Of a stretch of DNA of 64,000 nucleotides, positions 1-64,000 are shown in pieces; within the stretch, counting starts at the first letter, position 1; each line of letters begins with the position of its first letter. Under the pieces are notes generated by a model that was given only the letters and a program-made list of their open reading frames with translations, made no database searches and had not been told where the DNA came from. This DNA comes from an uncultured bacterium. GTDB taxonomy: Bacteria > Babelota > Babeliae > Babelales > Vermiphilaceae. The DNA is taken from contig OY970212.1 in assembly GCA_963713925.1 (NCBI GenBank), forward strand, positions 288,001-352,000. Reading direction: 5' to 3'. The translations under genes and the position numbers were made by a program.

Positions 1-543
1 AAGATAATTAACAACCGAGCGTATGGCTATAAGACTCGCGCGATCGGCTGGAAATGCATAAATTGCGGAACTGATAAATGGAAATGCAATTGATTTTTGA
101 TGATATGCATCAGCCAATTGCAGGCTGTTGATATATGCTTTCTCAAGCAGGCGATCTTGTGTTTGCTCATTTTTAATGATGCGACAATCTGGCCCTGCTG
201 TGTGGATAATGTGATTTACGCCTTGTTTTGAAAGAGCAAAACTTTCGGTAATGCGGGATTGCCCAAAAGGACAGCGAACATCGGATGCTTCAACGATCGG
301 ATGTTCATTGCATGCACGTTGCAATCCATATTTTCCTGCGGCTTTAAAAATGGCTCCGCAGACTCCCTGACCAGCTTGTAATTGTGGGTTTGCGGCATTG
401 ACGATAACATCAACTGATTCTTGTGTGATATCGCCTTGTTTGAGCGTGAGGGTTTTTCCGGGGAGAATTTCAAAAGTTACATGTGCGACACATGCAGGTG
501 CCCATACTAGTGTCGAAAGAAGCAGGCTCATAGTCTTTTTCAT
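1..543 (-). CDS. Macro domain protein (ADP-ribose binding/hydrolase) with N-terminal signal peptide; 3' end runs off the window
   Basis: Translated manually from ATG at 543 (not in the ORF track): MKKTMSLLLSTLVWAPACVAH...KQGDITQESVDVIVNAANPQLQAGQGVCGAIF...VNHIIHTAGP...SIAFPFISSAIYAFP; GDIT, NAAN, GxGV and HxxGP macrodomain motifs. Confidence 0.9.
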   Translation of the reverse strand, partial: MKKTMSLLLSTLVWAPACVAHVTFEILPGKTLTLKQGDITQESVDVIVNAANPQLQAGQGVCGAIFKAAGKYGLQRACNEHPIVEASDVRCPFGQSRITESFALSKQGVNHIIHTAGPDCRIIKNEQTQDRLLEKAYINSLQLADAYHQKSIAFPFISSAIYAFPADRASLIAIRSVVNYL

Positions 544-988
544 AATTTTTTCCCTGAAATAGTGTGTACCCTGTTGCTTTCAACGTACAAAAATATTTCC
601 TGTTTGTCTAATGGGTGTGGGGGGGGGGTGAGATAATACATTTTAGGCAAAAAAAAGAACCTCTGAAAATCAGAGGCTTTCGAATTTTGTCTTTAGGGAT
701 AAAATAGGAGGGAATTCATGAATTTTATTTCATGTTTCACATACACACACTTACGCACGTATGGGAACAAGCTTCAAACTACCTTCCCTACCTCTTACTT
801 TCATCATAACAAATCTCAATAACCGAAGTCAATAAATTATTCAAACTGGCTATTTTAACCCATAAAAACACATAGAAGCCCTTTTGCTCGTTTTGAAAAC
901 CTCTATAAATGTTAGTTTTTCGGTTTCATTGCTTTTTTATCATAAAATTATATATTTGTAATGATATTGTGAGGTTAACAAATATAGA

Positions 989-1739
989 ATGAATACTCTT
1001 ATTCCTATTCGTATTGCAGGCATCGATGATGCTACCAAATGTCCTTGTATTGGCAGTATTTTCATCGCAGGTGTGGTTGCAGACAAAAAAACAGTTGCAT
1101 ATTGGAAAAAGCTGGGCGTGAAAGATAGCAAGCTGGTAGCTTCTGCGCAGCGGTTTAAGCTTGCAAAGATAATCAAAGAAACAGCCTTGTGTTATTCCAT
1201 TGAGGAAATCACTCCTTTCATGATTGATGATAAAACTTTTAATTTAAATGAATGGGAAATGATAACCGTTTTAAACATAGTTATGGATTTGCAAAAGCAA
1301 TATGTTCTTGGAGATGTTCATATCGATAATTGGGAAGTCACAGAACGACATTTTAAAGAGCGATTTTTCAACATATTTGATGCAGATTTTATGCGCAGAT
1401 GTCATGAGAAGAACATTCACTTTGAAAAAGAAAAATTAGAAAACGTATATTTTTTGCCAGAGCACCGTGCCGATGAGCTTCACACTATTGTTGGAGCAGC
1501 TTCCATTTTGGCAAAGACATCTTCAGACATTCAATATCAAGAATATAAAAAGATATATGGCGATTTTGGAAAGCGGCAGTCCAGCAGATCCAAAAACACG
1601 TTTGTTTGTTTGGCAACATCGACTCAATCCTCTTCCTATCATCCGTACAAGCTGGAACACATTTAAGACGTTAGTGTCATTAGATGCTATCGAATGTGAT
1701 CCTTTCTATCGTCCCAAAAGAAAAATATCTCAACGATAG
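989..1739 (+). pseudogene. rnhB: Ribonuclease HII (archaeal/eukaryote-like), split by an extra A at ~1570-1572 (real frameshift or sequencing error)
   Basis: IAGIDD, GVKDSK and EHRADE..VGAASILAK in ORF 989-1666; C-terminal (GDFG)SGSPADPKT..IRTSW continues in ORF 1467-1739; deleting one A from GGAAAGC restores GDFGSG. Confidence 0.8.
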
Positions 1740-1786
1740 ATCGTCCTTGTTCAGTTGTATTATCCTATGCATAAGAAGGGGATAGT

Positions 1787-2788
1787 ATGGCAAAAAAAAT
1801 CAAAAAAATGTGGGTTGCGCATGTGCAAGAGACTTCAAATGCGATGGATCTACCCGAAGGATTATTTCGTCGATCGTCAAAAGGTATTGCACAAGGATTA
1901 AAGCGAGCCGCTTTGGCGAGCAATCGAACCAAAGGGACAAAATTTCAATCAGCTATGTCGATGTTGAATTTTTATATTAATCGGGCTGGAAAAAATCTTA
2001 GTCCAACTGATAAAGATCGACTCGAAAAAGCAAAAGATGAACTAAGAAAAATTTTACCCAAACGTTATCAAACAACCTCCAATAAAAAATCAGTCATCAC
2101 CATTAAGATTTTAGGAACCCGTGGTGAAATTGAGGAATCGGCGCCCTATCATTCGAAAAAATCCGGCGTGCTCATCAATGATGAACTGCTGCTTGATATG
2201 GGAGACCCATCATTTGTATCCTACAAGCCTCGCGCTGTTTTAATTACTCATTTGCATCCGGATCACGCCTATTTTGTGCGGCACCACGAAACGCCTTCAT
2301 TTGCTATGAACATTTATGCCCCTGAGGCATATGATGGAGTCAAAATAATCGTTAAAAAAAGAAAGTTTAAAATTGGCTCATATACCATCACTCCCATTCC
2401 AACTGTTCATAGCATTAAAGTTGCATCGCACGCCTACCTGATCGAATATCAAGGCAAAAGGATCCTGTATACCGGCGATATGATTTGGATAGAGAAAAAA
2501 TATCAAAAAAAACTGGGCAATCTCGATCTTGTCATCACCGAAGCGAGCTTTATGCGAAAAGGCGGTATGGTCAGAAGAAACAAAACGACAGGAAAAATTT
2601 ATGGGCATACCGGCATTGAAAATCTTGTTAACTTATTTAAAAAACATACTCACACCATCATATTGACTCATTTTGGCGCATGGTTTTACAAAAATATGCA
2701 AAAGGCACAGAAAGGGATTCAAGAGCTTGCAAGAGATCATGGCGTCAAAATCATTGTTGGGTATGATGGAATGAAAATAAGAATCTAA
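1787..2788 (+). CDS. DUF3175 domain fused to an MBL-fold metallo-hydrolase
   Basis: N-terminal WVAHVQETSNAMDL..SAMSMLNFYINRAGKNL..AKDELR matches DUF3175; C-terminal LGTRG, THLHPDH (HxHxDH), VHS, YTGD, GHT, LTHF. Confidence 0.8.
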   Translation: MAKKIKKMWVAHVQETSNAMDLPEGLFRRSSKGIAQGLKRAALASNRTKGTKFQSAMSMLNFYINRAGKNLSPTDKDRLEKAKDELRKILPKRYQTTSNKKSVITIKILGTRGEIEESAPYHSKKSGVLINDELLLDMGDPSFVSYKPRAVLITHLHPDHAYFVRHHETPSFAMNIYAPEAYDGVKIIVKKRKFKIGSYTITPIPTVHSIKVASHAYLIEYQGKRILYTGDMIWIEKKYQKKLGNLDLVITEASFMRKGGMVRRNKTTGKIYGHTGIENLVNLFKKHTHTIILTHFGAWFYKNMQKAQKGIQELARDHGVKIIVGYDGMKIRI

Positions 2789-2930
2789 TATGGTTGCGAG
2801 CGTTTTCACACTCCTTGTACACTCTCGTTAGAATACAGAATTGTCACTTTAAAAATGGTTAATAAATGTAGATTTGCGTTTTGAAACATCGATCATTTTT
2901 TTAGAAAGGATCGATCGCGAGGACGTTGTG

Positions 2931-5528
2931 ATGAGCATGATCAAAATTCCATCTCTTTCTCAGATGACCGCGCTATCTGTTTCGGATGTGATACGGGCAT
3001 TAGATTCAAGTCTTAGTGGGTTGACACAAAGTGAGGCCAGCGAGCGTCAGAAGTTGTTTGGCAGTAATAGTATGCCAAGTTATGAAAGAGGGCTTTTTCG
3101 TCTTTTTTTACAAAAGTTGAATGATCCGTTTGTCTATCTGTTGTTTATTGCGGCATCTCTTTCATTTGTCATCGGTGAGAAAATGAATGGGATGTTACTG
3201 CTTATTTTTATTTTAATTAATGCGTTATTTGGTTTTTTTCAAGAAGCTCGTGCACACAAGGCGTTGAAATATTTGAAGAAAAAGCTTGCTGCAACATGTT
3301 CAGTCAAGCGAGATGGAAAACTCATAACGATTGATAAATCACAGCTTGTTCCCGGTGATATTGTTTTTCTCGAGGGGGGAGCAATTGTTCCTGCCGACAT
3401 GCGCATTGTGGAAGATTATAATCTTATTGTCGATGAATCAATTTTGACCGGAGAGTCTGTAGATATTGCTAAGACATCAGATGCGCTTGCAAAAGGGGCG
3501 ACAGATATTTTTGACATGAAAAATATGTTGTTTGCCGGGTCGCATGTGATGGGCGGTGATGGGTATAGCGTTGTCGTTGCAATTGGCGCTCATACACAGA
3601 TGGGTGCTATTGCGCAAGTGGTAGCTAACGTTCGGCCCACGAGCAACTATCTTAAGCAAGTCAAACAATTTTCAAAGATGATCGCGCTCACCGCTCTTAT
3701 TTCGATTCCTCTTATCATGATCGGGCATTATTGGGTTAACAAAACGGCCTCGGTTGGAGATTTAATTATTTTTGCCATAGCCTTGATTGTCGGCATTATT
3801 CCTGAAACATTTCCAACTCTTATTACCTTTGCATTAGCAACTGCGGCATTACGACTTGCCGAGCACAAAATCATTGTAAAACGATTACTTTCCATAGAAG
3901 ATTTGGGTGATATAGAAATTTTATGCACCGATAAAACCGGGACATTAACAGAAAACAAAATGGTGTTGGAGCAAATCGTTTCTGATGACGCAGACGCACT
4001 GTTGCTCTACGGATTTTTGTCGGCAACGAAGCCGTTTGACCCGATCACAATTTCTTCTTCAGATGAAAAAAAGCAACGAAGCTTAGATTTAATGCGTAGC
4101 ACGGATGTATCGACCGGTTTTGATACTGCTATCGCGGAAAAAATGACACCTGAATTGTTGGAAAAAGCGGATGGTTTTGTCAGAGAATCAGAAATACCAT
4201 TTGATTCTGATCGCATTCGCAATACCGTGTCTGTGCGGGATAGTTCAGGAAACGAGTTGCTTATCGTTCGTGGAGCTCCCGAATTAATTCTAGAACTTTC
4301 AGCTCAAATCAGTCAGCCAAAAGAGGAAATTAAGAAGCAGTTTGAACAGCTTGGCAGACAGGGAAGACGTATATTAGCGATAGCAACGAAGAAGATCACC
4401 ACAAAAAAGATTTCAATTGACGATGAAAAAGACCTGACGTTTGTTGGCTTTTTTTCATTCATAGACCCCGTAAAAAAATCGGCCAGAGAGACAATTGCCA
4501 GTGCACAAAAATTTGGACTTCGTCTTAAAATTCTCACCGGTGATACGCCCGAAGTAGCCGCTTTTGTCGCACAAGAAATTGGGCTTGTCAGTTCAAAAGA
4601 TCAAGTGGTAAACGCACGCGATCTTGCCGGTATGGCCCAGGAAGATTTTCAAGCGGCGTGTGAAAAATATGTTGTATTCGCACGCATCACACCGATCATG
4701 AAATTGAATGTGGTCAACGCGTTACAAAAAAAATATTCTGTTGGGTTCCTCGGTGATGGCATTAATGATACTCCAGCTTTAAAAGCGGCCCATGTTGGCA
4801 TTGCGGTGCAAGAGGCTGTTGATGTTGCGCGCGAAGCTGCAGATATTATTGTGCTTGAAAAAAGTCTTTCGATTATTATTTTTGCGATCAAAGAAGGGCG
4901 CAGAATTTTTGCCAACATCAATACATATGTCAAAACAACGATGTCAAATAATCTCGGCAATTATTATTCCCTCGGGATCCTCTCGTTGCTATTGCCCTAT
5001 TTACCCATTCTGCCAATCCAAATTTTGTTGGTAAATATACTTTCGGATATGCCTTTACTTGCGATTTCAACTGACAACGTTTTGTCGCAGGATTTGCGTG
5101 AGCCAAAACGATACCAGTTTAATAAAGACTTCTTGCTGATTGTGTTGCTCGCAGTTATCGGTAGTTTGCCTGATATTAGTATTTTCGCACTATATCGAGC
5201 CGCGCCGGAATCGGTGGCAAGAACCCTCTGGTTTATTGTCAACATCGTCACTGAAATTGGATTGATATTTATTGTTCGTAATCGCCGCTTCTTTTTCTCA
5301 AAGCCGTATCCAAGCTTGGCGTTAATCGTTGCTTCTTGTGTTGTTACTTCCGTCTCACTGGCACTTCCATTTACAACACTGGGCCAACAGTATTTTTATT
5401 TTGTAATACCAACGATAGCTCAACTCATAACCATCGTAGGAATTCTGATTGTTTTCTTAGCTCTGAGCGAAATAGTAATGCTTGTCTATTACAGAAAACA
5501 GAATGCTCTTGAAGATATGCAAAAATGA
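2931..5528 (+). CDS. P-type cation-transporting ATPase (MgtA-like)
   Basis: LTGES, IPE in TM4, DKTGT phosphorylation site, PFDSDR, TGD, GDGIND, ~10 TM segments. Confidence 0.9.
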   Translation: MSMIKIPSLSQMTALSVSDVIRALDSSLSGLTQSEASERQKLFGSNSMPSYERGLFRLFLQKLNDPFVYLLFIAASLSFVIGEKMNGMLLLIFILINALFGFFQEARAHKALKYLKKKLAATCSVKRDGKLITIDKSQLVPGDIVFLEGGAIVPADMRIVEDYNLIVDESILTGESVDIAKTSDALAKGATDIFDMKNMLFAGSHVMGGDGYSVVVAIGAHTQMGAIAQVVANVRPTSNYLKQVKQFSKMIALTALISIPLIMIGHYWVNKTASVGDLIIFAIALIVGIIPETFPTLITFALATAALRLAEHKIIVKRLLSIEDLGDIEILCTDKTGTLTENKMVLEQIVSDDADALLLYGFLSATKPFDPITISSSDEKKQRSLDLMRSTDVSTGFDTAIAEKMTPELLEKADGFVRESEIPFDSDRIRNTVSVRDSSGNELLIVRGAPELILELSAQISQPKEEIKKQFEQLGRQGRRILAIATKKITTKKISIDDEKDLTFVGFFSFIDPVKKSARETIASAQKFGLRLKILTGDTPEVAAFVAQEIGLVSSKDQVVNARDLAGMAQEDFQAACEKYVVFARITPIMKLNVVNALQKKYSVGFLGDGINDTPALKAAHVGIAVQEAVDVAREAADIIVLEKSLSIIIFAIKEGRRIFANINTYVKTTMSNNLGNYYSLGILSLLLPYLPILPIQILLVNILSDMPLLAISTDNVLSQDLREPKRYQFNKDFLLIVLLAVIGSLPDISIFALYRAAPESVARTLWFIVNIVTEIGLIFIVRNRRFFFSKPYPSLALIVASCVVTSVSLALPFTTLGQQYFYFVIPTIAQLITIVGILIVFLALSEIVMLVYYRKQNALEDMQK

Positions 5529-5547
5529 GAATGCAATGGAAAGAAAA

Positions 5548-6102
5548 ATGGTAAAACATTCATTTTTTATTGGCATGTGGGTTCCTACCTGTATTCAGCA
5601 GGAGATACAAATTGCTCAAAATCGTGTTCAATCAATACAGGATGCTAAGATTCGCTTTGTTGATCCAACGATCGCACATATAACACTTCAATTTTTGGGC
5701 TCCATAGATGATGCTCAAGTTCTTGATGATATAAATGCGCTTCATCAAGTAAAACAAAAACCGTTTCTGTTAACTACAGGGACGAATCTTGATCTGTTTT
5801 TAAAACGAGATCGAGCAGTGATGTACATACCACTGCTCGATTCACCAGAATTAACTGATTTTGTTACGAAGTTACAAGAATCACTGAACACATTCATTTC
5901 TCTTGACCAGCGCAGTTTTCACACACACCTTACTATTGCACGCGTGAATGATATAAAAAATAAACACGAATTTATCGAACAAGTCAGGATGATTCAACTT
6001 CCACAGATGCAATTTTTAATTAATTCATTTGAATTAATCGAATCTATAAGAACTGAACAAGGATCGAATTACGTTACGAGAGTCTCATTTCTATTGCATT
6101 AG
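5548..6102 (+). CDS. thpR: RNA 2',3'-cyclic phosphodiesterase (2H family)
   Basis: HITLQFLG and HLTIAR motifs; FELIES..GSNY C-terminus. Confidence 0.85.
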   Translation: MVKHSFFIGMWVPTCIQQEIQIAQNRVQSIQDAKIRFVDPTIAHITLQFLGSIDDAQVLDDINALHQVKQKPFLLTTGTNLDLFLKRDRAVMYIPLLDSPELTDFVTKLQESLNTFISLDQRSFHTHLTIARVNDIKNKHEFIEQVRMIQLPQMQFLINSFELIESIRTEQGSNYVTRVSFLLH

Positions 6103-6133
6103 CTCACAATGAGTTCAAATCGGGTTATAAAAA

Positions 6134-6870
6134 TCAAAAATCGTCACTATCATAATCGCTATCACTCGCACTATCATCATCAATGGGATGACTGAATTCA
6201 TACGATGTTGCTCTTCCTACGGACATAGTTGCTCTTCCTACGGACATATTTTGATCATAATATTTCTTACTTGCATGGAAAAATAAATCTTTTGTGAGAT
6301 GAAATTCTTCCGCCGTATCAATTTTTGTTCCCGGTAATGAGCCAATTGTTGAGATTTTTTCCTCTAATTCTTTTTCAAATTCATTGAATAATCGAAGGCT
6401 GGCAACATTATTCTGATGTTTTTCATGTAAGAGACGATTGTAATAGAGCAGAGTCTCAACATATTCTTTTGCCTCGCTTGATCTGGAATTATTTTGCAAG
6501 TATTGAAATGTTGCGAGTTTTTTTCTGCCGGTTTCAAATACATTGTATCAATAAGTTGATCTGATTCACTTTTAGGCATATACATCCAAATCGGATGGTT
6601 TGAATGCATATCAGACTTAATACTTGCTACCAAGGAATCATAGGTTTGCATATCTAAAGGAATCCCGAGCAATGCTCTGTGAGTTTGTAAGAACATTTTA
6701 AAGTCCATGCGCGAAGCAGTGCTTAAGCACAATATGTTTCCTTGCCCATTCTGCTGCAAGTGTTTTTGGTAATTTTGATATGCCTTCATTTGTTGTTCGG
6801 GAGAAACCGGGATTTGGTCGGCACAGAAAGTTATTCCTACCATAAAACCTAAAATCGATAAAATTTTCAT
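6134..6870 (-). pseudogene. Secreted hypothetical protein split by a frameshift in an A7 run
   Basis: ORF 6364-6870 has a signal peptide; adding one A to the run at 6518-6524 joins it in frame to ORF 6134-6499; 21-bp tandem duplication (MSVGRAT x2) near 6207-6248. Confidence 0.55.
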
Positions 6871-6908
6871 ATTGACCTTTATAATGAGATTAACTTGCGT
6901 TTATTTTA

Positions 6909-6954
6909 CATCGGATTATTTCTTTTGACAAATAATCCGATGCATACTTAATAT
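6909..6954 (+). promoter_or_regulatory. Putative sigma70 promoter for ligD with a 13-bp perfect inverted repeat (operator candidate)
   Basis: CATCGGATTATTT-N8-AAATAATCCGATG around TTGACA (6925-6930); TAATAT at 6949-6954. Confidence 0.45.
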
Positions 6955-6968
6955 AAAAAAGGTTGTGT

Positions 6969-7976
6969 ATGAATTCATCACTCAAAAAACTTCCGCTTGA
7001 GTTGCAGAAAAAGATTAAAAAAATGAAAATGCCCTCATTTGAGCAGCCAATGCTTGCAACACTCACAAAAAATTATTTTTCAGACAAGGATTGGATTTTT
7101 GAACGAAAATTTGATGGCGTTCGTTGTTTGATTTTTAAAAATGGAAATAAGGTTTCACTCAAGTCTCGAAATGATAAATCACTTAATACCATGTATCCGG
7201 AAATACAAGAAGCTGCTCAAAAGCTCGATGTAAAGCAGGTAATTTTAGACGGAGAAGTGGTCGCCTTCAAGGGGAAGGAAACGAGTTTTTCACAATTACA
7301 ACGTAGACTCGGCATTACAAGTGCTGAAAAATCGTTGGCAGTTGGTGTGAAAGTCTATATCTATATTTTTGATATTTTATACGTAGATGGCTATAGCTTG
7401 CTCGATCTGCCTTTGATGGCCAGAAAAAAAATATTGAAAGAAAGCATCTCCTTTGGCGGCTCGCTCAGATATACAACACACCAAAACACTGAAGGTGTGA
7501 AATTGCGTAAGCTTGCCTGCAAGAAAGGGTGGGAAGGGCTCATCGCCAAAAGAAGAGAAGGCACCTATGTTCATCAGCGTTCGCTCGATTGGCTCAAATT
7601 CAAATGTGTGGCTAATCAAGAGCTTGTGATCGGCGGATACACCCAACCGCGCAATTCTCGCGTAGGCTTTGGAGCACTTTTAATGGGATATTATCAAGAT
7701 GGTAAACTGATGTATGCGGGAAAAGTAGGCACTGGGTTCTCAGATGAATATTTGCAAGAATTTGTCAAAAAATTGCAGGCGATAGAAATCAAAAAAAATC
7801 CCTTCGCGAACTTTAATGTCTCTGAATTGAATGTTCATTTTGTAAAACCAAAATATGTGGCTGAAATTGGGTTTCAAGAATGGACGCGAGATTACAAACT
7901 GCGCCAAGGTCGTTTTCAGGGATTGCGCATAGATAAAAAAGCAGAAGACGTGATTCTTGAGAAACCCGAGGTTTGA
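6969..7976 (+). CDS. ligD: ATP-dependent DNA ligase, stand-alone LigD ligase domain
   Basis: PMLATL, ERKFDGVR (KxDG), ILDGEVV, FDILY, EGLIAK, WLKFK, VIGGYT, GKVGTGF, EWT, F.GLR.DK. Confidence 0.93.
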   Translation: MNSSLKKLPLELQKKIKKMKMPSFEQPMLATLTKNYFSDKDWIFERKFDGVRCLIFKNGNKVSLKSRNDKSLNTMYPEIQEAAQKLDVKQVILDGEVVAFKGKETSFSQLQRRLGITSAEKSLAVGVKVYIYIFDILYVDGYSLLDLPLMARKKILKESISFGGSLRYTTHQNTEGVKLRKLACKKGWEGLIAKRREGTYVHQRSLDWLKFKCVANQELVIGGYTQPRNSRVGFGALLMGYYQDGKLMYAGKVGTGFSDEYLQEFVKKLQAIEIKKNPFANFNVSELNVHFVKPKYVAEIGFQEWTRDYKLRQGRFQGLRIDKKAEDVILEKPEV

Positions 7977-7980
7977 TAAG

Positions 7981-8028
7981 GCCCACCGCGGGAGCGGGAT
8001 CTTTGGTGCTCGCCCCTGCACAAGGGGC
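7981..8028. repeat. Hairpin fragments of the 11.1/13.7 kb repeat family
   Basis: TTTGGTGCTCGCCCCTGCACAAGGGGC is close to the reverse complement of 11072-11096; GCCCACCGCGGGAGCGG resembles the reverse complement of 14135-14153. Confidence 0.7.
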
Positions 8029-8508
8029 TTAAGTTTTTTTCGCACGTTCTAAAAGAGTTGTTAAGTAATCGCGGTACGCTCGGTGTAGTTTTCCAAGCGG
8101 ATGGCCAGGACTCATTTTTTGTTGTTCCTCAAGATTTTGATTTACTTCTTTCAACTCAGATTCTATTTCCTTAACCATTTCAGTGGGAGATTGTAATCGT
8201 GCGCGATATTTTTTAAGTTGATTGAGAAACGTGCAGACGTTATATGATTCGGCAAAACGGAGGCATTTCGGGGTATACATATCAATAAAAGCTTTGGTCC
8301 CTCCGGCCGATTCTAGCTTATTAAGAATGATCACATTTTGAGTATCGCTTGCAGTAAAGCGTTTTCTTGATTCACTTTTTAAAATGAGTATGTGCTTGGC
8401 ATATATCATTTGCGCTTCATGGAAATCGTAAAAAAGAGAATTATCTTGCGCGTGCGATATAAAAAAACAGAAAATCATTAAGAATATGAAAAATCGATAC
8501 CTATTCAT
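8029..8508 (-). CDS. Secreted hypothetical protein
   Basis: ORF with signal peptide MNRYRFFIFLMIFCFFISHA. Confidence 0.65.
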   Translation of the reverse strand: MNRYRFFIFLMIFCFFISHAQDNSLFYDFHEAQMIYAKHILILKSESRKRFTASDTQNVIILNKLESAGGTKAFIDMYTPKCLRFAESYNVCTFLNQLKKYRARLQSPTEMVKEIESELKEVNQNLEEQQKMSPGHPLGKLHRAYRDYLTTLLERAKKT

Positions 8509-8588
8509 GGTACTTTTCCCTTCGGATAACAAGTTTATTATAAGTATGATGTCTTTATATATTCATTTTGTCAATTATTAATGGATTA

Positions 8589-9284
8589 ATGATGAAATTT
8601 CAAGCAACTTTTTTTATTTTCTTGGTCTTTATCTTGTTTTGCGCCGGGTGTTCGAGCTACCGTGAATGCAAGAATAATTCTCATGAGGCATGTGATATGA
8701 AAAAAAAGAACGCACTCAAAGAATATAAAGAGCGACGCGATTTTACTAAAACTCCCGAACCAAAGCCACGCGTTTCCAAAAAATCGGGCAAAAATATTTT
8801 TGTCATTCAGCAACATCATGCAAGCCACATGCACTATGATTTTCGACTTGAAGTTGATGGAGTGCTCAAATCATGGGCGGTTCCAAAAGGGCCATCAACA
8901 GATCCGCGAGTGCAACGGCTAGCAACCGCAACCGAAGATCATCCAATGGAATATGCAACATTTGAAGGAATTATTCCCGAGGGTTATGGCGCGGGTACCG
9001 TAATTGTCTGGGACACCGGCACCTTTGATAACTTAACGGAAAAAAATGGCAAACCATTATCACTTTCACAAGCATTTGACCATGGGCATATCAAGATGAA
9101 CTTGCACGGCAAAAAGCTGAAAGGCATCTATACATTGAGTCGTTTTAAGGAACGCGACTGGTTGTTAAGAAAAGCAGATGATGAATATGCCGACGCGCGC
9201 AGCAATCCAGTCAGCACAAAACCAAAATCTGTATTAAGCGATAAGACAATCGAGAAACTGGATAAGAAGTATAAAAAGAAATAG
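8589..9284 (+). CDS. LigD 3'-phosphoesterase domain protein (alternative start 8697)
   Basis: Y..RRDFTKTPEP, FVIQQHHASHMHYDFRLE, LKSWAVPKGPS, TEDHPMEY, GYGAG.V.VWDTG, LHGKKLKG. Confidence 0.92.
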   Translation: MMKFQATFFIFLVFILFCAGCSSYRECKNNSHEACDMKKKNALKEYKERRDFTKTPEPKPRVSKKSGKNIFVIQQHHASHMHYDFRLEVDGVLKSWAVPKGPSTDPRVQRLATATEDHPMEYATFEGIIPEGYGAGTVIVWDTGTFDNLTEKNGKPLSLSQAFDHGHIKMNLHGKKLKGIYTLSRFKERDWLLRKADDEYADARSNPVSTKPKSVLSDKTIEKLDKKYKKK

Positions 9285-9372
9285 CCCTTTTTATTTCATC
9301 TCACGGGGGTCATCTATTGTGTTTTTCTATGCATTCAATATGATAAATGCAAAATTTTGTTTGCGGGGCGCG

Positions 9373-11058
9373 ATGAAAAAATTAGTGTTATTGAGTGCGG
9401 TATTTTTACAAACCAAAGCTGCTGATATTTCGGATCAATACAAGATAACGTTCAAAGATGGATCTTCAGGAGTTTATGCCAAGGCTCTATTACAAGATTT
9501 TGGTACCATAAAAGCTTTATGGAAAATATCTGAAGAAGAAGCACAATCAACTCAATTCAGTGCAATTGATAAAGATATTTTTGATTTGCTCTATGCATTT
9601 GACAAAATATTTTATGAAAAACCTGCTGTTGCGGTCGCTGAGACCCAGAGAACTATCGGTACCTATAGTTTTGAAAGAACAAAAAATCTTCTTTTGGCAG
9701 CGCATTTTCTTGATGTTTCTCAGAAAGTGACTTCATCTGTGATTTCCGGTTTCAATAAAAAAATGATCTCGCCCGAATTTTTACAAAAATTTGTAAGTGA
9801 TAGAAATGTTATTACAGGTTTAGGCCTTCCTACTGATTTGAAGGAAAGAGTAGCGGAGCACATGCAAAATGATTCTCAAATGAGTGAACTCTTTCTTACC
9901 GCTGTTACTCCAAAAACAAATATTACAAACCTCTCACCGAATGCTTTTTCAAGCTGTTGTTCATGGGACAGCAAATTATATGCTGTATTAAGTTATCCCT
10001 CTATAGATTTATATGAGCTTGAATCCGGTAATGTTATACGATCACTACAAGAAAACAAAGAAGAGGATCATAACCTTCCTGCCCCACTTGCATTCTCTCC
10101 AATTGAGGATTTGATTGCAAGTGGATCGCCTGATAACACGGTAAAATTATGGAATTATAAAACGGGAGAGCTGGTTAAAACTTTAACTGAATTTGCATCA
10201 CCGGTGAGCGCTCTTGCTTTTTCACCTATTCAAAGATCACTTACTACTGCATCTGATAACAAAATAGAAGTATGGAACCTGGAAACAGCTACGCAGACAC
10301 AAACATTCCCTCATTTTGATAATATAAAATTAGTTGTCTATTCAATTGATGGAAAAAAATTAATAAGCGCCTCTGACCGTGGCCAAATAGGTATTTGGGA
10401 TTTAGAAACTGGCAAATCGAATAAAACACAGCTCTGGCATAAACCCATAAACGGATTTTCAACCAAATCATTTGCAATTTCTCAAGACCGGTCGATAGTG
10501 GCAATGAGCGACAACGCGGAAGCACAAATTCTTAATATAAATACAAAAGACATTGTAAAAGTTAAGTTTGCTTCTCATAACACAATTTCTAGCGGAATTT
10601 TATCAATTGCGCTTTCATCCCAAGGAGCGGTGCTTGTAGGCTCAACGTACAACGGGGAAATAAAAATCTTTAATTCAACGACCGGAAAATTGATCAGAAT
10701 CCTTTCTGAATATAAAGAAGAAATCTTGAAAGATCGAATATTTGTGTCTCCGAATAATAAATTTTTTATTTCAGAGAACGATAGAGGCGACACTTTAATA
10801 AAATGGGATTTTAATGTCGAACAACTCTCTATAGAAGCATTACTTTTATTACATCTATCGTTAAACGATTCCCCTGAAGCTCAAAATAGTAAGACAATGG
10901 TTTCTCCTGATTTGATCAAACAGAGTCTTTCGCCTATTACACAACAACATGTGCACACAGATCTGGAATCCTACTTAACAAAAACACTCAAATTTAAAAC
11001 ATCTTTCTGGCCAAGCTTATTTAAAGTATTTGAAAAAATAACAACTCAAGGTGAGTAA
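9373..11058 (+). CDS. Secreted WD40-repeat protein with a Skp1/BTB-like N-terminus
   Basis: Signal peptide; LLLAAHFLDV resembles Skp1 LILAANYLDI; repeats such as LAFSP..IASGS.DNTVKLWN. Confidence 0.8.
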   Translation: MKKLVLLSAVFLQTKAADISDQYKITFKDGSSGVYAKALLQDFGTIKALWKISEEEAQSTQFSAIDKDIFDLLYAFDKIFYEKPAVAVAETQRTIGTYSFERTKNLLLAAHFLDVSQKVTSSVISGFNKKMISPEFLQKFVSDRNVITGLGLPTDLKERVAEHMQNDSQMSELFLTAVTPKTNITNLSPNAFSSCCSWDSKLYAVLSYPSIDLYELESGNVIRSLQENKEEDHNLPAPLAFSPIEDLIASGSPDNTVKLWNYKTGELVKTLTEFASPVSALAFSPIQRSLTTASDNKIEVWNLETATQTQTFPHFDNIKLVVYSIDGKKLISASDRGQIGIWDLETGKSNKTQLWHKPINGFSTKSFAISQDRSIVAMSDNAEAQILNINTKDIVKVKFASHNTISSGILSIALSSQGAVLVGSTYNGEIKIFNSTTGKLIRILSEYKEEILKDRIFVSPNNKFFISENDRGDTLIKWDFNVEQLSIEALLLLHLSLNDSPEAQNSKTMVSPDLIKQSLSPITQQHVHTDLESYLTKTLKFKTSFWPSLFKVFEKITTQGE

Positions 11059-11070
11059 TAAAAAACATTT

Positions 11071-11525
11071 TGCCCTTGTGCAGGGCGAGCACCAAAAAAT
11101 GTTTTGTCCCCTCCGCGGGGACCAGCGGCAAAAGCAGTCTCGCCACCGCTTTTGCAAAACGGGCGTTTAAGGCGCTGCCTTAAAAATCCGTCCTTCGTTT
11201 CAAACCTCGACACACACAATTTTTTCAAAATTATTTCGGTCTCGAGAAACTACCGGACTTCTTTTCTTTATGAATGCAAATACAATAATTCAAAGCAAAA
11301 TCACAATGCCTCAAGATCAACTGCAATGAAATAAAGAAGTCTGATGAGGTTCGCCGAGCCAATGAAGCGATGGTTATCGCATATGGTGAGTTGAACCTCA
11401 AGGAATTTTTAAAACCTTGGTTTTAAACGTGCGTATTCCAAAAGGGTTCACGAAAACCCTTTTGGCGCCGGTCCCCGCGCAGGGGACAAAACACCCTTCT
11501 GGCACATGCCTGCGCGGAGCAGGCC
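11071..11525 (+). mobile_element. MITE/REPIN-like structured repeat, copy 1
   Basis: Colinear with the reverse complement of 13695-14085; imperfect terminal inverted arms, each of three hairpins. Confidence 0.7.
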
Positions 11526-12745
11526 TAAACTTTAAACGCCACTTTTATCCACCCCGTACTCCTTTTATCAAACTCTTTATATGCATGCACAACTTGATCA
11601 AAGGGTAATATGTGAGAAATAAAGGGAACCAAATCGATCTCGCCTTTTTGCACCCATCGGAGCAATTCGGGAATATATTTTTTGTGGTTGCAATTACCCA
11701 TGGTGATAGTCAGATTTTTTTCCATTGCTTGGCCAATCGGGAAGGTCTCTAAAAGTTCGGTGTACACGCCAATAATTGACACAACGCCCCCTTTGGCAAC
11801 GGCTGCTGTTGCCCAGCGCAAGACTTGTGAAGGAGCATTGCCCGGGATCCAGTTTTTGCCCTGAGGATTTCTGTATGGTGCAACTTTTTTCACTTCTCTT
11901 GCAAACTCGCGCAATTCACGAATTTCGCTAAAGTTTTTGATGAGGCTGAAAAATCCATAGTCAGGGTGCACAGCATCGGTTCCGACGGCATCGATCACTT
12001 TATCGGGGCCAAAACCATCAGTTAATTTTTTCAATTCGGTAACGGGATCAACGGTATTAAAGTTTATGATATGCGCGCCTTGTTTTTCCGCTCTAGCCAA
12101 CCGATCTTCATACATATCAATTGCAAATATTTTTTTGATGCCCGCTTTTTTCAAACAAGCAATCACCAATTGTCCCACAGGTCCACAGCCAAAAACGGCA
12201 ACAGTGTCATTCGGATCGGGAAAAATGTTTTCAACAGCCATGTATGCAGTTGGCAAAATGTCTGAAAGCAAAATAACTTGTTCATCTTTTAATTCGTCGG
12301 GCACTTTGACGAGCGAAACATCCGCATAGGGAACGCGTACTTTTTCTGCCTGCATGCCATCAAACGATCCGGATGATAAGGGACCTCCGTAAAAAGCAGT
12401 TCCCCATTCGGGACCATTAGGGTTTGCCTTGTCGCATAACGCATACAACTCTTTTTTACAGTTCAGACAGTGCCCGCAGGCAATGGTGGAAGGAATAATA
12501 ACGCGATCTCCGACTTTGAAATTGTGCACATCGGAGCCTATTTGCTTGACAATGCCAACGCCTTCGTGGCCTAACACAGTTCCTTTTTCATAGAAAGGGA
12601 TAGTGCCACGAACAGCATGAAGATCGGTGCCACAAATGGCAGACATAGTGAGTTTGACGATTGCATCTGTTGGTTTTTGAATAACCGGGTCTTCCATTTC
12701 TTCCAACACAATTTTTCCCACACCATTCAAACGTAATGCTTTCAT
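11525..12745 (-). CDS. Zinc-dependent alcohol/formaldehyde dehydrogenase (FdhA-like MDR)
   Basis: ICGTDLH, GHEGVG, CGHC..C.....C, LSDILPT, GCGPVG, IDAVG. Confidence 0.9.
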   Translation of the reverse strand: MKALRLNGVGKIVLEEMEDPVIQKPTDAIVKLTMSAICGTDLHAVRGTIPFYEKGTVLGHEGVGIVKQIGSDVHNFKVGDRVIIPSTIACGHCLNCKKELYALCDKANPNGPEWGTAFYGGPLSSGSFDGMQAEKVRVPYADVSLVKVPDELKDEQVILLSDILPTAYMAVENIFPDPNDTVAVFGCGPVGQLVIACLKKAGIKKIFAIDMYEDRLARAEKQGAHIINFNTVDPVTELKKLTDGFGPDKVIDAVGTDAVHPDYGFFSLIKNFSEIRELREFAREVKKVAPYRNPQGKNWIPGNAPSQVLRWATAAVAKGGVVSIIGVYTELLETFPIGQAMEKNLTITMGNCNHKKYIPELLRWVQKGEIDLVPFISHILPFDQVVHAYKEFDKRSTGWIKVAFKV

Positions 12746-12766
12746 TATTGTTCCCCTTTGTCTTCC

Positions 12767-13594
12767 TTATTTTTTCCCACGCGCATAGGCAACTGGACGG
12801 CTCGTTGAACGCGGCTTTTTATGCAGACTTGCCCGTAAAGCTGTCGTCAAAGATGTTTCTTTTTGTTTTGCAGGTTTCTTGGCGGTTACTTTTTTGGCAG
12901 GCTTTTTGCCTTTCATCTTTTTTTGAGCTTTTAATGCGGCGGTTAACTTTTCTTTAAAGGTGTCTTTAAATTGAGTGAGATCGAATTTTTTTCGAGTGAG
13001 CTGCTTAATGAGCTGATCGGCAAGTTTCAATTCCTGCGCGCTCATTTTGGGTTTTTGCTTTTCGGGCAACACTTGTGCAATATCGTTAATTTCATATGAA
13101 TAATTCAATGTATTTAAAAGTAACCCATCTTGAAAAGGCAGTATTGCGCACACGTGTTCTTTTTCATGCATAACAAAACTTCCAATGGCAACCAGGCCAC
13201 TTTTGACCAGCGCTTGATGAAAGAGATAAAATTCTTTTTCATGGTTTTTGACAGGAGCGATGTAATAATGCCCGTCGATATAGATTGGTTGAAGTTCTGA
13301 TGCGGGAACAAATTGCTGCATATTTAAGTAGTTTGATTTTTCAGGCTTTAACTTTTTTAAGTTTTCTTGTGTCAAAATAAAATATGATCCGTCTGATTGC
13401 TTGAGTCCTTTAACGGTGTGAGCCCATGATACAATTTCATCGCAATGTGGACATCGACGCTCATACACAATAGGAGTGTGGCATTTATCATGCAAAAGAG
13501 TAAAACCAGGTGAATGTGGCTTGATTGCTGTATACAAATAAACGGGAATATTGACCAAACCAAAAGAAATAGATCCTGTCCAGACGGCTTTCAT
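12767..13594 (-). CDS. ku: Ku protein (bacterial NHEJ)
   Basis: MKAVWTGSISFGLVNIPV, YYIAP, F.D.F.E.L, Lys-rich tail, L..ALRASL. Confidence 0.95.
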   Translation of the reverse strand: MKAVWTGSISFGLVNIPVYLYTAIKPHSPGFTLLHDKCHTPIVYERRCPHCDEIVSWAHTVKGLKQSDGSYFILTQENLKKLKPEKSNYLNMQQFVPASELQPIYIDGHYYIAPVKNHEKEFYLFHQALVKSGLVAIGSFVMHEKEHVCAILPFQDGLLLNTLNYSYEINDIAQVLPEKQKPKMSAQELKLADQLIKQLTRKKFDLTQFKDTFKEKLTAALKAQKKMKGKKPAKKVTAKKPAKQKETSLTTALRASLHKKPRSTSRPVAYARGKK

Positions 13595-13694
13595 TGCGCC
13601 TCCATTACTGTAATTGTTTTGACATAGCAACTCCTTTATCGTTCATTGCATATATGCTAAACAGTCTATTCATGTAAGCACAAGAGAAGCGTAA

Positions 13695-14155
13695 TGTCCC
13701 CTGCGCGGGGACCAGTGCCAGAAGGATGCTCGTCCATCCTTCTGGACAACGGACGTTTAAAACCGAGGTTTTAAAAATTCCTTGAGGCTCAACTCACCAT
13801 ACGCGATAAATCGCTTCATTTGTTCGGTGAACCTCATCAGACTTTTTTATTTCATCGTAGATATTTGTATTGCATTGTCATTTGGGCTGGGATAATAATG
13901 TCGCATTGGTAAAGAAAAGAAGTCCCAATGAGCGACGTCGGAAGCCATGAAGAAATTTCCTAAGAAATTTTGTATGGCCGACTCGGCGCGGATGAAGAGA
14001 TTCTTAAGACGCTGAGTCTTAAGTGTCCGTTAGCCGGAAGGGTGGACGAGCACCCTTCCGGTGCATGCCCTGCACAAGGGCAAAAAAATTAGCCTGAAAT
14101 CAAGGTGGGTTTCAAAAGGGGGTTACCCCTTTGATCCGCTCCTGTACAGTGGGCT
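13695..14155 (-). mobile_element. MITE/REPIN-like structured repeat, copy 2 (inverted relative to copy 1) plus adjacent hairpins
   Basis: Reverse complement of 13695-13855 closely matches 11326-11488; weaker colinear similarity over the rest. Confidence 0.7.
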
Positions 14156-14167
14156 CAACGCTTTTAT

Positions 14168-14980
14168 TTAATCGCAGACATCGCATAGTTCAATATGCGT
14201 TCCCAGTTCTTCTAAAAGTGTGGCTGGTGTGTTGTTGAGAGAAAATGCTTGTATGATTGGATCAAGAATATATTTCAAATGCAAGAAGCTGAATGCTCTT
14301 TCAACAAAAGAAGGGTTATTATTTTTATTGTGTATGCGAGCGAGTGCATTCAAACCGTCTCGGATATACATTGGATTCGTCAAAGGAAGTGCTTTTGCTA
14401 CGGCTGATTTTTGAATAGATCTTCCGGTGGCGGCATAGGTGAGCCATGTAGCAAAAAAGCTTGCTTGAATGCCTCCCGCAACGAGGTTGTCAGATACTGC
14501 CTTTGGCATAACATGAGAAATTGTGTTAAGTCCAAATGTTGTTGCAAGAGTTGCCGCAAACGCAGCCAATCCTGACGCCGTTTGCTGAGAAAGTCGGTTC
14601 AACATTTTTTCCCCGAAAGCGATTGCAAGAATTCCTTCCAGTTCATGGTATGAGGCTTCTGAAATTATTTCTCGCGCGATGACAAGATCGCCAAACAAAT
14701 CAAGATACGCTTGAACATCTCTTCTATGTTTTTCGATGAAACCTTCTTTGGTTACTTTTTGATATTCCGCTTCATAGACAGAAATATACTGAGGTATTGG
14801 AATAGCTGCAGCACCGGACAAGCGTTCGATCAATCGATAGAAGATAGGAAATGTTTCTTGACTTAAAATGCCTGTTTTCACGGACCCTAATTCTGTACGA
14901 AGCGCTTGCGTTATATCGTCTGAGGTCAAGGCATGTGTGAAATATAATGATGCCAATAAAATTGTTGCTAATTTATACAT
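14168..14980 (-). CDS. M48/HtpX-like protein lacking HExxH, paralog 1
   Basis: P.FYRLIERLS..A.IPIP, GDLVI.REII, HELEGILAIAFGE. Confidence 0.6.
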   Translation of the reverse strand: MYKLATILLASLYFTHALTSDDITQALRTELGSVKTGILSQETFPIFYRLIERLSGAAAIPIPQYISVYEAEYQKVTKEGFIEKHRRDVQAYLDLFGDLVIAREIISEASYHELEGILAIAFGEKMLNRLSQQTASGLAAFAATLATTFGLNTISHVMPKAVSDNLVAGGIQASFFATWLTYAATGRSIQKSAVAKALPLTNPMYIRDGLNALARIHNKNNNPSFVERAFSFLHLKYILDPIIQAFSLNNTPATLLEELGTHIELCDVCD

Positions 14981-15008
14981 AGGAATCTCCTGTATTAAAA
15001 AGATGCGA

Positions 15009-15809
15009 CTATTTGTTGTTGTTATGTTTATCCAAGTTGTCAAAGCGAGCATTTATCGTATTCTCATCAGAGAAGATGTTCTTAATTTTTTTATAGAGTT
15101 TTTCCAAGTGAAATGCAGCGAATACTCTTTCTTTCGTAGATGAAGAAGAATAATTGTTTTGTAAACGAGCTAAAGCAATGAGCCCATCCTCTATATTTTT
15201 CGGATCAGTTAAGGAAAGCGCGAATATATCAGCATTTCTTTGAACTGATCTACCAACGAAAGCATACAAAAGTGTTAATGGGACCACGGCTACTGTCATA
15301 AAATCATTGAAAATGCTCTTTGTTTCAAAGGAGCTATACTTTTGCAAAGCAAAATGAATTGCTGCTAATGTGGAAGCAGCTGTTAAAGGCGCAAAGATCT
15401 GTTTCGTGATCTGATACTGTGCTTTCGCGGCAGCTGCAGTAGAGAGCAGTCCTTCTAGCTCATGATAGGTAAATTGGGTTAAAATATCTCGCGAAATAAT
15501 TAAGTCTCCAAGAAAATCAAAATGAGCAGTCGTCGGGATTGAGTGAATCGAGTATTGGTTTATTAATGCTATTTCAATTTTAGTGGTTAGTTCTGTAGTC
15601 ATAATGACAATGCTTTTTGGCATTTTAATGCCAGCTTTTGATGTGATCTGCTGCAACAATGTGTATAGTGTAGGGCAAGCTGCTTCTTGCAATATAGATG
15701 ATTTGAGAAGTGCGGCTTCTTCATGAAGCATATCGGTCAATTCATCATGTTTCGCAGCGAGCGTGAGCCCGGAAAACATAAGTAAGGCAGAAAGTGCTAG
15801 TATACGCAT
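15009..15809 (-). CDS. M48/HtpX-like protein lacking HExxH, paralog 2
   Basis: PTLY.LLQQIT.KAGIKMP, GDLIISRDIL, HELEGLLSTAAA, RNADIFA. Confidence 0.6.
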   Translation of the reverse strand: MRILALSALLMFSGLTLAAKHDELTDMLHEEAALLKSSILQEAACPTLYTLLQQITSKAGIKMPKSIVIMTTELTTKIEIALINQYSIHSIPTTAHFDFLGDLIISRDILTQFTYHELEGLLSTAAAAKAQYQITKQIFAPLTAASTLAAIHFALQKYSSFETKSIFNDFMTVAVVPLTLLYAFVGRSVQRNADIFALSLTDPKNIEDGLIALARLQNNYSSSSTKERVFAAFHLEKLYKKIKNIFSDENTINARFDNLDKHNNNK

Positions 15810-15896
15810 ACAAAAAACCCTTTTTTGTTATGATAAGTAAGTTATTTCACTTGCGCAAAAACTATAACACGCTCAAACGTTTTTAGGAAATTATTT

Positions 15897-17423
15897 TCAT
15901 GACAGTGAAATCAGATCTGTCCTGTCTTTTGAAACAAAAATCTTGCTGAATTCTTTCGCGCAATTGAGTAGTGCATTTGCCGATGCATCACTCAAATCTT
16001 TTGTTTGCTCAATAGTTTCATAAACATCAGGATACACGGCTTTGATATAGCTGACATATTGTGTTGCAAAATCAGAAACGTCTTTGATTTCAAGCTCATC
16101 GAGCATGTTTTCTTTGAGTAAAAAGAGCATTAATGTCTGGTCAACAAAGGTACGGGTCTGGGATGATTTTTGTTTGAGCAATTCCATCACTCGTGCTCCG
16201 CGAGCAAGTTTTTGCTGAGAGACTTCATCAAGCTCTGTTCCAAATTGAGCAAAATCGAGCAATTCTTTATATTGCGCCAATTCAAGCCGCAAAGCTTTTG
16301 TTACTTTTTTAATAGCAGCAGTTTGTGCCGATCCACCCACACGTGAAACTGAAAGTTCAACGTTAACGGCAGGGCGAACACCTTGGTTGAACAATTTGGT
16401 GTCTAAAAAGATTTGTCCATCGGTGATCGAAATGAGGTTGGTTGGAATATAGGCAGTGATATCATCACTTTGTATTTGCACAATGGGGAGCGCCGTCAAT
16501 GAAGCACCGGATACGAATTTACCCGCGCGTTCCAAAAGGCGTGAATGCAAATAAAACACATCGCCCGGATATGCTTCGCGTCCCGGTGCTCGACGCATGA
16601 GCAATGACATTTCTCGGAATGCGATTGCGTGGTTGCTCAAATCATCATAAATGATGAGCGCGTCTTTGCCTTGCTCACGGAAGTATTCAGCAATAGTTGT
16701 TCCGACGTATGGCGCCAAATATTGATTTAATACCGCTTCGCCCGCATCTGCCGCGATAATAACGCTGTATTCAAGGGCGCCATTGATCTGAAGCGTGTGA
16801 ACCAATTTTGCCACGTTTGCTTGTCGCTGACCGATGGAGACATACACGCAGATCACGTTTTTGCCTTTTTGGTGCAAAATCGTGTCGATGGTAATGGATG
16901 TTTTTCCAGTGTTTCTGTTTCCAATCAACAGTTCGCGTTGACCTTTACCGATGGGAACTAATGTATCGATAGCCATGATCCCTGTTTCCAGCGATTCATT
17001 AACCGGCGAGCGCTCGATAATCGAAGCGATAGTCGCTTCAATAGGGCGCATGTCAGCCGCCTGGATTGCTCCGAGCGAATCGATTGGAGCTCCCAATGCA
17101 TTGATTGTTCTTCCAACCAAATTCATGCCAACAGGGACGGTGAAAACAGTTCCTGTTCGTTTGGCAACTTCCATTTCAGCAACTTCAATTGAAGCATGCA
17201 GAAGGAAGATAGTGACAATATCTTCATCTAAATTGAAGATGATTCCTTGATTGCCTTTTTCAAACGCAATGAGCTCTCCAAAGACTGCATTACTTAGCCC
17301 ATGAACATGACAAATACCATCACCGACGCTGACAACAATGCCGATTTCTTCAAGTTTCGTGTCATTATTTTTTTGTAGAGCTTGTTCAAAAAGGGAGACA
17401 AGATCAGTATGTTTGACGTTCAT
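15897..17423 (-). CDS. atpA: F1Fo ATP synthase subunit alpha
   Basis: VGDGI, PIGKGQRELLIGNRNTGKT, PGREAYPGDVFYLHSRLLERA, YIPTNLISITDGQI. Confidence 0.98.
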   Translation of the reverse strand: MNVKHTDLVSLFEQALQKNNDTKLEEIGIVVSVGDGICHVHGLSNAVFGELIAFEKGNQGIIFNLDEDIVTIFLLHASIEVAEMEVAKRTGTVFTVPVGMNLVGRTINALGAPIDSLGAIQAADMRPIEATIASIIERSPVNESLETGIMAIDTLVPIGKGQRELLIGNRNTGKTSITIDTILHQKGKNVICVYVSIGQRQANVAKLVHTLQINGALEYSVIIAADAGEAVLNQYLAPYVGTTIAEYFREQGKDALIIYDDLSNHAIAFREMSLLMRRAPGREAYPGDVFYLHSRLLERAGKFVSGASLTALPIVQIQSDDITAYIPTNLISITDGQIFLDTKLFNQGVRPAVNVELSVSRVGGSAQTAAIKKVTKALRLELAQYKELLDFAQFGTELDEVSQQKLARGARVMELLKQKSSQTRTFVDQTLMLFLLKENMLDELEIKDVSDFATQYVSYIKAVYPDVYETIEQTKDLSDASANALLNCAKEFSKIFVSKDRTDLISLS

Positions 17424-17431
17424 AATAACCT

Positions 17432-17974
17432 TTAGTTATGAATCGAATTTTTGATGTCAGTAATATACTTTTTAAAAGAACGCTCAAGATAAAAGTGGGT
17501 GCTCAGCATTCTAATACCCATTATTAACGTTGGGTCTATAACAAAGTCGGGGACAACGGTTTTTCCACTTTTCCGCTCAAACAGATTAACCAGTTCATTT
17601 TTTTGCTCTTGGTTTAAGGCATGTGAGCTTGAAATCGTAGTGAGCTCAATTGACCGCTCTTGGCAAAAAAGCGTTATAATTTCTGTAATAATCATGAGCC
17701 ACAATTCAGGTCGTTTGTGCGCCATCAAAAGATCAAAGAGTGAAATAAATGCATCAGGCAGTTGATAGTCGCGCACTATGGTTGCAAAAGCCTTCTTTTT
17801 ATGGGCATCATCAATTGTTGATAATTTCAACAATGAAGTGAAGGTACTGTATTTTTTATCTTCGTTGGAAATAGTCTGTAAGTGAGTGATGATGGCTGGG
17901 CTGAGCTCAGACGAGAAAGAATGCACAAACGCAGACGCATATTTTTTGGCAATCATTCTTTTCATTTTATCCAT
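17432..17974 (-). CDS. atpH: ATP synthase subunit delta
   Basis: IAKKYA N-terminus, IDPTLIMGI, position upstream of atpA. Confidence 0.88.
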   Translation of the reverse strand: MDKMKRMIAKKYASAFVHSFSSELSPAIITHLQTISNEDKKYSTFTSLLKLSTIDDAHKKKAFATIVRDYQLPDAFISLFDLLMAHKRPELWLMIITEIITLFCQERSIELTTISSSHALNQEQKNELVNLFERKSGKTVVPDFVIDPTLIMGIRMLSTHFYLERSFKKYITDIKNSIHN

Positions 17975-17980
17975 ATCAGA

Positions 17981-18454
17981 CTACTTTGCTATGTTTTTGA
18001 TAATATGCTGCATTTGGGATGCAGCATTTGTTTGATTAATAGATTGACGCATCTGTTTTTCAACAACTTCGACAGCGCTTTGTAAGGCTGCTGTTTGCAA
18101 CACGCGTTCCTTATAAACAGCTTGTTGCGTTTGTACCGTTTTTTTCAATTTTTCTAAATGATGTTTACGCTCAATTTCAAGTGTTTCATTGGTTTGAGTG
18201 GTGTGATTGTTCCAAAGATGCGCTTTATTGGAAAGGTCTTTTATGATTGTTTGCAAAGAAGTTCGATCTGCTTTCAGTGACTCAATGGACTCTTCAAGAT
18301 TTGCACGTTGAGCAATAATCTGTTCTTGAGTTGCCTCTTGCTGCGCAATTTCATCTTCAATCGATTGTCGTGCGTATTTTTTGAATAAATACCATGCCCC
18401 ATAGATAAATAAAACAAAGTTGATTATGCGAAAAGCAATCGCGATCAGATTCAT
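17981..18454 (-). CDS. atpF: ATP synthase subunit b
   Basis: RIINFVLF TM followed by coiled coil; operon position. Confidence 0.75.
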   Translation of the reverse strand: MNLIAIAFRIINFVLFIYGAWYLFKKYARQSIEDEIAQQEATQEQIIAQRANLEESIESLKADRTSLQTIIKDLSNKAHLWNNHTTQTNETLEIERKHHLEKLKKTVQTQQAVYKERVLQTAALQSAVEVVEKQMRQSINQTNAASQMQHIIKNIAK

Positions 18455-18810
18455 TGGCGCTCCCAAGATTGGAGTATATCGCGCGCTAAAAGCTCTTGCT
18501 TCTGTTTGATCTCAGCACTCGTCATGCTTGGCGCAACAAAAGTGACGTCAGCGCTTTGTGGTTCGTGTTCAACTTCGGGCCTCATTTTGGCAAAGGAGCG
18601 TTGAGCTGATGCCCAGAGATCAGCATTAATATGTTCCTGTTGAGCCTTTTCTTTTTCTGCCGTTGACACATTTTGCCGAATAGTTCGATCATAATGATCT
18701 TCTTGCTCAATGACCTCTATCAACGGTTTGAGAAAAAGCGTCCGAATTAAAAAATAAGCCACCCCAAAATGGATTATTTGCACAATCAGGGTGAGATTGA
18801 TATCAATCAT
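18451..18810 (-). CDS. ATP synthase subunit b'
   Basis: MIDINLTLIVQIIHF...LFLKPL is a typical b/b' N-terminus. Confidence 0.75.
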   Translation of the reverse strand: MIDINLTLIVQIIHFGVAYFLIRTLFLKPLIEVIEQEDHYDRTIRQNVSTAEKEKAQQEHINADLWASAQRSFAKMRPEVEHEPQSADVTFVAPSMTSAEIKQKQELLARDILQSWERQ

Positions 18811-18813
18811 ATC

Positions 18814-19062
18814 TTATAGATATCTGCTCAAGACCAAAATAGCGCCGGCGATGAGTAAGTTATAGATAGCAGAGCTTTCTATGGTAACCATCGCGAGAAT
18901 CATTGCTCTATTGATCGCGCTTGAGCTTTCTGGATATTTACCAAGATTTTCACAAGCTTTCATTCCAACAAGCCCTTGAGAAATTGATGGTCCGAGGGAC
19001 CCAATGCTCATAGCAATTGCCGCGGCAATAAAGGCGGCAGCTTTCGCGTAAAACGCATCCAT
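18814..19062 (-). CDS. atpE: ATP synthase subunit c (Na+-type signature)
   Basis: Helical hairpin; GPSISQG...KYPE...IESSAIY; AAAGG RBS before MDAF. Confidence 0.92.
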   Translation of the reverse strand: MDAFYAKAAAFIAAAIAMSIGSLGPSISQGLVGMKACENLGKYPESSSAINRAMILAMVTIESSAIYNLLIAGAILVLSRYL

Positions 19063-19084
19063 CTGAGAACCTTTCATGATATAA

Positions 19085-19141
19085 ACCCAATTTACACTCA
19101 CTTCGAGGTACGGCGACGAAGTATCGTTCCTATTGGGACCC
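19085..19141. repeat. Family A palindromic repeat with nested insert
   Basis: ACCCAAT...ATTGGGACCC; inner ACTTCG..GTAC..CGACGAAGT resembles the inner part of 61815-61872. Confidence 0.55.
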
Positions 19142-19326
19142 ATTTAATAGGTAAAGTATACGGTTTTATTGACTACTTTACTCTTTTTTTTCGAACGTAC
19201 AACTATTTTACCCAAATTAGCACAAGTGCTTTCTTTTTCTCAATCTAAAATGAAGATGGCATGCAGATATTTTTTGCGTGCCCAATTAAAACAAGTATGC
19301 GAATGCATAATTTAAGATATTCATGA

Positions 19327-19365
19327 TAAAACGCCCATTGCTCAGTTGGATGGAGCAACGGGCGT
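19327..19365 (-). terminator. Rho-independent terminator after the EEP gene
   Basis: ACGCCC.TTGCTC/GAGCAA.GGGCGT stem followed by a T-run on the minus strand. Confidence 0.55.
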
Positions 19366-19415
19366 GCATTTTATATAATCAAAGTTTATAAAGTATGGAA
19401 AAGCAGAACTCTTTT

Positions 19416-20465
19416 TCAAGAGTCTCTCTTTCCTCCATGTATCTCGTTTACATAGCATGCGAGTGTTTGACGTATTCTTTCTTCCCGTTCTTCTTCTATT
19501 CGCTTTTGTATTTCACTTTGTATTTCATTTTGTGTTTTATAATGTTCAACCCGTGTACTGAGTAAAACATTTGTTGCGCAATGGTCTGAAAACCAAGTTC
19601 GATTTTTGTCCGGGAATTGCCCGCCATTGCCGTCTCCATGAGATAAAAGAGACTGTTCTCGCGTGGTTTTCGGTTCTACTTCATGTGAAATTATTTTCAC
19701 CCCTGGTGACATAAAGAGGTAATCAATATTTTGTAATCTTCCTAAAGCATAAGCCGAGACGCGTTTTGAAGGTTGCTCGCTGTTGGAGTCACTAAACGCA
19801 ACACCGGACTCATTCAGTTCCGAAAACAAGCTTGCGTAAATATGACTATCTTTTCTTGAGTCGGTGTTAAAATCTCCACAGACAACCCAATGTGAATATA
19901 CGTTATCTACTTGTTTTATGTATTGAGCAAGGCCGCGCATTTGTTCTTCTCGATATCCACGGTAATCTTTCTTGGGGCCGGTACCGCCGTAAAAATGGGT
20001 GTTTACGACATTCATTGTTGTCTGACCATCAAAACTGCATTGCATGAAAATAAATCGATTGTTCTTTATGTCGGGAGACTCATAAAATTGAGCTGATTTG
20101 TTTCCCACAACAATAAAAGCAAGGTCTGAATTGCTCTTCGAATGATACAGTGATGATTCATCGGGTAGTCGCAATGTTTTTACCACATCCCAACACTGAT
20201 TATCACACTCTTGTAGGGCGATAACGAGATTATTTTTCTCGGTAATAGACGCATCAATTTTGCCTTGTAAATAACGACGCAAATAGTTGCTGCGGACGCT
20301 CCAATCCATTTTATTATTTCGATCGCCATTATAATACTTTTGATAAAATTTATCTGCCAAAGTATTGACCGAAAGTACGCGCATAGGCAATGTTTCAGCG
20401 AAGGCAGAGCTTGCCGGTTGAGCTATGCCAAGGAGCATTATCATAAAAAGAGTAAATTTTTTCAT
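19416..20465 (-). CDS. Secreted endonuclease/exonuclease/phosphatase (EEP) family protein
   Basis: Signal peptide; LSVN, IALQE, NTHF, VCGDFN, IDYLF, SDH. Confidence 0.85.
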   Translation of the reverse strand: MKKFTLFMIMLLGIAQPASSAFAETLPMRVLSVNTLADKFYQKYYNGDRNNKMDWSVRSNYLRRYLQGKIDASITEKNNLVIALQECDNQCWDVVKTLRLPDESSLYHSKSNSDLAFIVVGNKSAQFYESPDIKNNRFIFMQCSFDGQTTMNVVNTHFYGGTGPKKDYRGYREEQMRGLAQYIKQVDNVYSHWVVCGDFNTDSRKDSHIYASLFSELNESGVAFSDSNSEQPSKRVSAYALGRLQNIDYLFMSPGVKIISHEVEPKTTREQSLLSHGDGNGGQFPDKNRTWFSDHCATNVLLSTRVEHYKTQNEIQSEIQKRIEEEREERIRQTLACYVNEIHGGKRDS

Positions 20466-20668
20466 AAAAGATCCTTAAAAATAGGTTAACCTTATGTTAA
20501 TGTTTCTATTTGTATTTTATCACAATAAGAAAATAAGTCAATTGCAGGGGTAGATTAGAGTAATAAGGGTGGCTTGAATCAGGGAACTAGGCTCAGCCAC
20601 TCTTGATAGTTCTTTTTTAGCTGATTTAATTAAAGAACGTAGAAAATATAAAGTGGGCAGTCAGGAGA

Positions 20669-22006
20669 GTGGGTATGAGTTCTATTATTTTTAATTCAAA
20701 ATCAGTGATCGCGCCAGACATAGCAGGCTTGGATATTCATTTGAGAAATGTCATACAAGAGTTAGCGGCAGTCGATTCATATAATTATGGTGAGGCTTTT
20801 ATGTATGCGCCCAAGGATGAATCTCTTTTGACGTCTGTTAAAGCACTGATTGTGCACAAAAAGTATCATGAAGTTGATGCTGTTCTGGTGGTTGGCATTG
20901 GTGGATCGAATTTGGCTGTTAAAGCAATTCATGGTCTGTTGCAACACACGGAGTCGAACCGACAAAAAAAAGAAATCTTTTTTGCCGAGACGGTTGATCC
21001 GGAATATACGCAAGCGCTGTATCAAAAAATTGAAGGTATGCTGGCGGGTGGTAAAAAGGTGTTGCTCGTGATTGCCACCAAATCAGGGACAACGACGGAG
21101 ACTGTTGCGCTTGCGTCACTTTTTATAGAATGTTTCAAGCGGCACTATAAAACTACGCATCACAACTATATTGTCGCGATCACCGATAATGATTCTCCGC
21201 TCAGTACATTTGCAAAAGAGCACAATTACACGTTGTTGACAGTTCCCGCGCGTATTGGAGGGCGGTATAGCGTGTTCAGTGCCGTTGGACTGTTTCCTTT
21301 AGCAATGATGGGATATGATATTGACGCGTTGTGCCAAGGTGCGCGGATGGCATGCAATGTCGCGTTAGATCTTTCGATAACTAAAAATAAAATCACCCAA
21401 AGTGCTTTGACGACCTATCAATATTATCGCTTAGGCATACGCATTCATAACATGTTTTTATTTGCAGCAGATGCAGCATCACTCGGGGCATGGTATCGAC
21501 AGCTGACCGCGGAAAGCCTTGGAAAAGTAAAAGATACAACAAAGGGCGCAACTGGTGTGGGAATCCTTCCAATCGTTTCAATTGGAAGCACCGATTTGCA
21601 TTCGATGGTGCAGCTGTATTTCGCAAATCCGGTTCCGATTTTGACTACTTTTGTTACCTTTGGATCAGACATTAGGCAGACTATTCCAGATGTGGGATTG
21701 GAATACGGGCCCCGAACGAGCATTAGCGAGTTTGGGTCTAATGCGGGCGCGTTAGTGACAGGTAAATCGTTACATTCCATTTTGAATGCGATAGAATCAG
21801 GAACCATGCAGGCGTACGAGCAGGCGCAGTTGCCATTTATGAAGATGCAGCTTGAAGATAAATCTGAATATAGTCTGGGAGAATATATGCAATGGAAGAT
21901 GATTGAAACGGTCATGTTGGGGCGTTTATTGGAAATAAACCCGTTCGATCAGCCTGAAGTTGAACGTTACAAACAACAAACGAGAAAGATTCTTACTCAT
22001 GAATAA
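20669..22006 (+). CDS. pgi: Glucose-6-phosphate isomerase
   Basis: VGIGGSNL, TKSGTTTET, IGGRYSVFS, QLTAESLGK, DLHSMVQ, NPFDQPEVE. Confidence 0.95.
   Translation: MGMSSIIFNSKSVIAPDIAGLDIHLRNVIQELAAVDSYNYGEAFMYAPKDESLLTSVKALIVHKKYHEVDAVLVVGIGGSNLAVKAIHGLLQHTESNRQKKEIFFAETVDPEYTQALYQKIEGMLAGGKKVLLVIATKSGTTTETVALASLFIECFKRHYKTTHHNYIVAITDNDSPLSTFAKEHNYTLLTVPARIGGRYSVFSAVGLFPLAMMGYDIDALCQGARMACNVALDLSITKNKITQSALTTYQYYRLGIRIHNMFLFAADAASLGAWYRQLTAESLGKVKDTTKGATGVGILPIVSIGSTDLHSMVQLYFANPVPILTTFVTFGSDIRQTIPDVGLEYGPRTSISEFGSNAGALVTGKSLHSILNAIESGTMQAYEQAQLPFMKMQLEDKSEYSLGEYMQWKMIETVMLGRLLEINPFDQPEVERYKQQTRKILTHE
21707..21737. repeat. Family A palindromic repeat inserted in-frame in pgi
   Basis: GGGCCCCGAACGAGCATTAGCGAGTTTGGGT, encoding GPRTSISEFG. 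Confidence 0.6.
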
Positions 22007-23567
22007 CGTTACTATACCCAATCTCGCTGTCGCTTCCGCCTTCGCCAATCCGTCTTCGCCTAAAGGCTATGCCGGGACAGGGGCTATGGCGGGACGAGAC
22101 GCTTCGGGGCCCGTTACAATCATACTCTTTGGTATTACCGGAGATTTGTCTCGCAGGAAAATTATTCCCGCATTATATCAGATGGTAACTCAACACGGAT
22201 GGAAATCCTGGTCATTGATTGGGGTTGCTCGTGAGCAAAAAACTATCGAATCAATTCTGAATGAGGTGCGCTCATTCATTCCAAGTATCAAAGAAGATGC
22301 ATGGAACAATTTTATATCCCATTCTTCCTATTTTCCCTTGGATGCTCGATCATCACAATCGTATCAAGAATTAGCGCAGCATATTGATCAGCAAGAGGCG
22401 AAACATAACAGTGGCAATATGGGCGAGAGCGCAAGCGGCTTGTCACGCCGTAACTCAAAGAGTGAAGGCGGAAGTTTGGGTAAAAATAATCGGCTTGTCT
22501 ATCTGGCCGTAGGGTCGGATCTTTTTTGCTCTATCACCGCCGCATTAGCGCAATATGGAATTGTGAAACGAGTTGCGAGCAATGAGCCGTATTGGCATAG
22601 AATTATTTATGAAAAGCCATTTGGCGACAGTCAACAGTCTGCCCATGCCATCAATCAATGCATTAGTGAACATTTTTACGAAACGCAAATTTACCGCATC
22701 GATCACTTTTTGAGCAAGGAATTGGTTGCCAACATTGCGCTGGTTCGCTTTACGAATGCAATTTTTGAGCCCTTGTGGAATAACAAATATATAGAACATG
22801 TGCAGATTGTTCTGAATGAAGAACTTGATGTAGAAGAAAGATCTCTGTTTTATGATCGGTATGGCGCTTTGAGTGATGTTGTGCAAAATCATATGCTTGA
22901 GATGCTTGCGCTCATTGCAATGGAGGCCCCCGAGCAATTGTCGGGAGACTTTGTCAGAAACGAGCGCTTAAAAGTGTTGTCAAAAGTCAGTTTTGTTGAT
23001 GGCATCAGAGGCCAATATCGAGGATATCTTCAACACGAGGGTGTTGCGCAAAATTCAACGACCGAGACATTTGCCGCGCTTACGCTTGCGGTTAACAACC
23101 CGCGCTGGCAGGGCGTTCCTTTCTTTTTAAAAACAGGCAAAGCATTGCGTGAAAAAAATACATCGATCCATATCAAATTCAAACACGTTAATTGCCTGCT
23201 CTCTTCCAGCTGCCCGAGTGAATCAAACTATTTGACAATCAACATAACTCCCGACGCGGGATTTGTGTTGCAGTTGAATGCAAAAAAGGTGGGAGCATCA
23301 TATGAAGTGACTCCGGTTGAAATGAAATTTTGTCACAGCTGCTTGTATGGCCCTTTTACAACGGAAGATTACCAAACGCTTTTGTCTGAAATTATAAAAG
23401 GAGACCTGTCAATAGCCGTTCGGTTTGATGAGATAGAGCAATGTTGGAGAGTTATTGATACTATTAAACAACAAAACATTCCGATCAGCATATACGAAAA
23501 AAAATCGGCCGGTCCGGATGAATTAGAAGAATTTGAAAAGCGACATACTATGAGGTGGCGTTCGTGA
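21999..23567 (+). CDS. zwf: Glucose-6-phosphate 1-dehydrogenase
   Basis: FGITGDLSRRKIIPAL, EKPFG, RIDHFLSKE, DVVQNH, TETF, RWQGVPFFLKTGK. Confidence 0.95.
   Translation: MNNVTIPNLAVASAFANPSSPKGYAGTGAMAGRDASGPVTIILFGITGDLSRRKIIPALYQMVTQHGWKSWSLIGVAREQKTIESILNEVRSFIPSIKEDAWNNFISHSSYFPLDARSSQSYQELAQHIDQQEAKHNSGNMGESASGLSRRNSKSEGGSLGKNNRLVYLAVGSDLFCSITAALAQYGIVKRVASNEPYWHRIIYEKPFGDSQQSAHAINQCISEHFYETQIYRIDHFLSKELVANIALVRFTNAIFEPLWNNKYIEHVQIVLNEELDVEERSLFYDRYGALSDVVQNHMLEMLALIAMEAPEQLSGDFVRNERLKVLSKVSFVDGIRGQYRGYLQHEGVAQNSTTETFAALTLAVNNPRWQGVPFFLKTGKALREKNTSIHIKFKHVNCLLSSSCPSESNYLTINITPDAGFVLQLNAKKVGASYEVTPVEMKFCHSCLYGPFTTEDYQTLLSEIIKGDLSIAVRFDEIEQCWRVIDTIKQQNIPISIYEKKSAGPDELEEFEKRHTMRWRS
22016..22112. 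repeat. Triple-nested palindromic repeat (family A containing B containing B), in-frame in the zwf N-terminus
   Basis: Outer ACCCAATCTCGCT...TTCGGGGCCC; middle CCGCCTTCGCC...GGCTATGGCGGGACGAG; inner CCGTCTTCGCCTAAAGGCTATGCCGGGACAG. Confidence 0.7.
22421..22481. repeat. Family B repeat (within a degenerate family A) in-frame in zwf
   Basis: CTTGTCACGCCGTAACTCAAAGAGTGAAGGCGGAAG matches copies at 27073 and 44298. Confidence 0.7.
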
Positions 23568-24472
23568 ATATAGCAGTCATTGGTTTGGGCAGAATGGGTA
23601 ACGCTGTTGTTGAGCGCATAGCGGTAGCCGGACACACCGTTTTTGGATATGATCCCCATGAGCAGGCGCGAGAAGCAATACGTGTATTTAAAGCACAGCC
23701 TATGGCTTCAATAGAACAATGCGTTGCATCGGCACAATTAATATGGTTGATGACACCGGCTGGTCCGCTTGTCGATACCGTGCTTGAGTCAATTACGCCG
23801 GCAGCACAACAAGGCGCGATTATTGTTGATGGGGGAAATAGCTTTTTTAAAGATTCGATCAGACGCGCAAAGCTGCTTGAAAGCAAAGGGCTTCATTTTC
23901 TTGATTGCGGAACATCGGGCGGCGTGCATGGACGTGAAAATGGTTTTTGTTTGATGGTTGGCGGATCGAAAGAGATTTTTACAAAAATAGAGCCAGTGCT
24001 GCGCGCGCTGGCAGCTCCGGGTGGATACGCATTGCTTGGGCCATCAGGCGCGGGGCATTATGTGAAAATGGTGCATAATGGCATAGAATATGCGCTGCTG
24101 CAAGCATATGCAGAAGGGTTTCAGATTGTCAAAGAAGGTTCGTTTGCGGACCAACATCTTGATTTGGCAAAAATTTCCGATGTGTGGATGCATGGATCAG
24201 TGATTCGCTCATGGCTTTTGGAGCTTGCTCATGGCATCTTTATGCATGATCAAAATTTTGAATCAATCGGTGGAGAAGTTGCCCAGGGGGGAACGGGAGC
24301 CTGGACTTTCGATGAAGCGGGTGAGCATGGCATTCAAGTCCCTGCGTTATTGGCGGCCCTTGAAGTGCGTGCATGGTCGCAAGAATCGGGCGGTAATTAT
24401 GCTACCAAGTTGATCGCATTGTTGCGCAATGCATTTGGGGAACATGCAGTAAACAAAATTGAGCAAAACTAA
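23555..24472 (+). CDS. gnd: 6-phosphogluconate dehydrogenase (decarboxylating, short YqeC type)
   Basis: GLGRMG, VDGGNS, DCGTSGG, GAGHYVKMVHNGIEY, GSVIRSWLL, LRNAFGEH. Confidence 0.95.
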   Translation: MAFVNIAVIGLGRMGNAVVERIAVAGHTVFGYDPHEQAREAIRVFKAQPMASIEQCVASAQLIWLMTPAGPLVDTVLESITPAAQQGAIIVDGGNSFFKDSIRRAKLLESKGLHFLDCGTSGGVHGRENGFCLMVGGSKEIFTKIEPVLRALAAPGGYALLGPSGAGHYVKMVHNGIEYALLQAYAEGFQIVKEGSFADQHLDLAKISDVWMHGSVIRSWLLELAHGIFMHDQNFESIGGEVAQGGTGAWTFDEAGEHGIQVPALLAALEVRAWSQESGGNYATKLIALLRNAFGEHAVNKIEQN

Positions 24473-24540
24473 ATTTTTTTCAATTTTGAGTGATGAGGAA
24501 TTGCATTCATTTCGATGTTTAATTTATTTTTTACTTTAAT

Positions 24541-24718
24541 CGTTCGAATGGTTCGATTCCATTGCATTCCACTCACCACGAACGAGTTTATAGTTGTTAC
24601 ATATTTAAAAAGACCTCAAGATAGCTAATCATATCCGTTTCACCCACGCTTGCGCGTGGGGCCCGGCGTTCGTGGTGAGCGAAGCAACGCGAAGTCGAAC
24701 CATTCGAACAAGAAAATA
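24541..24718. repeat. Family C repeat pair (CGTTCGTGGTGAG...TCGAACCATTCGAAC) with a family A hairpin between them
   Basis: Inverted copies at 24541-24584 and 24667-24718; CCCACGCTTGCGCGTGGGGCCC at 24643. Confidence 0.75.
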
Positions 24719-24739
24719 AATTGTGTGATAAGGAATTTC

Positions 24740-25366
24740 ATGAAAATCATCGATATCAGCTGGCCACTCTCAGAACGCACAACCGGATACAAAAATAGAT
24801 CGGTGTTGCAGGTTACGCATCGTAAAACATATGCCAACGATAAGATCAATGAAACGTCAGCGTTGCTCGATATGCATGGGGGCACGCATGTCGATGCGCC
24901 CTATCACATGAGTTCTGATGGGAAAACGATTGATCAAATACCGCTTGAGCGTTTATATGGCAATGCACTCGTGATTGATTGCATGCAAGAATTTGAATAC
25001 ATTACTGCAGATACTTTACGTATGCATGACATTGCTCAGGGTCAGATTGTCTTATGTAAAACAAAAAACAGTTTGCTTGCTTATGATGCTCCATTCGATC
25101 CTGCATTCGTCTATTTACATGAAAGCGGTACGCAGTATTTGAAAGAGAAAAAAATAAAAGCTTTCGGCATTGATTATCTTGGCCTTGAGCGGTCACAGCC
25201 CGGCCATCCGAGCCATAATCTTTTGTTATCAAATAATATCAGTGTTGTTGAAGGCTTACGCCTGGCGCATGTTGATGCCGGACAATATGAAGCATTTATT
25301 TTGCCGCTTGCGCTCGTAGGTCTTGATGCCGCACCAGCGCGGGCAGTGCTTATTTCGAGAAGCTGA
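24740..25366 (+). CDS. Cyclase family protein / kynurenine formamidase-like
   Basis: IIDIS.P, HGGTHVDAP.H, GID, H..LL, VVEGL, DAAPARAV. Confidence 0.88.
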   Translation: MKIIDISWPLSERTTGYKNRSVLQVTHRKTYANDKINETSALLDMHGGTHVDAPYHMSSDGKTIDQIPLERLYGNALVIDCMQEFEYITADTLRMHDIAQGQIVLCKTKNSLLAYDAPFDPAFVYLHESGTQYLKEKKIKAFGIDYLGLERSQPGHPSHNLLLSNNISVVEGLRLAHVDAGQYEAFILPLALVGLDAAPARAVLISRS

Positions 25367-25390
25367 CGCATCTCGAGATGGAAAAAATAA

Positions 25391-25434
25391 AAAAGAAGGA
25401 TGTTTCCTAAAAATTCAGGAAACATCCTTCTTTT
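25391..25434. terminator. Bidirectional terminator
   Basis: AAAAGAAGGATGTTTCCT..AGGAAACATCCTTCTTTT between convergent genes. Confidence 0.75.
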
Positions 25435-25452
25435 GCATAGCCAAATATTTTT

Positions 25453-26316
25453 TTAGTTCACAATTGTGGCTATCACGTTGCCCTTATCATCTTTTGTTAA
25501 GTCTACGATGTCATCATCTGCTTGATATGTAAACGAATCGATTAATGGGCCATTGTCTTCATATACGTCAAATTTTCCGTTGTTGCCTGGCGGTGTTTCA
25601 AGTCGTTTATTAACGGGTACTTTATATTTGACATCATTGATTGCAATTTCAACGGGTTTATCCGTTTTGTTGAAGATGTGCCACGCTATAGGAGTTGTGT
25701 CTACAAACTCGTCAGTAGGTATGTCGGCATTTTCATAGACTACAGAGCTATCTCCGTCAGAGCTGTTGTCGTATGAACTTCCCCACCATGCCCACATTAA
25801 TGGCCATGTGGTTAAACCTATCCACCAAGGAATTCCCCACCATCCGCCATAGCCGCCCCACCATCCGCCATAAAACGGATAGCCGGATCTATGCCAGCCA
25901 CGGTTCCATCCACCTCGACCAGCGAATCTACCTCTGCCAGCCAATCCTCGGCTACCAGCTAATCTGCCGCCTCGACTACCAGCTAATCTTGTTCGACCGC
26001 CGACTCTGCCAGCTCTATTAACTCTGCCAGCTGATCTGGCACCGCTTGTTCTACCTGCTGATCTAAATCCACTTGTTCGGGCCATTCCGCCGCCACGGAA
26101 TCCGCCACCATGGAACCCTCCACCGCGGAATCCTCCGCCATGGAAACCGCCGCCACCATGAAAGCCGCCTCCACCGTGGAAACCGCCCCCACCGCCATGA
26201 AAACCACCGCCTCCATGACCACCACCCCCGCCTCCGCGGGCAGTGATATCAACGGGAACGAATGAGAACATCATAATGGGAATTAAGATAATGGAAAATT
26301 TTTTTACCCACTTCAT
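25453..26316 (-). CDS. Secreted Gly/Arg-rich low-complexity protein
   Basis: Signal peptide; (GGGGFH)n and RxAG repeats; Trp-rich hydrophobic stretch; small C-terminal domain. Confidence 0.75.
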   Translation of the reverse strand: MKWVKKFSIILIPIMMFSFVPVDITARGGGGGGHGGGGFHGGGGGFHGGGGFHGGGGFHGGGFRGGGFHGGGFRGGGMARTSGFRSAGRTSGARSAGRVNRAGRVGGRTRLAGSRGGRLAGSRGLAGRGRFAGRGGWNRGWHRSGYPFYGGWWGGYGGWWGIPWWIGLTTWPLMWAWWGSSYDNSSDGDSSVVYENADIPTDEFVDTTPIAWHIFNKTDKPVEIAINDVKYKVPVNKRLETPPGNNGKFDVYEDNGPLIDSFTYQADDDIVDLTKDDKGNVIATIVN

Positions 26317-26439
26317 AATAACCTCCGATAATATACCCAATATTCGCAATTACTTTGCAGCTTAAGCATGGAAGCTTCTTGCTTCAATTGGGGTCCTTAA
26401 AAGGGACTGAATCAAAATCAATATTACAATTTACGTTTT

Positions 26440-26796
26440 TTAAAACCCTAAACCTATGCCAAAAAATGGCCCATATCGATGTCCGATATAGTATGGATAA
26501 TGCCGATAATAGGGTGGATAATAGTCCACGTATTCCGGGTATCCGTAATCTTCTGGGTATCCATATGTTGTATAACATCCATGATGACGCCAATGGATTG
26601 GATAATTGTCATCATAATATTCAACATAGGTATCATAATCTTTTTGTTCGGCGCATGAGCATATATCATCATCACAATAATTATCATCGTATTCATCGTC
26701 ATACATGTCATAATATGCATACGCTTTTGCATCGATCACGCAATGTGCGCCGGCAGTGATAAAGAGCGACCATATGATTTTAGTAATGAGATTCAT
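26440..26796 (-). CDS. Secreted Tyr/Asp-rich protein
   Basis: Signal peptide; Y/D/P-rich; ends FFGIGLGF; overlaps the upstream gene by ATGA. Confidence 0.6.
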   Translation of the reverse strand: MNLITKIIWSLFITAGAHCVIDAKAYAYYDMYDDEYDDNYCDDDICSCAEQKDYDTYVEYYDDNYPIHWRHHGCYTTYGYPEDYGYPEYVDYYPPYYRHYPYYIGHRYGPFFGIGLGF

Positions 26797-27047
26797 TGTT
26801 TTTTGCTCCATGTATTTACGGATGAATTAGCAACTGTTCCATAGAGAATTCTTTTCTTACCCCAAAATCCATCATAATCGTCAGGCGTGTACGAAAAAGT
26901 ATCACGAGGTGCAGGTTTTATCCTATACCCATCTAATGTTTGCTCGATACTCGTTTCCGAGCCATAGCCATATGAACAATCTTCAAAGCGAATTGCCTCG
27001 ATTTGGGAAAAAGCAATTCCACAGAGAATAAATAACAATCGCTTCAT
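26793..27047 (-). CDS. Small secreted hypothetical protein
   Basis: GGGGAG RBS; signal peptide MKRLLFILCGIAFSQIEA. Confidence 0.6.
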   Translation of the reverse strand: MKRLLFILCGIAFSQIEAIRFEDCSYGYGSETSIEQTLDGYRIKPAPRDTFSYTPDDYDGFWGKKRILYGTVANSSVNTWSKKQ

Positions 27048-27072
27048 TAAAACTCCCCTATTTTCATATCAA

Positions 27073-27135
27073 CTTGTCACGCCATAGCTCTTGTCACGCT
27101 GAAGTTTTAATGAAAGCGGATGAGCGACGGCGGAA
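27073..27135. repeat. Family B repeat nested in another family B copy
   Basis: CTTGTCACGCCATAGCT[CTTGTCACGCTGAAG...GAAAGCGGA]TGAGCGACGGCGGAA. Confidence 0.7.
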
Positions 27136-27351
27136 AACAGGTATGGTCCTTTTAACCATGATCATACAGTGTTTTCAGGTTGAACCTGTCTATTTCAAGT
27201 ATAAAATATATATATTCTATTATGCAATATTTGAATAATATTACTTTTCAGGGGGGAAATATATGAAAAATAGCTTTTTTATGCCGGTGGATCTTTTGCT
27301 GCAGGCGGAAGCGAGCGTTGACGTGGCAATGGGGTTGTGCCCCCATAATAG

Positions 27352-27909
27352 CTATAGCGTTATGGGGTTAAATTCTAGGTGTTGTTCAACAACCTGCACA
27401 CCCGCGTCAATGAGCGCGGAGACCTGGTCTTTTGGTTCTGAAAAATTGGATAATACATAATCAGGAACGGAATCTCTGTTTTCCGGTCTGCCGACACCGA
27501 CTCTGATGCGGCCAAAGGAATCACCCGCATGAGCAATGATAGACTTCAAGCCGTTGTGCCCTTTTGCACTTCCACCGAACTTATATTTCACCTGACCAAA
27601 GGGGAGTTCAAGTTCATCATGCACGACTAATACTTCATCTATTTTAATGCCTTGTTTTTGTAAGTAAGGCATCACTTTACCGGAGCTGTTCATAAAGGTT
27701 AGTGGCTTTATCAACAGAATCTGGCGTCCGGCCAATTCTACTTTGCACGATTCAAAGAGCTCAGATTTTTTCCATGAAGCTCCTGCGCTGTCCGCAAGTG
27801 CATCAAGCACCTTAAATCCGATATTGTGGCGATTTCGCTCATAGGCAGGCCCGGGATTACCAAGACCAATAATTGCTTTAATGGGAGGTGGATTGTGTTG
27901 TTCGTTCAT
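27352..27909 (-). CDS. pth: Peptidyl-tRNA hydrolase
   Basis: IGLGNPG, RHNIGF, KPLTFMNSSG, VHDEL, GHNGLKSI. Confidence 0.97.
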   Translation of the reverse strand: MNEQHNPPPIKAIIGLGNPGPAYERNRHNIGFKVLDALADSAGASWKKSELFESCKVELAGRQILLIKPLTFMNSSGKVMPYLQKQGIKIDEVLVVHDELELPFGQVKYKFGGSAKGHNGLKSIIAHAGDSFGRIRVGVGRPENRDSVPDYVLSNFSEPKDQVSALIDAGVQVVEQHLEFNPITL

Positions 27910-27957
27910 GAGATATATTATAAAAGACCGGTAACTATATTATGAAATTTGCTTTCG

Positions 27958-28111
27958 CCGTTCGTGGTGAGCATTGGGGTCCCCGATCATAGCGTAAGCG
28001 TAGATTGGGGCTAAAATGTAATGAAATCGAACCATTCGAACAAGAAAATAGATACATTTTTTAAGAAAGTTCGTATGGTTCGACTCCGCAAGCTTCGCTC
28101 ACCACAAACGG
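27958..28111. repeat. Family C repeat pair with a family A element nested in the first copy
   Basis: CCGTTCGTGGTGAGCATT[GGGGTCCCCGATC...GATTGGGG]...TCGAACCATTCGAACAAGAAAATA; inverted copy at 28069-28111. Confidence 0.75.
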
Positions 28112-28150
28112 CTAGAGGTTGTTTTATCTTTTTAAAGCTTAACAGGAAAC

Positions 28151-28184
28151 AAAAAAGGCTCGAAATAATCTTCGAGCCTTTTTT
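28151..28184 (-). terminator. Rho-independent terminator after skp
   Basis: AAAAAAGGCTCGAA..TTCGAGCCTTTTTT. Confidence 0.75.
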
Positions 28185-28189
28185 GTTTT

Positions 28190-28861
28190 TTAACTAGCTT
28201 TTGCTTTAGGAGCTTCTTTTTTCGGGGTGCTTGCTACTTTAGTTGGAGTTGCAGCGGGTGACTTTTTGTCCATAAGAGCAATGATGCTGTTGCTGCACTC
28301 TGATTGTGGAGAGCTATAGAGCACTTGGCCGGTCATTTTATCAATGATAACGTCGAGACCTTCAGCTTTTGCAACTTGGGTCGCACATTCACGCATTTCT
28401 TTTAGAATTCGTTCCGTGGCTTTTTGTTGAGCCATTTGGAAATCTTGCTGACATTCTTGTACGCGGGCTTCAAGGTCACGCTTGTCTTTAGCCAACCGTT
28501 TTGCTTCAGCCTGTGCTGCAGCTTCACTCATGGTTGTCTTTTTAGCTTCAAAGGCGCGGGCTTCTTGCTCGAGTTTTTGGCCTTTAGCGGTGATTTCTTC
28601 GGTCCAATTTTTGTTCATTTCTTGGAGCTTTTCTGCTTCAGCCAAGCCAAGCTTTGATTTTTGCATAATTTCAAAAGCATCAACATAACGAACCTTGAGA
28701 TCAAGATGCACATCAAGACCTGATTTTGCTAACGCTTCTGTTTTGCTCTCTAATTCTGTTTTGGTTTCTTTGCTTACCGTTTTTGCCCCTTGAGCTATGG
28801 TTTCAGCGGCTGCTGGCAAAAATGAAAACGCGGTTAAAAGAAGGATACTTAATTTTTTCAT
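28190..28861 (-). CDS. skp: OmpH/Skp periplasmic chaperone
   Basis: Signal peptide, RYVD...SKLG, long coiled coil, GLDVIID...VLY. Confidence 0.8.
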   Translation of the reverse strand: MKKLSILLLTAFSFLPAAAETIAQGAKTVSKETKTELESKTEALAKSGLDVHLDLKVRYVDAFEIMQKSKLGLAEAEKLQEMNKNWTEEITAKGQKLEQEARAFEAKKTTMSEAAAQAEAKRLAKDKRDLEARVQECQQDFQMAQQKATERILKEMRECATQVAKAEGLDVIIDKMTGQVLYSSPQSECSNSIIALMDKKSPAATPTKVASTPKKEAPKAKAS

Positions 28862-29024
28862 GAAAAAAAGCCTTTCAAATCAGTGTTCAAACTACTTATT
28901 TCACTCTAGCTCAATCGCTGAATTAGTCAACCGACCTGAAAAGAAAGAGAAGAAGGGGTGGTATATCGTCCGTGTCACAGTCGGGAGAAAAAATTCCCTA
29001 CAATCCCCGCTTACCCTATTATTT

Positions 29025-29300
29025 ACCCCATACTCACGTATGGGGACCCCGGGTTTTTATCCATTCACAAAGATGGGGGCCCCGAATTGCATGGGGGTTT
29101 TTATTGATGGCTCGCCTCGTTCCTCCCGGCTGCGCTCACAATACTCACCATAATGAACTCATCTTGAGAATTGCAAGCATCAGAAGATCAATAAACCTAA
29201 TCTACGCTATCCCTACGAGTGGGGTCCGGTTTCAGCCCATACTACATAAGCTTTTATCCAAATTTGCATTCGGGACCCAGGCTTCGTATGCGACCCTGGC
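29025..29300. repeat. Cluster of family A hairpins and degenerate family C fragments
   Basis: CCCCATACTCACGTATGGGGACCCC, GGGGGCCCCGAA, TTCGGGACCC, CTCACCATAATGAAC. Confidence 0.55.
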
Positions 29301-29441
29301 TAGCATAACTTTGCAAATGACAAATAAGTGAATTCAAAATTCTCTTGAGAGTTTTATACTCAGTTTGATATTATTTATTTGAAAAAGATTTTTTATAGTC
29401 CATCCAGTTTTTCAAGATGGGATTTTTAATGAGGAGTTTGT

Positions 29442-30158
29442 ATGAAGCGCATAGATATAAAAAGACTTATGCTAAGCCTTGTTATCATTACAGGAACTTA
29501 TCCATATATGGCAGGAATGGAAGATGATGCGGAAATTGCGGAAGATATGCCTAAAACACCCAAAAAGCCTGCCGAACCCGTATTGAAAAAAGAGCTGGCA
29601 AAGCCGATAATACGGCTCGTGGGGATTAATAATCAGACATCAAAAAAATTGGATATTATAGCAGGCGGCGAGACATTTAAGCTTGCCCCGAACAAAACGG
29701 AATCATTTGATATTCAATTTTTCCTTTCTCCAACAACCCCTGTATTAAAAATTCCTAATGCGGTTGTTAGAGCATATAAATCAAGTGGCCCGATTCGAAT
29801 CCGTTTGAGTGAAGAGACAGCTTCGGGCGATGCCCCTACAAAAGGTGACCGTTTCCTCATATCGGTGCCGTATTATCAAGTGAATCAAGCATACGGAACC
29901 GAATGGGCCAATGCGCGCATCATAGTAGAGGAACCATCCAATAGGGATATAGGAAAACGTTTACCGATTGTTCTTGCTTCTTGGGATAATGGCGGGAAAA
30001 ACATGCCTCTTGAACCGGGAAAACACCATAATCTTGCTCTGAATCTGACGATTGTCGAAAAGCCAACCTCTACAACAAATGAAGAGGGCAAACAAGTCAA
30101 GACAACCTTTATTGATTTAGAAAATGATGCGCTCGAAGTTGAGGTTGAGCAACAGTAA
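29442..30158 (+). CDS. Secreted hypothetical protein
   Basis: GAGGAG RBS; signal peptide followed by ME. Confidence 0.75.
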   Translation: MKRIDIKRLMLSLVIITGTYPYMAGMEDDAEIAEDMPKTPKKPAEPVLKKELAKPIIRLVGINNQTSKKLDIIAGGETFKLAPNKTESFDIQFFLSPTTPVLKIPNAVVRAYKSSGPIRIRLSEETASGDAPTKGDRFLISVPYYQVNQAYGTEWANARIIVEEPSNRDIGKRLPIVLASWDNGGKNMPLEPGKHHNLALNLTIVEKPTSTTNEEGKQVKTTFIDLENDALEVEVEQQ

Positions 30159-30182
30159 ACAGATTGTTTTACACAATTAAGA

Positions 30183-30216
30183 ATGCCTGGAGATAATGAC
30201 CTTTATCTCCAGGCAT
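30183..30216. terminator. Terminator between convergent genes
   Basis: ATGCCTGGAGATAA..TTATCTCCAGGCAT. Confidence 0.65.
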
Positions 30217-30237
30217 ATATTTTATAGATCAAAAATG

Positions 30238-30918
30238 TTATTCCATTGCGTTAGCTTTTTCTGTTTCAGACAATGCTTCGAGTTCTTTTAGCAAGGCTCT
30301 CCGCTCTTCTTCCGGGGTACTTACAGGAGTAGTAACAATTTTGATATCCAGTGTTTCGGTAGTCGTAGGCTTAACCGGAGGCAGTTGCTGATCGATTTGG
30401 TCTTTGATCTCTTGCTCATCAGTTGCACTAAAAGTTGCCGCGGCTTTAGATTCATCCGTGGGGGATTTTGTGCCTTGTTGAGCAGTTTTAGTTTCAGTCG
30501 TTTCTGGTATAAATTTTTCGGTAACTTCTTTTACTACTTCTCGCTCAGATGATGGAGTGGTTGCAGCTGGTTTACTCGTTTCTGTCACTTCAACAACGGG
30601 GGTTGTTGTTTGTTGTGCAGAAGTATCTAATTTTGAGAGCTCTGCTTGAATATTTTCTTTTACGTCTTTGACGGCGGACGTTACTTTTTCACCTACTTTA
30701 TTAACTTGATCTTGCACAACCTGTTTAACTTCATCTACTTTTTGTTGGACAGTCGTCGGAACAGATGACGAGCTAAAAATTTGTTTCGTTTTTTCAATAA
30801 CGCTTGAGACAAGCTCAGTTACTTGTTGCCACAATGAACTAAACCACGATTGATCATCTGCGCGCGATTGGGCGGCAGTTATAAGAAAAAATACAAAAAT
30901 AATCTGTTTGATTTTCAT
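30238..30918 (-). CDS. Secreted low-complexity (T/E/Q/K-rich) protein
   Basis: AGGAGGAG RBS; signal peptide. Confidence 0.75.
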   Translation of the reverse strand: MKIKQIIFVFFLITAAQSRADDQSWFSSLWQQVTELVSSVIEKTKQIFSSSSVPTTVQQKVDEVKQVVQDQVNKVGEKVTSAVKDVKENIQAELSKLDTSAQQTTTPVVEVTETSKPAATTPSSEREVVKEVTEKFIPETTETKTAQQGTKSPTDESKAAATFSATDEQEIKDQIDQQLPPVKPTTTETLDIKIVTTPVSTPEEERRALLKELEALSETEKANAME

Positions 30919-31075
30919 CGGAATCTCCTCCTTATTACACCCAAGCTCATGTTATTCGCTTGGGACCCGGGTTATCGGGGCTCCAGCACATTCAGCTGAG
31001 GGGTTTTATTTTCAGGGTATCATTTTTCATATACAAATTGCAATAATACCAATTGGACATTAACGGTTTATAAAC

Positions 31076-31200
31076 TTCCTTATTACCATGTCATCCTGAA
31101 TTTATTTCAGGATCCACTTAACCTGGGTATGGATGCTGAAACAAGTGCCTCTTGACAACCAACCACTTTTTTTAGTTATAAAGCTTAATTTTCGTACAAG
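31076..31200. repeat. Family D ~125 bp element, copy 1
   Basis: GTCATCCTGAATTTATTTCAGGATC..GGATGCTGAAACAAGT; homologous to the reverse complement of 53068-53188. Confidence 0.75.
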
Positions 31201-31224
31201 TTCTCAGCCTTAATGCCGGAAGTC

Positions 31225-31764
31225 CTAAACAGGAATGTTTTTGCTTGCGAGAGCAATGTGTGCTTCTTGGAGATCTTTGGAAAGTTTTTCATTCTCAGTT
31301 TTGAGCTGTTTAATTTCGGCAGTGAGGGATTCCGTTTTTGCGAGTGCCGATTGTAGGTTTTTTTCAGCGAGCTCTTGTGCATCGTATTTCTTTTTATTTT
31401 CTGCTTCAAGATTTTTTATGGTAAGCGCTTGGCGTTCAGCAATTGTTTTGAGTGATTTTTTATCGCGCTTGAGTTGATCCCATTCTGCTTTGCTTTTATC
31501 CAGCGGAAGTTGCTCTTGCAAAATCTGGCTATCTCGTTTGTGAATGCGTTGGAAAAGAGGAATCGCTTGTTTTCCAAATCCTTGTTGGACTAAGCCATTA
31601 ATTTGTTCCAACAAAGGAGCTCGGCCGGCAATCCATCCGGGAACGTCTTCTTTTTCCAATGTGGACAATTCATTATTGAGTTTGCTCCATTGTTGTGAAA
31701 TTGCGGCAGGACTGCCGCAGTGGATGGAAGTGTATAACATCGATAACAAAATAATACGCTTCAT
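31225..31764 (-). CDS. Secreted coiled-coil protein
   Basis: Signal peptide; heptad-rich C-terminus. Confidence 0.7.
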   Translation of the reverse strand: MKRIILLSMLYTSIHCGSPAAISQQWSKLNNELSTLEKEDVPGWIAGRAPLLEQINGLVQQGFGKQAIPLFQRIHKRDSQILQEQLPLDKSKAEWDQLKRDKKSLKTIAERQALTIKNLEAENKKKYDAQELAEKNLQSALAKTESLTAEIKQLKTENEKLSKDLQEAHIALASKNIPV

Positions 31765-31848
31765 GAGAAATTCCTTTTGTAAGAATGGGAAATCTTTTCC
31801 CCATAACGTACTTCAGGATGAAGGATATTTGAAAGAAACGCACAAAAA

Positions 31849-31877
31849 AAAGAATGCGCATTTAATGCGCATTCTTT
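31849..31877 (-). terminator. Rho-independent terminator
   Basis: AAAGAATGCGCAT..ATGCGCATTCTTT with an adjacent A-run. Confidence 0.65.
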
Positions 31878-31905
31878 GAAAACTGTTCGAGACAGATGTT
31901 TTTTA

Positions 31906-32511
31906 TCACTCTAAGTTATTGTTTATAACAGAACGTATGGCAGCTTGTCTTGCTTCCCATTCTTTTTTTTCTTCTCTATATTCCAAATATTTCTTCACGA
32001 TCAATGTCGTTATTGTGGTCCCCGTCGCTATCGCAATAGCAGTGGCTATTTTAGGATTTTCTTTTGCGAGCGCAACAACACTTTTTGCATATTCAGATGC
32101 TTTTTTGACAATAGTAGAGTTAATAGCTGATTCATATTGCTTTTGTGCAAACTCTTTTACTTGAGTAAATTTGTTACCCACTTCAAGACCCGTGATGCGA
32201 TCTTTTATTGCATCAAGCTTTGGTTGAGCATATTCAGAAGCATTTTTTGCTTGAGAAGAAACAAAAGTTGTTGTGACGTCCCACATGCGCGGCAACAAGT
32301 TCTTTGTTGCTTCCTGCGTAATCGCTGGAGCTGCAGGTTGTTCTTGAGTTACTTCTTGAGCAACATTGTTTGCAACTGCAGCTATTTCAGCTGCCAAGCG
32401 AGCAGATTCTGCTGCTTTTGCAACGATTGTTTGTCTCATATTGCCGCTGTTTTCAGATGCAAATGCAACTGAGCAGGCAGCGAACGATAAAAGGATTAAT
32501 TGTTTTTTCAT
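31906..32511 (-). CDS. Secreted protein with C-terminal membrane anchor
   Basis: MKKQLILLSFAACSVAFA signal; ENPKIATAIAIATG TM. Confidence 0.75.
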   Translation of the reverse strand: MKKQLILLSFAACSVAFASENSGNMRQTIVAKAAESARLAAEIAAVANNVAQEVTQEQPAAPAITQEATKNLLPRMWDVTTTFVSSQAKNASEYAQPKLDAIKDRITGLEVGNKFTQVKEFAQKQYESAINSTIVKKASEYAKSVVALAKENPKIATAIAIATGTTITTLIVKKYLEYREEKKEWEARQAAIRSVINNNLE

Positions 32512-32564
32512 AATAAACCTCATTATTTAGATCATTAAAATGACAATGGGAGCATGGATCTTTT

Positions 32565-32972
32565 TCAAGAATCTCTCCCTCCATATAGCTCATTTGAATA
32601 ACATGCGAGCGTTTCTTGTATTCGTTGTTGCTGCTCCTTTGCTACGGCATGGTTCACTCTTTGTTCAGCATATTTTTTAAATGTTCGTATGGCAGCCATT
32701 TGGACTTCATAGGTATGACCAGAGGTATAAGCACAAATGATTGCGTGTGAGTAGCACATAGAATGAAGTAATCGGACAGAGTTTTCGAAGAAGGGCTCAT
32801 TCTCTCTTTGGTATGTGTTATAGCAATTAATCATTGTTTGCACCAAAAGTGCGCATTGTTCGTCAAAACATTTCTTTTCTTGCAACACAAGTACGTTTTG
32901 TTGTTCATCACAGCCCTTTGCAAATGCAACTGAGCATGCAGCCAACGATAAAAGGATTAATTGTTTTTTCAT
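32565..32972 (-). CDS. Secreted hypothetical protein
   Basis: Signal peptide nearly identical to that of 31906-32511; C-terminus shared with the EEP protein. Confidence 0.7.
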   Translation of the reverse strand: MKKQLILLSLAACSVAFAKGCDEQQNVLVLQEKKCFDEQCALLVQTMINCYNTYQRENEPFFENSVRLLHSMCYSHAIICAYTSGHTYEVQMAAIRTFKKYAEQRVNHAVAKEQQQRIQETLACYSNELYGGRDS

Positions 32973-32993
32973 AATAAACCTCGCTTTAGAGAA

Positions 32994-33575
32994 TTAAAAT
33001 AATAACGAAAAGATAGATCTCTTTTTTAAAGCTTCGAAAATATTTCGTGACGATTCTACCAAGGCTTTTTTATTATTAGTGTCGTACGCAACAAGATATT
33101 CCCTGAGTTCTTCTTGTAGTGCATCATTAGAATCGATTTCTTTTGTTACATCTCTTAAGTGTTCATAATTTAGCTTTATCCCGTACAGTCTTCGAATTGT
33201 TTGCAAAAATTTTGGATTTTGAGCTTTTTGTCCCGATGAATTGCATTGATCCCAATCCATGTCAAAAGCCTTATTGAGCTGATTTTTTATGGATTGCTTT
33301 TTTACAAATACGAAGCCTGCAGCTGCGGCAAGGGCGGTTCCCGATGCGGCAATGTATGGATGGTTGAGAACTTGATTCCAGCCACCTTTTGCGGCATTCC
33401 AACTAGCTGTTGCGACTGTGTTAACCATTGAGCGCACAGGGATTTGTTTGCAATATTCAACGGCAGATGATAGGAACTCTTGAGCATGAGCCTTGAGCTC
33501 TTTGATTCCTGCCTGGGCAGGTATATTGGTGAGTAATAAGGATGCACCTATTACGTTTAATACTATTCTTTTCAT
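32994..33575 (-). CDS. Secreted protein with internal TM segment
   Basis: GGAGG RBS; signal peptide; NHPYIAASGTALAAAAG. Confidence 0.75.
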   Translation of the reverse strand: MKRIVLNVIGASLLLTNIPAQAGIKELKAHAQEFLSSAVEYCKQIPVRSMVNTVATASWNAAKGGWNQVLNHPYIAASGTALAAAAGFVFVKKQSIKNQLNKAFDMDWDQCNSSGQKAQNPKFLQTIRRLYGIKLNYEHLRDVTKEIDSNDALQEELREYLVAYDTNNKKALVESSRNIFEALKKRSIFSLLF

Positions 33576-33833
33576 AATTAACCTCCAAATCAGTTAAAAG
33601 ATAGGTATAAAATACCTGAACTAGGGTCCCATACGGAGCATGAGCGCAGTATGGGTATAAAAACAGGCTATTTTATACTCTGTTTCTACTTCTTATGATA
33701 CCTGATTGAGCGCCTTGAGCAAGGGCTCAATTGACAAATAGAAAACATTGGTAGGGGGTGGCAGGTAAGGGCTTAGATTGAGGTGTTAACGGATCTCACG
33801 CGCAGTTCTACAAAACATCGGGTATAAATAAAA

Positions 33834-33860
33834 ATGGCCCGAGGAATTTCCTCGGGCCAT
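33834..33860 (-). terminator. Rho-independent terminator
   Basis: ATGGCCCGAGGAA/TTCCTCGGGCCAT with adjacent A-run. Confidence 0.7.
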
Positions 33861-33882
33861 CAAATTCTATAAAACAGAAATC

Positions 33883-34278
33883 TTACTCAAGATCTTCGTT
33901 TTCATCGTTGCCAAGAACTGCGGCTTTAATTGCGTCCTTGTAGTAGACTGCTGTTGCAGCCGCTGCAGCAACAGTAAGAGTTGTAGCAGCTGAGATGTAA
34001 GGATGAGCTTTGAAGGTTTTGTTCCAGAATGAAACCGGAGCGGTAACAAAAACAGCGTTTGCTCCTTTAACAGCAGCTGACTTGGTCGCTTTAGCAAAAG
34101 TTGCAATAGCCGATGCCGGGGTTACAACTGTGGTGTTCCAAACAGTTGAGCCAGCTGACTTAAGGGTAGCAGCTACACGAGCAAGGCGTGAAGGAGTTGC
34201 TACTTTAACTTCAGCAGCGTTGTTTTGAGCAACAACTAACATTGCAGCAAATACAAAAGCATTCATATAACGGTTCAT
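33883..34278 (-). CDS. Ala-rich secreted protein with C-terminal anchor
   Basis: Signal peptide; AHPYISAATTLTVAAAAATAVYYK. Confidence 0.75.
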   Translation of the reverse strand: MNRYMNAFVFAAMLVVAQNNAAEVKVATPSRLARVAATLKSAGSTVWNTTVVTPASAIATFAKATKSAAVKGANAVFVTAPVSFWNKTFKAHPYISAATTLTVAAAAATAVYYKDAIKAAVLGNDENEDLE

Positions 34279-34306
34279 AAAATATCCTTATGAATATGAG
34301 TTTGGT

Positions 34307-34837
34307 TTAATTAACTTCGTTTACAGGTTTATTTTCAGCGACATCTTGAGAGTCTTCGTGCAACAACTTGTATGTTTGATACACACCGGCCGCAACAATA
34401 ACAATTGAGCTTGCGATTGCTATCGGTTTCAAATACGCGTCTTTCCATTGACCGAGTTTTTCAACAACATGATTTATTTTTTCAGAAGAAATCACGTTGG
34501 AGGTTGATTCAACAGCAGTGTTCTGTTCAGTGCTTACAACGGGTTCGATTTGTGTGGCTACCGTAACTTCAGCAATGGTATCGGTGATTACAGGAGTAAC
34601 AGTAGATGTTTGAACTTCTTTTTGCGTTTGCCCAAAAAATGGTGCAATACGATCTTTGGCGGATGTTAAAGCAGAAGCTAAGGTTTTTGTGATGCCGACA
34701 ACAAAAGCGCGCTCTTGTTGATTTGATGTTCTATTAACCGAATCAACAAATGGATTCAACTCCGGGTCAAAATCGGCGCCCTTAACATGTGTATTTGCAA
34801 TAATAGTCAATGTTGCTAGAAAAATTGTGGTTCTCAC
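34307..34837 (-). CDS. Secreted protein with C-terminal anchor
   Basis: AGGAG RBS, GTG start, signal peptide; LKPIAIASSIVIVAAGVYQTYK. Confidence 0.7.
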   Translation of the reverse strand: MRTTIFLATLTIIANTHVKGADFDPELNPFVDSVNRTSNQQERAFVVGITKTLASALTSAKDRIAPFFGQTQKEVQTSTVTPVITDTIAEVTVATQIEPVVSTEQNTAVESTSNVISSEKINHVVEKLGQWKDAYLKPIAIASSIVIVAAGVYQTYKLLHEDSQDVAENKPVNEVN

Positions 34838-34942
34838 AAAGCACTCCTAAAAAAGAAAAGATGTTGCAAACAGTAATCAGCTTAGTTTAAAATACCGTAT
34901 TTGTCAAAAAAAGAGCCTGGAAAGCGTCGTTTTTTATTCTTT

Positions 34943-35048
34943 GCACCTAAGCTCACTGCATTCCGCTGGGGACCCATTTTTTTACCCAAGCTCACGGCGC
35001 TGCACTTGGGGCCCAATTTGGGAGTCCCCCATTTTAAAATGGGGGTTA
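34943..35048. repeat. Cluster of three family A hairpins
   Basis: CCTAAGCTCAC..GCTGGGGACCC; CCCAAGCTCAC..CTTGGGGCCC; GTCCCCCATTTTAAAATGGGGG. Confidence 0.65.
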
Positions 35049-35049
35049 C

Positions 35050-35598
35050 TTATTCGTCTTGGCACTCATCGTCACAATCATCACAATCTTCTTCATCACA
35101 TTCAGATTGTGTAGCAGCATTATACTCTTCTTCCGCCGATAGGGCTCGGGCAACTTCCATAAGCAGGATCATAGGGGCAAACTTTTCCGCTGCCGCTTTG
35201 TCTTCCACTGCTGATTGCAGGTCTTCAATAGCTGCAAATTGATCAGCGCCTGTTTTAAACCAGCTGCCGGTGTTGAGGAGCTTGTTGAGCGCTTCCAAAA
35301 GAAGAGTGCCTTCCTTTACGAACGCTTTTTCATTATTTGAAACCTGAGCATGCACCATACGAGCGCCATGCTTTGTCAGGTTGCCGATGAGTTCGGTTTT
35401 GGTTGCCTCATCTATGCCATTTATTGTTGCCACTTGGTACACGATACCATTGATCGATTCTTGAAATGTTTCATGGATGCCCTCATTGGCAAACATAATG
35501 GGTAAATCGGGAATAGTGGCTTTATTTTTGAATTCTGTAATAACAGTAATGCATCCTTCTTTGAATGCATCGATCATCATTTTGCTTACTGCGTCCAT
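35050..35598 (-). CDS. Hypothetical protein with an acidic Cys-rich tail
   Basis: 182-aa ORF ending ECDEEDCDDCDDECQDE. Confidence 0.7.
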   Translation of the reverse strand: MDAVSKMMIDAFKEGCITVITEFKNKATIPDLPIMFANEGIHETFQESINGIVYQVATINGIDEATKTELIGNLTKHGARMVHAQVSNNEKAFVKEGTLLLEALNKLLNTGSWFKTGADQFAAIEDLQSAVEDKAAAEKFAPMILLMEVARALSAEEEYNAATQSECDEEDCDDCDDECQDE

Positions 35599-35679
35599 AA
35601 CATGCCTTTATATTAAAAAATTGAAATTATAAGTTTATAGCCAGTATAACAAAAATTCGATTTTTTAAAAGTTTGTCAG

Positions 35680-35722
35680 AAAAAAGAGATGAGCCTTTTG
35701 TATTGGCTCATCTCTTTTTTTT
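35680..35722 (-). terminator. Rho-independent terminator after the FKBP gene
   Basis: AAAAAAGAGATGAGCC..GGCTCATCTCTTTTTT. Confidence 0.75.
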
Positions 35723-35734
35723 AATTAAATCTTT

Positions 35735-36196
35735 TTATACATTCAACAATTCAACATCAAAAATAAGGGCAGCATGAGGTGGAATAATTCTTCCGGCTCC
35801 GTGGGCTCCGTATCCAAGGTTGGCAGGGATATAGAGACGCCTGATTTCGCCCACTTTCATACCCATAACACCCTCATCCCAGCCACGGATGACATGCCCT
35901 GTGCCAATGACAAAGGTAAACGGTTGCTTTCGATCGTGGCTGCTATCAAATTTGGTGCCCGGGGCTCCATTGGTATCAAGCCAGCCGGTGTAATGAACTG
36001 TTACCGGTTTGCCTTTGGTTGGGGTTGCTCCGGTGCCTTCTTTGATGATTTCATAAGTGAGGCCAGAAGCTGTTTTAATTTTTGTCATACATTTTTCCTG
36101 TGTTGTTTGAGATGGTTTTTTGCCTTGCTGATCACCGCCGCATCCTGTAATTATAAAAAGTGAGATACAAAGCGAAGTCAGTGCAATATGGTTCAT
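35735..36196 (-). CDS. FKBP-type peptidyl-prolyl isomerase (Mip-like lipoprotein)
   Basis: Lipobox ITGC; VHYTGWL, FDSS, VIRGWDEG, LGYG, IPP.A.LIFDVEL. Confidence 0.95.
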   Translation of the reverse strand: MNHIALTSLCISLFIITGCGGDQQGKKPSQTTQEKCMTKIKTASGLTYEIIKEGTGATPTKGKPVTVHYTGWLDTNGAPGTKFDSSHDRKQPFTFVIGTGHVIRGWDEGVMGMKVGEIRRLYIPANLGYGAHGAGRIIPPHAALIFDVELLNV

Positions 36197-36315
36197 GACA
36201 ATTCCTTTTTTTATCCATACCGCTGTATGGGCATTTTTAAAATGTTTTTATATGGTATCATATTTTTGTATCCATAGCTAAAAACTGTTTTAATAGGCTC
36301 ATTTTGCCCATTTTC

Positions 36316-37401
36316 ATGCCATACCCTATTGTCAAACTCACGCCGCCCCTGTTGTCTCCAGAGAATATCAAAGAAAAAATCATATGCATTCGAGGCCACC
36401 GAGAGCGCATGTTCAGAATTGAGCATGAATTCTCGTCTGGGAAACACGTTTTCCACAACTATGGTCATGGCGGGGCCGGGTTTACCTTTTTGCCGGCGGC
36501 TATTAACGAATCATTTCGGCAATTTGATAAGGCGATCGAAAACAAGTTAATAACCTTCGATATGCGTGCGACCGTTATTGGAGCCGGATGTTATGGATTG
36601 CTGTCGGCTATTATGCTCTCTCGCCGAGGTTTTTCAGTTACTATTGTAGCCAAAGAGACCAAAGAAATTCCTTCATACAAGGCTGCCGGGTTCTTTTTTC
36701 CTCGTGCACGAAAGCGATCAACGGCTGAGGAACAAGCCCTTTTTGAGCGTTACGGGCTTGAATCGTATCTAGAATATGCGAGTATTATAGCCGGTAAGCA
36801 TCCATTTTTAACAACGGGAGCACGGATCATCCCCGGTTATTTTGGACTTGATGTAAACCCGGGTTTTGAACCGTACATTGTCGCCGGATTAATGAGTGGG
36901 CCAAGAATGGTCACCGTAGATTTTTATAACCCCAAACAGGCAAGCCTCGATCATGGAATGATGCATACCATGCTCGAATATCAATGCTTATTTGTTTCCG
37001 TAACGGCATTAATGAATGAATTACAGACATTGAGGCTGAAGTATGATATTCCAATCATAGAAAAAGAGATCAGCTCATTTGATGAGGTAGAATCGCCAAT
37101 TATCTTCAATTGCGCTGGTTTTGGGGCAAAGCAGTTAACGGGAGACAAGAAGATGCTCCCGGTCCAAGGTCATTTAATAAGTCTGCAAGATCAGCCGGAT
37201 TGCGATGAACGTGATTATCTGATTAACATGAAAATGACGGTGACTGATGAATATGGCACTCGTGATGAACTGCTCTATTATGCTCCCAAGGGTGAAGGGA
37301 TTTTGGGGATAACATTCAAGCGAAATCAGGCTTCGCTTGAGACAAATCACCATGAGTTTGACAGGTTGCTGCGTAGAGCGCGGGACTTTTTTGGACAGTA
37401 A
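36316..37401 (+). CDS. FAD-dependent oxidoreductase, D-amino acid oxidase-like (permuted motif order)
   Basis: HNYGHGGAG near the N-terminus; VIGAGCYG; IFNCAGFGA; PVQG. Confidence 0.8.
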   Translation: MPYPIVKLTPPLLSPENIKEKIICIRGHRERMFRIEHEFSSGKHVFHNYGHGGAGFTFLPAAINESFRQFDKAIENKLITFDMRATVIGAGCYGLLSAIMLSRRGFSVTIVAKETKEIPSYKAAGFFFPRARKRSTAEEQALFERYGLESYLEYASIIAGKHPFLTTGARIIPGYFGLDVNPGFEPYIVAGLMSGPRMVTVDFYNPKQASLDHGMMHTMLEYQCLFVSVTALMNELQTLRLKYDIPIIEKEISSFDEVESPIIFNCAGFGAKQLTGDKKMLPVQGHLISLQDQPDCDERDYLINMKMTVTDEYGTRDELLYYAPKGEGILGITFKRNQASLETNHHEFDRLLRRARDFFGQ

Positions 37402-37440
37402 AAAATTTTACAAGCCGGAGCAAATCCTTTGATAGTTGAT

Positions 37441-37878
37441 TTAGATAAATCTATCTTGAGGAACTACATAAAATTCGCTTGTTTTATACCGCTGAATAAC
37501 GGATTCTATGGTGCTCTCGTTTTGCAACGACGGTGAGTAGTAGTACACTGTTTCATTGTCTGCTTGGATCTTTCTTCGCGCAAAGACGTCAATGGCGACA
37601 GGTTGTGGTTCACCGAGCAAGTATCTGTATTTCACGAGTTCAGCAATAGTATTGATAGTGGCTTTTTTATCGTATCGTTCAACTATGCATATCATCTCTT
37701 TTTCAGTTCGTTCTTCGTATGGATAGTCTTGGCCGATACCCCGACTCACCGTTTTAGGGCCAAGAAGGGTGATTATTTTTAAGGAATCGCCAGGTTCTTG
37801 AGGAAGCAGTTGTTCTTCCGCAGAGAACAGCATAGTTGTTGCGACAAGAAGCAATGATAAAAAGAATGTTGTTTTCAT
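37441..37878 (-). CDS. Secreted hypothetical protein
   Basis: GAGG RBS; signal peptide. Confidence 0.65.
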   Translation of the reverse strand: MKTTFFLSLLLVATTMLFSAEEQLLPQEPGDSLKIITLLGPKTVSRGIGQDYPYEERTEKEMICIVERYDKKATINTIAELVKYRYLLGEPQPVAIDVFARRKIQADNETVYYYSPSLQNESTIESVIQRYKTSEFYVVPQDRFI

Positions 37879-37994
37879 AATTTCCTCAATGAAGAGATGC
37901 TATTACTTTATGATATTACTTTATTTGTAATAAATTTCAAAGTGGAGTCGAATTATGGTATTTTTTATACATGTTTTTTATAAAGAGGTTTTTT

Positions 37995-38540
37995 ATGTCA
38001 TTTCTACAGCACATTTCCGCACAGCCCCACACGTATGCAATAATCGAAACTCCTTTGGGAGATATGATAGCCATAGCAAACGAGAAAGCTCTTGCTCTCC
38101 TTACATTTGTTGACTCGGTATCATCAATACTCCGCGAACAGCTTGAGCGTTTAAAAAAATCGCAACACTTAGTTGAAGGATCAAATAAACCATTGCAATC
38201 AATCGAGGCTGAGCTTACGGGTCACTTTCGGGGAACGATCACTTCATTTGCAACACCAATTGAATTCTGCGGAACTGATTTTCAAAAGACGGTCTGGCAC
38301 AATCTTATGATGGTCAGACAGGGTGTTACGCAAACATACACGGATCTTGCTATTGCAACGGGTGATAAAAAAGCAGTTCGTGCCGTTGCGCAAGCAAATG
38401 CGAGAAATAAATATGTTATCATAGTTCCATGCCATCGTATTATTGCAAAAAATGGAAAGCTTGGTGGATACAGCTGTGGACTTGTGCGCAAACAATGGTT
38501 GCTTGCGCATGAAAGAACCATGAAAAAGGAATTGGTATGA
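37995..38540 (+). CDS. ogt: Methylated-DNA-protein-cysteine methyltransferase
   Basis: TPLG, GTDFQKTVW, RAVA.A...N, VPCHRII. Confidence 0.95.
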   Translation: MSFLQHISAQPHTYAIIETPLGDMIAIANEKALALLTFVDSVSSILREQLERLKKSQHLVEGSNKPLQSIEAELTGHFRGTITSFATPIEFCGTDFQKTVWHNLMMVRQGVTQTYTDLAIATGDKKAVRAVAQANARNKYVIIVPCHRIIAKNGKLGGYSCGLVRKQWLLAHERTMKKELV

Positions 38541-39097
38541 TTAAAAAGAGATGTTTTGGTGATGGGCCGGGCAAAGAGTTTTACGCGGAATATCATGACA
38601 ATCAATGGGGAGTTCCCGTGCATGATGATCGATTATTATTTGAAATGCTCATTTTAGAAGGTGCTCAGGCTGGATTGAGTTGGGAAACCATTCTCAAGCG
38701 CCGAGCAGGCTATAAAAAAGCATTTCACAATTTTGATATACAAAAGGTTGCCCACATAACTGATAAGCAGTTGGAAGCTCTGCTATCAGACACTGATATC
38801 ATTCGCAACAAACTCAAGATACACAGTGCGCGCACCAATGCACGAGTCGTGCTTGATATCATTAAAGAGTTCGGTTCATTAGACGATTATTTTTGGGCAT
38901 ATGTAAAAAATAAGCCGCTCGTCAATCGAATGAGCAGCTTGAAAGATTTACCAACGCACACACCAATTAGTGATGCTATTTCAAAAGATCTTAAAAAACG
39001 CGGGATGAGTTTTGTCGGTACGACCATTATCTATGCATTTATGCAGGCCGTTGGGATAACCGATGATCATTTGAAATGGTGTTTTAAAGCAAAATGA
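38537..39097 (+). CDS. tag: DNA-3-methyladenine glycosylase I
   Basis: YHDNQWG, LEGAQAGLSW, IIRNKLKI, FVG.T..YAFMQAVG..DDH...C. Confidence 0.96.
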   Translation: MIKKRCFGDGPGKEFYAEYHDNQWGVPVHDDRLLFEMLILEGAQAGLSWETILKRRAGYKKAFHNFDIQKVAHITDKQLEALLSDTDIIRNKLKIHSARTNARVVLDIIKEFGSLDDYFWAYVKNKPLVNRMSSLKDLPTHTPISDAISKDLKKRGMSFVGTTIIYAFMQAVGITDDHLKWCFKAK

Positions 39098-39117
39098 ATT
39101 ATCCCATGTACACATGG

Positions 39118-39164
39118 GCATCAATGAAAAGAGCGCGCGGATTGTGCACTCTTTTCATTGATGC
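39118..39164. terminator. Hairpin terminator between convergent genes
   Basis: GCATCAATGAAAAGAG..CTCTTTTCATTGATGC. Confidence 0.65.
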
Positions 39165-39178
39165 TATTGCTTGTCAAT

Positions 39179-39541
39179 TTACAGACCATCCTCTGTGCCG
39201 ATAGAAAATTCTTGGACTTGGGTCTTCCTGCATATCGAATAGAATTCCCCTCTGGGATATTTATGTAAAACGTCAGCTAACGTTTGCTGTGTGTCAACCA
39301 GACCTTCATATCTCCAGTGATCGTTTTGAAAAGTACGAACGCCGACAGAAACAGGATGATCCTTTGAAAGTCGTCTGGTTAGATCATCTATGGTTTGTGT
39401 TGAATGCAAGTACTCCGTTTGTTGAAAATCTTCAAGTGCAGAGATTTGGTTTACGGTAATTTTTAATATTTTTCCATTCTCGCAAGAGAAAGCAGTTTGC
39501 GTGATCAATGCGCATACGACAATGATAAGATATTTATTCAT
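39179..39541 (-). CDS. Secreted hypothetical protein
   Basis: Signal peptide ORF. Confidence 0.6.
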   Translation of the reverse strand: MNKYLIIVVCALITQTAFSCENGKILKITVNQISALEDFQQTEYLHSTQTIDDLTRRLSKDHPVSVGVRTFQNDHWRYEGLVDTQQTLADVLHKYPRGEFYSICRKTQVQEFSIGTEDGL

Positions 39542-39571
39542 AGCGATCTTTCGGGACAGTGACCAAGCAAT

Positions 39572-40465
39572 TTATTTTCTACAATTTTTATAGGCAAGAT
39601 ATGAACCTACAACAGCAAGTGCTGTTGAACTGGTTACCGCGAGTGGCTTCCAATATTCCTCTTTCCATTTGAAATTAGAAGTTTCTTTTGTTTTATCTTC
39701 TAATGAACTAAGTTGCTTTTCCATTTGTTGATTTTCTTTTTGAAGAATGCTCAAAGAAAGCCTTCCATGCCCTTCGTTAATCTTAGTTCGCACTTTTTTT
39801 AATTCTTCGAATGTCTTTTGAAGATTCGTATTATCAGGATCTTTTCGGAGATTATGTTGTAAGAGCTGTTCATCCCCTTCACTTTCTATAATCGTCTTTT
39901 GTAATTGCTCTTTATATTTTTTTTGGGCCTCGAGTTCTCGAATTTCGGCTGGCGTGAGGAGGTACTGAATTCCACGTGCAGCAAATGGAGCGAGTACCTG
40001 AGTTGCAACGGTAGGGACAAGTGCTTGTCCGAGTTGTAATGTCCCTAACCATACATTATGATCAAATGTTTTGGATTCTGCTTCAGCCTTCTTTTTATCA
40101 TTAAACATTTCCCTAGCCAAAGCTCGGTCATCAGCTTTATGAAACATGGTATTTTCGGCAAGATTTATTTCTGTCAGTAGCTTTTGAATCGCCAATTTTT
40201 GATATATCTTTGGATCGGCTTCTTCGGGAAGATTGGGATTATCGTGTGTTCTCGTATTTCGAGGTAGGGTGAAATGAGAGGAAGAGGCGCGGGGCGTTGT
40301 AGACTGCGGAGGGAAATGTGTTCGAGTCCTATCGTCTTGTACTTCTTCATCATCAATAATAATATCATCTGCATTTTGTGGATTGGTATCAGCAGCCTGA
40401 ATATTTGTTAATCCAAAAGAACTTATAATCAAAAGCAAAGAAAGAAAAGACAACCTTTTTTGCAT
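39572..40465 (-). CDS. Secreted coiled-coil protein with C-terminal anchor
   Basis: Signal peptide; WKPLAVTSSTALAVVGSYLAYK tail. Confidence 0.7.
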   Translation of the reverse strand: MQKRLSFLSLLLIISSFGLTNIQAADTNPQNADDIIIDDEEVQDDRTRTHFPPQSTTPRASSSHFTLPRNTRTHDNPNLPEEADPKIYQKLAIQKLLTEINLAENTMFHKADDRALAREMFNDKKKAEAESKTFDHNVWLGTLQLGQALVPTVATQVLAPFAARGIQYLLTPAEIRELEAQKKYKEQLQKTIIESEGDEQLLQHNLRKDPDNTNLQKTFEELKKVRTKINEGHGRLSLSILQKENQQMEKQLSSLEDKTKETSNFKWKEEYWKPLAVTSSTALAVVGSYLAYKNCRK

Positions 40466-40474
40466 ACACATTCC

Positions 40475-40924
40475 TTACAATATAAGCTTAAGTAATTTTT
40501 TCTCTTCTTTGTTCATTACTTTATACTCTGCTTCTGTTTCGTGATCATAACCGAGCACATGACAAATGCCATGCACAAGCAACACTTTCATGCGTTGTTC
40601 AAATGTGTGTCCCCAGCGCAATGCGTCGTGGAACACATAGTTGGGCGCGATGAGCAAATCTCCCAAGTTTTTATCTTCTTCAGATATTACTTTAATGCGT
40701 TGACCCGGCTTTAATTCTATATGAAACGGAAAAGAAAGTACATCCGTCGCTTTGTCTTTGTGCCGATAATCTTTGTTATACTGACGAATGGTAGAGTCTG
40801 AACACAGCCAAATGCCTAAATCAAAATCAGAATAATCAAGCGCATCAAGCACTATTTGCGCGTCGGTTCTCAATCGATTAACATCGATTTTTATTTTTCG
40901 TTGCGTATTACGAATGGTAATCAT
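40475..40924 (-). CDS. ybeY: rRNA maturation RNase YbeY
   Basis: YRHKDKATDVLSFP, LGD, VHGICHVLGYDH. Confidence 0.95.
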   Translation of the reverse strand: MITIRNTQRKIKIDVNRLRTDAQIVLDALDYSDFDLGIWLCSDSTIRQYNKDYRHKDKATDVLSFPFHIELKPGQRIKVISEEDKNLGDLLIAPNYVFHDALRWGHTFEQRMKVLLVHGICHVLGYDHETEAEYKVMNKEEKKLLKLIL

Positions 40925-40952
40925 AAATTCCGATCATTCTTAACGTCGATCT

Positions 40953-43448
40953 TCAGTCGACGCTAACGGTCATGTGCCATCCATCAGCGCGCTCTTCAAG
41001 CATATCGATAGCTTCAGCATCCGCTTGATATACAATTGAAATAGCTTGTGAAACGCCCTTAATGGTTTGTTCGCACATGCGTATCTGCTCAATCAATTTT
41101 GGATTGAGTGAACCGATGGTGAGTGTTTGAAGCCCTGTTTTGAGCGACAGTTGCCGCTCCGTTTTTAACTTTCTGATTTGTTGAACAAGCGCAATAATCT
41201 TACTGCCATATTCATGCGCGTGCATAAAGTTTTCGCGTGATTGTAGTGCGCTAAACTTTGTTTGATGCAATGAAGGAACGCCGATCTCTTTTTTGTAAAT
41301 CAATTGATAGAGCGTTTCGGTTACATGCGGGATATAAGGTGCATACATTTGCAAGATGCGCAATGCAACATGATACAAAGTTGCTTTGGTTGCTTTGACA
41401 ATCTCAGGAGAATAAAGCTCTGGTTTAAACAATTGATCTTTGATCAGCTCAAGGTAGTTGTCGCAAAAATTGTGCCAGAAACAGTGTTCAACGCGATCAA
41501 GCGCGAGACCAAATTCATGTTGCTCAAAATACTTGCGATATTGCTGATAGCATTCGCTTGTTTGATGAATGATCCATTCATTGAGCAAGCCAAGCTGAAG
41601 CCGTTCATCAGTTGGCTTGTATGAGCTGAGATGTTCTTCAACAAAGCGGAATGCATTCCACAATTTGGTCACAAGCCGTTGGCCGATTTTCAATTGTGTG
41701 TCAGAAAAAGCAATATCAGTGCCCAAGGATCCGGTTGCTGTCCAATAGCGGATAACGTCAGCGCTGTAAGTGTTGAGTAAATTTTCTGGTTCAAGCGGAT
41801 TGTTGCCTTGCGATTTTGAGATTTTTTCCTTATTGCCGGCAAGTACGTGCCCGGAAATAACAATATCTTTCCATGGAATAATGCCATCGTGCATCCATGA
41901 TTTTACAATCGTGTAGAATGCCCATGTTCTGATAATGTCGTGCGCTTGCGGACGCATTGCCATCGGCAAGAATTCTTCAATCCCGGTTTCAAATGGATTT
42001 GTATTTTTATCATGCAAGGATGCGCAAATATAAGGAGTTATTGATGATGTATTCCAGGTATCCATCACATCAGTATCAGGACGTAGATCTGTGCTTCCGC
42101 AACCACATGACGGGGCCCCCGTGCCTTTAGCATGGGGTATATTTCCTGGAAAGCTTTGTTCTTGTGGATCAACTGGCAATGACTCTAGTGGAGCAATGAG
42201 CGGTTTGTCACACTTGTTGCAGTACCACACCGGAAATGGAATGCCAAAAAAGCGTTGGCGGGATAAGCACCAATCCCAAGAAATATTTTCAACCCAGTTT
42301 TGATATCTACTTTTCATGTAGGCTGGATACCAATTGATTTGATCGGCAAGCTCGATAAACGTCTTTTTATAATCCATAATATTCAAGAACCATTGAGACA
42401 TATTCATGTACTCAATTTCTTTCTTACAACGTTCATGGATATTGACTGAATGTATAATTGGCTTTTGCTCAATCAAAAGATTCTGTTCTTTGAGTTTGGC
42501 AATAATTGCTTCTCGAGCTGGATGAACCTTTAACCCACCAATGAAAGGTATATCAGCCTTGAATTTGCCATCAAAACCAATCGATTGCTTATATTCAAGT
42601 TTATGTTTTTTATACCATTCAATGTCAGTCTTGTCGCCGAAGGTACAACACATAACAAGGCCCGTGCCTTTGGTCGGTTCAACTTTTTCATCAGCAATAA
42701 CAGGTACCGTGAAATTAAATAATGGCACTTTTGCCCGCGTGCCGGCCAGATGCGTGTATCGTTTATCGTCAGGATGATAGAAGAGCGCAACGCACGAAGG
42801 AAGCAACTCTGGGCGCGTGGTGCCAATTAATAGATCATTACCATTTTCATCTGAGAATACGATAGTATTAAAAAATGAGGCAACCTGTGCGTCTTCGAGC
42901 TCGGCTTGGGCCACTGAGGTGCGGTCGGTGGTGCAGTAGAGGGCAGGCTCAAGTTTTTTATAGACCAATCCTTTATTGACGAGGCGAATAAACGATTCTT
43001 GAGATAGTTTGCGAACGTTGGGAGCTATAGTCGAATAGGAAAGATCCCAGTCAACAGAGAGTCCCATTTTTCGCCAAAGCTGAATAAACTGCTCTTCGGC
43101 AGCATGGCTTTCTTCCAAACATATTTTGATAAATTCTGATCGAGGAAGCTGATGGGCAACAATCTCACGTTTTTTTTCAACAAAGCGCTCAGTTGCAAGG
43201 CCGTTATCATCAAACCCAAAGGGGTAAAAGACAGACTTGCCATCCATCCGCGCAAATCGGGCACTGATATCCGTTTGGGTGTATGAAAAAATATGGCCGA
43301 TATGGAGCTTGCCGGAAACGGTCGGCGGAGGTGTGTCTATTGAATATAAAGGTCCGGGATTGTGTTTGGCCTTATAAGTTTCCTGCTCTGTCCACAGCTC
43401 GTGTGCCTTTTTTTCGTGTAATTTTGAATCGTACTGTTTTTCCATCAT
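40953..43448 (-). CDS. valS: Valine--tRNA ligase (archaeal/type 2-like, no C-terminal coiled-coil arm)
   Basis: IDTPPPTVSGKLHIGH, DDNGL, GTGLVMCCTFGD, DWCLSRQR, KISKS. Confidence 0.95.
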   Translation of the reverse strand: MMEKQYDSKLHEKKAHELWTEQETYKAKHNPGPLYSIDTPPPTVSGKLHIGHIFSYTQTDISARFARMDGKSVFYPFGFDDNGLATERFVEKKREIVAHQLPRSEFIKICLEESHAAEEQFIQLWRKMGLSVDWDLSYSTIAPNVRKLSQESFIRLVNKGLVYKKLEPALYCTTDRTSVAQAELEDAQVASFFNTIVFSDENGNDLLIGTTRPELLPSCVALFYHPDDKRYTHLAGTRAKVPLFNFTVPVIADEKVEPTKGTGLVMCCTFGDKTDIEWYKKHKLEYKQSIGFDGKFKADIPFIGGLKVHPAREAIIAKLKEQNLLIEQKPIIHSVNIHERCKKEIEYMNMSQWFLNIMDYKKTFIELADQINWYPAYMKSRYQNWVENISWDWCLSRQRFFGIPFPVWYCNKCDKPLIAPLESLPVDPQEQSFPGNIPHAKGTGAPSCGCGSTDLRPDTDVMDTWNTSSITPYICASLHDKNTNPFETGIEEFLPMAMRPQAHDIIRTWAFYTIVKSWMHDGIIPWKDIVISGHVLAGNKEKISKSQGNNPLEPENLLNTYSADVIRYWTATGSLGTDIAFSDTQLKIGQRLVTKLWNAFRFVEEHLSSYKPTDERLQLGLLNEWIIHQTSECYQQYRKYFEQHEFGLALDRVEHCFWHNFCDNYLELIKDQLFKPELYSPEIVKATKATLYHVALRILQMYAPYIPHVTETLYQLIYKKEIGVPSLHQTKFSALQSRENFMHAHEYGSKIIALVQQIRKLKTERQLSLKTGLQTLTIGSLNPKLIEQIRMCEQTIKGVSQAISIVYQADAEAIDMLEERADGWHMTVSVD
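42112..42138. repeat. Family A hairpin in-frame in valS
   Basis: GGGGCCCCCGTGCCTTTAGCATGGGGT; similar to intergenic GGGTCCCATGCCTTAGCATGGG at 63515. Confidence 0.65.
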
Positions 43449-43538
43449 AGTCTTGCACCTGAAAAGATTTTTTTTCTAGTATACAGGAGCTGTATAGTTT
43501 GACTATGAGAAATGAAAAACCTTTGTAGAGGTGGGGCT

Positions 43539-43868
43539 ATGGATCTATCGTTCTTGAAAAATAAAGATTTCTATTTCTGGTCGCTTGTATATTTTTCGCC
43601 ACTATTCGTTTTTTTAGCGCATGTATATCATTTTTTCACCTTTTCTCCATTGCTTCTCGCGGCAGCTTGGTTTCTTACGCTGTTCTCGCTTTCTAGGCAA
43701 GATGAGAGTGGACCAATTTTTGGACTTGCCACTCTATCATTTGGTTTGACTCGAATACTGCAAAGTATTCCGTTTGGAAGAGCAATAGAGATATTGATTC
43801 TTGTGGCAGTGCTTCCGGTTATTGGCGTGATACTTGCTTTGCGTAGGTCGGAAAAAAAGACATTGTAG
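43539..43868 (+). CDS. Small membrane protein
   Basis: About four hydrophobic segments; GAGG RBS. Confidence 0.6.
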   Translation: MDLSFLKNKDFYFWSLVYFSPLFVFLAHVYHFFTFSPLLLAAAWFLTLFSLSRQDESGPIFGLATLSFGLTRILQSIPFGRAIEILILVAVLPVIGVILALRRSEKKTL

Positions 43869-43883
43869 AAGCGAGTTGATTCT

Positions 43884-44264
43884 CTATAAGTTCCTTTTGA
43901 TTTGCACTTGCAGATTTGAGTAAGTTTTACCGGCTTCTAATTGCAAAAGCCTCTTGATTGAAACTACGTCAGTTTTTGCATTTGCATCTTTGCATTGCAC
44001 AATGGCATACGTGCCCATCGTATCTTCATCATGTTCTCCAACGGTAAACAGTTCCAAGCAAAAGCTTCCGCATTCTTGCGCTTCAAAGCGGGCTAAAGTT
44101 TGAGATTTAATGGTTACGTCGCGCGCTGGCAGCATCTGGGACGCTGCTAAAATACGGCATGAATTCGGTGTATCATTCATAAAAAAAATCTTCGCTTTAT
44201 CGGTGTCCGAGGCGAGAATGCCTTGCATACAAAGCAATGTGGCAATCATTATGCTTTTTTTCAT
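43884..44264 (-). CDS. Secreted hypothetical protein
   Basis: AAGGA RBS; signal peptide. Confidence 0.65.
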   Translation of the reverse strand: MKKSIMIATLLCMQGILASDTDKAKIFFMNDTPNSCRILAASQMLPARDVTIKSQTLARFEAQECGSFCLELFTVGEHDEDTMGTYAIVQCKDANAKTDVVSIKRLLQLEAGKTYSNLQVQIKRNL

Positions 44265-44283
44265 AGAATTCCTTTTTATTTGT

Positions 44284-44346
44284 GGGGGTCCCCATCGCCT
44301 GTCACGCCATAACTCGGAGAGTGGCGGCGGAAGCCTCGAGATGGGG
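44284..44346. repeat. Family B nested in family A
   Basis: GGGGTCCCCATC[CCTGTCACGCCATAACTC..GAGTGGCGGCGGAAG]..GATGGGG. Confidence 0.7.
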
Positions 44347-44350
44347 CGAT

Positions 44351-44575
44351 TTATATCACATGCAAGATATAATGCTGAACCACGAACAATGTGAGCGATC
44401 CAATTATGATAGCCGTCATGTACCCAAATAGTCCTTTTTTAGGAAATATGTGATTATCTAATATCTCTTCGATGCCCCAGCTCACGCAGATGAGACTGAG
44501 CGCGATTACGACTGCAACGAGCGCTTGATGATGATCAGCAAAGGTGCTTATTTTGGTAAACAGTTTTTCAAACAT
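44351..44575 (-). CDS. Small two-TM membrane protein
   Basis: GAGGGAG RBS; two hydrophobic helices. Confidence 0.65.
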   Translation of the reverse strand: MFEKLFTKISTFADHHQALVAVVIALSLICVSWGIEEILDNHIFPKKGLFGYMTAIIIGSLTLFVVQHYILHVI

Positions 44576-44783
44576 AGATAATTCTCCCTCTTTTTTTTAT
44601 ACCCCATAATCAGTGTGGGGAACCCCCAGTTAAATACCCCGTATTGCTCCCCTTTTGTATGAAGGTTACAACAGAGAGCATGTTAATTTAAAGTGTCCGA
44701 AAAAAGAGGCTTTTGACTATGGCGATATTTTCAGGTAGAATATATAATATTGATCGATTAATGAGATCTTTTTGGAGGTTTTT

Positions 44784-45362
44784 ATGAAACTATTGTATGG
44801 AATACTCATTTCTTTCGGGTTCTTTCAAATGTATGGCGCTGATAAAGGCACATCAATAAATGAATTGGTTATGTATCTGGAAAAGCTTGAAAAAAGAAAC
44901 GATATGGATGGCAATGAAAAAGTTCAACATGCGCTCGAGTTCTTCGGTGGCAACAAAGGCTCAAAGACCTTGTCTGACTTAGCCTATAAGGTAGCATCAT
45001 TGCAAAAAGATGAATATACGGGTAGGAAAAACCCGCTTATTGCCAATTTATTAGAACAAGATAGCCCATCAAGTGTGAATCAAGTGAAAAACCCTAAAAA
45101 ATCAACCGCTTCTGACAATAAAGAAAATCCGCCTTTAGACTTAAAAAGCATTAAAAAAATACTTGATATCAAATTAGGTAATAATGCGAGTCAAGATTTT
45201 GAAAGATATTTATACAATGGAAATCATTATATAGTCATGCCGGTTCAGGAAGCTATTCAAAAGACTGTAAAGCAACATAAAATGCCAATCACCGATTCCG
45301 AAGTTAAACGAGATGTTAGTCAAATGTTTGGTTTGAATTTCGAAGGGCTTTCCTTGAATTGA
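44784..45362 (+). CDS. Secreted hypothetical protein, tandem paralog 1
   Basis: MKLLYGILISFGFFQMYGADKG; shares LSDL..KVA and YLY with the next gene. Confidence 0.7.
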   Translation: MKLLYGILISFGFFQMYGADKGTSINELVMYLEKLEKRNDMDGNEKVQHALEFFGGNKGSKTLSDLAYKVASLQKDEYTGRKNPLIANLLEQDSPSSVNQVKNPKKSTASDNKENPPLDLKSIKKILDIKLGNNASQDFERYLYNGNHYIVMPVQEAIQKTVKQHKMPITDSEVKRDVSQMFGLNFEGLSLN

Positions 45363-45478
45363 TTACGCAATTATGATTCCACTCATCTTGCAGAACGGGC
45401 AGTGGACCAACTTTTGCAAAAGCAATATGTATAGAAAATATAATATTAAATAATTCCTTAGATATTTTGGGGGTTTTT

Positions 45479-46087
45479 ATGAAACCATTATACGCAATAC
45501 TCATTTCTTTCGGATTCTTTCAAATGCATGCTGCTGACAAAGGCTCATCTGTAGGCAGATCAGTTACTTATCCAGAATCTCTTGGACAAGACAAAACTAT
45601 TAGTCCTGAAATACGAGAGTCGCTCAACTTATTGTTCAGTTTGAGAAAAAGCTCGGAATCTTTGTCCGATTTAGTTGATAAAGTAGCTCAACAAATCCCA
45701 GCATTGCTAAAATTAGAAAAGGATGCAGATACAAATTCTATTGCAAATTTGAATGCCATTAAGCCAGTGGAAACATTTACCACATCAATCAAGCCTTATA
45801 TTGGAAGAGAAAAACCAAGAAAGGTTGTAAGTCAGAATCTTGATATCCTCTTAAACAACAAAAGTGCTGGAAAAACTTTTCAAGATTATTTATACGATAA
45901 GACGAAACCACGTATTGGCTTTAGAGAAGCTATCCGATTTACTATAGAAGATTATAAAGATGGCATTGACGAGCCGGAAATTATCTATTTACTTAACCAA
46001 TCCATTTCCCGTAATCTAAGTAAAGAAGGTTTTGAAGTAGGGTCATTTAAGTATAATCCCAATCGCACTGATTTGACGAAAAAATGA
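45479..46087 (+). CDS. Secreted hypothetical protein, tandem paralog 2
   Basis: MKPLYAILISFGFFQMHAADKG. Confidence 0.7.
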   Translation: MKPLYAILISFGFFQMHAADKGSSVGRSVTYPESLGQDKTISPEIRESLNLLFSLRKSSESLSDLVDKVAQQIPALLKLEKDADTNSIANLNAIKPVETFTTSIKPYIGREKPRKVVSQNLDILLNNKSAGKTFQDYLYDKTKPRIGFREAIRFTIEDYKDGIDEPEIIYLLNQSISRNLSKEGFEVGSFKYNPNRTDLTKK

Positions 46088-46783
46088 TCGCCCGGATCTT
46101 CGTGACGAGCAGTATTTGTTGTTATGCAATGTGCATGCGGCGCTTTCTGTATCGATGAAAGATTGGCGGATGCCGAGATCAAGCAACTGGTGTTCGACAC
46201 ATCCGAGTAGATCAAAAAAGAATTGATCGTTTCGCTTTATTATATTCCCGACGTACATGTCGGGAATTGTTTTTATAAACTCAGGACTCACTTCGTAACA
46301 ACAGATTCGCGCACAGGGTCCAATCCACATGCGCATGTCTTTATATTTGGAACCAAATGATTCGTGCATATGTCGACATGCGTTTGCTACGACGTTATTA
46401 ACCGCCCCTTTCCAACCGGCATGCACGGCGGCGATGGCCGATTGTATCGGATCATGGATGAGCACCGGCACGCAATCCGCAGTCAACACTCCAATTGCTA
46501 TGCTCTTGCATTGGGTAATTAAGTAATCGCCCGTAACCGAAAAAGATTGAAAAAGATTACGATCTTTTTCTTCAATAATGGCCCCATGGTTCGCGTGAAT
46601 TTGATGCAGAAAAAAAAGATCGCTCACACCGAGTTTCGATGCGAGCGATTGGATTTGATTTCTTGACTGTAGAGCCTGATCATACGATTCGACTAAAGCT
46701 TTGCCATCAACGGGCGTTGATGCATCGCCAAAGAAAAATCGAATATGTCCAAACCCATGGATCATACGAAACTCATCGTGCAT
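46043..46783 (-). CDS. pgeF: YfiH/PgeF family protein (peptidoglycan editing factor / purine nucleoside phosphorylase)
   Basis: QIH, TADCVPVL, VHAGWKG, IGP...CCYEV, CT...SSRR. Confidence 0.92.
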   Translation of the reverse strand: MHDEFRMIHGFGHIRFFFGDASTPVDGKALVESYDQALQSRNQIQSLASKLGVSDLFFLHQIHANHGAIIEEKDRNLFQSFSVTGDYLITQCKSIAIGVLTADCVPVLIHDPIQSAIAAVHAGWKGAVNNVVANACRHMHESFGSKYKDMRMWIGPCARICCYEVSPEFIKTIPDMYVGNIIKRNDQFFFDLLGCVEHQLLDLGIRQSFIDTESAACTLHNNKYCSSRRSGRSFFRQISAIGIILK

Positions 46784-47231
46784 GCATACGAATGATGCCG
46801 ATAAGCTGAGTAAGATGAATCTTAAGTTCTTTGAGCTGTTTGACGAGAGGGTCAGTTTTTTCTGTGAGGTAATTGCAGGCAGTCACCTCACAGGACCAAG
46901 GCGCATTTTTTGCGTTGTATAAATTGCTATGTAAAAAATTTAATAATAAATCTAATTGTTCATTGTCACGTTCCAATTGTAGAGATAACTCGTTCAAATT
47001 GCCGAAATAATAAGGCAGTTGCGCGCGCAAATTCGGATTCATGTAGGGGGGGTGATCGAGCTTTGCCATAACCGCTGAAATTAATGCAAGCTTTTCACCG
47101 CATTCAATCAAGAAAGATTCTCCAAGCCCAACAACCCCTGCCGGATTTTTCCCGTAAAGATCGCTGTATGAATAATATTTTGCATCAATTGAAGGAAGCG
47201 CCATAAGCGCGAGAAGCATAAATCTTTTCAT
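46773..47231 (-). CDS. Secreted hypothetical protein
   Basis: Signal peptide MKRFMLLALMALPSIDA. Confidence 0.65.
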   Translation of the reverse strand: MKRFMLLALMALPSIDAKYYSYSDLYGKNPAGVVGLGESFLIECGEKLALISAVMAKLDHPPYMNPNLRAQLPYYFGNLNELSLQLERDNEQLDLLLNFLHSNLYNAKNAPWSCEVTACNYLTEKTDPLVKQLKELKIHLTQLIGIIRMHAR

Positions 47232-47252
47232 AGTTGTTACTTTCGATGTCTA

Positions 47253-48329
47253 TTAGTTGCGAAAATGGATTGTGATGTTTGGATTTGCATCATGAAGTTG
47301 TGCAAGCAATCTTTCATATTGCAAACGAAGCTCACGTTCTTTAAGCTCGTTTTGCTCTTGGAGATAGTAATTTTGTTGTCTGATTGCTTCCAATTTTGCT
47401 TGCTCTATGCGTTTGATTTCTCGTTCAAGTTCAAGCTGGCGCTCAAGCAATTCTTGATGTGCTTTGAAATATTTTTCTTGCGCGAACAAATCAGAAGTTT
47501 GCACCTGCGCGATAAGAGCCGCAAAATAGATATTCAAACGTTCATAGACTGGATAAATGTTGCCATACGCAGGAATCCATTCGCGTCTGATGTCGGCACC
47601 GGCGCTTTTAATTTGTGCATGAATTGATTTCATATCATCAAGATATGCATGCCAAATATATTTATAGTTGCGTGCGAGCAACGGGCTGATTTTGATAAGT
47701 TCCATGGAGATCGGGCTATTGTTGTAGGCGATTGAATATTCGTATTGGAATTTGTTGTATGTCTTATCAAGCACGCGGCCGAGCTCAAAATAGGCGGCAT
47801 GATCTTTTATAAAGCGTTGTGCATATAAAAGTGCCGGTTGTGTCATATGAAGTTCGGTCTTGAGTGCGTCCATTTGACCAATTTTATGGCGTGCTGAAAT
47901 ATCTTGATCTTTGCTCAATTTAGCAATTCGACTTGAAAGTTCGTGCTGAGTTTTGTCGAAGGCATCGATGACAGCATTAATGTGCTTCGAGATATTCGAA
48001 ATATCGGCTCCGCCAGCGGCATCAATGCTTCGTTGGAGGTTATATGCGACGGAAGCATAATCGGTATATGAGTGTGATGATAGATCGGTGATAAGCGATT
48101 TTAAAGTGTATGTATAATCAAGAAGATCATTTTTTACATTCGCGATAAGTTGTTCATCGGTTGGTGTTATAAGCCAGTTAACCAAATATGCTCCACCAAT
48201 CAAACTTGCAAGAGCGGCTGCTCCAACCCCGATAGTGGCCATGATATTATTGTCATCAAATGCTTTTACTTTCGGTTGCACGGATGTTAGTAACAAACCG
48301 GAAAGAACCATCATGTGTAAAGTCTTCAT
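47253..48329 (-). CDS. Secreted membrane-anchored helical protein
   Basis: Signal peptide, second TM segment, C-terminal coiled coil. Confidence 0.7.
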   Translation of the reverse strand: MKTLHMMVLSGLLLTSVQPKVKAFDDNNIMATIGVGAAALASLIGGAYLVNWLITPTDEQLIANVKNDLLDYTYTLKSLITDLSSHSYTDYASVAYNLQRSIDAAGGADISNISKHINAVIDAFDKTQHELSSRIAKLSKDQDISARHKIGQMDALKTELHMTQPALLYAQRFIKDHAAYFELGRVLDKTYNKFQYEYSIAYNNSPISMELIKISPLLARNYKYIWHAYLDDMKSIHAQIKSAGADIRREWIPAYGNIYPVYERLNIYFAALIAQVQTSDLFAQEKYFKAHQELLERQLELEREIKRIEQAKLEAIRQQNYYLQEQNELKERELRLQYERLLAQLHDANPNITIHFRN

Positions 48330-48471
48330 AAAAAATTCCTTATGTAATAAGACTCAAAATCATGTATATCATAGTATAATGCTATCTCTTACTACAAAAT
48401 CCATTTTTTATGATGTTACCATAATTTATCGGGGCTCCCAAGCTGACCATAGCGAGCGTGGGGTAGTTTTA

Positions 48472-49857
48472 TTATTCGAAAAAATATCTGCCTTGGTGTT
48501 GCCCAGGATAGAGCAAATCAGAAAACATGCTTGGCAAGCTCCATGATTGTGATCGTTTATAGCGTCTGATGATATCTGCATACAGCCAAGCACTTGGCTT
48601 TATAGTTCTTTCTTTTGTTTCTCGGTCAACGCCCACGAGGCCAAATTGCATCTTCCAGCCAAAATCCCATTCATAGTTATCAAGCAGTGACCAATAATAA
48701 TAGCCTCTGACATCAACCCCATCTTCTTTGGCGTGTAATAATGCATCGGTGTACGTTTGAATCCAGATTTGTCTGCGGTTATCGCCATGGTCGGCTATCC
48801 CGTTCTCGGTCACATAAATTGGCATGCCGGTTTCATGTAGATCCATAAGTGCATCATACAGCCCTTGCGGGTAGATGGCATATGGCATGTCGGTCATAAT
48901 TTCCCCCGGTTTGCAGGCAGGAACGAGCGGCTCGGTCAGGCTGAACTGTGATTTTAATACGGCGCGTGAATAATAGTTAAGCCCGATAAAATCATAACAG
49001 CGTTTGTGAGGAGCTTCATAGCGCTCGGTCAATCCCGGGATTTGAACGCCGACAAAGGTGCCCGTTTTTAAAAAATCTACGACTGAGGTATTTAGCAGAC
49101 GATTAAAAAGGAACCCGGGCATTGCTTCAAGAGGGTTCCATGCTGAATAGGGTTCAAAGACTAAATATTGATGGTTGAAGCCAATCAGGGCATTTTGCCC
49201 GCCGGGCATTGATTTCAGCTTTTGATAGACTTGCACATGGGCTTGCACCATATTTTTAAGCACCGTCCAGGCTTTGAGGATATTCGTTTTCCCCGGGGGG
49301 AAGACACCCCTGACATACCCTTGGAATGCAAAAATGGTTGGCTCATTGATGATCACCCACAAACGGCACAAATCTGAAAATTCAGAGAAGACGAGAGTAC
49401 AAAACTGTTCAAAATAGGCAAGGTTTTGCTCTTTGGCAAAGCCGCCTTTTCTTTCAAACCAGAGCGGGTGTACAAAATGATGAAGGGTAATCATCGGTTC
49501 GATGCCGGCCTGTTTCAAGGCCAAGAGCAGTTGGCGATAGTGCTCAAGCGCTTCATAGTTGATATTTCCCGGTTCAGGCTCGATAATGCACCATTCAATA
49601 GAGAAACGAAGCGATTGGATGCCCAATTTTTTCATAATGGCAATATCTTCAAGATACCGATCCCAAAATTGGCAGGCGTCGCCTGATTTGTCTTTTAATT
49701 TTTTTTCCCAGGAAGACCAGTTACTTTTTGGGCACACAGCACTGCCTGAGACTTGGTATTCAGAAAGCGCGGCACCCCAAAGAAAATCGGGCAAAGCCGA
49801 TGCAGATAGAGCTGCATGAATAAACAGAGCAATACAGAGAAAATGGCGCATATTCAT
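48472..49857 (-). CDS. Glycoside hydrolase family 1 (beta-glucosidase-like) with signal peptide
   Basis: FLWG, RFSIEW, TLHHF, INEP, GLNYY, TENG, WSLLDNYEW. Confidence 0.93.
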   Translation of the reverse strand: MNMRHFLCIALFIHAALSASALPDFLWGAALSEYQVSGSAVCPKSNWSSWEKKLKDKSGDACQFWDRYLEDIAIMKKLGIQSLRFSIEWCIIEPEPGNINYEALEHYRQLLLALKQAGIEPMITLHHFVHPLWFERKGGFAKEQNLAYFEQFCTLVFSEFSDLCRLWVIINEPTIFAFQGYVRGVFPPGKTNILKAWTVLKNMVQAHVQVYQKLKSMPGGQNALIGFNHQYLVFEPYSAWNPLEAMPGFLFNRLLNTSVVDFLKTGTFVGVQIPGLTERYEAPHKRCYDFIGLNYYSRAVLKSQFSLTEPLVPACKPGEIMTDMPYAIYPQGLYDALMDLHETGMPIYVTENGIADHGDNRRQIWIQTYTDALLHAKEDGVDVRGYYYWSLLDNYEWDFGWKMQFGLVGVDRETKERTIKPSAWLYADIIRRYKRSQSWSLPSMFSDLLYPGQHQGRYFFE

Positions 49858-50141
49858 CAACGTTTCCCAAAAATATATTGATAATCGGGGGCTTTTTGCT
49901 CATGCCTGGATGAAACTCACGTGTATGTGGGATAAAAAATCCCTATGTGATTGTATTTTAACAATAAGTTGTTTCAAATTGAAATGATTTATTGTTAAGA
50001 ATTTCAAGTTTATTTACTTAAAGCATATTTGATGTAGAAAAATATGCAACTGGGGTCAATTTCAGCAGTTAATTTTGCTTGAAGAAATCAATAAAAAAAA
50101 GCATGCTGGGGCTAGTTTTTTGATTACATAAAGGATCAACT

Positions 50142-50459
50142 ATGAAATTACATTTTTTTGCAGTGCTTATTTTTGGGGGAGTTATCCAGGCTGCGGAAAA
50201 TGATGGACCGAAAATCACAATTCCAGATGGGCAAGTGAAGTTGTATAATCGTTGCGATGATAACAGCACGTTTACCATCAGTGGCAGGAAGAAGACTAAA
50301 TTCGTAAGAACAATAGAGACTAATACTGGTTCAGTGATCGTGAAGCTTGAATATCAATGCTATAGCCCATCTCAATATTTGATTCCGGCAACGGTCGGTG
50401 CGACTGTCGGATCGGCAATAACGCTTGCGGTAACGCAAAAAAATTGCGCCATTTTGTAA
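50142..50459 (+). CDS. Secreted protein with C-terminal TM and CaaX box (CAIL)
   Basis: Signal peptide; ends ..ATVGSAITLAVTQKNCAIL*. Confidence 0.7.
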   Translation: MKLHFFAVLIFGGVIQAAENDGPKITIPDGQVKLYNRCDDNSTFTISGRKKTKFVRTIETNTGSVIVKLEYQCYSPSQYLIPATVGATVGSAITLAVTQKNCAIL

Positions 50460-50484
50460 CAATAATTACTTGAAAGGAATTACT

Positions 50485-50946
50485 ATGAAAATATATATGC
50501 TTTTTACCGCCATCGTCTTCGGTGGAATAGTTCAAACAATGATTGGTGCAGATGCTCCTGCCGAAAAAGCTCAGAAATCGAGAAAAGAATCGGAAATTAC
50601 ATTTCATGCGCAAGCCGAGCAAAATGCGTGGAGTTTCACGAAAATGCAGTGGGAGAGTATTCTTAAGGTTTATGCTGTAGACAACGATGAATTTCCTCTC
50701 CATATTTTTACGGAGAAAGAGAAGCAAATGCTTGTGGTATACACGAAAAAGGGAGATGGACGTGTCATCCGTCGAGACATAAATTGCCTTGATCGCATTG
50801 CGAAAAAAACATATGTGCAATTGCCACAAATTCCATATGTTGAAGACCTCAGCCAAACACAATTGCTCTTAGGTGTGGCTGCTGTTAGCGCAACTGCCGG
50901 TTCGGTCGCAACTCTCGCTCTAACTAAAAAATGCACTATTTTATAG
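50485..50946 (+). CDS. Secreted protein with C-terminal TM and CaaX box (CTIL)
   Basis: Signal peptide; ends ..ATAGSVATLALTKKCTIL*. Confidence 0.7.
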   Translation: MKIYMLFTAIVFGGIVQTMIGADAPAEKAQKSRKESEITFHAQAEQNAWSFTKMQWESILKVYAVDNDEFPLHIFTEKEKQMLVVYTKKGDGRVIRRDINCLDRIAKKTYVQLPQIPYVEDLSQTQLLLGVAAVSATAGSVATLALTKKCTIL

Positions 50947-51038
50947 GTAAAATGTAGGCAACCGCGTTTTTGGTTGTTAGTCAATCTGTAATTTTTGTAA
51001 TATACTGTCAGTATACTCTTTACCTTTATAGGGACTTA

Positions 51039-52466
51039 ATGACACGTTTTACCTCTTCCTCACCCAAAAAGAACAAAAAGTCAGACAACCGCCAAAAACC
51101 AGAAGGTCGTCCGGGCAAGAACACTGATACTAGATATCGATCACATGCCGATAGTGACGAAAAACCGAGAAATTCGAATCATCGATCATATAAATCAGAC
51201 AACTCGTCCCGATCAAGATCCGACGATAAGCCTTTTGCGCGAGGCGGCAAACCCCAATCAAAGCCGACTTCCGGCTCTCGTTCCGGCCAATCGCGTCAGG
51301 GTGGCAAACCAGGCGCAGGCTCTGCTCGGGGCAAACAGCAGCAGCGACGTATTGTCACATTTGATCCGTCACTATTTATAAAAAAAGCGGTAGCAACAAA
51401 ACCGGAACAACCGTATATTCCTAAAAATACCTTCAACGATTTTGCCATCGATGAACGAATCAAGAAAAATATTGCTCATCGAGGCTATACACTGCCGACC
51501 AGAGTACAAGACGAAGCGATACCATACATTTTGCAGGGGCGGGATATCGTTGCGAGCGCAAACACAGGCACCGGTAAAACAGCGGCATTCTTGATTCCCT
51601 TGGTTCATAACGTGCTCACGGGAAAAACCAATCGAGCACTTATAATTGTCCCCACACGAGAACTCGCTGTTCAAATTGAAGACGAGTTAAAACTTTTTAA
51701 ACTCAATACTCAATTAAAAGCAGCTGTCTGCATTGGGGGCGCAAACATTGAAACACAGATCAAAAAGCTAGCTTCCCAACCGGAGTTTGTCATCGGAACT
51801 CCTGGCAGATTGATGGATCTTGAAGATCGACGCGCGATCAGTTTTGGCTCATTTGATGCAATCGTTCTTGATGAAGTTGATCGTATGCTTGATATGGGCT
51901 TTATTAACGATGTCAAAAAAATTATCGCGGACCTACCTCGCAAACGTCACTCATTATTCTTTTCCGCGACAATGCCTCAAAGTGCGCAACCGATCATGGA
52001 TAGTTTTTTGAACAATCCGGTGAAGGTAGCAGTCAAAACACGCGAATCAGCCGAGAATGTTAATCAGGATGTCATACGAGTCGGCTCATCAAACAAAATT
52101 GAACTATTGCACGATTTATTAATTAAGCCCGAGTTTAAAAAAGTTATCATCTTTGCTCGCACCAAACGCGCAACGGATAAACTAGGCAAGCAGCTAACCG
52201 AGCGTGGCTTTCAAGTATCTGTGATTCATGGAGATCGCTCACAAGCGCAGCGTCAAAAAGCATTGGATTTGTTAAAAGCGGGCAAAGTGAAAATTTTGTT
52301 GGCAACTGATGTTGTTGCTCGCGGCATTGACATCGATGATGTCACCCACGTTATTAACTATGATTTGCCTCAAACCTATGAGGATTATATCCATAGAATC
52401 GGCCGAACCGGCCGCGCCGATAAGGCCGGAAATGCTATTACGTTTGTGGAAGAACTCAAGAAATAA
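51039..52466 (+). CDS. DEAD-box RNA helicase
   Basis: ANTGTGKT, PTRELA, TPGR, DEVD, FSAT, ARGID, HRIGRTGR; basic disordered N-terminus. Confidence 0.95.
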   Translation: MTRFTSSSPKKNKKSDNRQKPEGRPGKNTDTRYRSHADSDEKPRNSNHRSYKSDNSSRSRSDDKPFARGGKPQSKPTSGSRSGQSRQGGKPGAGSARGKQQQRRIVTFDPSLFIKKAVATKPEQPYIPKNTFNDFAIDERIKKNIAHRGYTLPTRVQDEAIPYILQGRDIVASANTGTGKTAAFLIPLVHNVLTGKTNRALIIVPTRELAVQIEDELKLFKLNTQLKAAVCIGGANIETQIKKLASQPEFVIGTPGRLMDLEDRRAISFGSFDAIVLDEVDRMLDMGFINDVKKIIADLPRKRHSLFFSATMPQSAQPIMDSFLNNPVKVAVKTRESAENVNQDVIRVGSSNKIELLHDLLIKPEFKKVIIFARTKRATDKLGKQLTERGFQVSVIHGDRSQAQRQKALDLLKAGKVKILLATDVVARGIDIDDVTHVINYDLPQTYEDYIHRIGRTGRADKAGNAITFVEELKK

Positions 52467-52547
52467 TATTACAGATCTCGCATTATCTCTATTTGGTCTG
52501 ATATTCTTTATCAGACCAATTTTTTTATGATAGTGGAGTGCATCTGT

Positions 52548-53063
52548 ATGCAGATATTTACGATTGGACATTCAACTCACACCATAGAAGATTTTATAGC
52601 GATTTTAAAACAGTATAACATCACTGAGCTTGTTGATATTCGAACCATTCCCAAATCGCGACATAACCCTCAATTTAATGGCCCTGAATTGGCCCATGCG
52701 CTCAGAAACCATCACATTGGTTATCGCCATGAAAAAAAATTAGGCGGATTGCGCCATGCACATTCAGATTCAATTAATACCGCATGGCACAACGCGTCAT
52801 TTCGAGGATTTGCCGATTATATGCAAACGCCAGAATTTCATGAAGGCATTGAAAAACTGATTGAAATTGCTGGCGACAAAACGGTTGCGATAATGTGTGC
52901 CGAGGCTGTCCCCTGGCGCTGCCATCGATCATTAATTGGAGATGCTCTTCTTGTCCGTCATATAGAAGTTTTTGATATTATGAGCATGACATCGGTGCAT
53001 TCACATACCATGACCCCCTGGGCTGTTGTGAAGGGAACTCAAGTCACCTATCCGGCAGAATGA
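52548..53063 (+). CDS. DUF488 family protein
   Basis: IFTIGHS, VDIRT.P.SR..PQF, LGG.R, MCAEAVPWRCHR. Confidence 0.9.
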   Translation: MQIFTIGHSTHTIEDFIAILKQYNITELVDIRTIPKSRHNPQFNGPELAHALRNHHIGYRHEKKLGGLRHAHSDSINTAWHNASFRGFADYMQTPEFHEGIEKLIEIAGDKTVAIMCAEAVPWRCHRSLIGDALLVRHIEVFDIMSMTSVHSHTMTPWAVVKGTQVTYPAE

Positions 53064-53067
53064 TAAC

Positions 53068-53188
53068 AGCTTATACGAAAATTAAGCATTCTAACTAAAA
53101 AAGGGTTGGTTGTCATGCTGAACTTGTTTCAGCATCCAGGTTAAGTAGATCCTGAAATAAATTCAGGATGACATAGCAATAAGGAATT
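53068..53188. repeat. Family D ~125 bp element, copy 2 (inverted relative to copy 1)
   Basis: GTCATGCTGAACTTGTTTCAGCATC..GATCCTGAAATAAATTCAGGATGAC. Confidence 0.75.
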
Positions 53189-53216
53189 TCTGGGATTTTC
53201 GGATAAGCTCTAAATA

Positions 53217-53918
53217 TTATGCAAGGTTATACGATAATGAGCTGCCATCATGCCCGGATAATATAATATGCTCAACAATAAGCCGAGCATCCATTACGTT
53301 GATAATTCCTTTTTCTGCAGCAAGCTTTTTGATTTGTTCTGCAAGAAAAGTCACATCTTTGTCTGAGCTTTCATACAGTCTGCCAAGCGTGAGATGAGCA
53401 CTAAAGGGAAACGTTCGAGAAGGATATGATGTGAGTTCTGAAAACTCTGCATCCATGTCGGTAATGAGCGCATTGAGTTCCTGAGAAGGAGCCAATTTTA
53501 TGACGACATTGTAATAATTTTTAATTTTTTTACCATCCGTTTCAAATTCGAATTTGCCCTGCCAGCATTCAAGGTGGGCTTTTTGTAGGCTTGCATTCAA
53601 ATTAATTTGTTTGTAACGAGTGGCAAGTGCAGCCAGTTTTGAAATCAAACTTGGCTCTTTTTCTTGCATTTGCTCTACCGATTCTTTGCCATAACTGACA
53701 TATGCCAAAGATAAATGAGGTTGATAAGCACCGGCCACAAACCGATAGTCGCCTGTTCCATCTTTTGCTTCATCCAAAAGTTTTTTGAAATTTTCTTGTG
53801 CGTTTTCAACAATCGCATGAACTTCTTCAGAAAGATCTGCTAACAAAACAACACTTGGAGAAGTGACAATGCTTGAACATAATAAAATGAGAGCAATTAT
53901 TCTATTTTGCAGACGCAT
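53217..53918 (-). CDS. 2H phosphoesterase family protein with signal-peptide-like N-terminus
   Basis: PHLSLAY and AHLTLGR motifs; hydrophobic N-terminus. Confidence 0.75.
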   Translation of the reverse strand: MRLQNRIIALILLCSSIVTSPSVVLLADLSEEVHAIVENAQENFKKLLDEAKDGTGDYRFVAGAYQPHLSLAYVSYGKESVEQMQEKEPSLISKLAALATRYKQINLNASLQKAHLECWQGKFEFETDGKKIKNYYNVVIKLAPSQELNALITDMDAEFSELTSYPSRTFPFSAHLTLGRLYESSDKDVTFLAEQIKKLAAEKGIINVMDARLIVEHIILSGHDGSSLSYNLA

Positions 53919-54108
53919 ATGGATTCCTTGAATTATGTAATGTCATATGATGCATACTACCCCGAAAAGAAAAATTGTTAAATAAGATGTCCCCTTTTCT
54001 CTCGATAATCGTCTAGCAAAGTTATTTGTCAAAGATTTTTGTTGATGATATGCTCCTACTCGTTTAAATCAGAACATGATGTATGAGTTATCTTTTAAAA
54101 GGAATGTT

Positions 54109-54789
54109 ATGAAGTATACGTTCGCAATAGCATTGAGTTTGATGTCATTTTCATCAGTATATGGGATGATGTCACGCCACATACAAGTAAGAAAAGACAC
54201 GCGTCAAAAGCAAACTCACAGAAACTTTTGTTCAAAGGTTGAGCAAAAAACAATGCTAAAAAATGGTTTGTTTCCATTTTACGATAGCTTCTTATCTGTA
54301 AAATATAAGATTGTTTGTAATCCGTTAAGTAATACTTATTTTGAACAAAAAACATCTGGTTCTTCTGTTACTTACTCATATCTCAGTCAATCAAAAGATC
54401 AGACACCAAATTCAAGTTTTACAAAAGTGAATCACCCAAGTAAAAATTTTATAGATCTCTCTAAATCGCTTAATCAAAGATTCAGAGAAATTATGTTTAC
54501 TGATGCTGCAATGTTTCTCCAACAATTGGGAGAAGCACGTTTTGGCAATGGTTTTTCTCGCGATAACATGACTGCATATGTGGAGTCTATGCCGATAGAA
54601 ATTCAAACACATTATAAACAATTATTAATAGATTTGGCTCATAAAAAACTAAAGGTGTGGAATGCAAGCATAAAAGTTGATACTGCTTTTGCAGATGTTG
54701 ATATTATAGAGAAAGGCGGTCATAATTCTCTATTTATAATTAAGGGGATTCGTACAGATATTTGTCTAGATACAAGTTGGAAATGGTAA
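54109..54789 (+). CDS. Secreted hypothetical protein
   Basis: AAGGA RBS; signal peptide followed by an Arg-rich segment. Confidence 0.7.
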   Translation: MKYTFAIALSLMSFSSVYGMMSRHIQVRKDTRQKQTHRNFCSKVEQKTMLKNGLFPFYDSFLSVKYKIVCNPLSNTYFEQKTSGSSVTYSYLSQSKDQTPNSSFTKVNHPSKNFIDLSKSLNQRFREIMFTDAAMFLQQLGEARFGNGFSRDNMTAYVESMPIEIQTHYKQLLIDLAHKKLKVWNASIKVDTAFADVDIIEKGGHNSLFIIKGIRTDICLDTSWKW

Positions 54790-54989
54790 ACTGATTCGTG
54801 CTTTTGAAAAAAGTAAAAAGGTCGCCGGCACTATTAAGATAGCTCTTAAAGGGCAAGCTGTGACGACACATTTAGAGTCGGATCAAAAAGTGAAATGATC
54901 TGACGCATGCTCTTTCTAAAAGAATCAATTTGACACTAAATACAAATCAGGTCACAATCATCTCGAAACCTTGTTTTGGGACGTAAAAA

Positions 54990-55694
54990 ATGACCGAACG
55001 ACAACAACAATTTTATTCTTCAATTCCTGCTTCATGGCGAACACATTTAAAAGATGTCTGCGCTCGACCTGAGATTGATGGGCTTGTTGCGTTTTTGAAA
55101 GAACGCGAAGCGGCAGGTGCAACTATATATCCTGCCAAGCAAAATATTTTTGCTGCAATGCGCGCAATTCCGTTTGATGATGTGAGTGTTGTCATTGTCG
55201 GGCAAGATCCGTATCACGGTCCGGCCCAGGCGCATGGCTTGAGTTTCAGTGTGCCTCCCGGCGTCCCGCAGCCACCATCACTGCGCAATATTTTTAAAGA
55301 ATTGCATAATGATATCGGAATGCCGATACCAAAAAATGGCACATTGACTGGATGGGCACAACAGGGAGTTTTGTTGCTCAATGCAATTTTGACGGTCGAA
55401 GAGGAAAAGCCGGCTGCTCACGCGGGCAAAGGCTGGGAAATTTTTACCGATGCTATTATTGAAAAACTGTTGCAACGCGAACATCCCACTGTTTTAATGC
55501 TCTGGGGGTCATATGCACAAAAAAAGGTGCAAAACCTGCATGCGCATATCGACCCAAAACGTCATCTTATCTTAAAATCAGCCCATCCGTCACCGCTTTC
55601 GGTGACCGGATTTTTAGGCAATCACCATTTTTCAAAGGCAAATGCTTTTTTGAGACAGCATCACATTCCGGAGATTGACTGGTCGGCTGTGTAA
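54990..55694 (+). CDS. ung: Uracil-DNA glycosylase family 1
   Basis: GQDPYHG, HGLSFSV, PPSLRNI, GVLLLN, HPSPLS. Confidence 0.97.
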   Translation: MTERQQQFYSSIPASWRTHLKDVCARPEIDGLVAFLKEREAAGATIYPAKQNIFAAMRAIPFDDVSVVIVGQDPYHGPAQAHGLSFSVPPGVPQPPSLRNIFKELHNDIGMPIPKNGTLTGWAQQGVLLLNAILTVEEEKPAAHAGKGWEIFTDAIIEKLLQREHPTVLMLWGSYAQKKVQNLHAHIDPKRHLILKSAHPSPLSVTGFLGNHHFSKANAFLRQHHIPEIDWSAV

Positions 55695-55695
55695 A

Positions 55696-56622
55696 TTATT
55701 TTCTTTTTTGAACTTCTTCAATACTCGGTTGAGTGGTATCAAGCAGAGCTCTTCCTGCTTCTGCCAAGATTGTATCATGAGGTAAATGATACGCTTGATA
55801 AAAGGCATGCACCACTTTTTGATAGTTGTGGGCATCTTTGCTAAATACCGCGTCATTATGTCCGGCATCTTCGAGTTCATAGAGGTGAACTTTGGTATGA
55901 CCCGCTTCCTTTAATGTGCAATATAAATTGCGGGAACAAAGCACTGATATCAACGAGTCTTTTTTCGAATGAATCAAAATGATAGGAATATCTTGTCGAA
56001 TGAGTTTGATAGCATTGATAGGTTTGAATAGGTTCAAGCCCGATTGATATGCAGGGAAGGCAATTCTTCGTCCAAACGATCCAATTCCGATAGTATTAAG
56101 AAATCCAAATTTATGGGTTAGTAGGTTTTCGAGTGAGTCAAAAGGAGCCTCCAAAATGAGTGCCCTAATGCGAGCCGGTTGGCAAATACCGACATAGTTA
56201 ATAATGGTTGCGGCCCCCATCGAATGCCCGGCAAGAATAATGTCCCCTTCAATTGAATCAAGTTCATTACCTAATGTGTTCATTTCAATGTGTTGCCCGA
56301 AAGAAACCTTGCTTCGATCAAGCGATGTTTTACGAGAAAAATTACCGGTCTCATCTTTAGTCCATTGAGTTTGAGATGATGGAAAATCAAACTGATGTAC
56401 AGGATGATAAAACAAGAAAAAAGAACCATTGTTTCGCTTATATTCTGAGGATTGAGTTTGCCCATCAGGCAACGTCGCTTGGAAAGAGAGCGTATGATCT
56501 TTCACACAATAAGCTGCTTGCAAGCCGGTTCCTCCCAAACCATGACAATAAACAGTGGTTATCGGTTGTTGTGCTACCAGGCCTGAAAAGAGTAAAATAA
56601 GGCTAAAAACGAACTTAAACAT
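55696..56622 (-). CDS. Secreted alpha/beta hydrolase
   Basis: HGLGG, GHSMG nucleophile elbow, ILEAPFD, IHSKKD, GHN. Confidence 0.85.
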   Translation of the reverse strand: MFKFVFSLILLFSGLVAQQPITTVYCHGLGGTGLQAAYCVKDHTLSFQATLPDGQTQSSEYKRNNGSFFLFYHPVHQFDFPSSQTQWTKDETGNFSRKTSLDRSKVSFGQHIEMNTLGNELDSIEGDIILAGHSMGAATIINYVGICQPARIRALILEAPFDSLENLLTHKFGFLNTIGIGSFGRRIAFPAYQSGLNLFKPINAIKLIRQDIPIILIHSKKDSLISVLCSRNLYCTLKEAGHTKVHLYELEDAGHNDAVFSKDAHNYQKVVHAFYQAYHLPHDTILAEAGRALLDTTQPSIEEVQKRK

Positions 56623-56807
56623 GTATTCTCCATACTTTTAGTGACAAATAACCCCATCTTTAACATTAACTCAATCTGACATTGTGTCAATGAGGGAGCT
56701 GTTTTAATTATTTCAATATGAATAAATCAGCTTGTTTCATTGCTCTTTAATAACCAAATTAAGTATATCTCAATACACTTGATCAATTTTTGTCGGGGAG
56801 TATTTGT

Positions 56808-57683
56808 ATGCGCATAAAAGTTATAATGACCTTTCTTATCATCACCAACATCGCCCAAAGCGCCGATTTTTCCGCCACCGCCCGCAAACATGTCGTGATC
56901 ATAGACCCAGATTTTTTTACCACTCCCAAAGATACAAAATCGATGCTCGCAAACTGGAAAGATGCGCCAAGCCTAGGGTTTAATGTAGGTCTCTGGAAAT
57001 TAATACAACTCGCCAACAATGGCACAGCAATACACGAACGCGGTGTACAAATTGCAAAAGAATCCCCCGGAGCGGCAATCACAATACGTAAACTCTTTGG
57101 AGAAGAACTCAAAGACACCTATGGCGAATTTAAAGAACCCGCACTCAAAGCACTTATTTCATTCACAGTGCAACCGACAAAAAAAAGACACGCATTCGAT
57201 TTACTTCGAGAAATCAAAAAGGCAGGGCACTATATTTTCTGCGTAACGATGCATGATGCGGAAGAACATTCAGCCTTTCGAGATTGTTTACGAAAGCAAG
57301 ATGAATGTCTCGTTGAAGTTATCGACGGAGTCATAACCTTGCCTAGCTATGACGCAAATCCTGCTCCCGGATCATCGTTTTCTACCCACGAAACACATAC
57401 TAATAAAAACATGTGGTTTATCTCTCATAGCATCGCAGAAGATAATTATGTGGAGATATTCGAAAAATTTATGGAAAAAATGGGCGAACGATCCACTCCG
57501 CTTGTTACTTTGCAAAGCAATAAGCCGACTGATTCAAGTTTGATAATATCCATCAATGACCGGATAGCAAAAATGACTAAAAAAAATGAAACGACTCACA
57601 TCTTTCAAGACGACATGGACCTCATCAGGCGTGATTTACGGTTGCTCGGCGTATTGCCCAAACTTCCCAAAGCTACCGTTTAA
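56808..57683 (+). CDS. Secreted hypothetical protein
   Basis: Signal peptide; 291-aa ORF. Confidence 0.65.
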   Translation: MRIKVIMTFLIITNIAQSADFSATARKHVVIIDPDFFTTPKDTKSMLANWKDAPSLGFNVGLWKLIQLANNGTAIHERGVQIAKESPGAAITIRKLFGEELKDTYGEFKEPALKALISFTVQPTKKRHAFDLLREIKKAGHYIFCVTMHDAEEHSAFRDCLRKQDECLVEVIDGVITLPSYDANPAPGSSFSTHETHTNKNMWFISHSIAEDNYVEIFEKFMEKMGERSTPLVTLQSNKPTDSSLIISINDRIAKMTKKNETTHIFQDDMDLIRRDLRLLGVLPKLPKATV

Positions 57684-58935
57684 AATGAGCAACGAGCTCT
57701 GCTTGTGGTATTAATTCTTGAGCTCCGGTGACCATATTTTTGACCATAACAGTGCGAGAGTTTTGTTCATCTGCTCCGAGCAATAAAACATGGGATGCCG
57801 CACGTTTGTTGGCTTTTTTGAGCCTGCTTTTAACCGAGCCATCAAATAAAATATCAACCGCGATATTGTTCGCGCGCAATTCATCGGCAAGCAAGAGCGC
57901 CAACGTTTCTTGTTGTTTGTCAAAAGGAATAATGCAGCGAGATGCAGGTGCAGCTGGAAGTGGCAAGCGATCTTTAATTGATTCAAGCATGAGTAAAATG
58001 CGTTCAATACCAATGCCCGCACCAATTGATGGTTGATCTTCGCGTGCACCCAATTGCTTGACGAGCTGATCATACCGTCCGCCGCCGCAGAAAGTGCTTT
58101 GTGCGCCCAATTGACCGCTCACAAATTCAAAGACCGTTTTGCTGTAATAATCAAGACCGCGCACAAGCCGCGGTTCGATGATGTATGTCACTGAAAGGAG
58201 ATCGAGTTGCTGTTGCAATTCAGTCCATTCAGCCGAGCAGGGTGCGCATAATGAATCAATTATTTTAGGCGCTTGGGCGTATATTTTTTGGCACGATTCC
58301 TGTTTGCAGTCAAAGATGCGCATGATATTTTTTTCAACGCGAATGGTGCAGAGGTCGCAGATTTCGGTTTTATGTTTTAGAGTGACCCAGTCGTATAATT
58401 TTTTCTTATAGGCGGCACGATCTTCAGCACATCCTAAGAAATTGAGTGTCAGCGCATAATCAACCAGCTTTAAATGTTCATGAAACATACGGTCAAGCAT
58501 GACCAAAAGTTCAGCATCAGCACTGAGCGATTGAGCTCCGATGATTTCAAGACTCACTTGGTGAAATTGGCGGTAGCGCCCTTTTTGTGGCCGCTCATAG
58601 CGAAACATCGGCCCCCACGTGAACACCTTCCATGGGGTTTGCTCAACGTTGTTTTCAATAAAGGCACGCACCATTGAAGCCGTTGCTTCCGGACGCAAAC
58701 ACATTGAATCTTCAGGATTTTCGTTTTCTTGATGCGATTTGATGAGAAACATTTCTTTGCTGACCACATCAGTATGCTCACCAATTGAGCGAACAAAAAG
58801 AGAAGTATGCTCAATCAAGGGAGTGGCAATTTCAGTGTATTCATAGTTTTTGCACTGATTTTTGACGACATCAATCAAATAGTTAAAAAGGGAAAGATCG
58901 AGAAAATCTTGTGTGCCTTTGACACGGGTAATCAT
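57673..58935 (-). CDS. hisS: Histidine--tRNA ligase
   Basis: KGTQD, LRPEATA, FRYERPQKGRYRQFHQ, LVRGLDYY, GGGRYD, GIER. Confidence 0.97.
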   Translation of the reverse strand: MITRVKGTQDFLDLSLFNYLIDVVKNQCKNYEYTEIATPLIEHTSLFVRSIGEHTDVVSKEMFLIKSHQENENPEDSMCLRPEATASMVRAFIENNVEQTPWKVFTWGPMFRYERPQKGRYRQFHQVSLEIIGAQSLSADAELLVMLDRMFHEHLKLVDYALTLNFLGCAEDRAAYKKKLYDWVTLKHKTEICDLCTIRVEKNIMRIFDCKQESCQKIYAQAPKIIDSLCAPCSAEWTELQQQLDLLSVTYIIEPRLVRGLDYYSKTVFEFVSGQLGAQSTFCGGGRYDQLVKQLGAREDQPSIGAGIGIERILLMLESIKDRLPLPAAPASRCIIPFDKQQETLALLLADELRANNIAVDILFDGSVKSRLKKANKRAASHVLLLGADEQNSRTVMVKNMVTGAQELIPQAELVAHFKR

Positions 58936-59037
58936 AAAGACTCTTTTTTATATGACTGGAAAATATAATTTCCAGCCCATACTAAGGTTTTAATTCATCA
59001 TAATCATCTTAGCGAGAAATAGAAAAAGAGTAAGAAA

Positions 59038-59475
59038 TTATTTTCGTTTCTCCAATTTCCATTCATCAAATCTATCTGAAAGTAAAGAGCTGATATAGAA
59101 AGGAACGAAAAAAACTACTACTCCGCAGACAAAAACGCACGTTGCCGTATCATCGGCAGCTCGTTCTACGGTTTTTCCGAAACTATTATCCGTGAGACGC
59201 TTCATTTCTTGGTTATTGGCTGTAAGAGTTTTTTCCAAATTTTCGAGTTTTTTATGTAATTCATCACTTGTTTTTTGGCCTTCCATAGAAGACATTTGAG
59301 AAACTTTTTTACTTTCAGTTTCTATAAACCGTTTTTGAGTATTTTGGGCCCATTGCGCCGCGTACTTTGTTCCTGAGCGATTCATAGTGTGGCGCATAAG
59401 CATAGCATGCGATGAATTGGCTATTGTGAATCCGGAAAGAATGAGCACAAGGCTCATAAGGTTGTTGATCTTCAT
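59038..59475 (-). CDS. Secreted protein, tandem paralog 2 (presequence-like segment, coiled coil, TM)
   Basis: First ~50 aa nearly identical to those of 59543-59965. Confidence 0.72.
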   Translation of the reverse strand: MKINNLMSLVLILSGFTIANSSHAMLMRHTMNRSGTKYAAQWAQNTQKRFIETESKKVSQMSSMEGQKTSDELHKKLENLEKTLTANNQEMKRLTDNSFGKTVERAADDTATCVFVCGVVVFFVPFYISSLLSDRFDEWKLEKRK

Positions 59476-59499
59476 AATTTGTCCTTTTAGCAAGACATT

Positions 59500-59531
59500 A
59501 AAGAAAGGAGCGCATAAAGCTCCTTTCTTTT
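59500..59531 (-). terminator. Rho-independent terminator
   Basis: AAAGAAAGGAGC..GCTCCTTTCTTT. Confidence 0.65.
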
Positions 59532-59542
59532 GATTTATTTTT

Positions 59543-59965
59543 TTACTTAATCCAATCGAATTTAACAGCGGCTATTCCAACGCCACCGACGATCACTAAG
59601 CCCCCCGCGTAGCCTATCATGTAACTTTTCACCAGCCGTTCAGCATCAGATTTAGTCTTTTCAAAGGAGTCAACTTTCTTGAGTAAGGATTCCATATTTG
59701 TGTTACTTTTTTTCAACTCATTAGCTATGTTGTCTAAAGATGTCGCCATCCTTTCAGCATCATTAGAGTAGATAAATCTGGAGTCCATTTTGCCTTCCGC
59801 ATCGCGAGCGTATCTAAATCGCTTTTGAGTCTTTTGAGCTAATTGAGCAACATACTTTGTTCCCGAGCGATTTATAGTGTGGCGCATAAGCATAGCATGC
59901 GCTGAATTGGCCATCGTGAATCCGGAAATAATGAGTGCAAGGCTCATAAGGTTATTGATCTTCAT
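59543..59965 (-). CDS. Secreted protein, tandem paralog 1 (presequence-like segment, coiled coil, TM)
   Basis: AAAGGA RBS; signal peptide ending AHA; C-terminal TM. Confidence 0.72.
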   Translation of the reverse strand: MKINNLMSLALIISGFTMANSAHAMLMRHTINRSGTKYVAQLAQKTQKRFRYARDAEGKMDSRFIYSNDAERMATSLDNIANELKKSNTNMESLLKKVDSFEKTKSDAERLVKSYMIGYAGGLVIVGGVGIAAVKFDWIK

Positions 59966-60179
59966 AATATTCCTTTCGTTATGTTGATAAAATCGTCGAA
60001 ACTCTAACATTTTAAAAATGAGTTGTCATCTGCTCTTGCAGCGCTCAGCTTGGCTTGGATTAGTGTTGACTTAAAGAAAACAAAACTGTTAGAGCTACAA
60101 GTACAGTGTTTCAGATAAAAAATCCAAACATGGGCCCCAAGCAAACAACGTGCCGCTTGGGTATTATTAGGAGAAAAAC

Positions 60180-61814
60180 ATGAAAAAATTATTAAGACGG
60201 TTGCTGGTGGCTGCACTTTTAGCCGTTTGCGGCATAGCGCAAGCCGGAAATTTTGCAACGGCACTTGGCAAGTGTGTGCCATTCAATCCTGATTGTGGGT
60301 GTGAGTGTGCGGCAACAAATAAAACTTTTTTTACCGTGCGCCCGCCGTATCAACTCAACTCTCCGGAATTTATAGCAAATTTTCACAGTGACAGGCTAGA
60401 GGCCGCAGGCAAGCCATGCCGCAATGGGACAGTGCAAGTGACCCTTTTTGGTGGACAGTCAACCAAAAAGAGTAATCTTGGACGTTATTTTGGTTTTGAT
60501 TGCAGTGAGCGTTTGTATATTAATGAATCAACGACTGCAAGCAATACCGACATATTGGCAGAACAATTGAATATTTACACGGTTGGAGGAGTGACTCCGG
60601 CGACATTGGTGCCGCCGTTTTCAAGCACGATCGATCTTGAGCCGAGCTATAGTTTTGGAGGGATTGGAATCACGTGGATGCAAGAGTTTGCGCAACGCGA
60701 AGACGGGCGCTCTTGGTGGGTTCTTGTTTCTACACCGCTTACCATTGTGTCAACTACAATGAATTTGTCAGAATGCATCACGCAAAATGGTGGAGGAGTG
60801 TCTCCGGAGACGCCAAATGCAGTTGCAAATGCGACTGAAGCATTTGCGCAATCAAGCTGGCGTTTTGGGCGCATTCAACAATGCACAAAAACAAAAACCG
60901 GACTTGGCGATGTGACGTTGCTTCTCGGATATGAAATTGTTCGACATGAAGCTGTGGGAGCTGACGGATATCTTGGTATTTTGATTCCCGCCGGAAACAA
61001 AGTGCGCGGTCGCCGTATCTTTGAACCGGTTGTCGGACATAACCATCACACCGGTTTGATTTTAGGTGGTTCGGCAGACATTTTGATGTGGGAATGTGAC
61101 AATAGCAGCCTTACATTGGTGCTTGATGGCCATAGCCAATATATGCTCGAAAACTGCGAAGTGCGTTCCTTTGATTTAAAAAACAAGCCATGGTCTCGCT
61201 ATATGCAGGTGTATGCAAATCAAGCGCAAGCGCAAGAGGCGTATGATCTGAGTTTGATAGTGCCCACGAACTTTGGGAGCTTAACTCTTGGCGAGCCGGG
61301 CATTAACATTTTCACGCAACCGCTGCGTGTGCACCCCGGGCTTATTTATGTAGACAACACCGCATTCGTTTATACGTGCAATTGCTGGCAAGCTGAGGTC
61401 GGCTACAACTTTTATGCGCGTCAACAAGAATGTGTTGAGTTAGCTCGCCCATGGCAGACTGGCGCAGCATTAAAATCGTTGTTGGGCGGTGGAGCAACTG
61501 ACGGAGTGCAGATTATTGGCAACGTGTTTAACAATAATAACGAAGTTCCCTTTATTAGTTTCCCAGCAGGACCTGCACCAATCCCGGGCGTTATTAATTA
61601 TGACACCAACCTCATTAAATCGGGCGATCTCGATTTAAATTCAGCAGCTCATCCGGGCATTATCAGTAACACATTCTATGGTTCAATTGCGCATAACAGA
61701 ACGGCGTGTGATCATCCGCATTGGTTTGCGCTTGGCGGCTCCTATGAATGGGCGACAACCAATACCGTTATGAATCGTTGGACTGTGTGGCTTAAGGGTG
61801 GAGTATCTTTCTAA
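60180..61814 (+). CDS. Cys-rich putative outer-membrane beta-barrel protein
   Basis: AGGAG RBS, signal peptide, alternating beta-strand pattern, C-terminal WLKGGVSF beta-signal. Confidence 0.65.
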   Translation: MKKLLRRLLVAALLAVCGIAQAGNFATALGKCVPFNPDCGCECAATNKTFFTVRPPYQLNSPEFIANFHSDRLEAAGKPCRNGTVQVTLFGGQSTKKSNLGRYFGFDCSERLYINESTTASNTDILAEQLNIYTVGGVTPATLVPPFSSTIDLEPSYSFGGIGITWMQEFAQREDGRSWWVLVSTPLTIVSTTMNLSECITQNGGGVSPETPNAVANATEAFAQSSWRFGRIQQCTKTKTGLGDVTLLLGYEIVRHEAVGADGYLGILIPAGNKVRGRRIFEPVVGHNHHTGLILGGSADILMWECDNSSLTLVLDGHSQYMLENCEVRSFDLKNKPWSRYMQVYANQAQAQEAYDLSLIVPTNFGSLTLGEPGINIFTQPLRVHPGLIYVDNTAFVYTCNCWQAEVGYNFYARQQECVELARPWQTGAALKSLLGGGATDGVQIIGNVFNNNNEVPFISFPAGPAPIPGVINYDTNLIKSGDLDLNSAAHPGIISNTFYGSIAHNRTACDHPHWFALGGSYEWATTNTVMNRWTVWLKGGVSF

Positions 61815-61872
61815 CCCCAAGCTCCGTTTCCTCGAAGAGTACACGACGAAGTTGCTCTTCGCTTGGGGACCC
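61815..61872. repeat. Family A repeat with nested insert
   Basis: CCCCAAGC...GCTTGGGGACCC; related copies at 30939, 33623, 44600, 48430, 63515 and 63544. Confidence 0.6.
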
Positions 61873-61901
61873 CGGAATAACAAATTAGGAATAAGGAATT
61901 T

Positions 61902-62882
61902 ATGAAATTAAAAATAATGGCGATATCAATAATTTTGCTCTTCTGCGCGCATGCGAGCGGAAGTTCTGCAGCAATTGCTCAAACTCGTTCACAAGCGAAC
62001 GCGCTTGCGGGCCAAATAGAAAAATTGATAAAAGAAGATGCAATTGGAAATGCTGATGAAATCAACGCATTGGAAAAGCAACTGCAGGGCAATATTGATT
62101 CTTTGAAACAGTTAGGTCAGCAAAAAATAGCCGGTGAACTTTCGTTACGCCTGGCTCAGATTCAGAACAATAAAAAGGAGCTTCCCGGTCAAGACGATGC
62201 GCTTAAAAGAGCACTTGATGAAAATAAGCAATTGATTGAAACACTTCGAAAGGAGTTCGCTGAAGAACAAAAACAATTTCACGAGTGTAGATCTCTTCGT
62301 GAGAAGCAAAATGAAGACATTAAAAAGAAAGATGCGGAAATTGCTGCATTAAAAGAAGATCTTAAAAAAATGCCGACGGCAACATCAGGTGCGGCACAAT
62401 CGACTACTGAGCATGAGCTTGCTCAAGCGAATGAGAAAATCAAAGAACTTCAAAAGCAAGTGATGGAAAAAATAGACCTGCAAGCCGAACTCGATCAATT
62501 AAGAGCGCAATCGCAAGCAGACGTAGGCGCTACAATCAAAGAACGACTCAAGCTGGCGGAAACAAGAGCTAATGATGCCGAAAAAAGTGAGGCCGTGGCT
62601 AAACAAGAAATAACCCGTTTGCAATCAAATATGGCTGATCAAAATGCTGAGCTGGGTCAATTGAGAGAAGCGGTCGGCAAACGACGAAGCGACATGGTAA
62701 AAAAGTTGAAAGAATATGATGCAACGCTCAAAGAATATGATGATTTGATAAAAAAATACAATACCGAGCAAAAGCCCAAAATAAAAACCGCGTTCGAAGC
62801 AATCGCAAAAATAAATAAGCAAGAAGATCGAGAGGATGCCGTCGAGCAATTTTTATCTGAATTCCTCCCCGATTTGAAATAG
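61902..62882 (+). CDS. Secreted long coiled-coil protein
   Basis: Signal peptide; continuous heptads. Confidence 0.75.
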   Translation: MKLKIMAISIILLFCAHASGSSAAIAQTRSQANALAGQIEKLIKEDAIGNADEINALEKQLQGNIDSLKQLGQQKIAGELSLRLAQIQNNKKELPGQDDALKRALDENKQLIETLRKEFAEEQKQFHECRSLREKQNEDIKKKDAEIAALKEDLKKMPTATSGAAQSTTEHELAQANEKIKELQKQVMEKIDLQAELDQLRAQSQADVGATIKERLKLAETRANDAEKSEAVAKQEITRLQSNMADQNAELGQLREAVGKRRSDMVKKLKEYDATLKEYDDLIKKYNTEQKPKIKTAFEAIAKINKQEDREDAVEQFLSEFLPDLK

Positions 62883-62908
62883 AGCGCTTTATTGAAAGGA
62901 TTTAAAAA

Positions 62909-63418
62909 ATGCAAAAGATATTACTACTGTTCTGTTTGCTTGGGACTATGAATGTGTATTCAGGTCTTTTTCAAGGAATGCGAGACAAACTCGGCGAATT
63001 AAGAGAATCGTTAGCTAGCTTTCGAACAGAACTAGAGAGCGCCGAATTGCCGAAACCTACTTCAAAAAATGAACCGGCAAGTCAACTGCAAGACAATCGC
63101 GTCGCTCAGCTTGAAAAAGAGCTTGATACCATGAAAAATATTAACAAAGATCTCCTTTCAAAGTTTCCAAAGCCGGGGCAAGAAGATCCTTTGGCTAAGA
63201 AAGTAACTGAGCTGAATAATGAAATTGACAAGCTCACAAAACAGATTGCAAAAGGAGAAGATAAAAATGAAAGAGCGACAAAACTGGTCAATGAATATAC
63301 GAAGGTGATGCAGCGACAACAAGACGAACTGGAAGAAAAAAATAAGGAAATAAGATCCTGCAAAGCGCGGCTTTTGAAAGCAGAAGCAACACTAAATCCT
63401 CCGATAAAATCAAAATAA
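62909..63418 (+). CDS. Secreted coiled-coil protein
   Basis: Signal peptide; heptads. Confidence 0.7.
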   Translation: MQKILLLFCLLGTMNVYSGLFQGMRDKLGELRESLASFRTELESAELPKPTSKNEPASQLQDNRVAQLEKELDTMKNINKDLLSKFPKPGQEDPLAKKVTELNNEIDKLTKQIAKGEDKNERATKLVNEYTKVMQRQQDELEEKNKEIRSCKARLLKAEATLNPPIKSK

Positions 63419-63470
63419 TCATCATCCTATCAAAAAGATTAAAATTCTATATACTCTCGACTTATTGAAC

Positions 63471-63500
63471 CCTGAGTGTGATTTATTGATCACACTCAGG
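63471..63500 (+). terminator. Hairpin terminator
   Basis: CCTGAGTGTGAT..ATCACACTCAGG followed by a T-rich tract. Confidence 0.6.
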
Positions 63501-63586
63501 ATCCTTTTGATTTTGGGTCCCATGCCTTAGCATGGGCAAAATTGGCCCCGCACCGCAGTGCGGGTAAAGTAGTTTGGAGCAGTATT

Positions 63587-64000
63587 GTGTCTTTTTTAAA
63601 GAAGCTTTTCCTCGGGCTTTTGGTTTTTAATGCCGCAGCCTTTGAGTTTGATGAAATAAATTTTGATAATTTCGATCAAGCAGTTGAACCGGATATTTTT
63701 GCAACGGCAACGCGTGCGAAATTCACCCCGGCTGATATCATTGCTCTGTTGGAACAATTTGGCGCGATTGATTTGCTCAAAGAAGATTTTTTTCTAAGAT
63801 CAAGTCCTTTAAATAGAAGAAGTCTTCTTGATTATCCATTATTTATGTTTCCCTGGGATAAGCAGGGCTGTACCACGCATGGCTATCAGATCTTTTATAA
63901 TCAAACATCGGCAATGGTTTTTTCTGGTAATTGCACCAAAATCAGTTCTTATTTAGCGATTTTTCAAGGAGGTTTTGCTGAAAAATTGCAAGAAATTTTA
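63587..64000 (+). CDS. Secreted hypothetical protein, runs off the window
   Basis: GGAG RBS, GTG start; manual translation MSFLKKLFLGLLVFNAAAFEFDEINF...LRSSPLNRRSLLDYP, open to the window end. Confidence 0.6.
   Translation, partial: MSFLKKLFLGLLVFNAAAFEFDEINFDNFDQAVEPDIFATATRAKFTPADIIALLEQFGAIDLLKEDFFLRSSPLNRRSLLDYPLFMFPWDKQGCTTHGYQIFYNQTSAMVFSGNCTKISSYLAIFQGGFAEKLQEIL

Follow-up and report, generated by a model that had tools for sequence, protein, structure and literature searches.

The neighbouring genes A and B raise the question of why two bacterial proteins should begin with nearly the same sequence, made up of a predicted Sec signal peptide and a basic peptide that resembles a mitochondrial presequence, and then continue into different coiled coils and hydrophobic segments. 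The pair is located in the window, i.e. the whole stretch of 64,000 nucleotides that has been analysed (G000:C1:288001-352000), where G000 is the genome under study (1.32 Mb, 40.8% GC, single contig). The preliminary description of the window had proposed that the common start is a modular cassette that sends bacterial effectors to host mitochondria. Here, we have compared the pair with the rest of the genome and with related genomes; the comparison suggests that the 26 residues behind the signal peptide are probably a presequence that would act in a eukaryotic host cell, as part of a swappable Sec-plus-presequence cassette that has expanded in this lineage.

The gene pair and its shared leader

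Genes A and B lie between hisS and an ORF for a 544-aa signal-peptide protein (Table 1); upstream of each ATG there is a ribosome-binding-like sequence (AAAGGA/AAGGA), and promoter and terminator matches around the pair are at chance level.

Table 1. Features of genes A and B and of a third gene with the same type of leader; positions are those of the window.
Feature	Position	Strand	Remarks
Gene A	59038-59475	-	145 aa; leader as in B; coiled coil and hydrophobic segment differ from those of B
A, predicted Sec signal peptide	59404-59475	-	residues 1-24, end SHA; heuristic caller
A, 26-mer, predicted mitochondrial presequence	59326-59403	-	Met start, acid-free, basic, end KRF
A, predicted coiled coil	59194-59277	-	residues 67-94, heptad heuristic
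A, hydrophobic segment, predicted membrane anchor	59080-59136	-	residues 114-132
12-pair terminator-like hairpin between B and A	59500-59530	.	scored on + strand; about one such expected by chance
Gene B	59543-59965	-	140 aa; signal peptide and presequence-like stretch, then coiled coil, with hydrophobic segment at the C-terminus
B, predicted Sec signal peptide	59894-59965	-	residues 1-24, end AHA; heuristic caller
B, 26-mer, predicted mitochondrial presequence	59816-59893	-	Met start, acid-free, basic, end KRF
B, predicted coiled coil	59654-59737	-	residues 77-104, heptad heuristic; conserved in P0012
B, Gly-rich hydrophobic segment, predicted membrane anchor	59564-59620	-	residues 116-134
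54109, third class member in window	54109-54789	+	226 aa; soluble cargo, no known family
54109, predicted signal peptide	54109-54165	+	heuristic caller
54109, leader	54166-54228	+	from M20, end RNF-CS

The layout that had been proposed for the pair is found in full. Both minus-strand ORFs start with a basic n-region, a hydrophobic core and small residues at -3 and -1 according to our own heuristic, with cleavage and export being predicted, and residues 22-24 read SHA in A and AHA in B; residues 25-50 agree letter by letter with the consensus given earlier, forming a Met-initiated stretch of 26 residues without Asp or Glu and with a net charge of +5 (A) or +6 (B). Heptads at residues 67-94 of A and 77-104 of B are followed in both proteins by a hydrophobic segment of 19 residues.

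The similarity stops right after KRF, as had been noted: the DNA of A and B is 87% identical over 163 nt, and the ungapped identity per 30-nt block is 24-29 up to codon 50 and collapses to 7-13 from codon 51 onwards, the drop at the boundary itself being from 24 to 9. Past residue 50, the local alignment score is 36 against a shuffled 25.2 +/- 4.5 (p 0.028, within the coiled coil); as this likeness is marginal, the term "paralogs" that was first applied to the pair is valid for the leader and not clearly for the cargo. Within codons 25-50, A and B differ by 8 synonymous and 4 non-synonymous changes (pS 0.49, pN 0.06, pN/pS ~0.12), and this synonymous excess indicates that the peptide itself has been kept, beyond mere DNA; purifying selection acts on the 26-mer.

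Mitochondrial presequences are described in the consulted part of PMC7723863 as N-terminal stretches of 20-60 residues, rich in Arg and poor in acidic residues, with Arg at -2/-3 of the cleavage site, that form a charged amphiphilic helix. The 26-mer has this length and composition, and KRF supplies an Arg at -2/-3 that closes the acid-free run, cleavage there being predicted; acidic residues resume 3-6 positions past the Arg. The hydrophobic moments of the two leaders are 0.54 and 0.59 (z ~+0.9 vs shuffles). Their ends, KRF-IET and KRF-RYA, pass a loose Arg motif and fail the strict form of it, which requires Ser/Thr after the motif.

Homologs of the pair are scarce. Neither Pfam (curated cut-off) nor NCBIfam contains a match for A, B or 54109; the ESM Atlas has returned no usable match for B and no reliable family for 54109; 40 related genomes contain only weak coiled-coil matches to B; and a metagenome scan with the A/B alignment has left 0 of 265 pattern matches confirmed. 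One outside homolog of B, P0012, is found among 1.84 billion representatives. The AlphaFold2 model of B is of low confidence (pLDDT 50), helical at residues 37-59 and in the coiled-coil region. The leader of 54109 is similar to that of A/B and contains one Asp; a Tim44-like identity of its cargo, guessed by eye, is unsupported, the AlphaFold2 mean pLDDT being only 35.6.

Presequence-like leaders across the genome

Signal peptides have been called in 566 of the 1308 called genes of G000, by our own heuristic rather than SignalP. A mature N-terminus is considered presequence-like if R-x?-[FLY] occurs at mature positions 8-40 and is preceded by no more than one Asp/Glu, with a net charge of at least +3; this rule was drawn up after examples were already known. 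It is passed by 13 of the 68 proteins with a signal peptide followed by Met and by 10 of the 498 other signal-peptide proteins (p 1.6e-7), in agreement with the genome-wide class that the preliminary description had suspected; the corresponding counts are 50/742 for other N-termini and 178/4741 for internal Met windows. A count of 13 is attained in no whole-protein shuffle out of 1000 and in 3 of 1000 local ones (local mean 6.0). The strict rule, which A and B fail, is passed by 7/68 against 1/498.

Features that are not part of the rule also set these 13 proteins apart: all 13 start with M-[LIFM], compared with 10/39 (p 1.8e-6), seven have a hydrophobic segment, compared with 3/55 (p 1.6e-4), and 12 have a small residue at -3, compared with 25/55. 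Relative to secretome bodies, the class leaders contain 3.0 times as much Arg, 0.3 times as much Asp and 0.1 times as much Glu, which is partly an effect of selection; their hydrophobic moment is not above that of shuffles (Stouffer z 1.47), and a bias of Arg over Lys is not significant (p 0.078). The 13 members are not independent, since they include two related pairs, and a few of them (209109, 1116781) pass the rule yet look unconvincing.

Met is found at the blindly predicted +1 position in 33/566 signal-peptide proteins of G000 and in 188/966 from samples of 13 relatives, against an expectation of ~2%. In most relatives, this Met is usually followed by D/E/N/Q (65/93 in G017), and such M-D/E/N/Q mature starts resemble eukaryotic N-termini of NatB type. 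At G000:C1:1303680-1305208 (L019), a 50-aa ORF consists of a signal peptide and a Met leader only, and directly precedes an ORF of 403 aa whose product is a paralog of the gene 105896 cargo; the whole looks like a split class member. Gene 105896 itself has no homolog among 8000 candidates scored.

Leaders in related genomes

The unchanged rule has also been applied to arbitrary samples of 150-200 kb from 12 related genomes; the sample from a thirteenth, G017, is excluded from this count, its region having been picked from matches. Here, the rule is passed by 10/192 proteins with a signal peptide and Met, against 17/584 others (p 0.17, not significant), three of the ten being near-identical paralogs from G014, and the strict rule by 4/192 against 4/584 (p 0.11); nor is the association with M-[LIFM] repeated over the 13 samples (3/24 vs 16/261). 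The proposed enrichment of presequence-like mature N-termini thus stands in G000, by our own rule and against shuffles, and is absent from the arbitrary samples of relatives.

A profile search of 40 relatives has revealed clear leaders in six genomes (G011, G014, G017, G020, G024 and G028), with ends such as QKRFNST in G014, RSLSS in G028 and RSYSS in G017. A wider profile, run against 230 genomes, has produced 28 non-training matches that extend past the signal peptide, of which 21 have been evaluated, leaving out two already seen, one 40-aa frame and the four lowest-ranked. Seven of these 21 top matches (families f1, f6, f13 and f21) pass the unchanged rule, with ends such as RSFHT, RSFSS, RTLAT, RQYHS and RSFNA, and four of them the strict rule, while 14 fail; textbook leader ends are thus present in other genera and families. 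In the same 21 proteins, 5 of 12 R-x-[FLYI] motifs are followed by a small residue and Ser/Thr, compared with 3.2% in secretome bodies, a comparison that is partly circular, as the residue sets were chosen post hoc and the profile contained similar motifs. A leader-only profile has found little beyond its training rows in the 230 genomes. The profile built with the signal peptide matches 52 of the 230 genomes, often through the signal peptide and nothing else, so that this number is not to be equated with class members.

In G102, three tandem genes (L195:29-1722) each combine a signal peptide with an M-L leader, one encoding a J-domain protein, another a GNAT acetyltransferase that has a hydrophobic segment, and the remaining one a small membrane protein. 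We read the leader class, as predicted from these comparisons, as real and widespread yet sparse, and as expanded in G000. A separate arrangement in G014 (L105:761-7124) comprises three tandem, near-identical proteins of 700 aa whose signal peptide is followed by a basic leader that is very long and acid-free; the one that has been scanned matches no Pfam family.

Exchange of leaders and the nature of the cargo

The abrupt boundary between leader and cargo is not confined to A and B. In a second pair (598888/599286), 24-30 of 30 nt are identical per block up to codon 40 and the genes are unrelated beyond it; P0006 has its first 34 residues in common with gene 911090, with the leader end KRSFS and unrelated cargo; and P0012 retains the leader end RSGTKY..Q.AQ.TQKRF and the coiled coil of B, while its tail differs from that of B and is without a hydrophobic segment. 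These comparisons indicate that leaders and cargoes are being exchanged, and they bear out the proposal of a modular leader cassette.

Some cargoes can be recognised. Gene 787691 (G000:C1:787691-788911, L012) encodes a Lon-type AAA+ module, matching positions 276-572 of 795 of TIGR00763, in which Walker A/B are present and the KDGPS motif is absent; it is not a Lon protease in the sense of N-domain, AAA+ and Ser-Lys protease, as both the N-domain and the protease domain are lacking, and two full-length Lon genes occur elsewhere in G000. A protein of G024 (L123:7684-8868), from a second genus, is 32% identical to it and is organised in the same way, behind a basic M-F leader; no further clear example has been recognised among other short frames of Lon type (L190-L194). 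Two full-length Lon genes are found in most genomes of the group; in G040 there are eight Lon-like matches, of which several form one cluster. J-domains are found behind M-[LM] leaders in four genomes (G000, G029, G102 and G002), the class member of G000 being a weak match to DjlA. Lon and Hsp70/J systems operate in the mitochondrial matrix, and neither ATP nor Hsp70 is expected in the periplasm; the Lon and J-domain cargoes therefore fit a host organelle better than the bacterial envelope.

Six class members are small proteins with Gly/Ala-rich hydrophobic segments. Leader cargoes in the relatives include GNAT acetyltransferases, a 2-oxoadipate dioxygenase, a subtilase, ankyrin repeats and a YhcG nuclease domain, of which the ankyrin, YhcG and subtilase cargoes are neutral with respect to mitochondria. 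One class member (G000:C1:1131762-1132631, L015) contains QAMGH, by eye a degenerate M48 HExxH, without a Pfam match; a true M48 match lies behind a signal peptide and Met in G019 (L118).

Genomic context

G000 looks like a genome of Babelota/Dependentiae, and the one confirmed relative among the matches to its HisRS, 60% identical, is assigned to Candidatus Dependentiae. The genome contains two secretins, two GspE/PilB-type ATPases, pseudopilin-like genes and four ATP/ADP translocase frames; the secretin count agrees with the two gspD copies reported for TM6 genomes in the available text of PMC4776705. According to the accessible part of PMC6561590, Chromulinavorax destructans, a cultured member of Dependentiae, replicates wrapped in a host mitochondrion and has 44% signal-peptide proteins, and the candidate named there for mitochondrial remodelling in Dependentiae is a distant mitofilin-like gene.

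The leaders had also been placed within a wider system of organelle address labels on Sec-exported proteins, and this part of the proposal has weak support, from CaaX-like ends (6/566 signal-peptide proteins vs 2/742 others in G000; 11/966 vs 10/1684 in the relatives), whereas PTS1-like ends, checked alongside, are not enriched and KDEL ends are absent. Signal-peptide proteins with CaaX-like ends are found at 50142-50459 and 50485-50946 of the window and at 937680, 762576, 763316, 1153106 and 929694 of G000; the ends seen are CAIL, CTIL, CTVS, CSLM, CNTL, CTTM and CTII, with similar ones in relatives, and the mature N-termini seem for the most part to begin with A-D or A-E.

Several other observations concern the window. 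In a run of short signal-peptide ORFs (28190-35598), several encode a hydrophobic segment at the C-terminal end with basic residues behind it, and the C-termini of ORFs 31906, 33883 and 34307 resemble tail anchors. At 6963-13630, ORFs similar to an ATP-dependent ligase (6963), a LigD phosphoesterase (8568) and Ku (12767), recognised by eye, suggest non-homologous end joining in a reduced genome. A large signal-peptide protein without a Pfam match (60180-61814) has a Cys-rich N-terminus and a C-terminal Phe; together with the large signal-peptide proteins at G000 850125-865689, it resembles the secreted family of Cys-rich and beta-barrel proteins described in the consulted part of the Babela massiliensis report (PMC4378268).

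Interpretation of the leaders

At the level of sequence, the leader class and its cassette are supported, and we infer that mitochondrial targeting is the best explanation of the leaders; it is likely, as a prediction, that the bacterium addresses a set of its secreted proteins to host mitochondria. Following Sec export, signal peptidase I would cut at A-x-A and expose M-L-M-R as the new N-terminus, so that the protein resembles a host precursor that has just been synthesised. Exit from the periplasm would probably take place through the type II secretion system or vesicles, a step that is unexplained for cargo with a hydrophobic segment, which would first have to get through the inner membrane of the bacterium; import would then proceed by TOM/TIM23 of the host, with MPP cutting about two residues past the Arg of KRF. 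In the least supported steps of the scheme, the C-terminal segment would act as a stop-transfer sequence, so that A and B would be inserted in the inner membrane and their coiled coil would lie in the matrix, most likely as scaffolds or decoys for inner-membrane complexes, and they may help to reshape the mitochondrion or to keep ATP flowing to the ATP-importing bacterium.

The leader might alternatively be a translocation or sorting signal, either RxLR/PEXEL-like or a tag for type II secretion or vesicles, with its Arg-x-aromatic end cut by a bacterial or host protease unconnected with mitochondria, which we regard as quite unlikely. RxLR and PEXEL leaders consist of a signal peptide, a short spacer and an Arg motif, with a fixed RxL, then acidic residues, at a set distance. 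This common layout, the lack of significant amphiphilicity and the occurrence of the leader on diverse cargo, ankyrin repeats included, speak for such a signal; however, the leader varies in length and has no conserved core, a fixed motif of RxLR/PEXEL type has not been seen in the leader alignments, checked by eye, and the lack of acids over the run, a start with M-L/F and ends rich in Ser/Thr are more in line with presequences than with a fixed motif. Moreover, 55 of the 68 proteins with a signal peptide and Met in G000, and most of those in the sampled relatives, are without the leader, which is thus no general export signal. A compositional accident is, in our estimate, very unlikely: the signal-peptide region would have been duplicated recently together with a neutral basic linker, and the likeness to a presequence would be chance amplified by duplication. 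The arbitrary samples of the 12 relatives, with their lack of enrichment, the clear relatedness by descent of some members and the local shuffles, which average 6.0 against the 13 observed, speak for such an accident, but the pN/pS ratio within the 26-mer, the convergence of dissimilar leaders from several families on a common start and end, and the retention of one leader type by two Lon-type members that are only 32% identical argue against it.

It is also possible, albeit unlikely, that the proteins never leave the bacterium, either because the signal peptide and basic stretch remain uncleaved and anchor them, the basic part being kept inside, or because they are cleaved and held in the inner membrane by the C-terminal segment. 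In that case, A and B would be small proteins of the envelope, and the members with Lon and J-domain cargo would be DjlA-like membrane chaperone factors, as the weak DjlA match might suggest. According to the available part of PMC2638155, export can be blocked by positive charge that follows a signal peptide, and it has been proposed that a basic mature N-terminus hinders Gram-negative Sec export (Kajava et al., as cited, not confirmed, there). The hydrophobic segments of the class do not differ in hydrophobicity from those of other single-pass proteins, so that a reduced hydrophobicity, considered as a mitochondrial sign, is not seen; as the segments are no weaker, they could anchor the class proteins in the bacterial inner membrane, and passage across the outer membrane is putative. 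Retention in the envelope nevertheless leaves unexplained the +1 Met, the M-[LIFM] start of all 13 members, the Arg-x-aromatic-Ser/Thr ends and the swapping of leaders onto unrelated, lineage-specific cargo; furthermore, the signal peptides have canonical -3/-1 sites, and envelope proteins are usually conserved, whereas proteins of the A/B type are almost without homologs.

A broader scheme can be entertained, tentatively and at somewhat less than even confidence: an N-terminal mimicry code across the whole order of Babelota, combined with recombined leader cassettes, may have led to a dedicated mitochondrial proteome in some lineages. By cutting before Met, signal peptidase would let secreted proteins pass as new eukaryotic chains, with M-D/E/N/Q serving as the address for the cytosol, M-L/F/I/M-x-R presequences for mitochondria and CaaX for membranes; the mitochondrial proteome would comprise Lon-AAA and J-domain mimics, acetyltransferases and Gly-rich inner-membrane proteins. 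Such a proteome would explain mitochondrial capture of the Chromulinavorax type. In practical terms, the rule allows candidate mitochondrial effectors to be selected in any genome of the group, and these can be expressed without culturing the bacterium; the delivery logic itself would be unusual, in that plain Sec export would be followed by the unmasking of a host-style N-terminus, and the leader concerned moves from gene to gene. If mitochondrial targeting is true, the leader count per genome could indicate which uncultured lineages have a life close against mitochondria.

Comparison with known systems

The order presequence, coiled coil, C-terminal anchor, which is that of MCUR1/CCDC90 (PF07798), is equal to the order in mature A and B; PF07798 has no match in G000 and is not among the Pfam matches of A/B, which do not qualify as CCDC90/MCUR1 members. 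In the sections consulted of the reports on Chromulinavorax destructans (PMC6561590) and Babela massiliensis (PMC4378268), these Babelota resemble G000 in their many signal-peptide proteins, type II secretion, ATP/ADP translocases and lineage-specific DnaJ proteins, and neither a +1 Met nor presequence-like leaders are described there; the word "targeting" is absent from the main texts of both reports and of PMC4776705. The literature searched, mostly without subscription papers or supplements, contains no class that combines Sec, Met and a presequence in bacteria or in Babelota.

The known systems are compared here from the accessible portions of their reports. Bacterial effectors with a mitochondrial presequence include Ats-1 of Anaplasma, a type IV substrate with a cleavable N-terminal presequence (PMC2824752), and EspF of EPEC (PMC10269737); as predicted for A and B, they have an N-terminal presequence, receptor-dependent import into host mitochondria and cleavage there. 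In Ats-1, however, the presequence is the primary N-terminus of a single protein, whereas the tag of A/B lies behind a predicted Sec signal peptide and starts at a second Met. The possibly Tat-exported Rv1813c of M. tuberculosis, which reaches the mitochondrial intermembrane space (PMC10269737), is a bacterial signal-peptide protein that becomes mitochondrial after removal of the signal, as is predicted for the class; unlike the A/B leader, its targeting resides in a folded domain, the N-terminal region being dispensable and a presequence being absent.

A two-part leader is also known from fungal and oomycete effectors in which a signal peptide is followed by a mimicked transit peptide, a mimicry called rare in the consulted part of the LOCALIZER report (PMC5353544). 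These effectors share with A/B a secretion signal that comes first and an organelle peptide that is exposed by cleavage; they are eukaryotic and secreted through the ER, whereas G000 represents a bacterium with Sec and type II secretion, a +1 Met and ~13 such proteins in a single genome of 1.3 Mb. While Ats-1 and EspF are single proteins, the leader class presented here is predicted to be carried by a dozen or more unrelated cargoes; single presequence-bearing bacterial effectors were thus already known, and it is the Sec-coupled leader class that, within the literature searched, appears to be new.
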